Of a stretch of DNA of 26,320 nucleotides, positions 1 through 26,320 are shown piece by piece. The stretch covers positions 1 to 26,320 of the forward strand of contig CALAHL010000536.1 of assembly GCA_937891725.1 (NCBI GenBank). Reading direction: 5' to 3'. Position numbers and translations under genes: made by a program. This DNA comes from an uncultured Rhodospirillaceae bacterium (GTDB lineage Bacteria > Pseudomonadota > Alphaproteobacteria > Thalassobaculales > Thalassobaculaceae). Under the pieces are notes generated by a model. That model searched no databases and was not told where the DNA came from. It saw only the letters and a program-made list of their open reading frames with translations. How positions within the stretch are numbered: the stretch's first letter is position 1; every line of letters starts with the position of its first letter.

Positions 1-2
1 AC

Positions 3-476
3 CAGGTAGATGCTTCATGCCGTCAAGCCAGACTCATTCAGCAACAGGCTCTTGAGAGCTGCGTGATGACCGGAGTGAGGCCGGGAAATGTTCCTATTGG
101 AAAAGTGGTTTTGAAAAACAGCGGCAATACGCCCGCTTCGAACCTGAAGGGCGTCGTTTATTCAGAAATTCGGCCTTTCCCAAACCATGGCCTTTCGTTC
201 TCCGTTGATCAGAATCACTCTGTCTCCAGTATGGTTTTGGGCCCAGGATCGACCTACGATTACACAGTGAATGGTAGTGAGGAACATCTTTCTTCTAATG
301 CTTACAATTGTATTCGACGTGGGACTATTGCTGTTTATTTATGGGGAGAATTTTGGTACTGCGACGGCTTTAGTAACCATATGAGAATGACAAAATTTAG
401 ATCTTTCTGCACCGGAATCTCTGGTGATGGATCTCTGTCGATGACCCCCATGAGCGAAGGTAGCGACTTCACCTAA
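3..476 (+). CDS. Hypothetical protein, 5'-truncated by window edge, low-GC
   Basis: The frame of the 63..476 ORF stays open to the window start (QVDASCRQARLIQQQALESCVMTG...), ending at TAA 474-476. Spot counts give ~45% GC versus high-60s elsewhere. No family recognised. Confidence 0.6.
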   Translation, partial: QVDASCRQARLIQQQALESCVMTGVRPGNVPIGKVVLKNSGNTPASNLKGVVYSEIRPFPNHGLSFSVDQNHSVSSMVLGPGSTYDYTVNGSEEHLSSNAYNCIRRGTIAVYLWGEFWYCDGFSNHMRMTKFRSFCTGISGDGSLSMTPMSEGSDFT

Positions 477-546
477 CGGGCTTCGAAAATTCACCCCATC
501 AGGTAGTGATTCACGGCACTATCCATATGATAATATTATCAACTGC

Positions 547-582
547 GGCCAGCACGCGATCCACGGGGACCACGTGCTGGCC
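547..582. terminator. Hairpin between convergent genes, possible terminator
   Basis: GGCCAGCACG (547-556) and CGTGCTGGCC (573-582) form a perfect 10-bp inverted repeat just past the stop of the 592..1590 gene. There is no clean U-tract. Confidence 0.4.
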
Positions 583-591
583 AGTAGGTTT

Positions 592-1590
592 TTAGTTGTG
601 GGAATGGGCCGACATGGCGCCGACCGGGCCGATCGGGACCGTCACGGTCATCTCCAGCCCGGTGTCGAAATGCAGGGTCAACGGAAAGCTCTCGCCCTCG
701 ACCAGAGGACGCCTGAGCCCGGTCATCATGACGTGATGTCCGCCCGGCTTCAGTGAGATCGTGCCGCCGCCCGGGATCATCAGGTGATCGATTTGCCGCA
801 TCTTGTGGGTCCCACCTTCCATTTTCATCTCGTGCAGCTCGATCCGTTCGGCAACCTCGCCCCGGATTTGGGTCAGCGCCAGCGGAGAATCGCCGGTGTT
901 GCGGAGCTGAACATATGCGGCACCAGTCCGCGCCGCCCCGGGTGTCGCCCGGGCAAAAGCTTTGGAGGCGGTGATCGGGCCGACCGTCACGGTGCTCGGG
1001 GCCGGGGCTGACGCGGCGTGGCTCTGATGGCCGCCACCACGCGCCTCGGTGATTTTCAGGACCGGTGCCGGATGCGGCAGGTCGTGCGGGTCCTGGCCCG
1101 GAGCGGCGATCTCGGTCCAGGCCACCTGGGCGTCGCCGCAGCTCTGGGTCACCCGGATCGGAAGCTCGGTGCCGTCCGGCAGATCGGTGATCCGGGCCCG
1201 GAACACGAACTCGTCGTAGAACGCGTCGGAGAGCGACCCCTCGGACCAGACAATCCGGCGCACACCCTCCGCCATTGGGGTTCCGTAATAATCGTAGGTC
1301 TTGTCGTAAGCACCGATCTCCGTGGCCAGCGTCCAGCCCGCCTTCGGCATCGGCTTGGCCGCGATCACCCCATCGGGAAGCTCGACGGTGAGCCGGTCGG
1401 TGGCGGCGCCGTCGCAGCCATGACCGATGCGGATGACCGCCTTATAGGTGCTGTTCGCGGCGGCGGTGGAGGATTCAAGGGTGGCATGGGCCGCGGCTGT
1501 GCCCGGCAGGGCGACCAACGCCCCCAGGGTCAGGGCGAGAGACAGAGTGACGAGCGGCGCACGCGCCGCAGAGGTCATGAACATGGTCAT
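592..1590 (-). CDS. Exported copper-binding fusion: DUF1775 (YcnI-like) domain + PCu(A)C copper chaperone domain
   Basis: Signal peptide ending AAA-H. YcnI-like N-domain (HATLES...IGHGC...KPMPKAGW...FYDEFVF...VAWTE...HPAP). The C-domain has the exact PCuAC motif H-x10-M-x21-H-x-M (HEMKMEGGTHKM...GHHVM). AGGA SD precedes ATG 1590. Confidence 0.9.
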   Translation of the reverse strand: MTMFMTSAARAPLVTLSLALTLGALVALPGTAAAHATLESSTAAANSTYKAVIRIGHGCDGAATDRLTVELPDGVIAAKPMPKAGWTLATEIGAYDKTYDYYGTPMAEGVRRIVWSEGSLSDAFYDEFVFRARITDLPDGTELPIRVTQSCGDAQVAWTEIAAPGQDPHDLPHPAPVLKITEARGGGHQSHAASAPAPSTVTVGPITASKAFARATPGAARTGAAYVQLRNTGDSPLALTQIRGEVAERIELHEMKMEGGTHKMRQIDHLMIPGGGTISLKPGGHHVMMTGLRRPLVEGESFPLTLHFDTGLEMTVTVPIGPVGAMSAHSHN

Positions 1591-1656
1591 GAATTAACAT
1601 CCTGTTTTTGATTGTATTTTTGATCCGGTATATTGCTCGGATCGGCCGAAAGCAGG

Positions 1657-2082
1657 TCAGGTTTCGGCGATCTGGGGCGGCGCGCGGGCGTGGTTGCTTC
1701 CCCACAACGCGACACGGCGCGGCGGGTCGAGTGGCCGAGTCCACAGGACCGCAGGGTCGCCGGAGGCGGGGCGCGGGACGATATCGCCCAGGTCCGGCGC
1801 CTGGATCGCATGCGATCCCGCCAGGAAGCAGGCCGGGCAATGCGGGTAGCGGTTGGGGTCCGGACGCGGGCCGTCGCCGCCGTCGAGCGCGCGGGTGGTC
1901 GGCCCGCTGGGCGAACAGATCTCGATGATCGCCAGACCGTCCGGGGCCGACTGCGCCGCATGGGCGACGACCACGCCGAGCAGGATCTGGAACAGAACCG
2001 ACAGCGTCGCGAGAACCGACACAAGATCTCGGACGCTCCGCTCCGGGCCGGCGGTCGTGGTAACGGGTCGGATCGAATTCAT
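1657..2082 (-). CDS. DUF2946-like (CruR-like) leader peptide with CxxC and C-terminal RAPP motif
   Basis: Hydrophobic N-terminal segment LVSVLATLSVLFQILLGVVVAHAA, IEIC, CPAC (1828-1839), Pro-rich linker, ARAPP (RAPP at 1675-1686) five codons before the stop. ATG 2082 is preferred over GTG 2106. Confidence 0.8.
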   Translation of the reverse strand: MNSIRPVTTTAGPERSVRDLVSVLATLSVLFQILLGVVVAHAAQSAPDGLAIIEICSPSGPTTRALDGGDGPRPDPNRYPHCPACFLAGSHAIQAPDLGDIVPRPASGDPAVLWTRPLDPPRRVALWGSNHARAPPQIAET

Positions 2083-2148
2083 GGCGCCGAAGCTAATCCC
2101 GGACACGGGGCAAGGAAAGCGGAAAACGCCGCCGGAGATGCGACATCG

Positions 2149-2505
2149 TCACCCTTTCCGCCCCGCCTTCTCGTCCAGGCCGGACAGGCCCTCGCGGCGG
2201 GCCAGCTCGGACCAGACCTGGGCGGGATCGAGCCCCGCCGCCGTCCAGACCACCAGCAAATGGTACAGCAGATCGGCACTTTCGGCGGCGAGCTTCTCGG
2301 ACTTTCCGCTGCCGGCGTCCAGCTTGATCGCCTCGATCACCGTCTCGACCGCTTCCTCGCCGAGCTTCTGGGCGCATGTCTCCATGCCGCGCGCCAGCAG
2401 CTTGGCGGTGTAGCTTTCCGAGGGGTCAGCGCCGCGCCGGGTCGCCAGGGTGGCGGCGAGTTGGTCCAGAACGGCGGCGGTCGCCTTCGCGTCAGGCCCG
2501 GTCAT
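2149..2505 (-). CDS. hisE: Phosphoribosyl-ATP pyrophosphohydrolase
   Basis: SYTAKLL...[11 protein letters not shown]...[11 protein letters not shown] motif. ATG 2505 overlaps the hisF stop (ATGA). The longer 252-aa ORF call is spurious upstream. Confidence 0.95.
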
Positions 2506-3278
2506 ATGTCCTCCCGCACCGGCAACCCGGCCTGCGCCATCCTGGCCTTCACCTCGGAGATCCGGTAGGTGCCAAAATGGAAGATCGAGGCGGCCAGGAC
2601 CGCGCTGGCATGGCCCTTGGTCACGCCCTCGACCATGTGATCCAGGGTCCCGACCCCGCCGGACGCGATCACCGGCACCGAGACCGCGTCGGCGACCGCC
2701 CGGGTCAGCTCCAGATCGAAGCCGGATTTGGTGCCGTCCTTGTCCATCGAGGTCAGCAGGATCTCGCCCGCCCCCAGCTCGACCAGACGCTGGCACCAGC
2801 TGACGGCCTCCAGGCCGGTCGGATTGCGGCCGCCATGGGTGAACACCTCGAACCGGGTCTCGCCGCCCTCGGTGACCCGCTTGGGGTCGACCGCGACGGT
2901 GATGCACTGGCTGCCGAACTTGAGAGCGGCCTGACGCACGAACTCGGGATCCTTGACCGCGGCGGTGTTGATCGAGACCTTGTCGGCGCCGGCCAGCAGC
3001 AGTTTTCGGATGTCCTCCAGGGTGCGGACCCCTCCGCCGACCGTCAGCGGCATGAAGCAGTGCTCCGCCGTGCTGGCCACCACGTCGAACAGGGTGTCGC
3101 GGCCTTCATGGCTGGCGGTGATGTCGAGAAAGCAGAGCTCGTCCGCCCCTTCCGCATCGTAGATCCGCGCCTGCTCGACCGGATCTCCCGCATCGACCAG
3201 ATCGACGAAATTGACGCCTTTGACGACCCGGCCGTCCTTCACGTCGAGACAGGGAATAACCCGGACGGTCAAGCTCAT
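2502..3278 (-). CDS. hisF: Imidazole glycerol phosphate synthase cyclase subunit
   Basis: [56 protein letters not shown]. Confidence 0.98.
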
Positions 3279-4006
3279 GCCGCAGCCCCCAGCAGACGCG
3301 CCGCCGCACCGGGCTCGACCCGGCCGTCATAGAGCGCGCGGCCGACGATCGCGCCCGCGACACCGTCCGCCTCCAGGGCCTTGATCGCCGCCAGATCCTC
3401 CAGCGACGAAACCCCGCCCGAGGCGATCACCGGGGTGGTCAGCAGACGGGCCAGAGCCCCGGTCGCCTCGAGATTGGGGCCCTGCATCGCCCCGTCCCGG
3501 TCGATATCGGTGAACACGATCGCCGCCACACCCGCATCCTCGAACGCCAGCGCCAGATCGGTCGCGGTCATCTCCGAGGTCTCGGCCCAACCCTCGACCG
3601 CCACCTTGCCGCCGCGCGCATCGATTCCCACCGCGATCCGCTCGGGATATTGCCGGCAGGCGGCCTTGACCAGATCCGGATCCCGCAAGGCCACCGTGCC
3701 CAGCACCACGCGCCGGATTCCGGCGTCCAGCCAGCGCGCGATCGCCGCCATGTCACGGATGCCGCCGCCCAGTTGAACCGGGACCGTGACGGATTTCAGG
3801 ATGGACTGGACCGCCGCCGCGTTGACCGCCCGGCCCGCGAACGCTCCGTCCAGGTCCACCACATGGACCCAGCCGCAGCCGGCGCTCTCGAAGCTGGCGG
3901 CCTGCGCGCCCGGATCGTCGCCATAGACGGTGGCGGCGTCCATTTCACCTCGCAAAAGGCGGACACACTGGCCGCCCTTCAGGTCAATCGCGGGATACAG
4001 GATCAT
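3275..4006 (-). CDS. hisA: ProFAR isomerase
   Basis: [47 protein letters not shown]. Confidence 0.97.
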
Positions 4007-4587
4007 GCGCCATCCTCGCTCTGCGTCTCGTTGAGCAGTTTGTAATAGAACAGGCCCCTGATCGGCCGGTCGTTCACCTTGGCGTAGAACGGATGTTCGC
4101 CGAATTTCCGGTAGCCGAGCGTTTCGTACATCCGGATCGCCGCCCGCTGGGTCTCCCGCACATCCAGGTTGAGCACCTGGAAGCCGATGCGACGGGCGTG
4201 ATCCTCACCGATTTCCATCAGCTTGCGCGCCAACCCGTGCCCCCGCGCCCAGGGCGCCACGAAGAAGGTGGTCTGATTGCAGGCGAAGCTCTGGGCCTCA
4301 TTGTTCCGCGGCGGCCGCTGAATCTGGCAGGATCCGGCGATCACCCCGTCCAGCCGACCGACGAACAGGTCCCGCTCCGGAATCAGAACCACGCCCCGCC
4401 AGAACTGCTCCAGCGTGTGGCGCGGCGGGGGTTTCAGCCAGCCGAACCCGCCGCCGTCGATGATCGCCGCCTCGGCCGCGTCACACAGATCGTGCAGGTC
4501 GGCGGGCGAGAGTTCCGTCAGCTGCTCGACGGTCACCTTGGGAGGCGACGGCATGTCCAGGCCCCGGGCCCCCGTGTCATCCGTCAT
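4003..4587 (-). CDS. GNAT family N-acetyltransferase
   Basis: [17 protein letters not shown] (acetyl-CoA binding motif A), [21 protein letters not shown] (motif B). ATGA overlaps with hisH (4584-4587) and hisA (4003-4006). Confidence 0.9.
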
Positions 4588-5243
4588 GGCGTCCACTCCA
4601 GAAAGTTCGAGATCAGCCGCAGCCCGGTCTTCTGTGATTTCTCCGGGTGGAACTGGGTGCCCACCATATTCTCGCGCCCGATGATCGCGGTCACCGGGCC
4701 ACCGTAGTCGACGCCGGCCAGGCGGTCCGGCGCGTGCGCGACCGTCATCGCGTAGGAATGAACGAAATAAGCATAATCCCCTCCGCCGAGACCTTCCAGA
4801 ACCGGATGTGTAACCGTGGCGATCTCCAGTCGGTTCCAGCCCATATGCGGAATCTTCCGCGCGCGCCCGTCCGCCTCCGGCGTCGGCTCGATCCGCTCGA
4901 CCACGCCGGGCACCCAGCCGAACCCCTCGGTCCGTCCGTGCTCCAGGCCGGCATCGGCCATCAGCTGCATCCCGACGCAGATCCCGAGAAACGGCACGCC
5001 CGCGCCCCGCACCCGTTCGGTCAGCACCTCCATCATGCCGTCGACCGCCAGCAGGCCCGCCTTGCAGTCGGCATAGGCCCCCACCCCCGGCAGCACGATC
5101 CGGTCGGCCCGGCGCACCGCGTCGGCATCACCGGTCACCAGGATCTCCCCGTGCAGCCCCAGCTCCGCCACACAGCGCTGAAACGCTTTCGCGGCGGACC
5201 GGAGATTGCCGGATCCGTAATCGATGATGGCGGTGGTGGTCAT
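4584..5243 (-). CDS. hisH: Imidazole glycerol phosphate synthase glutaminase subunit
   Basis: [26 protein letters not shown] (catalytic Cys), YFVHSY, QFHPEKS. Confidence 0.97.
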
Positions 5244-5327
5244 GTCAGGTCCTCGCCCGAGCGCTCCGGCTGGTATCGAACCGGCCCGTGCCGAGACCGG
5301 AGGGTCGGAGACGGGTCGGAAGTGGGA

Positions 5328-5954
5328 TCAATCGGAGCGCAGCGCGCCCTTGGTCGACGGGATCGCATCGGCCTTGCGGGGATCGATCTCCACCGCCTGG
5401 CGCAACGCCCGGGCCAGCCCCTTGAAGCTGGCCTCGATCATATGATGGCTGTTCTCGCCGTGCAGGATCTCGACATGAAGCGTGGCCCCCGCCGCCTGCG
5501 CGAAGGCGCGGAACCACTCCTTGAACAGCTCGGTATCGAACTCGCCGATCTTCTGGGTCGGAAACGCCACATCCCAGTACAGGTAAGGCCGGCCGGACAG
5601 ATCGATCGCCACCCGCGCCAGGGTCTCGTCCATCGGCAACAGGGCCGAGCCGTAGCGGGTGATGCCCTTGCGATCGCCCAACGCCTTGGCGACCGCCGCC
5701 CCCACCACATAGCCCGAATCCTCGGTGGTGTGGTGAAAGTCGATGTGCAGATCGCCTTTGGCGGTCAGCTCCAGATCGATCAGCGAATGGCGCGACAGCT
5801 GTTCCAGCATGTGATCGAGAAACCCGATCCCGGTCGACACGGTGTACGCGCCGGTGCCGTCCAGGGCCACCGAACCGGTGATCTTGGTCTCATTGGTGTC
5901 GCGGGAGATGGTGGCCGTGCGCCCCGTCCCGCTTTTGCTGCCGGCTTCCGCCAT
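5328..5954 (-). CDS. hisB: Imidazoleglycerol-phosphate dehydratase
   Basis: [56 protein letters not shown] precedes ATG 5954. Confidence 0.97.
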
Positions 5955-6036
5955 GATCGCCTCCATCTTCAAGCGGGCGGAGGTTTACCAGGAAGTGCCG
6001 AGGGGGGCTAGTCCGCAGGTACAGGGCGAACCCAGC

Positions 6037-6495
6037 TCAGACCGGCAGCTCACCATTGACCACATAGCGCAGGATCTGGACCACCTGTTCGGGATGTTCG
6101 GCCACCGCGAGGGCGGCGCCGTCGACTTCCTTGAGCGGGTGGGTGTGTTCCGGCGCATGCACCACGATCAGCGGCGTGCCGAGCGCGGCCGCGTATCCGG
6201 CGTCGAACGCCGCGTTCCACTGTTTGTATTTCTCACCGAACCGCACGACCACGATATCGGCCTGCTCGATCAGGGTCCGGGTGCGGATCGCGTTGAGCTT
6301 GGCCCCCTTGTGATCCTTCCAGAAGCCTTTGTCCTCGGCCCCCAGGATCGCCACACCGCAGTCGTCGCTGGCGTCGTGATCGGTCACCGGGCCGGTGAAC
6401 GCGATGTCCAGGCCTGCGGCCAAGGCGCCGTTGCGGATCACGTCCCGCCAGTCGGTGTGGATCTCGCCTGAAAGGTAGACGGTCAGGTGTTCCAT
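6037..6495 (-). CDS. YtoQ family protein (nucleoside 2-deoxyribosyltransferase-like fold)
   Basis: VYLSGEIHTDWR, HDASDDCG, NAIRTRTLIEQADIVVVRFGEKYKQWNAAFDAGYAAALG, HPLKEVD. GGAG SD precedes ATG 6495. Confidence 0.8.
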   Translation of the reverse strand: MEHLTVYLSGEIHTDWRDVIRNGALAAGLDIAFTGPVTDHDASDDCGVAILGAEDKGFWKDHKGAKLNAIRTRTLIEQADIVVVRFGEKYKQWNAAFDAGYAAALGTPLIVVHAPEHTHPLKEVDGAALAVAEHPEQVVQILRYVVNGELPV

Positions 6496-6550
6496 ATGCT
6501 GCTCCCGGTTTCGGTTTTGCCGGGACCATAAACGCAGCACTCAGCAGACA

Positions 6551-6592
6551 CTAGGCTTTCGGCGCCAAAGGCTAGGCTTTCGGCGCCAGAGG
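6551..6592. repeat. 21-bp tandem duplication of the parB 3' end
   Basis: ctaggctttcggcgccaaagg (6551-6571) and ctaggctttcggcgccagagg (6572-6592) are 20/21 identical. On the minus strand each copy reads PLAPKA-stop. Confidence 0.95.
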
Positions 6593-7669
6593 ATCGTCGT
6601 CGTCGTCCTCATCGTCGCCCGGCTCCAAATCGGGATCGATATCCGTGTCGTCCTCCAGGCCGGAGGCGAACTCCGACGCCTTCCGCATGTTCTCCTCGAA
6701 ATTGTCGGCGAGCTCACCGGAGAAATCCGGGGAGGTGAACGGCGCCCGCTCGGCCGAGCCGGTGGAGATGTTCGACAGCCGCTCGACGATCAGATCGAGC
6801 TGGTCCAGATCGCCGTAGCGGATGGTGACCAGCCCGGCGCCGGTCTTGGAATTGTGATCGATCGCGACCGTCAGACCCAGCCGTTCCGTCAGATCCTCTT
6901 CCAGCACGCGGGTATCGGCGTCCTTCTGCTTGCCCGCCCCGCCGGAGCGCTTGCTGGCCGCAGGCGCGCCGCCGGCCTTCTCGTTCTGGACCAGCCGCTC
7001 GGTCTCGCGCACGTTCAGCTTTCGGGTCACGACGATCCGGGCCAGCGCCGAGGGGTCTTCCGCCGACAGCAGGGCGCGGGCATGCCCCATGGTCAGCTGG
7101 CCGTCGTCGAGCAGGGCGCGCGCCTCCTCCGGCAACAGCAGCAGACGCATCATGTTTGCGACATGGCTGCGGCTTTTCGCGACCGCCCGGGCGATCGCCT
7201 CCTGGCTGTGTCCGTAATCCTCGGTCAGGCGCCGATAGCCCTCGGCCTCCTCGAGCGGGCCGAGATCCTTGCGCTGGACGTTCTCGACCAGGGCGATCTC
7301 CATCGCCGTCCGGTCGTCGAACTCCCGCACCAGGACCGGAACCTCGTGCAGCTGCGCCATCTGCGAGGCCCGCCAGCGCCGCTCACCGGCGATGATCTGA
7401 TAGCCCTCGCCCTCGGGATCGCGGCGCACCAGGATCGGCTGAAGCACGCCGTTCTCCCGAATGCTCTCCGACAGCTCCCGCAATTCCTCCTCGTCGAACC
7501 GGCGACGGGGCTGGAACGGGCCGGGCGCCAGCCGTTCGATCGGCAGGGACCGGGTCTGACGCAGACGGTCGAGCTGCGCCTGATCCTCGTCCTCATCCTC
7601 GCCCAGCAGAGCCGACAGCCCTCGCCCGAGCTTCTTGTTGGTCTTCTTCGGCGCGGGTTCGTCACTCAT
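6572..7669 (-). CDS. parB: Chromosome partitioning protein ParB with acidic C-terminal extension
   Basis: LGRGLSALLGE ParA-interaction motif, QPRRRF, IIAGERRWRA CTP-binding box, ENVQRKDL, HTH SQEAIARAVAKSRSHVANMMRLL. Start ATG 7669. Confidence 0.97.
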   Translation of the reverse strand: MSDEPAPKKTNKKLGRGLSALLGEDEDEDQAQLDRLRQTRSLPIERLAPGPFQPRRRFDEEELRELSESIRENGVLQPILVRRDPEGEGYQIIAGERRWRASQMAQLHEVPVLVREFDDRTAMEIALVENVQRKDLGPLEEAEGYRRLTEDYGHSQEAIARAVAKSRSHVANMMRLLLLPEEARALLDDGQLTMGHARALLSAEDPSALARIVVTRKLNVRETERLVQNEKAGGAPAASKRSGGAGKQKDADTRVLEEDLTERLGLTVAIDHNSKTGAGLVTIRYGDLDQLDLIVERLSNISTGSAERAPFTSPDFSGELADNFEENMRKASEFASGLEDDTDIDPDLEPGDDEDDDDDPLAPKA

Positions 7670-7727
7670 GAAAGGATCTCTGCTGATGGCAAGTCGGTAG
7701 TCCGTGCGGTTTCGTAGATTTCCGTCC

Positions 7728-7761
7728 ATATAGGGTAATCGGGAATTTCATTACCCTATAT
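7728..7761. promoter_or_regulatory. Perfect 12-bp inverted repeat with 10-bp spacer between parA and parB (function unknown)
   Basis: ATATAGGGTAAT (7728-7739) - cgggaatttc - ATTACCCTATAT (7750-7761). It is AT-rich in a GC-rich context. Confidence 0.6.
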
Positions 7762-7782
7762 AGAGTGTGGTAGCGACGGCGC

Positions 7783-8625
7783 TCAGGCCGCCTCCGCCAG
7801 ATCCTTTTCCCGCCGCAGCACTTCCCGCGCCAGGTCGAGATAGGCGCGGGCGCCGGTGCAGGTCATATCGTAGAGCAGAACCGGCTTGCCGTAGGACGGG
7901 GCTTCCGAGACCCGGACGTTGCGCGGGATCATCGTGCGGTACACCGTGGTGCCGAAATGCTCCCGCACATCGGCCGCGACCTGTTCCGAGAGGTTGTTGC
8001 GGCGATCGAACATGGTCAGAACCACGCCCTGGATCTCCAGGGTCGGATTCAGATGCTTGCGCACCCGTTCGACCGTCCGGATCAGCTGAGACAGGCCCTC
8101 AAGCGCGTAGAACTCGCATTGCAACGGCACCAGCACCGCATCGGACGCGACCAGCGCATTCAGCGTGAGCAGGCCCAGGGACGGCGGGCAGTCGATCAGG
8201 ATGTAGTCATAGGGCGACGCGGCCGCGTGCCGCACCACGGCTTCCCGCAGGCGGAACTCCCGGTGCTCCATCGAGACCAGCTCGATCTCCGCACCCGACA
8301 GGTTCTGCGACGCCGGCACCAGCTCAAGCCCCGGAATACCGGACTCGATCGCGGCATCGGCAATCGTGGCCTCGCCGATCAGCACCGCGTAGGAATCCGC
8401 CTCCCGCTTGTTGCGCGCGATCCCGAAGCCGGTCGAGGCGTTGCCCTGCGGGTCCAGGTCGATCACCAGCACCCGCTTGTTGCAGGCCGCCATCGCGGTC
8501 GCCAGGTTCACCGCGGTGGTGGTTTTGCCCACCCCGCCCTTCTGATTCACGATCGCCAGGATCCGGGGCGCCACATTGCCGCCGGAGGGCGGCAGGTCAG
8601 GCATCGAACGGGCTGCATCAGGCAT
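7783..8625 (-). CDS. parA: Chromosome partitioning ATPase ParA (Soj)
   Basis: AIVNQKGGVGKTT deviant Walker A, IDLDPQGNAS, YILIDCPPSLG, PLQCEFYALEG, IPRNVRVSEAPSYG. Confidence 0.98.
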   Translation of the reverse strand: MPDAARSMPDLPPSGGNVAPRILAIVNQKGGVGKTTTAVNLATAMAACNKRVLVIDLDPQGNASTGFGIARNKREADSYAVLIGEATIADAAIESGIPGLELVPASQNLSGAEIELVSMEHREFRLREAVVRHAAASPYDYILIDCPPSLGLLTLNALVASDAVLVPLQCEFYALEGLSQLIRTVERVRKHLNPTLEIQGVVLTMFDRRNNLSEQVAADVREHFGTTVYRTMIPRNVRVSEAPSYGKPVLLYDMTCTGARAYLDLAREVLRREKDLAEAA

Positions 8626-9238
8626 GGGTCACACCCTCCAAAAGCACAATGGTCCCGCGCGAATCACTACGGCTAGGGACCTTGGTAACATTCATATTCC
8701 AGTGCTTTTGGGCATCGGTCAACTCTTCGTCCACCCGCTCCCCTTTGAGGAACAGGTAGCGCGTTGAATCATCAGAGTATGACTTGGCATATTCGAGCAG
8801 TTTCGAGACCGGCGCGAGGGCCCGTGCGGTGATCAAACCGGCCCGAATCGGCTTGAGGGACTCGATTCGGCAACATTCGATGGCAACTCTGGCTCCGGTG
8901 ACCCGGGCCGCCTCCGACAGGAACGCCGCCTTGCGCCGATCGGATTCCACAAGCGTGATGTCCCCGCGCCCCAGAACCGCCAGAACCAGACCCGGAAATC
9001 CCGCCCCGGAGCCGAGATCCAGAACCGGGCCCGGAATTTCGGCCATCAGCGGCAGAAGTTGCGCGGAATCGAGGACATGACGGCGCCAAACCTCCTCCAG
9101 GGTCTTGGGCGCGACGAGATTGATGCGCTTCTGCCATTTGGTCAGCAGATCCACATAGGCCGAGAGCCGCGCAAGGGTCTCCGCATCGGTCTGAAGCGCA
9201 TCACGGACCTGAGATTTGGTGAGATCTGGAGCTGTCAT
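8618..9238 (-). CDS. rsmG: 16S rRNA m7G527 methyltransferase (GidB)
   Basis: KWQKRINLV, RHVLDSAQL, LDLGSGAGFPG, VESDRRKAAFL, ITARALAP, LFLKG. Confidence 0.96.
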   Translation of the reverse strand: MTAPDLTKSQVRDALQTDAETLARLSAYVDLLTKWQKRINLVAPKTLEEVWRRHVLDSAQLLPLMAEIPGPVLDLGSGAGFPGLVLAVLGRGDITLVESDRRKAAFLSEAARVTGARVAIECCRIESLKPIRAGLITARALAPVSKLLEYAKSYSDDSTRYLFLKGERVDEELTDAQKHWNMNVTKVPSRSDSRGTIVLLEGVTHA

Positions 9239-9246
9239 GGGTTGGA

Positions 9247-11118
9247 TCAGGCCGCAGAGCGGTTGGCGCCGCGTTTCACGTGACGCAAAAGTGCCAGGGT
9301 CGCGGCCGGCGTCATCCCCGGAAGCCGCGCCGCCTGCCCCAGCGTGGTCGGCCGCGCCCGTTTCAGCAGATCCCGGACCTCCGAGGACAGGCTGCCGATC
9401 GCATCCGGGTCGAGATCCGCCGGCAGTGCGACCGCCTCATCCCGGCGATAGGCCTTCACGTCCAGATCCTGGCGGGCGAGATATCCGGAATAGAGCGCTT
9501 CGATCGACAGCTGCTCGGCCAGATCCGGGCTCACGCCGCCCAGATCCTCCGGCCAGACCCGGACCAGCGCCGCCCAGTCGACCCCCGGGTAGGATAGAAG
9601 ATCGGCGGCACTGCGCCGCTGGCCGTCCTGATTGACCGAAAAGCCCAACTTCGCGAGCTGCGGTGGCGAGCCGCCGAGACGGTCGAGTGTTTCACGTGAA
9701 ACATTCAGCGCGTCCATCCGGGCCTCAAACGCCGCCTGACGCGCGGACCCCACCAGACCGGCGGCGATCCCCAGCCCGGTCAGCCGCTGATCCGCATTAT
9801 CGGCCCGCAGATACAAACGGTATTCGGCGCGGGAGGTGAACATCCGATACGGCTCCGGCGCCCCCCGTGTGGTCAGATCGTCGATCATCACACCGATATA
9901 GCCCTGCGCCCGGTCGATACTGAGCTCGATCCCGGCCGCATGGGTGCCGGCCACCAGGCCCTGGGCGGCCGCCTCCTCATAGCCGGTGGTGCCGTTGATC
10001 TGGCCCGCCAGATAGAGACCGGGCAGCCGACGGCTCTGGAGATCGGCCGTGAGGTCGCGCGGATCGGCATAGTCATACTCGATCGCGTAGCCCGCCTGCA
10101 GGATCTCTGCGCGCTCCAGTCCCGGAATCGTCTTCAGTAGCGACTCCTGGACATCCCGCGGCAGAGAGGTCGAGATGCCGTTCGGATAGATCGTGGGATC
10201 GTCCAAACCCTCCGGTTCCAGGAAAATCTGATGACTGGTCTTGTCGGCGAAGCGGACGATCTTGTCCTCGATCGACGGACAATAGCGCGGGCCCCGCCCC
10301 TCGATATGGCCGCCATACATGGCCGAGCGGTGCAGATTGTCCCGGATGATGCGATGCCCGGCCTCAGAGGTCGCGGTGATATGGCAGGGGATCTGCGGCA
10401 CCGTGATCTGGTCGGTCAGGGTCGAGAACGGCACCGGCGGATCGTCGCCGTGCTGCACGTCCAGCCCGGCCCAATCGATCGTACGGCCATCCAGACGCGG
10501 TGGCGTGCCGGTCTTCAGGCGGCCCAGCGGAAACCCCATCGCCTCCATCCGGGCGCCCAGGGCCGCGGCCGGACCGTCGCCGACCCGGCCGGCAGGCGTG
10601 CGCTCTTCTCCCATATGAATCATGCCGCGCAGGAAGGTCCCGGTGGTCAGCACCACCGCCCCCGCCCGGACACGGCGTCCGTCCTGCAGCACCACACCGC
10701 CGCAGCGGCCATCGGCCCCGACGATCAGGTCGTCGACCCCCGCCTTTTCGATCGACAGGGTCTCATAGTCCCGAAGGATTTCCTGAACTGCCTGACGATA
10801 GAGCTTACGGTCGGCCTGGGCGCGCGGGCCGCGCACCGCCGGGCCTTTCGACAGATTGAGTACGCGGAACTGGATGCCGGACCGGTCGATGGCGCGGGCC
10901 ATGATCCCGTCCAGCGCATCGATCTCCCGCACCAGATGGCCCTTGCCCAAGCCGCCGATCGCCGGGTTGCAGGACATCACCCCGATCGTGTCGCGCCGAT
11001 GGGTCACCAGCAGCGTGCGCGCACCGAGACGGGCGGAGGCCGCCGCCGCCTCACAGCCGGCATGGCCGCCGCCCACGACGATCACGTCCCAGAGTACTGC
11101 GTCAACTATCTCGCTCAT
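9247..11118 (-). CDS. mnmG: tRNA uridine-5-carboxymethylaminomethyl(34) synthesis enzyme (GidA)
   Basis: [81 protein letters not shown]. Start ATG 11118 (MSEIVD). Confidence 0.98.
9272..9287. other. Degenerate parS site inside the mnmG 3' end
   Basis: CGTTTCACGTGACGCA matches TGTTTCACGTGAAACA at 13/16 positions; the left arm is intact apart from the outer base. Confidence 0.5.
9688..9703. other. parS centromere-like site (perfect), inside mnmG CDS
   Basis: TGTTTCACGTGAAACA perfect palindrome, encoding NVSRET on the minus strand. Confidence 0.92.
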
Positions 11119-11165
11119 GGTCTGGTGATACGGAAACCGCAGCGTTCCGTCAAAGACTTCGCGCA

Positions 11166-11181
11166 TGTTTCACGTGAAACA
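11166..11181. other. parS site (perfect) between mnmE and mnmG
   Basis: TGTTTCACGTGAAACA within a 22-bp perfect palindrome gcaTGTTTCACGTGAAACAtgc (11163-11184). Confidence 0.95.
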
Positions 11182-11187
11182 TGCCTC

Positions 11188-12528
11188 TCATTTCCCCAGA
11201 CAGAAGCTGCTGAAGATCACATCGAGCAGATCGTCCACATCCACACGCCCGGTGATACGCCCGATCGCCTGGGCCGCATGGCGCAGATCCTCGGCCACCA
11301 GCTCCAACGGCTGCGCATCGGCCAGCCCGCCCTGCGCCCGTTCCAAAGCAGCCCGCGCCGCACTCACCGCATGCCGGTGCCGGGCCCGGGTCAGGCTCGG
11401 CGCCTCCCCGAGCCCCATCATCCGGTCGGCCTCCTCGGTCAATCGGGCCAGAAGCGGCGCAAGTCCGGCCTCGGTCTTCACCGAAACCCCGATCCATCCC
11501 TCCGGCACGGCGCCTCCAAGATCGGTCTTGCTGGCCACCCGAAGGTCCCGCGCGCCGTCGCGCCCCGGCAAATCCCCATCAAAAGCAGTTCCGGCCACCG
11601 CCATATGGATCACCAGATCGGCGGCCCGGGCCCGGTCGAGCGCCCGACGCACCCCCTCCCGCTCCACCGAATCGGCGGTTTCGCGCAATCCGGCGGTGTC
11701 CCATAGGGTCACCGGATAGCCGTTCAGATCGAGGCTGACCTCAAGGACATCCCGGGTCGTGCCCGCGGTCTCACTCACAATCGCAACATCCCGATTCGCC
11801 AAGGCGTTAAGCAAGGAAGACTTACCGGCATTCGGAGGTCCGACAATGGCCATACTCAGGCCGTCCCGCAGCCGCTCGCCCCGTGTCGACTCCTGTTCCA
11901 GGCCGGCCAGGCGCACGACCAGCGCCGCCAGCTCGTCGGCGGTCTGCTGAAGCAGGTCCTGGGGGATCTCCTCATCCGGAAAGTCGATCCAGGCCTCGAG
12001 CATCGCCAAAGCGTGAATCAGCTCGTCCCGGAGCGGATCCAGCACCGCGCCGATCCCGCCGCCCATCTGCCGGAGCGCCTGGGCGCGCTGGGCCGCGGTT
12101 TCCGCGTCGATCAGATCAGCCAGGCCCTCCGCCTCGGCCAGATCCATCTTGCCGTTGAGGAAGGCGCGGCGCGAAAACTCCCCCGGATCCGCCGGCCGCA
12201 GGCCGGGACACGCCTCGAGCGCGCGAAAGATCCCGTCGAGCACCGCGGAGCCGCCGTGCAGATGAAGCTCCACCACGTCTTCGCCGGTGAAGCTGGCCGG
12301 GCCGGGAAACAGCACCGCAAGCCCGCGGTCGAGCAGCGCCCGGTCAACCGGCGCCCGAAACGACACCAGCGCCATCTCGCGCGGCTTCAGCCCGGACGCG
12401 CCCAGCCGCGCCGCCGCCGGTGCGGCCGCAGGTCCTGAAATGCGGATCACCGCCACGCCGGCCCGCCCCGGCGCGCTGGCCAAGGCGAAGATCGTCTCAC
12501 CCTTGGCGGATGGCAGACTTTCGGTCAT
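11188..12528 (-). CDS. mnmE: tRNA modification GTPase (TrmE)
   Basis: TIFALASAPGRAGVAVIRISG, SFTGEDVVELHLHGG, GPPNAGKSSLLNAL, GTTRD, DTAGLR, C-terminal FCLGK. Start ATG 12528. Confidence 0.98.
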   Translation of the reverse strand: MTESLPSAKGETIFALASAPGRAGVAVIRISGPAAAPAAARLGASGLKPREMALVSFRAPVDRALLDRGLAVLFPGPASFTGEDVVELHLHGGSAVLDGIFRALEACPGLRPADPGEFSRRAFLNGKMDLAEAEGLADLIDAETAAQRAQALRQMGGGIGAVLDPLRDELIHALAMLEAWIDFPDEEIPQDLLQQTADELAALVVRLAGLEQESTRGERLRDGLSMAIVGPPNAGKSSLLNALANRDVAIVSETAGTTRDVLEVSLDLNGYPVTLWDTAGLRETADSVEREGVRRALDRARAADLVIHMAVAGTAFDGDLPGRDGARDLRVASKTDLGGAVPEGWIGVSVKTEAGLAPLLARLTEEADRMMGLGEAPSLTRARHRHAVSAARAALERAQGGLADAQPLELVAEDLRHAAQAIGRITGRVDVDDLLDVIFSSFCLGK

Positions 12529-12630
12529 GAAACCGTGACTCCGTCTCTCACATGCTGATCGCGCTCTGGCGGACAGGTGATCCGATCTGTAGCCTCTTGC
12601 TCGGTCCGGTTCAATTCGGAGACAGCGCTC

Positions 12631-13125
12631 ATGGCCATCGAACCTCCGCTTCACGCAAGCCGCCTCGACAGCCCGGTCGGCGACCTGGTGGCGCTGTCGG
12701 ACGGTGCACATCTGGTCCGACTTACGTGGGCGGAGGAGCTGGATGACGCGCCCGACCTTCACGGGGAAGACGCTGTTTCACGTGAAACATCCAGGCAGCT
12801 CAAGGCTTATTTCGCGGGCGAACTGACTGCGTTCGAGCTGCCGATCCGGTTCGCGCGCGGCACCGACTTCGAGCAGGCGGTCTGGCGCGGGATGCTGGAG
12901 ATCCCCCATGGCGAGACCAGAACCTACGGCGATCTGGCGCACCTGACCGACGGCATCGCGCGGGCGGTCGGCACCGCCTGCGGCCGCAACCCGATCCCGA
13001 TCGTGGTGCCCTGCCACCGGGTGGTCGGGTCGGACGGGAAGCTGGTCGGGTTCTCCGGCGGCAAGGGAGTGGAGACCAAATCCTGGCTGCTGGATTTTGA
13101 GCGGGGCCAGAAACGGCTGTTCTAA
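12631..13125 (+). CDS. ogt: Methylated-DNA--protein-cysteine methyltransferase
   Basis: LDSPVGDL, GTDFEQAVW, IPHGETRTYG, ARAVGTACGRNPIPIVVPCHRVV (active-site PCHR), KSWLLDFE. GGAG SD precedes ATG 12631. Confidence 0.93.
   Translation: MAIEPPLHASRLDSPVGDLVALSDGAHLVRLTWAEELDDAPDLHGEDAVSRETSRQLKAYFAGELTAFELPIRFARGTDFEQAVWRGMLEIPHGETRTYGDLAHLTDGIARAVGTACGRNPIPIVVPCHRVVGSDGKLVGFSGGKGVETKSWLLDFERGQKRLF
12774..12789. other. parS site (perfect), inside ogt CDS
   Basis: TGTTTCACGTGAAACA, encoding AVSRET. Confidence 0.92.
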
Positions 13126-13177
13126 GGGGTATCTGGGCCAGATCTGTCGGACCAAGAGCCCTGCCGTTCACCGCCCT

Positions 13178-13302
13178 CGCCGCCCTTCGACAGGCTCAGG
13201 GCGATAAATGGTTGGGGATTATAAACGGTTGGGGCTGCTCTTCGCCTCCGTTCATGGCGGTGCGCGCCCCGCATTTATCGTGGTGAGCCTGTCGAACCAC
13301 GA
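13178..13302. repeat. REP-like element A: two inverted stem-loop units with GAGCCTGTCGA core
   Basis: Unit 1 cgcccttcgacaggctcagggcga (13181-13204) and unit 2 tcgtggtgagcctgtcgaaccacga (13278-13302). The arms 13186-13210 and 13272-13296 form a 25-bp inverted repeat with 3 mismatches. Confidence 0.85.
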
Positions 13303-13413
13303 CTCCTGAATCCGACACGGACCGCGCTCGGGGGATGACCGGCGGCGGAATTCCCCCATCATCCGCCCCCCGATCATCAGTCTGTTGACCGGGGAGGCCG
13401 TGGACACGCCCCC

Positions 13414-13442
13414 CTCGCAATGGGTACCGTCCCGCTCTATAT
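13414..13442 (+). promoter_or_regulatory. Possible sigma70-type promoter for the dienelactone hydrolase-qor pair
   Basis: CTCGCA-N17-CTATAT. The -10 matches the alphaproteobacterial CTATAT form; the -35 is weak. Confidence 0.3.
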
Positions 13443-13503
13443 GCGCGATGAGCGAAACCAGAGCCGGCTCAACGGCTCGCACAGGTCTCTCAGGGAGGCA
13501 GAT

Positions 13504-14199
13504 ATGACGACAACCACCATCACCGCCGGTGACGGCGGCAGCTTCAGCGCCTATGTGGCGATGCCGACCCGGCTCACGGCACCCGCCGTGGTCGTGATCC
13601 AGGAAATTTTCGGCGTTAACCAGGTGATGCGCGACCTGACGGACGCCTATGCCAAGGCGGGCTATATCGCGATCTGCCCGGATATCTTCTGGCGGATCGA
13701 GCCGGGCGTCGACATCACCGACAAATCCGAGGCCGACTGGCAGAAGGCGTTCGAGCTATTCGGCAAGTTCGACGTGGACGCCGGGGTCGAGGACCTGAAA
13801 GCCACCCTGGCCTATGCCCGCGGCATCAGCGGGTGCACCGGCAGGGCCGGCTCGGTCGGCTACTGTCTGGGCGGCAAGCTGGCCTATCTGATGGCGACCC
13901 GGTCCGAGTCCGACGCCAATGTCAGCTTTTACGGCGTGGGGATGGACGAACTGCTGGACGAAGCCTCCAACATCACCAAGCCCTATGTCTCGCATATCGC
14001 GGCAAAGGACGGGTTCGTGCCGCCGGAAGCACAGGCCAAGATCCTACCGGTCTTCGAGGCACACCCCCTGATCACGCCTTATGTCTATGCCGGACAGGAC
14101 CACGCCTTCGCCCGTGAGGGCGGCGAGCATTTCGACGCGGCCGCAGCCGAATTGGCAAACCGGCGGACCCAGGATTTCTTCACACAGCATCTCAGCTGA
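13504..14199 (+). CDS. Dienelactone hydrolase family protein
   Basis: VVVIQEIFGVN, GYIAICPDIFWR, VGYCLGG nucleophile motif, YAGQDHAFAR. GGAGG SD precedes ATG 13504. Confidence 0.92.
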   Translation: MTTTTITAGDGGSFSAYVAMPTRLTAPAVVVIQEIFGVNQVMRDLTDAYAKAGYIAICPDIFWRIEPGVDITDKSEADWQKAFELFGKFDVDAGVEDLKATLAYARGISGCTGRAGSVGYCLGGKLAYLMATRSESDANVSFYGVGMDELLDEASNITKPYVSHIAAKDGFVPPEAQAKILPVFEAHPLITPYVYAGQDHAFAREGGEHFDAAAAELANRRTQDFFTQHLS

Positions 14200-14227
14200 C
14201 CGACATCTGGATTTTAAGGAGACGACT

Positions 14228-15202
14228 ATGGTGAAAGCCATTCGCATGCATACCCAAGGTGGCCCTGAGGTCATGAAGCTGGAGGAGGTCGATCTGGCCG
14301 CTCCGGCCGCCGGCCAGATTCAGGTCAAGCACACCGCCATCGGGCTGAATTACATCGACACCTACCACCGCAGCGGGCTGTACAAGCTCGAGCTCCCGTC
14401 GGGGCTGGGCATGGAGGGTGCCGGAACCGTCGCCGCAATCGGTGACGGGGTGTCCAGCGTGAAGGTCGGCGACCGGATCGCCTACGCCGCTCCGCCCCCA
14501 GGCTCCTATGCCGAGGCCCGGAATATCGAGGAGACCAAGGTCGTCAAGATCCCGGACGGGGTCGACGACAAAACCGCGGCCGCCATGATGCTGCAGGGCC
14601 TGACGGTGCAGTACCTGATCCGGCAGATCTACAAAGTCGGCAAGGGCGACACCATTCTGGTGCACGCCGCCGCCGGCGGTGTCGGCTCGATCCTGTGCCA
14701 GTGGGCCAGCCATCTGGGCGCCACCGTGATCGGCACGGTGGGTTCAGACGAGAAGGCTGAGCTCGCCAAGGCCAATGGCTGCGCCCATCCGATCGTCTAC
14801 ACCCGCGAGAATTTCGTGGACCGGGTCATGGAGATCACCGACGGCAAGAAAGTGCCGGTGGTCTATGACTCGATCGGCAAGGACACTTGGCCACTGTCGC
14901 TGGACTGTCTGGCGCCGACCGGCCTGATGGTCAGCTTCGGCCAGGCTTCCGGCCCGATCCCACCGGTCGATCTGGGGATTTTCGCGGCCAAGGGCTCGCT
15001 CAAGTTCACCCGCCCGACCCTGATGACCTATACCGCCAAGAAGTCGGACCTGGACGTGATGGCGGCCGATCTGTTCGACGTGGTGGCCAAAGGGGTGGTC
15101 AAGATCGCGATCAACCAGACCTATGCGCTGGCCGACGTCGTCCAGGCCCACAAGGACCTGGAAGGCCGCAAGACCACCGGCTCGACCATCCTGATGCCGT
15201 AA
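14228..15202 (+). CDS. qor: NADPH:quinone oxidoreductase (zeta-crystallin/MDR family)
   Basis: GGPEVMKLEEV, AIGLNYIDTYHRSGLY, AAAMMLQGLT, LVHAAAGGVG, VVYDSIGKDT, GRKTTGSTILMP. AAGGAG SD precedes ATG 14228. Confidence 0.93.
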   Translation: MVKAIRMHTQGGPEVMKLEEVDLAAPAAGQIQVKHTAIGLNYIDTYHRSGLYKLELPSGLGMEGAGTVAAIGDGVSSVKVGDRIAYAAPPPGSYAEARNIEETKVVKIPDGVDDKTAAAMMLQGLTVQYLIRQIYKVGKGDTILVHAAAGGVGSILCQWASHLGATVIGTVGSDEKAELAKANGCAHPIVYTRENFVDRVMEITDGKKVPVVYDSIGKDTWPLSLDCLAPTGLMVSFGQASGPIPPVDLGIFAAKGSLKFTRPTLMTYTAKKSDLDVMAADLFDVVAKGVVKIAINQTYALADVVQAHKDLEGRKTTGSTILMP

Positions 15203-15210
15203 GACGGCGC

Positions 15211-15226
15211 TGTTTCACGTGAAACA
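15211..15226. other. parS site (perfect) downstream of qor
   Basis: TGTTTCACGTGAAACA, intergenic, immediately before a terminator hairpin. Confidence 0.92.
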
Positions 15227-15228
15227 CC

Positions 15229-15257
15229 AAGGGCGGCTCCAGTGGGCCGCCCTTTTT
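15229..15257 (+). terminator. Intrinsic terminator after qor (possibly bidirectional)
   Basis: AAGGGCGGC / GCCGCCCTT stem (15229-15237, 15246-15254) followed by a T-run, between convergent genes. Confidence 0.8.
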
Positions 15258-15595
15258 CAGACCATCGTTCTGGCTGCAACGCTGACCGCCCAATACAGCG
15301 CCAACCAAACCGTCGCATACGCCGTGATCAGGCCCAAACGCCCTTTGACGCCGGCTTTGACCGTTCCTCGGGCTTGCGGGCGCGCGAACAGAACGGCCGC
15401 CACCAGAGCGGCCAGCAGGGCACCGAAACCGGTCAAGAGGAACAGCACATCCGCCACCGCGAAGATCAGCGGTTTTTCCGGCCCCAAGAGCCCCGCAATT
15501 GGTAAAAATGAGACCAGCGCCCAGACGGACAGGATCGGGACCGCGCAAATGCCGATGATGAGCCTGCTAATATCCTTACGAGACACGTGAGACAT
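15257..15595 (-). CDS. Hypothetical small membrane protein (about 3 TM helices)
   Basis: Three hydrophobic segments (LIIGICAVPILSVWALVSFLPIAGLL; LIFAVADVLFLLTGFGALLAALVAAVLF; LGLITAYATVWLALYWAVSVAA). Start uncertain (15595 or up to 15640). Confidence 0.6.
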   Translation of the reverse strand: MSHVSRKDISRLIIGICAVPILSVWALVSFLPIAGLLGPEKPLIFAVADVLFLLTGFGALLAALVAAVLFARPQARGTVKAGVKGRLGLITAYATVWLALYWAVSVAARTMV

Positions 15596-15789
15596 GAATG
15601 AAAGCCTTTTCCGACTCGGGCGCATGGCAGGACCGCGCACCGCCTAAGGGATTGAGGAGGAAGGATCGACAAGTCACCGCCGTATTCTGACGGCGCCTCC
15701 ACGACCTAGGCGGAAAAGGCTTCATTTCGAGTGCGTTAGTGTCGCACCCCTGGGGTCAAACCACCGGGGTCGTACTCGCTCGAGCCGCT

Positions 15790-17037
15790 CTAGTTCGACG
15801 GGGTCCTGGGATCGACGCCGTTCGGCAGCAGGATCCAGTAGCGGCCCTTGGCCGCCATCGGTCCGGCCAGCCGCTCTGCTGGCGCACCTGCCCCCCAGAA
15901 CATATCGGCCCGGACAGCTCCCCGGATCGCACCACCGGTATCCTGGGCAATGACCAGCCGGTTCAGCGGTGCCCCGCTCTCGTCGGCATAATCCACATCG
16001 ACCATCATCGGCGCGCCCAAAGGCAGAAACCGCCGGTCGATCGCCAGGCTGCGGCCGGGCGTCAGGGCCACCGACTGCGCGCCGATCGGGCCGTCGCCGG
16101 TCAGCTCCCGGAAAAAGATGTAGGACGGGTTCTTGTGCATCAGCTCCCGCATCCGGTCCGGATTCTGTGCCATCCAGCTTCGGATCGCCTGCAGCGACAT
16201 GTCCTCGCGCTTCACCTCACCCCACTCGATCAGGGTGCGGCCGACCGCGTGATAGATATGACCGTTATGCCCGTCATAGCCGACCCGGGTCAGGCTTCCG
16301 TCCGGCAGTTTGACCAGACCCGAACCCTGGATGTGCAGGAAGAATGCGTCGACCGGGCTGTCGAGCCAGACAATCGGCTTGGTCGTGCCTTTAAGAGAGC
16401 CGCCGTCGATCTCCGCCCGGCTGTCATAGGGTTTCAGCCGCCCATCGACCACCCGTCCGGCAATCCGCTCGCCCCGCATGGTGTCGCGCCAATTGCCCAG
16501 ATCCACCAGGATCAGGTCCTTCGGGCGCGGGTACAGCGGCTCGATATAGGTCTCGGAGCGGGTCCTTGCGCCGTTCAGTTCCGGCTCGTAGTAGCCGGTG
16601 AACAGATCGTCGGAGGGATCGTCGTCGGTGATCGCCCAAGGGGTCAGGGCCGCGGCAAAGGCCGCACGGATCGCGTCCGCACCCTGGGCTCCGGCGACCG
16701 CCGCACAGACCGGCTTCCAGGCGCCAACGGTGCCGTAGCGGCCGTCCGGGCCTATCTGGGTGTCGTCAGTCTGTCGGGCAAACCGGTCGCAGGACCGTTT
16801 GAAGGCGCGCGCCGCACCGGTCGGATCATCGGAGGACCAGCCGGGCAGGTCGGCATATTGCGTCTTCGTGAAGGTGATGACGGGAGGCGCGTCGGTGGCT
16901 TTTTCCCCATCCGGCTCACCCGGCGGCGCGCAGCCGACCAGAACCGCCAGCCCGCAGACCAGCCCGAGGCTCAGAAAGCCGCGCACAAGGCCGCCGGTCG
17001 GCAGGGTGGTGTCGAGGTCAGGCGTCGTCGGGGACAC
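15790..17037 (-). CDS. mltA: Membrane-bound lytic murein transglycosylase A
   Basis: Lipobox LVGC, FTGYYEPEL, DAFFLHIQGSG, YDGHNGHIY, NPSYIFFR, RSLAID, IAQDTGGAIRGAVRADMFWG (3D domain). Confidence 0.95.
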   Translation of the reverse strand: MSPTTPDLDTTLPTGGLVRGFLSLGLVCGLAVLVGCAPPGEPDGEKATDAPPVITFTKTQYADLPGWSSDDPTGAARAFKRSCDRFARQTDDTQIGPDGRYGTVGAWKPVCAAVAGAQGADAIRAAFAAALTPWAITDDDPSDDLFTGYYEPELNGARTRSETYIEPLYPRPKDLILVDLGNWRDTMRGERIAGRVVDGRLKPYDSRAEIDGGSLKGTTKPIVWLDSPVDAFFLHIQGSGLVKLPDGSLTRVGYDGHNGHIYHAVGRTLIEWGEVKREDMSLQAIRSWMAQNPDRMRELMHKNPSYIFFRELTGDGPIGAQSVALTPGRSLAIDRRFLPLGAPMMVDVDYADESGAPLNRLVIAQDTGGAIRGAVRADMFWGAGAPAERLAGPMAAKGRYWILLPNGVDPRTPSN

Positions 17038-17737
17038 GTGTCGCCACCAAAGCCCAGTTCGGATCGCGCGAGCTTACATCCCGCTCAAACGTCCACAGAT
17101 CGGTCAGGGTCTCGATCCGATCCGGATGTCCGTCAACCACGTTGCCGTCGACGTCCCGGGTGACCTTGACCTGGTCGGTGACGAATTCGACGGTGACCTT
17201 GGCGATGCTGCCGATCAGCGAGGCTTCGACGATATCGGAGGACCGGATGGTGACGATGTTGGTCTCCTGGGTCTCCCGCTCCTTCTCGCGTTCATAGATC
17301 GCGGTCACGAAACTGCGGTGAAGATCCTCGGTCAGCAGCGGCTTCAGGGCGTCACGATCGCCAGCGGCAAAAGCCTGGACGATCATCTCGAACGCACCGC
17401 GCGCACCGCGCAGGAACTCAACCTCATCGAAGGCGTCATCTGCCAGTTTGATCCGGGTGATGCCCGCCGGAAGCGTGTCGGCGTTCTGCATCAGCTCTTC
17501 GTCGGTCGCGGTATCGGCGGATGCGATTGCGCCGTCCCGATCCTTGCCAGGCAGCGAGATCACATTGTCGTCGTCCCGCGCGGCGGAATCCTGATCGTTC
17601 GCGGCAGGCGCTTCGGCAAATGGATCGCGCCGTTCCTCATGCCCGGTACGCTTGCCGAGCACGCTGCGCAGTCGAAACAGCACGAACGCCGCCAGCGCCG
17701 CGTATAACAGAATCTCGAAAAGGGAACTGTTGCTCAT
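17018..17737 (-). CDS. Tim44/TimA family putative membrane adaptor protein
   Basis: N-terminal TM + RLRSVLGKRTGHE, FLRGARGAFEMIVQAFAAGDR, DLWTFERD...DPNWALVAT. Confidence 0.92.
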   Translation of the reverse strand: MSNSSLFEILLYAALAAFVLFRLRSVLGKRTGHEERRDPFAEAPAANDQDSAARDDDNVISLPGKDRDGAIASADTATDEELMQNADTLPAGITRIKLADDAFDEVEFLRGARGAFEMIVQAFAAGDRDALKPLLTEDLHRSFVTAIYEREKERETQETNIVTIRSSDIVEASLIGSIAKVTVEFVTDQVKVTRDVDGNVVDGHPDRIETLTDLWTFERDVSSRDPNWALVATRVPDDA

Positions 17738-17950
17738 TCACTCACCCGAATAATCCGTGACGAGACGTCTTTGACCGTATGTCCGAAACCCGAACCGGGC
17801 AGACCCAAGTACGGGTTGCCCAGAGGTCGCAGTCGATCGGTTGCCTGGACCGTTCCCCACCACATGTCTAAGGTGACGGCCATCTGCGCCGTCGGGGCCA
17901 CTCCTTGGCCTCTGCCCTGTAGATAGGGCTTTGATCGTGGAAGGGCAAGA

Positions 17951-18505
17951 ATGGGTTTCCTTATCTTTATTTTGATTCTGTTCGGAATTCCGGCGCTCGA
18001 GATTTACGTGATGATCGAAGTCGGCTCCGAGATCGGGGGGTTGCAGACGGTTGGGCTGATCCTTCTGACCGCCGCGATGGGCGGTGTGCTGTTCCGGGTA
18101 CAGGGTCTGAGCACGCTGCGCCGGGTGCAGGCGCATCTCGATGCCAAGGAAATGCCGGTCGGCGATCTGCTCTCTGGCGTGGGCATTCTGCTGGCCGCCC
18201 TGCTGCTGTTCATCCCGGGTTTCGTGACCGACACCCTTGGATTCCTGCTGTTCATTCCGCCGCTGCGCAAGGTTCTGATGATCAGCCTGCTGGCGCAGGC
18301 CATGAAGGGCGGCACCCGCTTCAATGTCCGCGGGTTCGGCGGACGCGGCGGCCCGCAGCCGGGCGGCATGCGGCGTGGCCCGGACGGCAAGCCGGTCATC
18401 GACGGGGATTTCGAGGATCTGACCGACGAGCCGAACCCGCGGCACCCCGACGGTTCGGCCGAACCGTCGCTGCCCCCCTCCGACACCGACATCAGAAAGC
18501 CCTAG
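17951..18505 (+). CDS. fxsA: FxsA family membrane protein
   Basis: IPALEIYVMIEVG, LFRVQG, LLLFIPGFVTDTLGFLLFIPPLR, VIDGDF. Confidence 0.93.
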   Translation: MGFLIFILILFGIPALEIYVMIEVGSEIGGLQTVGLILLTAAMGGVLFRVQGLSTLRRVQAHLDAKEMPVGDLLSGVGILLAALLLFIPGFVTDTLGFLLFIPPLRKVLMISLLAQAMKGGTRFNVRGFGGRGGPQPGGMRRGPDGKPVIDGDFEDLTDEPNPRHPDGSAEPSLPPSDTDIRKP

Positions 18506-18537
18506 GCCCGGGCACAAACTCACGGGACACAACTCAC

Positions 18538-19095
18538 ATGTACGTGCTGCGCCATGGGCAGAGCGAATTCAACGTGCGGTTTTCGCAAAACCGCGTGGAT
18601 CCCGGCATCGAGGACCCTCGCCTCACCGATCTGGGCCACCGCCAGGCCGCCGAGGCCGCCGAGATTCTCGCCCAGCACCCGATCACCCGGATCGTCGCCA
18701 GCCCGTATACAAGGGCCCTGCAGACCGCGACGCCGCTCGCGAAGAAACTGGGACTGCCGATCGAGATCGATCCGCTGATCCGCGAACGGGCGCATTTTCA
18801 TTGCGATATTGGAACGTCCACACGCGATCTGCGGCTCGCCTGGCCGGGGATCGACTTCGGTGATCTGCCGGACAGGTGGTGGCCGACGGGCAGCGAGAGC
18901 GACGCGCAACTACAGGCCCGCTGTGCCGCGTTCGCCCTACGGCTCGACCGGGCAACCGACTGGGGCGAAGTGGTCTATGTCAGCCATTGGGCCTTTATCC
19001 GGGGCCTCACCGGCCTGACCGTGGCCAACGGCACGGTAGTTGAGCTGACGCCAGGGATACGGGCGACGGTTGTTCATTCGCCCGAGACGTGTTAG
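18538..19095 (+). CDS. Histidine phosphatase family protein (phosphoglycerate mutase-like)
   Basis: VLRHGQSEFN, DPRLTDLGHRQA, IVASPYTRALQTA, LIRE, VSHWAFIR. Confidence 0.9.
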   Translation: MYVLRHGQSEFNVRFSQNRVDPGIEDPRLTDLGHRQAAEAAEILAQHPITRIVASPYTRALQTATPLAKKLGLPIEIDPLIRERAHFHCDIGTSTRDLRLAWPGIDFGDLPDRWWPTGSESDAQLQARCAAFALRLDRATDWGEVVYVSHWAFIRGLTGLTVANGTVVELTPGIRATVVHSPETC

Positions 19096-19194
19096 CCGAC
19101 CTTCAGATTTCCATACCGCCGGATACCCGTTTCGACGACCTTATCCGCGAGATTGCCCGAGCACGGGCACATATAAGAACCGAGAGAGCCGATC

Positions 19195-19707
19195 ATGAGC
19201 GACACGACCACCACACCTGCAGCAGCTGCGGATCCGACTGCCATCCAGATCCAGATCAACGCCCAGTACACCAAGGACTTCTCGTTCGAGAACCCGAACG
19301 CGCCGGCCAGCCTGCAGCCCAAGGAGCAGCAGCCGAACATCGCCGTCAATGTCGATGTCAGCGCCAGCCGGGTTGCTGAGAGCGATCTCTACGAGGTGGT
19401 GCTGAAGATCGACGCCGACGCCAAGCGGGACACCGAGCAGCTGTTCCTGGCGGAACTGACCTATGCCGGTCTGTTCACCATCAAGAACGTGCCCCAGGAA
19501 CAGGTCACCCCGCTGCTGCTGATCGAGTGCCCGCGCCTGCTGTTCCCGTTCGCGCGGAACATCATGGCGGAATCGACCCGGGATGGCGGTTTCCCGCCGC
19601 TGCTGATTCAGCCGGTGGATTTCGCGGCAATGTTCCGGCAGTCCGCCGCCAACCAGGCCGCCGCCGCAAGCTCCGGCCCGGCAGCCGTGGTTCCGCCGGA
19701 AGACTGA
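19195..19707 (+). CDS. secB: Protein-export chaperone SecB
   Basis: AQYTKDFSFENPNAP, YEVVLKI, FLAELTYAGLF, LIECPRLLFPFAR, GGFPPLLIQPVDFAAMF. Confidence 0.97.
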   Translation: MSDTTTTPAAAADPTAIQIQINAQYTKDFSFENPNAPASLQPKEQQPNIAVNVDVSASRVAESDLYEVVLKIDADAKRDTEQLFLAELTYAGLFTIKNVPQEQVTPLLLIECPRLLFPFARNIMAESTRDGGFPPLLIQPVDFAAMFRQSAANQAAAASSGPAAVVPPED

Positions 19708-19740
19708 TCCGGTCTAACGCAGTCTAGCTTGACGGGCCAA

Positions 19741-20442
19741 TCAGGTATTCCAGATCGGCTCCTGCAGCTTTTCGAGAAACGCCGCATGCGCCGCCAATTC
19801 CTCGGGACTGGCGACGTGTGCCCGTGGCGGTCGAACCCCCTGCACACGGGACCCCGCCACCGCCGCCTCTTCCGCCGCCCGCCGCTCGGTGTCGGCAGAC
19901 CCGCTCGGGCCGCCCATCTCCAGCCCCGGCTGCCGGCCGCCTATCAGCTCCAGATAAACCTCTGCCAGCAGTTCGGAGTCCAGCAGCGCCCCGTGCAGGG
20001 TGCGGTGCTCGTTGTTGATCTCGAAACGGCGGCAAAGCGCGTCCAGGCTGACTTGCGCGCCGGGATATTTCCGCCGCGCAAGCCGCACGGTATCCAGTGC
20101 CTGGCTCATCGGCAGAGGCGGGCGCCCGCACGCTTCCAGTTCGAAGTTCAGGAACTTCATGTCGAAGCTGGCATTGTGGATGATCAGCGTCGAGTCCCCG
20201 AGGAAGTTCAGGATTTCGTCCGCGTGGTCGCGGAACGGCTTGTATTTCGCCAGGAACTCGGTCGACAGACCGTGGATCTCGAACGCGCCGGGATCCATCT
20301 CCCGCTCGGGATTGATGTAAAGATGCAGTTTTCCGCCGGTGGGGATGTGATTGATCAGCTCGAGGCAGCCGATTTCGACCAGTTTGTGACCCGCCTTGGG
20401 GTCGAGGCCCGTCGTCTCCGTGTCGAGGACGATTTCACGCAT
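19741..20442 (-). CDS. dnaQ: DNA polymerase III epsilon subunit (3'-5' exonuclease)
   Basis: REIVLDTETTGL (ExoI), IIHNASFD (ExoII), HGALLDSELLAEVY (ExoIII). GGGAG SD. Confidence 0.97.
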   Translation of the reverse strand: MREIVLDTETTGLDPKAGHKLVEIGCLELINHIPTGGKLHLYINPEREMDPGAFEIHGLSTEFLAKYKPFRDHADEILNFLGDSTLIIHNASFDMKFLNFELEACGRPPLPMSQALDTVRLARRKYPGAQVSLDALCRRFEINNEHRTLHGALLDSELLAEVYLELIGGRQPGLEMGGPSGSADTERRAAEEAAVAGSRVQGVRPPRAHVASPEELAAHAAFLEKLQEPIWNT

Positions 20443-21041
20443 GCAGTGCTCCCTTCGCGGCGCAGTCGATGGATCAAGCGGTCCAGACGGCGCTGGGTGA
20501 ACGCCCGACCCAGCCCGGTTGGGACAACCACATCGGCCCGCGCGCGCTTGTCCCGATCCGGCATCTGTTTCGACAGAATAGAGTCGAGTGTCGCCGCCGT
20601 CATCCCGGGTCGCGCCAAAACCCGCAGGCGCTGAAGAAACGCGGGCGCACTGACCACCGCCACCAGATCACAGCGCAGGTGCGAGCGCCCTTCCAGCAGC
20701 AGAGGGACATCCAACACCACGATGGGGGTGCGACGCCGCCGGTGCGTGCTCAGAAACGCCAGGGTTTTAGCCGTCACCAGCGGGTGCAGAAGTCCCTCGA
20801 GCCGCGTCAATGCGGCGGGATCTCCGAAAACCCGACGTCCCAGTGCGCGTCGGTCCACCGCGCCATCCTTGGTCACTCCCGAAAACGCCGCCTCGACAGC
20901 GTCCACCGCCGCCCCGCCCGCCGTCATCAACGCATGCACGGCCGCATCGGCGTCATGAACCGGGATCCCCATCCGCCTCAGCATCGCGGCGGCGGTTGAT
21001 TTCCCCATTCCGATGGAACCGGTCAGACCGAGGACGATCAT
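20355..21041 (-). CDS. coaE: Dephospho-CoA kinase, stop codon 88 nt inside dnaQ
   Basis: LGLTGSIGMGKST P-loop, DADAAVH, DRRALGRRVF, LEGLLHPLV, LDVPLLLE, QMPDRDKRARAD. Confidence 0.95.
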   Translation of the reverse strand: MIVLGLTGSIGMGKSTAAAMLRRMGIPVHDADAAVHALMTAGGAAVDAVEAAFSGVTKDGAVDRRALGRRVFGDPAALTRLEGLLHPLVTAKTLAFLSTHRRRRTPIVVLDVPLLLEGRSHLRCDLVAVVSAPAFLQRLRVLARPGMTAATLDSILSKQMPDRDKRARADVVVPTGLGRAFTQRRLDRLIHRLRREGSTACVKSSSTRRRRASTPRRVTNWSKSAASS

Positions 21042-21688
21042 CGCATCAGCAGCCCGTGGGTCCGGATGAACTCGAGCAGGGGCAGCAGCGGCAGGCCGAG
21101 GACCGTGAAATAATCCCCCTCGACCGCGTGAAACAGCTGCGCGCCAAGTCCCTCAAGCTGGTAGGCTCCGACCGATTCCTGCACCTCGGGTCCGACGGCG
21201 TCCAGATAGGCTGCGATATACTCCGGTGTCAGGTGCCGCATCTTCATGGTCACCGCTTGCGTGCTGTGCCAGATCCGGGAGCCGCCCTTGGCCACGACCA
21301 CCGCCGAGATCAGCTGGTGGGTGCGGCCGGACAGGGCCTGCAGGGTCGCCGCGGCATGATCCCGATCGACCGGCTTCTCGAACCAGATTCCGTTGCATTC
21401 CAACATCTGATCGGCCCCGATCACAAAGGCCTCCGGTCGTTTGCGCGAGACCGACAGCGCCTTCAGCTCCGCCAGTGCGATCGCCACCTCCTCAGCGGTC
21501 GCACCCTCGGCGCGCAGACTGTCCCGAACCGACGCCTCGTCCACCCCGGCGGTCTTGATCTCGATCTCGACCCCGGCCGCGCGCAGCATCTCGGCCCGGA
21601 ACCGGCTGCCGGACGCCAGAACGATCGGCAGATCGCTGGGTCCACGCAAACCGGGCGCTTTCAGGCTGCCCCCTTTCAGATCAGACAT
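21038..21688 (-). CDS. maf: Maf family nucleoside triphosphate pyrophosphatase (YceF-like signature)
   Basis: IVLASGSRFR, VDE, LAELKA, IGADQ, FEKP, LSGRTHQL, GAYQLEG. The aromatic/Q/E signature points to the YceF (m7GTP) subtype (inference). Confidence 0.93.
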   Translation of the reverse strand: MSDLKGGSLKAPGLRGPSDLPIVLASGSRFRAEMLRAAGVEIEIKTAGVDEASVRDSLRAEGATAEEVAIALAELKALSVSRKRPEAFVIGADQMLECNGIWFEKPVDRDHAAATLQALSGRTHQLISAVVVAKGGSRIWHSTQAVTMKMRHLTPEYIAAYLDAVGPEVQESVGAYQLEGLGAQLFHAVEGDYFTVLGLPLLPLLEFIRTHGLLMR

Positions 21689-22508
21689 TCCCTTCTCTCC
21701 GGGTTTCCAGCAGTTGCAGCACGGCCGCCGACGTCTCCTCGATCGACCGGCGGGTCACGTCGATCACCGGCCAGCCGTGTTGGGCGGCAAGCCGACGGGC
21801 GTCCGCCACCTCCTTACGCACCCGATCGAGGGTGACGTAATCGGTCTCTTCAGTCTGCTTGAGCATCAGCACCCGGTTCCGCCGGACCTGGATCAGTCGG
21901 TTCGGGTCGGTGGTGAAGGCAACCACCAGCGGATGGGTTAGCTTGAACACCTCCGGCGGTGGCGGAATGTCCGGGACCAGCGGAACATTCCCGGTCTTGA
22001 AGCCGCGATTGGCGAGATACAGCGAGGTCGGGGTTTTCGAGGTCCGGGAGACGCCGACGATCACGATGTCGGCTTCCTCCAAACTTTCCACGTGCTGACC
22101 GTCATCATGGGCCAGCGTATAATCCATCGCCTCGATCCGATTGAAATAGGCCGCATCCAATTCGTGCTGTCGACCGATCCGGCCATGCCGTTCGATCCCC
22201 AGATAGGACCCGAGCGCCGCCAGGACCGGGTCGAGCACCGGAATGCAGGGTACCTCCATCCGGCGACACGCCTCTTCCAGGTTTACCCGAAGCGTCGCGT
22301 CCACCAAGGTAAACAGGACCGGGCCCGGATTGGCCTCGATCCCGGCGATCACCTTGTTGAGATAGCTCTGGGTCCGAACCAGCGACCACACATGTTCCTT
22401 GGCGCGCACCGCATCGAACTGCACCATACAGGCGCGCACGAGCTGGTGATTGGTCTCACCGGTCGCGTCGGAGATCAGATGCAGATGCAGGGTTACCGGA
22501 GCCGTCAT
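21681..22508 (-). CDS. ppsR: Pyruvate, phosphate dikinase / PEP synthase regulatory kinase-pyrophosphorylase (DUF299)
   Basis: LHLISDATGET, YFNRIEAMDYTLAHDDG, ADIVIVGVSRTSKTPTSLYLANRG, GWPVIDVTRRSIEETSA. Confidence 0.95.
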   Translation of the reverse strand: MTAPVTLHLHLISDATGETNHQLVRACMVQFDAVRAKEHVWSLVRTQSYLNKVIAGIEANPGPVLFTLVDATLRVNLEEACRRMEVPCIPVLDPVLAALGSYLGIERHGRIGRQHELDAAYFNRIEAMDYTLAHDDGQHVESLEEADIVIVGVSRTSKTPTSLYLANRGFKTGNVPLVPDIPPPPEVFKLTHPLVVAFTTDPNRLIQVRRNRVLMLKQTEETDYVTLDRVRKEVADARRLAAQHGWPVIDVTRRSIEETSAAVLQLLETRREGNV

Positions 22509-22517
22509 TTATCCACC
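22509..22517 (+). promoter_or_regulatory. DnaA box (8/9 match)
   Basis: TTATCCACC versus TTATCCACA, abutting the ppsR start codon. Confidence 0.7.
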
Positions 22518-22862
22518 GCAGGCTGGGGATGAAGTCTGAGGATTTCGGGATAACAGACCCCTCTCGTCCTGTCGCGATTTTCCATGCACGGAGCGCGTAT
22601 TCCCGACCGGTCGAATATCAGAATGTGGAGCGATTGATTGGGAGATCCTGAATCCCGGGGATGAAACATATCCTGGTGAGATATCCCCGATTCTCTTCCG
22701 TGTCCGCACTCCGCTCGGCACCCTGCTGCACCAAGGCGTCGAAAGAGATATCCAGAGAGTTCTGCAGCGCCAGGACCTGGGGACGAGGTGGCTGGGGATA
22801 TCCGGACAGGATGGGGGAGCGAATTTAATCCCCCGGATTCCACCCCCCAACTACATCTCCTC

Positions 22863-22884
22863 TATATATTTAATATTTAAATAA
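22863..22884. other. AT-rich candidate DNA unwinding element
   Basis: TATATATTTAATATTTAAATAA: 22 consecutive A/T bases in a high-GC genome. Confidence 0.7.
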
Positions 22885-22917
22885 GTTAGTTATGGTTGGA
22901 TAGATGGAGGACAAGAC

Positions 22918-23946
22918 ATGACAGGATTCCCGCTTCTCGATGCGCTCGCGGGCAAAACCAGTGACCGACCCCCGCTCTGGCTGATGCGCCAGGCCGGCCG
23001 GTATTTGCCCGAATATCGCGAAGTGCGCGCAGGAGCCGGAACCTTCGTCGATCTGTGTCTCAATCCCGAACTGGCTGCCGAGGTCACGGTTCAGCCGATC
23101 CGCCGCTACGGCATGGATGGGGCGATCCTGTTCTCCGATATTCTGATGGTGCCCTACGGTCTGGGCCAGGATCTCAGGTTCGCCGAAGGGGAAGGCCCGA
23201 AGCTGCCGCCGATCCGCACCATGGATCAGGTCCCGGTGTTCGACGCCGATGCGTTCCACAAGCGGGTCGGCCCGATCTACGAGACCGTGTCCCGGACCCG
23301 CGCGATGCTGCCGAAGGGGGTGACCATGATCGGGTTCGCCGGCAGCCCCTGGACGGTGGCCTCCTACATGGTCGAAGGCGGCACCAGCCGCGACTTCTCC
23401 ACCCTGAAGAAAATGGCGTTTCGGGACCCGGCGCTGATCGAGGCGCTGGTCGACGGGATCGTGGACGCCACGGTGGCCTATCTCGACCGGCAGATCCAGG
23501 CCGGTGCGCAGGTCGTCAAACTGTTCGACAGCTGGGCCGGCGCCGCACCAGAGACCCTGTTCGATCGCCTGGTGATCGCGCCGACCATCCGGATCGTCGC
23601 CGGTGTGAAGGCCCTGCATCCCAATACCCCGATCATCGGGTTTCCGCGCGGTGCCGGCACCCGCTATCTGGAATACGCCCAGGCCACCAAGATCGATGCG
23701 GTCGCCACCGACAGCGCGACCCCGATCGCGGTGGTGAAGCAGCTGCAACAGCATCTGCCGGTGCAGGGCAATCTGGATCCGATGGCGCTGGTGATCGGCG
23801 GGGCGGCGCTGGATTCTGAAATCGATCGGATCGTGGCTCTGCTGAAAGACGGCCCGTTCATTTTCAACCTGGGCCATGGGATCGTGCCGGAAACCCCGCT
23901 CGATCACGTCGAGCGGCTGGTCAAACGGGTTCGCGGCGAGGTCTGA
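22918..23946 (+). CDS. hemE: Uroporphyrinogen decarboxylase
   Basis: PLWLMRQAGRYLPEYR, EVTVQPIRRYGMDGAILFSDIL, IGFAGSPWTVASYMVEG, QGNLDP, FIFNLGHGI. GGAGG SD. Confidence 0.98.
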   Translation: MTGFPLLDALAGKTSDRPPLWLMRQAGRYLPEYREVRAGAGTFVDLCLNPELAAEVTVQPIRRYGMDGAILFSDILMVPYGLGQDLRFAEGEGPKLPPIRTMDQVPVFDADAFHKRVGPIYETVSRTRAMLPKGVTMIGFAGSPWTVASYMVEGGTSRDFSTLKKMAFRDPALIEALVDGIVDATVAYLDRQIQAGAQVVKLFDSWAGAAPETLFDRLVIAPTIRIVAGVKALHPNTPIIGFPRGAGTRYLEYAQATKIDAVATDSATPIAVVKQLQQHLPVQGNLDPMALVIGGAALDSEIDRIVALLKDGPFIFNLGHGIVPETPLDHVERLVKRVRGEV

Positions 23947-23949
23947 GCG

Positions 23950-24381
23950 ATGGATTGGTACGGCATCGTCAAAGGGTTTCATGTGATCAGTGTGATCGCC
24001 TGGATGGCGGGCCTGCTCTATCTGCCGCGGCTGTTCGTCTACCACACCGGGGTCGAAGCCGGCTCCGAGACCTCCGAGACCTTCAAGATCATGGAGCGGC
24101 GGTTGCTGCGGGCGATCATGAACCCGGCGATGATCGCGACCTGGATCTTCGGGCTGACCCTGATCGTGCTCACGCCCGGATGGATGGAGCAGGGCTGGCT
24201 GCACGCCAAACTGCTGCTGGTGGTGCTGATGACGGTCGCTCACATGGCGATGGCGCGCTGGCGGCGGGCGTTCGCGGAGGACCGGAACACCCACACCCAC
24301 AAATATTTCCGGGTGATGAACGAGGTTCCGACCCTGATGATGGTGGTGATCGTTTTCCTGGTGATTCTGAAACCATTCTGA
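23950..24381 (+). CDS. hemJ: Protoporphyrinogen IX oxidase HemJ
   Basis: KGFHVISVIAWMAGLLYLPRLFVYH, MERRLLRAIMNPAM, WLHAKL, MNEVPT. Confidence 0.96.
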   Translation: MDWYGIVKGFHVISVIAWMAGLLYLPRLFVYHTGVEAGSETSETFKIMERRLLRAIMNPAMIATWIFGLTLIVLTPGWMEQGWLHAKLLLVVLMTVAHMAMARWRRAFAEDRNTHTHKYFRVMNEVPTLMMVVIVFLVILKPF

Positions 24382-24412
24382 CGAATAATCGGGATTCAGG
24401 ATCGTTATCCGG

Positions 24413-24441
24413 TTGACAGGTTTAAACGGTTCCGGTAACCG
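24413..24441 (+). promoter_or_regulatory. Candidate sigma70 promoter of rho
   Basis: Perfect -35 TTGACA (24413-24418), 17-bp spacer, TAACCG -10 (TA kept; T-7 absent, as is common in alphaproteobacteria). Confidence 0.55.
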
Positions 24442-24578
24442 CTTGTCATGGTCTCGATGAGCGGGACCGCACCTCCCCCAGGAACACACGCGCATTTCAG
24501 GTGGCCCGTCCACCAAGTCCGTACGCAAAGTACGACTCCCGACCCCGCCCGTTCCGCGCGCATGACACGAAAATCCGG

Positions 24579-25838
24579 ATGAATCTTCAAGAACTCAAAG
24601 CCAAAACACCCGCCGATCTCCTCGCGTTTGCCGAAGAGCTCGAAATCGAAAACGCGAGCACGCTGCGCAAGCAGGACATGATGTTCGCGATCCTGAAGCA
24701 ATTGGCAGACAACGATGTCGCCATCTTCGGGCAAGGCGTTCTGGAGACCCTGCCCGACGGGTTCGGCTTCCTCCGCTCGCCGGAATCCAACTACCTGCCG
24801 GGGCCCGACGACATCTACGTTTCTCCCAGCCAGGTGCGCCGCTTCGGTCTGCGCACCGGCGACACGGTCGAGGGCGAGATCCGGTCTCCGAAGGATGGCG
24901 AGCGCTATTTCGCGCTGCTCAAGGTCAACCAGATCAATTTCGAGGATCCGGACGCGGTCCGTCACCGGATCAACTTCGACAACCTGACCCCGCTCTATCC
25001 GGACGAGAAGCTCAGCCTGGAGCTGCCGTTCAAGCCGGAAAACAAGGAATACACCACAAGGGTGATCGACCTGATCTCGCCGCTCGGCAAGGGCCAGCGC
25101 GGACTGATCGTCGCCCCGCCGCGCACCGGCAAGACGGTGATGCTGCAGAACATCGCCCACGCGATTTCCGAGATGCATCCCGAGGTCTACCTGATCGTGC
25201 TGCTGATCGACGAGCGGCCCGAGGAAGTGACTGACATGGACCGCTCGGTGAAGGGCGAGGTGATCTCCTCGACCTTCGACGAGCCGGCCTCGCGCCACGT
25301 CCAGGTCACCGAGATGGTGATCGAGAAGGCCAAGCGGCTGGTCGAGCACAAGCGCGATGTGGTGATCCTGCTGGATTCCATCACCCGTCTGGCCCGCGCC
25401 TACAACACCGTGGTGCCGTCCTCGGGCAAGGTGCTGACCGGCGGTGTCGACGCCAACGCTCTGCAGCGCCCGAAGCGGTTCTTCGGTGCCGCCCGGAACA
25501 TCGAGGAAGGCGGCTCGCTGACGATCATCGCGACCGCCCTGATCGACACCGGCTCGCGCATGGACGAGGTGATCTTCGAAGAGTTCAAGGGCACCGGCAA
25601 CTCCGAGCTGATCCTCGACCGCAAGCTGGCCGACAAGCGCACCTTCCCTGCCATCGACATCACCAAGTCGGGCACCCGGAAGGAAGAGCTGCTGGTCGAC
25701 AAGCCGACCCTGTCCAAGATGTGGGTCCTGCGCCGCATCCTGATGCAGATGGGCACCGTCGACAGCATGGAATTCCTGGTCGACAAGCTGAAGCATTCCA
25801 AGAGCAACGCGGACTTCTTCGACGCGATGAACTCCTGA
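24579..25838 (+). CDS. rho: Transcription termination factor Rho
   Basis: [75 protein letters not shown]. 419 aa from ATG 24579. Confidence 0.98.
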
Positions 25839-25905
25839 GGGCTCGTGTGAGAGACCGGAGGGCGCCCGCCGCGCTCCCGACTCTCCACGGTTCTCCATAC
25901 GTTTC

Positions 25906-25979
25906 ATCGCCCTGAGCCTGTCGAAGGGCGGCGGCGAGGCGTTGGGGATAGGCGCTTCGACAGGCTCAGGGCGATAAAT
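25906..25979. repeat. REP-like element B: two inverted stem-loop units, same family as element A
   Basis: atcgccctgagcctgtcgaag (25906-25926) and cttcgacaggctcagggcgat (25955-25975) form a perfect 21-bp inverted repeat between convergent rho and the YjbR-like gene. Confidence 0.88.
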
Positions 25980-26027
25980 TTGTTGTTTTGAACTCGAGGC
26001 TGAAGGCGATAAACGCCGTTGCCCGTC

Positions 26028-26320
26028 CTACCCCTCCAACCCCAGTTCCCGCCGGACTTTCCTGCTCAGGCCCGCCGCGACGATGCGGTGGCTCACGGCC
26101 AGGTAGTCGCGCAGGGCCGCGTCGTCCAGACCGGGCTCGGAATGGTGCTGGACCCAGGTGAAGCCGCGGGAGGCCAGATAGGGGGCCGGGCGCAGGCCGG
26201 GCTGCTCGGTCAGGATCTCGAAGGACAGGGGCGAGACCTTGAAGGTGATGCCCAGCACGGCGCCGCCCGCGTTCCAGCCGCCGATCGCGAACACTTTGGC
26301 CCCCTTGGATCCCCCGACCT
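26028..26320 (-). CDS. MmcQ/YjbR family DNA-binding protein, 5'-truncated by window edge
   Basis: VGG..KVFAI, ITFKV, RPAPYLASRG..WV, LRDYLAVSHRIVAAGLSRKVR. The frame is open to the window end. Confidence 0.85.
   Translation of the reverse strand, partial: VGGSKGAKVFAIGGWNAGGAVLGITFKVSPLSFEILTEQPGLRPAPYLASRGFTWVQHHSEPGLDDAALRDYLAVSHRIVAAGLSRKVRRELGLEG

Follow-up and report, generated by a model that had tools for sequence, protein, structure and literature searches.

The window analyzed here, a 26,320-nucleotide stretch from an uncultured Rhodospirillaceae bacterium (GenBank assembly GCA_937891725.1, contig CALAHL010000536.1), carries a two-gene unit on its minus strand, on which all of the features described below are located. 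The first gene of this unit is a small leader ORF of 141 aa (1657..2082), which runs from an ATG at 2082 to a TGA at 1657-1659. It is followed, after a gap of 66 nt, by a cargo gene on the same strand (592..1590, ATG at 1590) that encodes an exported fusion protein of a DUF1775 (YcnI) domain and a PCuAC domain (332 aa). The leader ATG agrees with the starts called in leader homologues; initiation at a GTG at 2106 instead would lengthen the protein by 8 residues. GC content at the three codon positions of the leader is 72/59/84%, the same pattern as in the downstream gene. This is the pattern of real genes in the genome. The overall GC content of the leader (71%) stands against 41% in the 66-nt gap 3' of it. 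On the other side, 66 nt separate the leader from hisE, and this interval is well conserved in relatives; neither a promoter for the leader nor a recognisable regulator site was identified in it. A perfect 17-bp hairpin just 3' of the cargo stop codon (547..583, fold z-score -6.35) probably marks the 3' end of the unit, and we do not call it a canonical terminator because it has no U-tract.

Both cargo domains are recognised by Pfam with high scores. DUF1775 (PF07987) matches aa 35-180 (window 1051-1488) with 131.5 bits against a cut-off of 25, and PCuAC (PF04314) matches aa 209-316 (window 643-966) with 118.3 bits against a cut-off of 29.4, so that the domain assignment and position given for this gene in an earlier note on this DNA hold. 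The predicted signal-peptide cut, AAA/HAT, places His35 at the mature N-terminus and at position 1 of the DUF1775 profile, and the motif H-X10-M-X21-H-X-M is intact in the PCuAC domain (aa 253-288). The copper(I) motif of PCuAC chaperones is H(M)X10MX21HXM. The best solved relative of the cargo protein is TTHA1943 (PDB 2k6w, E = 1.6e-19), and no other PCuAC or YcnI domain was found in the assembly, which is 87% complete. Fusions of DUF1775 and PCuAC in Proteobacteria were already noted in 2021 (Damle et al., PMC8424229); the present protein shares their two-domain architecture, and its N-terminal His35 is placed as in the YcnI monohistidine brace. An upstream leader was not discussed in that study.

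The leader matches the Pfam family DUF2946 (PF11162) with 37.0 bits (E = 6.6e-9) over profile positions 3-117 of 117, well above the curated gathering cut-off of 23.7 bits for this family, to which the earlier note had pointed as the one to be searched. The match spans aa 24-136 and includes the export segment, and the leader is the sole DUF2946 match above cut-off in a profile search of the whole assembly. A candidate second copy on contig C218 (E = 0.119, 14.9 bits) fell under the cut-off and was rejected, and a search of NCBIfam returned no model that matches the leader. The nearest described counterparts of the leader are two members of this family. CruR (Bp2923) of Bordetella pertussis is the leader of cruR-crtA(bfrG)-bp2921, and its copper response requires RAPP, CxxC, their spacing, and Rho (Roy 2022, PMC9426467); arrest at its RAPP motif has been demonstrated by toeprint (PMC12992588). 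CutF of Rhodobacter capsulatus is the leader of cutFOG (Öztürk 2021; 2023, PMC9973294; bioRxiv 10.1101/2025.02.05.636593). The present leader shares with CruR the DUF2946 family, a predicted export signal, a semi-conserved third cysteine, a CxxC motif, and an exact RAPP close to the stop codon. Judged by its sequence, it is a genuine but unexceptional member of the CruR/CutF family of copper-sensing leaders, and the correct annotation would be a copper-responsive leader of this family, not a hypothetical protein.

Each part of this anatomy can be located precisely, and the signal or transmembrane-like segment, IEIC, CPAC, and the ARAPP five codons before the stop of the 141-aa ORF all lie where the earlier note had placed them. 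The hydrophobic segment (aa 20-42, 1957..2025) is predicted to be a Sec signal peptide or an N-in anchor; its Kyte-Doolittle maximum in a 15-residue window falls at aa 25-39 (mean 2.38), and by eye, together with hydropathy, it ends in a signal-peptidase-like site, AHA/AQ. N-terminal export signals occur in > 95% of the DUF2946 leader family, and L27-A42 is near-invariant across seven leader homologues. Conservation of single residues was read from 57 leaders, namely the window's own and 56 from the locus survey described below. Cys56 of IEIC (aa 53-56; Cys56 codon, 1915..1917), which corresponds to the third and semi-conserved cysteine of DUF2946 leaders, is conserved in at least 90% of them, and substitution of the equivalent residue in CruR (C51S) left regulation intact (Roy 2022, PMC9426467). 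Of the presumed copper-sensing CxxC, CPAC (aa 82-85, 1828..1839), C82 is invariant and C85 is at least 90% conserved.

CPAC is followed by a spacer (1687..1827) that the earlier note had described as 47 residues long and proline-rich; the length is exact, and with 7 prolines the spacer is only moderately proline-rich. It is conserved in length and not in sequence: the CxxC-RAPP interval is without insertions or deletions in the seven homologues (53-97% identity), and spacings of 41-49 residues occur in 54 of 59 loci (that of the window, the 56 from the survey, and those of two additional relatives), these being the loci with a cysteine pair. For CruR, the spacing is given as 45 residues within one or two (Roy 2022, PMC9426467), and the 47 residues found here lie at its upper limit. 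The RAPP motif itself, a predicted arrest motif by its invariance and by analogy with CruR (aa 133-136, 1675..1686), is followed by QIAET and the stop codon, thus by five residues as compared with three in CruR. R133, P135, and P136 are invariant in the 57 leaders. Among the 56 related leaders, 39 carry RAPP and 17 RGPP, and in all 56 the motif ends 1-9 residues before the stop (mode 3). CxxC, RAPP, and their spacing are thus conserved in orthologues. Stalling is expected when Pro135 (1678-1680) occupies the P site and Pro136 (1675-1677) the A site, a codon placement that is borrowed from the CruR toeprint (PMC12992588), and CPAC lies 50-53 residues from this P-site proline.

This pattern of conservation bears on the question of whether the ORF acts through its translation or through its product. 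It is conceivable, and in our judgment distinctly improbable, that the product is a stable membrane-anchored or periplasmic copper binder acting in trans together with the YcnI-PCuAC protein, for example by passing copper on, with RAPP merely slowing its synthesis. The hydrophobic segment and the surroundings of the cysteines are far better conserved than a plain export signal requires, there are three conserved cysteines, and the operon is shared with two copper-binding domains, all of which such a protein would explain. However, the spacer is constant in length and not in sequence, which fits a ruler rather than a fold, and the position of the RAPP-type motif within nine residues of the stop in every related leader also speaks against a stable product. 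Moreover, neither CruR nor CutF can be detected as a protein in vivo, and the action of cutF is confined to cis (Roy 2022; Öztürk 2023).

The pairing of leader and cargo is conserved as well. A protein search retrieved 5 close leader homologues (54-97% identity). The leader protein used as a query found matches in 2 of 60 related genomes. Across the taxonomic family, the profile detected DUF2946 members in 23 of 63 genomes and in 4 of 17 genera. The neighborhood survey that the earlier note had proposed covered 80 loci whose products are related to the DUF1775-PCuAC fusion, and in 56 of them the gene is immediately preceded by an ORF that ends in R[AG]PP. The DUF2946 profile is matched by 37 of the 57 scanned leaders, and the leader-cargo arrangement is retained at loci L086, L088, and L089. 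A consistently copper-related cargo of this kind is difficult to reconcile with a secretion monitor like SecM or ApdA, in which the pulling force of Sec would release the arrest and copper would not be involved. The first RAPP arrest peptides do lie upstream of sec/yidC genes and possess N-terminal export signals (PMC12992588), but the gene downstream of the present leader is outside the export machinery and the invariant CxxC would be left unexplained as well, making this reading highly improbable.

We consider it somewhat more probable than otherwise (roughly 0.55) that translation of the leader sets cargo expression in the manner of CruR, via release of the arrest and Rho. Under copper scarcity, the leading ribosome would arrest at RAPP, Pro135 occupying the P site and Pro136 the A site, and CPAC, 50-53 residues back, would be positioned just past the exit tunnel. 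While arrested, this ribosome would shield the 3' portion of the leader RNA, which is rich in C and poor in G, and deny Rho access to RNA polymerase, so that the chaperone gene would be transcribed as well. Copper, once available, would bind at CPAC and release the arrest, and the ribosome would terminate at 1657-1659. Rho could then load on the exposed C-rich RNA and halt RNA polymerase either upstream of the chaperone gene or shortly after its start. The outcome would be a copper-repressed supply of the chaperone that loads copper into cytochrome oxidase. That copper would release the stall, as the earlier note had proposed, is the published direction for CruR and would fit a copper-acquisition cargo. 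A PCuAC-type protein of Bradyrhizobium is inducible by copper starvation (Serventi 2012).

A candidate Rho-loading region was located with 78-nt sliding windows. Over 1591..1900, the transcript contains more C than G (C minus G, +11 points), as compared with -10.4 to +2.7 in the 15 other ORFs of the window, although this bias is in part a by-product of the proline (CCN) codons of the spacer. A C>G bias is also present in 58 of the 59 related loci. As a candidate Rho-loading region, this C>G bubble, which extends from the end of the leader through the gap, would be a further likeness to CruR. The position of the leader as first gene of a copper-acquisition unit is another, and a rho gene is present, also within the window. 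The cargo differs, being a YcnI-PCuAC fusion here and a TonB-dependent transporter with a PepSY_TM protein in CruR. In favor of CruR-type regulation we counted the family, the conserved anatomy, the conserved pairing, the published results on CruR, the Rho-related features together with the lack of a called intrinsic terminator in the gap, and the acquisition-type cargo. Against it we counted the length of the gap, which is 66 nt here and 162 nt in CruR, an alphaproteobacterial host as in CutF, a conserved hairpin at the cargo start codon that hints at some translational element, and the contribution of proline codons to the C>G bias.

Several RNA elements are predicted between the arrest site and the cargo. 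Hairpin 1 (1645..1668), found by folding, has a 7-bp stem whose 5' arm starts 13 nt past the first base of the P-site codon, and its loop contains the stop codon of the leader; equivalents with a different stem sequence are found at loci L086 and L089. Hairpin 2 (1622..1643), an intergenic element with a 6-bp stem and a 10-nt loop, was identified by folding and comparison with relatives. It is present in all four relatives, and two of its pairs are changed on both sides. An unstructured A/C-rich run without a U-tract lies 3' of hairpin 2; an intrinsic terminator in the gap was considered and none was called, the hairpin being followed by an A-run and not a U-run. The likely cargo Shine-Dalgarno sequence, AGGA (1600..1603), is situated 9 nt before the ATG at 1590, and folding models give it an accessibility of about one half, both with and without a stalled ribosome. 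The cargo start codon is enclosed by a palindrome, UCAUGA-N6-UCAUGA (1575..1592), which has a variable loop but the same six pairs in all four relatives. Because there is no covariation, this palindrome is uninformative on function. A long-range helix between the RAPP codons and cargo codons 7-10 was also predicted (z = -4.2) and is kept in a four-sequence consensus with one compensatory pair. We rejected it as a signal: judged by duplex energy, the RAPP region pairs with the cargo start no better than with control windows from the same gene. In the window itself, 30% of these controls pair at least equally well, and across the 59 loci pairing with the start is weaker than with controls (median rank 0.70). 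The helix results from GC-rich Arg-Ala codons in both of its arms. Two metatranscriptomes gave contigs at 1291-1492 and 1466-1617 with a depth of about 3, which is too sparse for attenuation, in runs not shown to be DNA-free.

[quoted passage not shown] If the present leader worked in this way, copper at the exported CPAC would prolong the arrest, and the paused ribosome would remodel the gap RNA, predicting copper-induced, increased translation of the cargo for periplasmic copper buffering. The leader shares with CutF the Pfam family, a predicted Sec signal, a cysteine metal motif, a presumed C-terminal proline stall site, a short gap, and an alphaproteobacterial host. Short gaps have been linked with the CutF mode (Öztürk 2023, PMC9973294), and the 66 nt found here are inside the < 100 nt range proposed for stem-loop unfolding. 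The front edge of the stalled ribosome would reach hairpin 1, and the cargo start codon is held in a conserved hairpin. However, thermodynamic predictions leave the Shine-Dalgarno sequence unpaired with any stem-loop or anti-SD, and no shielding helix is predicted. Predicted accessibility of the ribosome binding site (RBS) in the window is 0.53 with and 0.52 without a modelled stall. A stall effect was lacking in the window and three relatives and in 54 of the 59 loci, over which the mean change was +0.03 and exceeded 0.15 in 5 only. As the modelled stall leaves accessibility unchanged, we rejected a CutF-like unmasking of the RBS, and this result counts against a CutF-type output. In addition, the leader here has CxxC and an exact RAPP in place of the CxxxC and less strict proline-rich motif of CutF, and its cargo is a chaperone for acquisition or assembly, whereas CutF precedes a multicopper oxidase that serves detoxification. 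Regulation in the manner of CutF is thus unlikely at this locus.

A third form of output, in which the intergenic elements would couple the arrest to RNA polymerase pausing, mRNA processing, or mRNA stability, appears quite unlikely. Elements that could be invoked are hairpin 1 abutting the stalled ribosome, hairpin 2, the A/C-rich run, and the start palindrome. If such coupling were true, assembly of cytochrome oxidase would be tied directly to copper supply via the sole PCuAC.

The pairing of such a leader with a PCuAC gene is not new, because three published surveys report PCuAC downstream and two of them also YcnI. PcuAC and YcnI are named among the genes downstream of such leaders (Roy 2022 Fig. 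7, PMC9426467), PCuAC-like chaperones are among the most frequent neighbours of such leaders (Öztürk 2023 Fig. 6, PMC9973294), and the YcnI and PCu(A)C classes were found downstream of RAPP/RGPP leaders (EMBO J 2025 survey, PMC12992588). The present leader belongs to exactly the same class as the RAPP/RGPP small proteins upstream of YcnI/PCu(A)C genes in the last of these. The published surveys present bulk statistics, whereas here a single locus was examined closely and both cargo domains are fused in one protein. Our results reach slightly beyond them in that the 59 YcnI/PCuAC-linked loci show a C>G bias and rarely an RBS-masking helix, a combination that predicts a CruR and not a CutF output for chaperone-linked leaders. 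Among cultured relatives, Thalassobaculum litoreum DSM 18839 carries the leader-PCuAC locus (L007).

The 141-aa ORF at 2082..1657 (minus strand, stop codon TGA) is a genuine and well-conserved member of an already known family. It scores 37 bits against Pfam DUF2946 (PF11162; gathering score 23.7) over nearly the full profile, as the sole above-cut-off match in this 4.14-Mb assembly (947 contigs, 87% complete), and the earlier note had recognized this family correctly. When the sequence was re-read, the ORF, IEIC (aa 53-56), CPAC (aa 82-85, window 1828-1839), RAPP (aa 133-136, window 1675-1686; five codons, then TGA), and the 66-nt gap to the ATG at 1590 were all located where that note had placed them, on the minus strand. 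The spacer between CPAC and RAPP is indeed 47 residues long, although with 7 prolines it was overstated as proline-rich. A hydrophobic segment occupies residues 20-42 and ends at AHA-AQ. The codon-position GC of the leader (72/59/84%) is like that of the downstream gene, and thus the ORF frame is a coding frame; the gap has 41% GC, compared with 71% for the ORF and 65% for the whole window.

The downstream gene (592..1590, minus strand) encodes a 332-aa protein joining DUF1775 (YcnI; 131.5 bits) to PCuAC (118.3 bits), and both Pfam domains have their sole above-cut-off match in the 87% complete assembly here. Because a signal peptide is predicted, the predicted cut between AAA and H would leave His35 (position 1 of the DUF1775 profile) as the mature N-terminus, and the PCuAC motif H-X10-M-X21-H-X-M is unbroken at aa 253-288, its sequence marks this protein as a putative exported two-site copper chaperone. 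The PCuAC half has relatives among solved PCuAC structures, e.g. 2k6w. Directly 3' of the stop codon lies a perfect 17-bp hairpin (547-583, minus strand; fold z = -6.35), which is no canonical intrinsic terminator since no U-tract follows, and at which the leader-chaperone two-gene unit probably ends. For the convergent neighbor beyond it (63-476, plus strand; 137 aa, or more if the ORF extends past the window edge), Pfam gives no match at E <= 1e-5.

Every part of this finding has been described. The earlier note was unsure whether the pairing of leader and PCuAC gene was known, and it is reported in three surveys: cruR-headed operons include PcuAC, ScoC, YcnI, and CopC (Roy et al. 2022, PMC9426467, where the defining features of DUF2946 are CxxC, RAPP, and 45 residues between them); CutF-like genes neighbor outer-membrane efflux proteins first, then TonB-like proteins and PCuAC-like chaperones (Öztürk et al. 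2023, PMC9973294); and small ORFs with RAPP or RGPP are enriched in front of YcnI-family and PCu(A)C genes (EMBO J 2025, PMC12992588). A subset of proteobacterial DUF1775 domains is fused to PCuAC (Damle et al. 2021, PMC8424229), and a Bradyrhizobium PCuAC-type protein is reported to be copper-starvation inducible (Serventi 2012). No experiment on any leader-PCuAC pair was found in the searchable literature.

Five close leader homologues (54-97% identity) share an invariant hydrophobic segment, Cys56, CPAC, and RAPP, and their CPAC-RAPP interval contains no indel while the spacer sequence drifts. Three homologue contigs have a common gene order of hisH, a GNAT gene, hisA, hisF, hisE, and leader, which is shared from hisH in the relatives L088 and L089 and from the GNAT gene in L086; the fusion gene comes next wherever these contigs extend that far. 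A neighborhood survey, as the earlier note had proposed, covered the 80 best loci encoding fusion-protein relatives in one-genome-per-species contigs. A co-oriented ORF ending in RAPP (39) or RGPP (17), 1-9 residues before the stop (mode 3), lies directly upstream in 56 of the 80. When the window and two further relatives are added (59 loci), CxxC or CxxxC occurs 41-49 residues before the arrest motif in 54, and the leader-cargo gap has a median of 61 nt (range 19-257 nt). The only invariant columns in an alignment of the 56 survey leaders with the window's own are C82, R133, P135, and P136, with C56 and C85 conserved in at least 90%; individually, 37/57 reach DUF2946 at E <= 0.01. Among named relatives, Thalassobaculum and Thalassobaculaceae are closest, and DUF2946 is patchy in the taxonomic family (23/63 genomes, 4/17 genera). 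Leaders in Microvirga/Beijerinckiaceae (L009, L011-L016, L018-L020, L022, L023, L025-L027) precede the same fusion gene and combine the cysteine motif of CutF, CxxxC (e.g. CTLSC) rather than CxxC, with the arrest motif of CruR; their RAPP is exact, and their spacing stays at 45-47 residues. In L088, the leader protein P0005 (3001-3357) opens MLSVLFQ inside the hydrophobic segment and is probably N-terminally truncated, because an ATG about 75 nt upstream aligns with the window leader's start.

If Pro135 occupies the P site, the peptidyl-transferase center would be 53 residues away from C82 and 50 from C85. The ribosome exit tunnel holds roughly 30-40 residues. As the earlier note proposed, CPAC would then lie just beyond the tunnel at arrest, in agreement with the picture of Roy et al. 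(2022). Copper might be sensed either in the cytoplasm, as in CruR, or after SecYEG passage, as in CutF. In CruR toeprints, arrest has one proline codon in the P site and the other in the A site (PMC12992588). Measured from the P-site codon, the front edge of the arrested ribosome would stand at about +13 to +15 nt and touch the base of a first hairpin (1668-1645) that has the stop codon in its loop. A second hairpin (1643-1622) is conserved in four relatives, where two of its pairs show compensatory changes. Both hairpins and a start-codon palindrome (1592-1575), all on the minus strand, might serve in polymerase pausing or RNA stability. Long-range pairing of the RAPP codons with cargo codons 7-10 was also predicted, but it failed an internal control and was dropped. 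In two marine metatranscriptome runs, short contigs fall on the 5' part of the chaperone gene (window 1291-1617), leaving the leader uncovered; one stops at 1617, 4 nt past the second hairpin, at a depth of about 3 with DNA carry-over possible.

Two opposite logics are known for output. [quoted passage not shown] In 78-nt windows running from about 1897 to the end of the gap, the coding strand has a C content 9-20 points above its G content; the mean is +11 over 1591-1900, versus -10.4 to +2.7 in fifteen other window ORFs. Across the 59 loci, this excess averages +9.9 in the gap together with the 150 nt that precede RAPP, versus +0.9 in the cargo gene, a difference present in 58/59 loci that are kin rather than independent; proline codons partly contribute to the bias. 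A CutF-type output, in which a stalled ribosome unmasks the chaperone ribosome-binding site, appears unlikely: AGGA (1600-1603) is predicted not to pair with an anti-SD sequence, and forcing 31 nt around the P site single-stranded to mimic arrest leaves the mean unpaired probability from -20 to +15 around the start at 0.53, versus 0.52 without the stall. Three relatives are equally flat, and over the 59 loci positions -16 to +3 change by +0.03 on average, exceeding +0.15 in only 5. Because of the C>G bias, the rho gene within the window (24501-25838, plus strand), the lack of a called intrinsic terminator in the 66-nt gap, and the flat accessibility, we favor a CruR-type, Rho-dependent output (probability roughly 0.55), further supported by a cargo of the copper-acquisition/assembly type. 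That the leader instead acts in trans as a stable copper protein seems improbable. The sole new detail is a computational hint that chaperone-linked leaders use Rho-type rather than RBS-unmasking output.

The leader lies 66 nt downstream of hisE, which closes a his cluster (2149-5972, minus strand) ordered hisB, hisH, a GNAT acetyltransferase gene, hisA, hisF, and hisE. Neither terminator nor promoter was called in this interval, so transcription of the his genes may run on into the leader. The window also carries parB, parA, mnmG (gidA), and mnmE (trmE) at 6572-12762 (minus strand), which together with rho form a set usual near the replication origin of alphaproteobacteria.

Follow-up and report, generated by a model that had tools for sequence, protein, structure and literature searches.

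When a perfect inverted repeat brackets a break in otherwise conserved gene order, is the repeat its cause? This question is raised by a 26,320-nt contig of an uncultured Rhodospirillaceae bacterium (hereafter, the window), in which the stretches 13178–13205 (CGCCGCCCTTCGACAGGCTCAGGGCGAT) and 25906–25933 are exact reverse complements of each other. A previous sequence-only reading of the window noticed this pair next to the split rho and mnmE genes and supposed that an inversion between the two copies had separated them. Our results point to another scenario, to which we assign a probability of about 0.85: older nested inversions spanning the replication origin explain the gene order, while REP-like doublets were inserted later and separately.

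The repeat pair itself is beyond doubt. The letters agree with the exact 28-bp match as claimed, and in a repeat comparison within the window it reaches 31 nt at 97%. The match is not due to chance, because four copies of the 19-nt REP core (≤3 mismatches) are present in the window, whereas shuffles predict 0.02. However, the sequence-only reading, correct about exactness, missed that the repeats form doublets and belong to a dispersed family. An nhmmer search of the whole window with a 25-arm profile returned four significant arms, all at loci A and B (Table 1), and an Rfam scan of the window gave no families at threshold. Doublet A (arms A1 and A2) makes a 124-nt hairpin with a DNA fold z of −4.0, and doublet B (B1 and B2) has a z of −8.1. 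As arms in both orientations are found at each locus, an inverted pair between the loci arises automatically; a direct 28-nt pair (13182–13209 versus 25952–25979, 96%) exists as well. Both repeats are intergenic: repeat A follows ogt (stop at 13125) and precedes DLH, and repeat B lies after rho (stop at 25838) and ahead of the stop of the convergent yjbR (26028), so their gene positions had been given correctly in outline.

Table 1. Features of the window discussed in the text (positions in nucleotides; a dot means that no strand applies).
Feature	Position	Strand	Remarks
Block H': hisE, hisF, hisA, GNAT, hisH, hisB	2149–5972	−	On the mltA side of the origin in G004 and G018
Left junction (hisB|parB) of the putative outer inversion	5973–6571	.	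Holds ytoQ (6037–6540, minus)
Block P: parB, parA, rsmG, mnmG, mnmE (minus), ogt, DLH, QOR (plus)	6572–15202		Intact in all relatives examined
226-bp stretch with doublet A	13126–13351	.	11 bp instead in G001
REP arm A1 (CGCCC-TTCGACAGGCTCA-GGGCG-ATAAA)	13179–13209	+	Includes the 28-mer of the sequence-only reading; nhmmer E 2.7e-11
REP arm A2, stem variant CGTGG...CCACG	13272–13303	−	nhmmer E 5.1e-10
Left junction (QOR|mltA) of the putative inner inversion	15203–15789	.	From synteny; no REP arm; terminator hairpin, genus-specific fourth parS (15211–15226) and genus-specific ORF (15257–15640, minus)
Block R', which has the opposite orientation in other genera: mltA, Tim44, unnamed ORF, histidine phosphatase, secB, dnaQ, coaE, maf, ppsR, oriC, hemE, hemJ, rho, yjbR	15790–26320	.	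From synteny; yjbR partial (26028–26320, minus)
Probable oriC, flanked by hemE and the divergently oriented ppsR-like gene	22509–22917	.	GC 52.6%, A/T tract, clustered DnaA-box-like sites, cumulative GC-skew minimum
148-bp stretch with doublet B, between convergent rho and yjbR	25879–26026	.	22 bp instead in G001
REP arm B1, reverse-complement partner of the 28-mer	25902–25932	−	nhmmer E 5.6e-10
REP arm B2	25952–25981	+	nhmmer E 1.7e-10
Possible decayed third arm near doublet B	25997–26015		nhmmer E 0.32

Outside the window, the same elements are scattered over the source assembly (G000; 947 contigs, N50 5.5 kb, 87% complete). A census of the core at ≤2 mismatches gave 24 arms there, nine of them exact, with no hits for the reversed control pattern, and 33 arms at ≤3 mismatches; these counts are lower bounds because around 10 loci are no more than 300 bp away from a contig end. 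The same bias affects the observation that two REP loci fall within 26 kb, where about 0.14 would be expected from the roughly 22 assembled loci. Further doublets were found in contigs C4, C179, C527, C714 and C825, C714 carrying an array of REPs with alternating orientation. Each arm folds into a 6–7 bp stem with an 11-nt loop; 25 arms show three versions of the stem (CGCCC/GGGCG, CGTGG/CCACG and CGGGG/CCCCG), and the core TTCGACAGGCTCA is near-invariant (≤1 mismatch allowed). The genome of a congener (G001; 100% complete) has nine core copies at ≤2 mismatches, none exact, and no copies at this threshold were present in G003, G004, G006, G018 and G019. Likewise, the 25-arm profile gave nothing above noise at the loci of G019, G004, G018, G006 and G024. 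With a stem-loop unit, dispersed copies and inverted doublets all in place, the repeat belongs to a REP/REPIN-like hairpin family. A cognate RAYT gene (Y1 transposase, PF01797), which REPs usually flank, was not found in G000, G001, G004, G009 or G030 by a search that was positive in six control genomes; G019 has a single match over the family cut-off (32.8 bits), yet no REP copies. We therefore call the element REP-like and not a demonstrated REPIN/RAYT system. Overall, a family of REP-like elements is expanding in one species, with no RAYT detected.

A comparison of synteny with relatives, as the sequence-only reading had suggested, shows both the split order and breakpoints lying away from the repeats. 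In 11 genomes from eight other genera of the family (G002, G003, G004, G006, G007, G009, G012, G016, G018, G019 and G021), parB..mnmE-ogt-DLH-QOR is directly followed by inverted rho-hemJ-hemE-ppsR...mltA, and G025 and G034 from other families have this canonical order, too. In the genus under study, parB-mnmE-ogt-DLH-QOR sits across the probable oriC from hemE-hemJ-rho. Thus, the split of the canonical hemE-hemJ-rho...mnmE-mnmG-rsmG-parA-parB block across the origin is confirmed as a difference between this genus and the rest of the family, and in G004 and G018 the his genes lie on the mltA side, in line with the sequence-only reading. In the tree, the window and G001 are sister to G019 plus G004 with support of 100/100, G018 being the next outgroup. 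Such a topology indicates that the canonical order is ancestral and the split order derived. An MnmE-based search for related loci returned only distant relatives (the best, a Rhodospirillales MAG, at 54%) and added no synteny. We also considered a single inversion common to genera g1 and g15 and rejected it: the tree puts g15 with the canonical G006, and the junctions differ. An origin-spanning inversion in g15 arose independently within the family.

The congener separates the repeats from the rearrangement. G001 is collinear with window positions 3388–26320 at 86–89% identity, but only a few base pairs stand where the two doublets are found in the window (Table 1), and the GACAGGCTCAG core and its A-for-G variant are absent from both strands of 32 kb of its sequence. 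Since G001 and the outgroups lack both elements and G001 has an identical gene order, the elements appear to have been inserted after the inversions; they were probably gained recently, in this species' lineage only. Neither target-site duplications nor clean insertion boundaries could be read for the two elements, the flanks of G000 and G001 being too diverged. As the copies are young and occur in both orientations at each locus, the two loci are expected to share a perfect inverted 28-mer. One congener and a few outgroups thus sufficed to date the repeats after the rearrangement.

It is hard to believe, then, that the inverted copies at 13178 and 25933 recombined homologously and so split rho from mnmE. 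The copies do match over 28–31 nt with an exact 28-bp core, and both loci bracket oriC near the split genes. However, 28 bp is barely long enough for RecA-dependent exchange, the inverted pair is an automatic product of two doublets, the outgroups are devoid of the REP family altogether, and the congener has the same order with neither element; a relative sharing the split order without the repeats is what the sequence-only reading had itself named beforehand as evidence against this cause. In all canonical relatives, ogt-DLH-QOR is one block beside rho, which places the left breakpoint at QOR|mltA, 2 kb from repeat A, rather than at ogt|DLH (13178); breakpoints lying off the repeats were a second counter-indication named in the sequence-only reading. 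The right breakpoint is most likely beyond yjbR, as judged from gene order, and so outside the window; the convergent rho-yjbR pair is present in G004 as well. Nor does flipping the segment between the repeats restore the canonical order, as had been proposed: it would make ogt and rho neighbors and leave DLH-QOR behind on the opposite side, which is the case in no relative.

The sequence-only reading had also offered misassembly at the repeats as an alternative. In a metagenome bin as fragmented as this one, the assembler might have made a chimeric join there. The low contiguity of the assembly and Logan contigs that break exactly at the repeats (13179/13207 and 25907/25935) would fit it. Nevertheless, the independently assembled G001, which lacks the repeats, is collinear over both sites, the ogt-DLH and rho-yjbR adjacencies are conserved in relatives, and contigs from independent runs of other studies span QOR-mltA (15154–24132 and 13801–18657) and oriC. 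Congener collinearity and these contigs over QOR-mltA exclude misassembly for practical purposes.

A present-day switch is another matter: the young, perfect repeats might allow a part of the population to carry the 12.7-kb oriC segment in flipped orientation. Again, it is the inverted copies of 28–31 nt with their exact 28-bp core that invite this thought, and were it correct, the parS/parAB centromere block would switch replichore relative to oriC. Our read check covered four runs from four studies, its material being Logan contigs that end exactly at the repeats. None of the 15 joints listed (there were 24 more) changed strand at 13205 or 25906, in contigs, which cannot show minority forms. 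Moreover, no invertase or recombinase gene lies nearby, and it is not obvious what benefit would come from placing DLH-QOR and ogt in new contexts. We thus find such flipping very improbable.

What, then, could have produced the order? In the ancestor of the genus, we suggest, the origin-proximal region was reordered by two nested inversions, each spanning oriC. The family order, X (leuS-lptE-holA) | P (parB..mnmE, ogt-DLH-QOR) | R (yjbR-rho-hemJ-hemE-oriC-ppsR..mltA) | Y (lutABC-smr) | ... H (his operon), would thereby have become H' | P | R' | Y | X'. Of the breakpoints, QOR|mltA and yjbR|lutA would belong to the inner inversion, and hisB/ytoQ|parB and smr|holA to the outer one. Gene co-orientation with replication would have been kept through both events, as expected when inversions span the origin; the parB-mnmE, his and ppsR-dnaQ genes still point away from the probable oriC. 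Later, and only in the lineage of this species, REP/REPIN-like copies with a 6-bp stem and 11-nt loop per arm, arranged in inverted doublets, would have moved, presumably by insertion, into the ogt-DLH and rho-yjbR intergenic regions.

Because yjbR is cut off by the end of the window, we read the right inner junction and both right-hand blocks from G001 and from G000 contigs C346, C236 and C593. Alignment to G001 puts C346 roughly 100 bp away from the contig of the window (C536). To the right of rho, G001 has yjbR, lutA, lutB, a possible lutC, smr, a deacetylase, holA, a probable lptE and leuS, which matches the post-mltA region of G019, G004 and G018 and then, inverted, the region left of parB. 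The genes foreseen on this side were smr and holA-lptE-leuS, which are there in the congener (lptE probably), and hslUV, which were not found. The two-inversion model with an outer junction near parB/ytoQ/hisB, already part of the sequence-only reading, fits this synteny. Additional genes at three junctions (ytoQ, located about 430 kb from the origin region in G004; the ORF at 15257–15640 with a new parS; and the deacetylase) indicate a history more complex than two clean inversions.

It is tempting to suppose that older REP copies at the true junctions mediated the inner inversion, the copy at QOR|mltA having since been lost. Indeed, there is a REP arm at yjbR|lutA in G000 (at the start of C346), and its decayed orthologue in G001 implies that this arm predates the species split and that the REP family was present by, or soon after, the inversions. 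However, homologous recombination should leave copies at both junctions, and there is neither an arm nor a remnant at 15203–15789 in G000 or G001. The outer junctions lack arms as well, and REP elements are common in intergenic DNA anyway. Short-word BLAST between inner left and inner right and between outer left and outer right junctions of G000 and G001 gave only chance matches of 7–11 nt. Such a role of older copies seems improbable to us. More broadly, we think it unlikely that REP elements helped to reshape the origin neighborhood at all, whether through an inner inversion marked by the yjbR|lutA arm or through occasional 12.7-kb flips between the young copies.

Among known systems, the repeats come closest to REP/REPIN elements and BIME-like clusters, in which REP doublets form hairpins (Bertels and Rainey 2011, PMC3116915; PMC3337134). 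Shared features are short imperfect palindromes in extragenic DNA with tens of dispersed copies, inverted doublets with a short spacer and long hairpins, alternating arrays (as in C714), compensatory stem changes and a copy number that differs sharply between sister species. Unlike REP/REPIN, there is no RAYT found in G000 or G001, the 6-bp stem is short and the 11-nt loop invariant, an unsystematic look noticed no 5' GTAG-type tetranucleotide at arm starts, and the copy number, under-counted in the draft, is modest.

Inversions mediated by repeats (IS, rrn or REP) are exemplified by IS elements in Streptococcus pyogenes (PMC11602124). Our case resembles them in having inverted copies on both sides of the origin, and differs in that the repeats are off the breakpoints, A being 2 kb into block P and B within block R, and that both are missing from G001, which shares the rearrangement. 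At the junctions, neither repeats nor IS or rrn copies were detected. The case is a caution that a synteny break may have an origin other than the perfect inverted repeat around it: here, two unrelated ordinary things are near each other, which will be no surprise to a specialist.

Replication-associated inversions, described in the X-alignment literature, offer a comparison for the gene order. The breakpoints of each putative inversion lie on opposite sides of the probable oriC, the gene-strand bias is kept, the arrangement is derived with respect to outgroups, and another genus of the family (g15) has undergone such an event independently. Chromosomal inversions that span the origin and are roughly symmetric are known (e.g., PMC9584773). 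Our case differs in its very small scale, with breakpoints about 4–16 kb from oriC, so that only origin-proximal genes and the parS/parAB block change sides. In sum, the locus would illustrate nested origin-spanning inversions in a clean form and on a small scale, the whole parS-parAB-mnm block having crossed oriC with gene orientation kept.

The 409-bp spacer between the ppsR-like gene and hemE (52.6% GC, with an A/T tract) is where DnaA-box-like sites cluster most densely and where the cumulative GC skew reaches its minimum; we infer it to be oriC. The coordinates of the surrounding features are collected below. Within the his operon, a GNAT acetyltransferase gene lies between hisH and hisA, a layout common to G001, G004 and G018.

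Features of the window
Feature	Position	Strand
hisE, hisF, hisA, GNAT, hisH, hisB, ytoQ, parB, parA, rsmG, mnmG, mnmE	2149-12498	minus
GNAT gene	4003-4596	minus
ytoQ	6037-6540	minus
ogt	12577-13125	plus
DLH (dienelactone-hydrolase-like)	13420-14199	plus
QOR (quinone oxidoreductase)	14228-15202	plus
ORF, 127 aa	15257-15640	minus
mltA	15790-17037	minus
Tim44-like, unnamed ORF, histidine phosphatase, secB, dnaQ-like, coaE, maf, ppsR-like	after mltA, end 22508	
hemE, hemJ	from 22918	plus
rho	24501-25838	plus
yjbR, partial, convergent with rho	stop at 26028	minus
parS, four perfect sites (TGTTTCACGTGAAACA)	9688-9703, 11166-11181, 12774-12789, 15211-15226	
Inverted repeat pair	13178-13205, 25906-25933	
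Locus A doublet, inverted arms	13179-13209, 13272-13303	plus, minus
Locus B doublet, inverted arms	25902-25932, 25952-25981	minus, plus

A 19.8-kb query was compared with 40 relatives, and the fetched loci were then mapped gene by gene. Window positions 3388-26320 are collinear with the congener G001, at 86-89% nucleotide identity. In other genera of the family, parB..mnmE-ogt-DLH-QOR is followed directly by inverted rho-hemJ-hemE, then by ppsR, maf, coaE, dnaQ, secB and onward to Tim44 and mltA. This canonical order is carried by G002, G003, G004, G006, G007, G009, G012, G016, G018, G019 and G021, and by G025 and G034 from other families. Relative to it, the mltA-to-rho segment is inverted in the window's genus, and gene order places the left breakpoint in the QOR-mltA spacer (15203-15789). 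Since ogt, DLH and QOR are never separated, the breakpoint is not the ogt-DLH spacer, where repeat A lies.

For the right-hand side, we mapped the G001 sequence beyond rho onto G004, G019, G018, G006 and G010. As yjbR adjoins rho in G004 too, in the same convergent layout, the most parsimonious reading makes it part of the inverted block. In G001, the 3.9 kb that follow (lutA, lutB, probable lutC and smr) match DNA directly after mltA in G019, G004 and G018, while holA, a probable lptE and leuS, found past a deacetylase gene, match, inverted, DNA directly left of parB in G019 and G004. In G004 and G018, the his operon (H) is located past mltA, and contigs C346, C236 and C593 of the source genome, G000, agree with the G001 order. 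Denoting leuS-lptE-holA as X, parB to QOR as P, yjbR through oriC to mltA as R and lutABC-smr as Y, the family order X-P-R-Y-..-H has, by this mapping, become H'-P-R'-Y-X' (primes marking inversion), which two nested inversions around oriC would produce. The two-inversion idea of the sequence-only reading is thus largely borne out; the smr and then holA-lptE-leuS it predicted to the right of rho are there, but hslUV was not found. Judged by gene order, both inversions appear real.

In a 13-protein tree, the window and G001 were sister to G019 and G004 with 100/100 support, and G018 fell outside. This position indicates that the canonical order is ancestral and that the rearrangement occurred on the branch to the window's genus, before its two species split. 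In genus g15 (G015 and G024), the rho block is inverted relative to the par block too, with different junctions, and the tree groups g15 with canonical G006; this is an independent event. At the g15 loci (G024:C12:2018000-2072000 and G015:C99:1-40000), ppsR-oriC-hemE-rho runs in the opposite direction with respect to parB-mnmE-DLH-QOR, QOR and secB stand about 12 kb apart with other genes between them, and mltA and Tim44 had no match in the fetched stretch. In G010, G011, G028 and G033, rho and mnmG are 45 to 550 kb apart, or convergent. Breakage of the rho-mnmE neighbourhood has occurred on several occasions in the family and class. Inversions that span the origin are well known as a class, and common (e.g., PMC9584773).

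Misassembly, offered earlier as an alternative source of the window's order, is excluded by the collinearity of G001, by the conservation in relatives of the adjacencies flanking each repeat, and by contigs assembled in other, independent studies that span QOR-mltA and oriC (15154-24132 and 13801-18657). Public Logan contigs end exactly at repeat A and at repeat B, the copy in the rho-yjbR spacer.

The 28-bp inverted repeat reported from the sequence alone is confirmed as exact, and a repeat finder extends it to 31 nt at 97% identity (I1); the pair does not stand alone, though. At ≤3 mismatches, the window contains four copies of the 19-nt core, TTCGACAGGCTCAGGGCGA, versus 0.02 expected from shuffles, so the match is real and not due to chance. 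Loci A and B both carry arms in two orientations and so must share an inverted pair; a direct pair of 28 nt (D17) joins them as well. The proposal that these repeats mediated the inversion is refuted: neither lies at a breakpoint, and G001 has the same order without either element, with only 11 bp and 22 bp at the positions matching 13126-13351 and 25879-26026, and no core copy in 32 kb of its locus. Outgroups G003, G004, G006, G018 and G019 hold no copy of the family, and outgroup spacers are short (ogt-DLH, ~95-115 bp; rho-yjbR in G004, ~65 bp); the elements are therefore insertions in the window species' lineage, not losses elsewhere. Nine exact core copies in G000 versus none in G001 indicate a recent expansion.

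The true right junction does contain one old family member. At its start (reverse strand), contig C346, which continues the locus past the window, carries a REP arm, TTTATCGTGGTGAGCCCGTCGAACCACG, that lies between yjbR and lutA; G001 retains a decayed orthologue there (C80:22618-22650), so this arm is older than the divergence of the two species. It might be taken to have involved REPs in the inversion after all; however, the left junction offers no partner, a 25-arm profile finding no arm at 15203-15789, and we consider such involvement very improbable.

Lineage-specific additions are present at the junctions as well: ytoQ, the 127-aa ORF with the fourth parS, and the deacetylase gene. The first three parS positions are kept in G001, G019 and G004; the fourth, just past the QOR stop and within the inner inversion junction, is found in this genus only, with one mismatch in G001. 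The ORF is convergent with QOR, a terminator hairpin being common to both, and is 74-76% identical in G001; the query used gave no match in G004, G019, G009 or G018. Its sole Pfam match is weak (SUR7/PalI, E 0.003), and it may encode a small membrane protein. ytoQ separates hisB from parB in this genus only and lies ~430 kb from the origin region in G004, which suggests a separate relocation along with the outer inversion. Small insertions were probably also part of the region's history.

Finally, we would like to comment on the repeat family itself. In G000, a draft of 947 contigs (N50 5.5 kb, 87% complete) of which C536, the window, is the longest, the core was found 24 times at ≤2 mismatches, where a reversed control pattern gave 0 copies, and 33 times at ≤3. 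As about 10 of some 22 REP loci lie ≤300 bp from a contig end (e.g., C220, C714, C805, C825 and C874), the true copy number is higher; the family is probably under-counted and adds to the fragmentation of this assembly. Each arm has a 6-bp stem and an 11-nt loop, followed by ATAAA, with compensatory changes among stem variants (CGCCC/GGGCG, CGTGG/CCACG and CGGGG/CCCCG). Arms form inverted doublets or alternating arrays, and doublets A and B fold as long DNA hairpins (z -4.0 and -8.1). Rfam gave no match to the repeat, and a RAYT transposase (PF01797) was found neither in G000 nor in the 100%-complete G001; the family is REP-like, and not a proven REPIN/RAYT system. Its anatomy is that of REP/REPIN/BIME-type elements (PMC3116915, PMC3337134). 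Overall, with REP causation refuted, the inversions and the REP-like repeats are both of known kinds.
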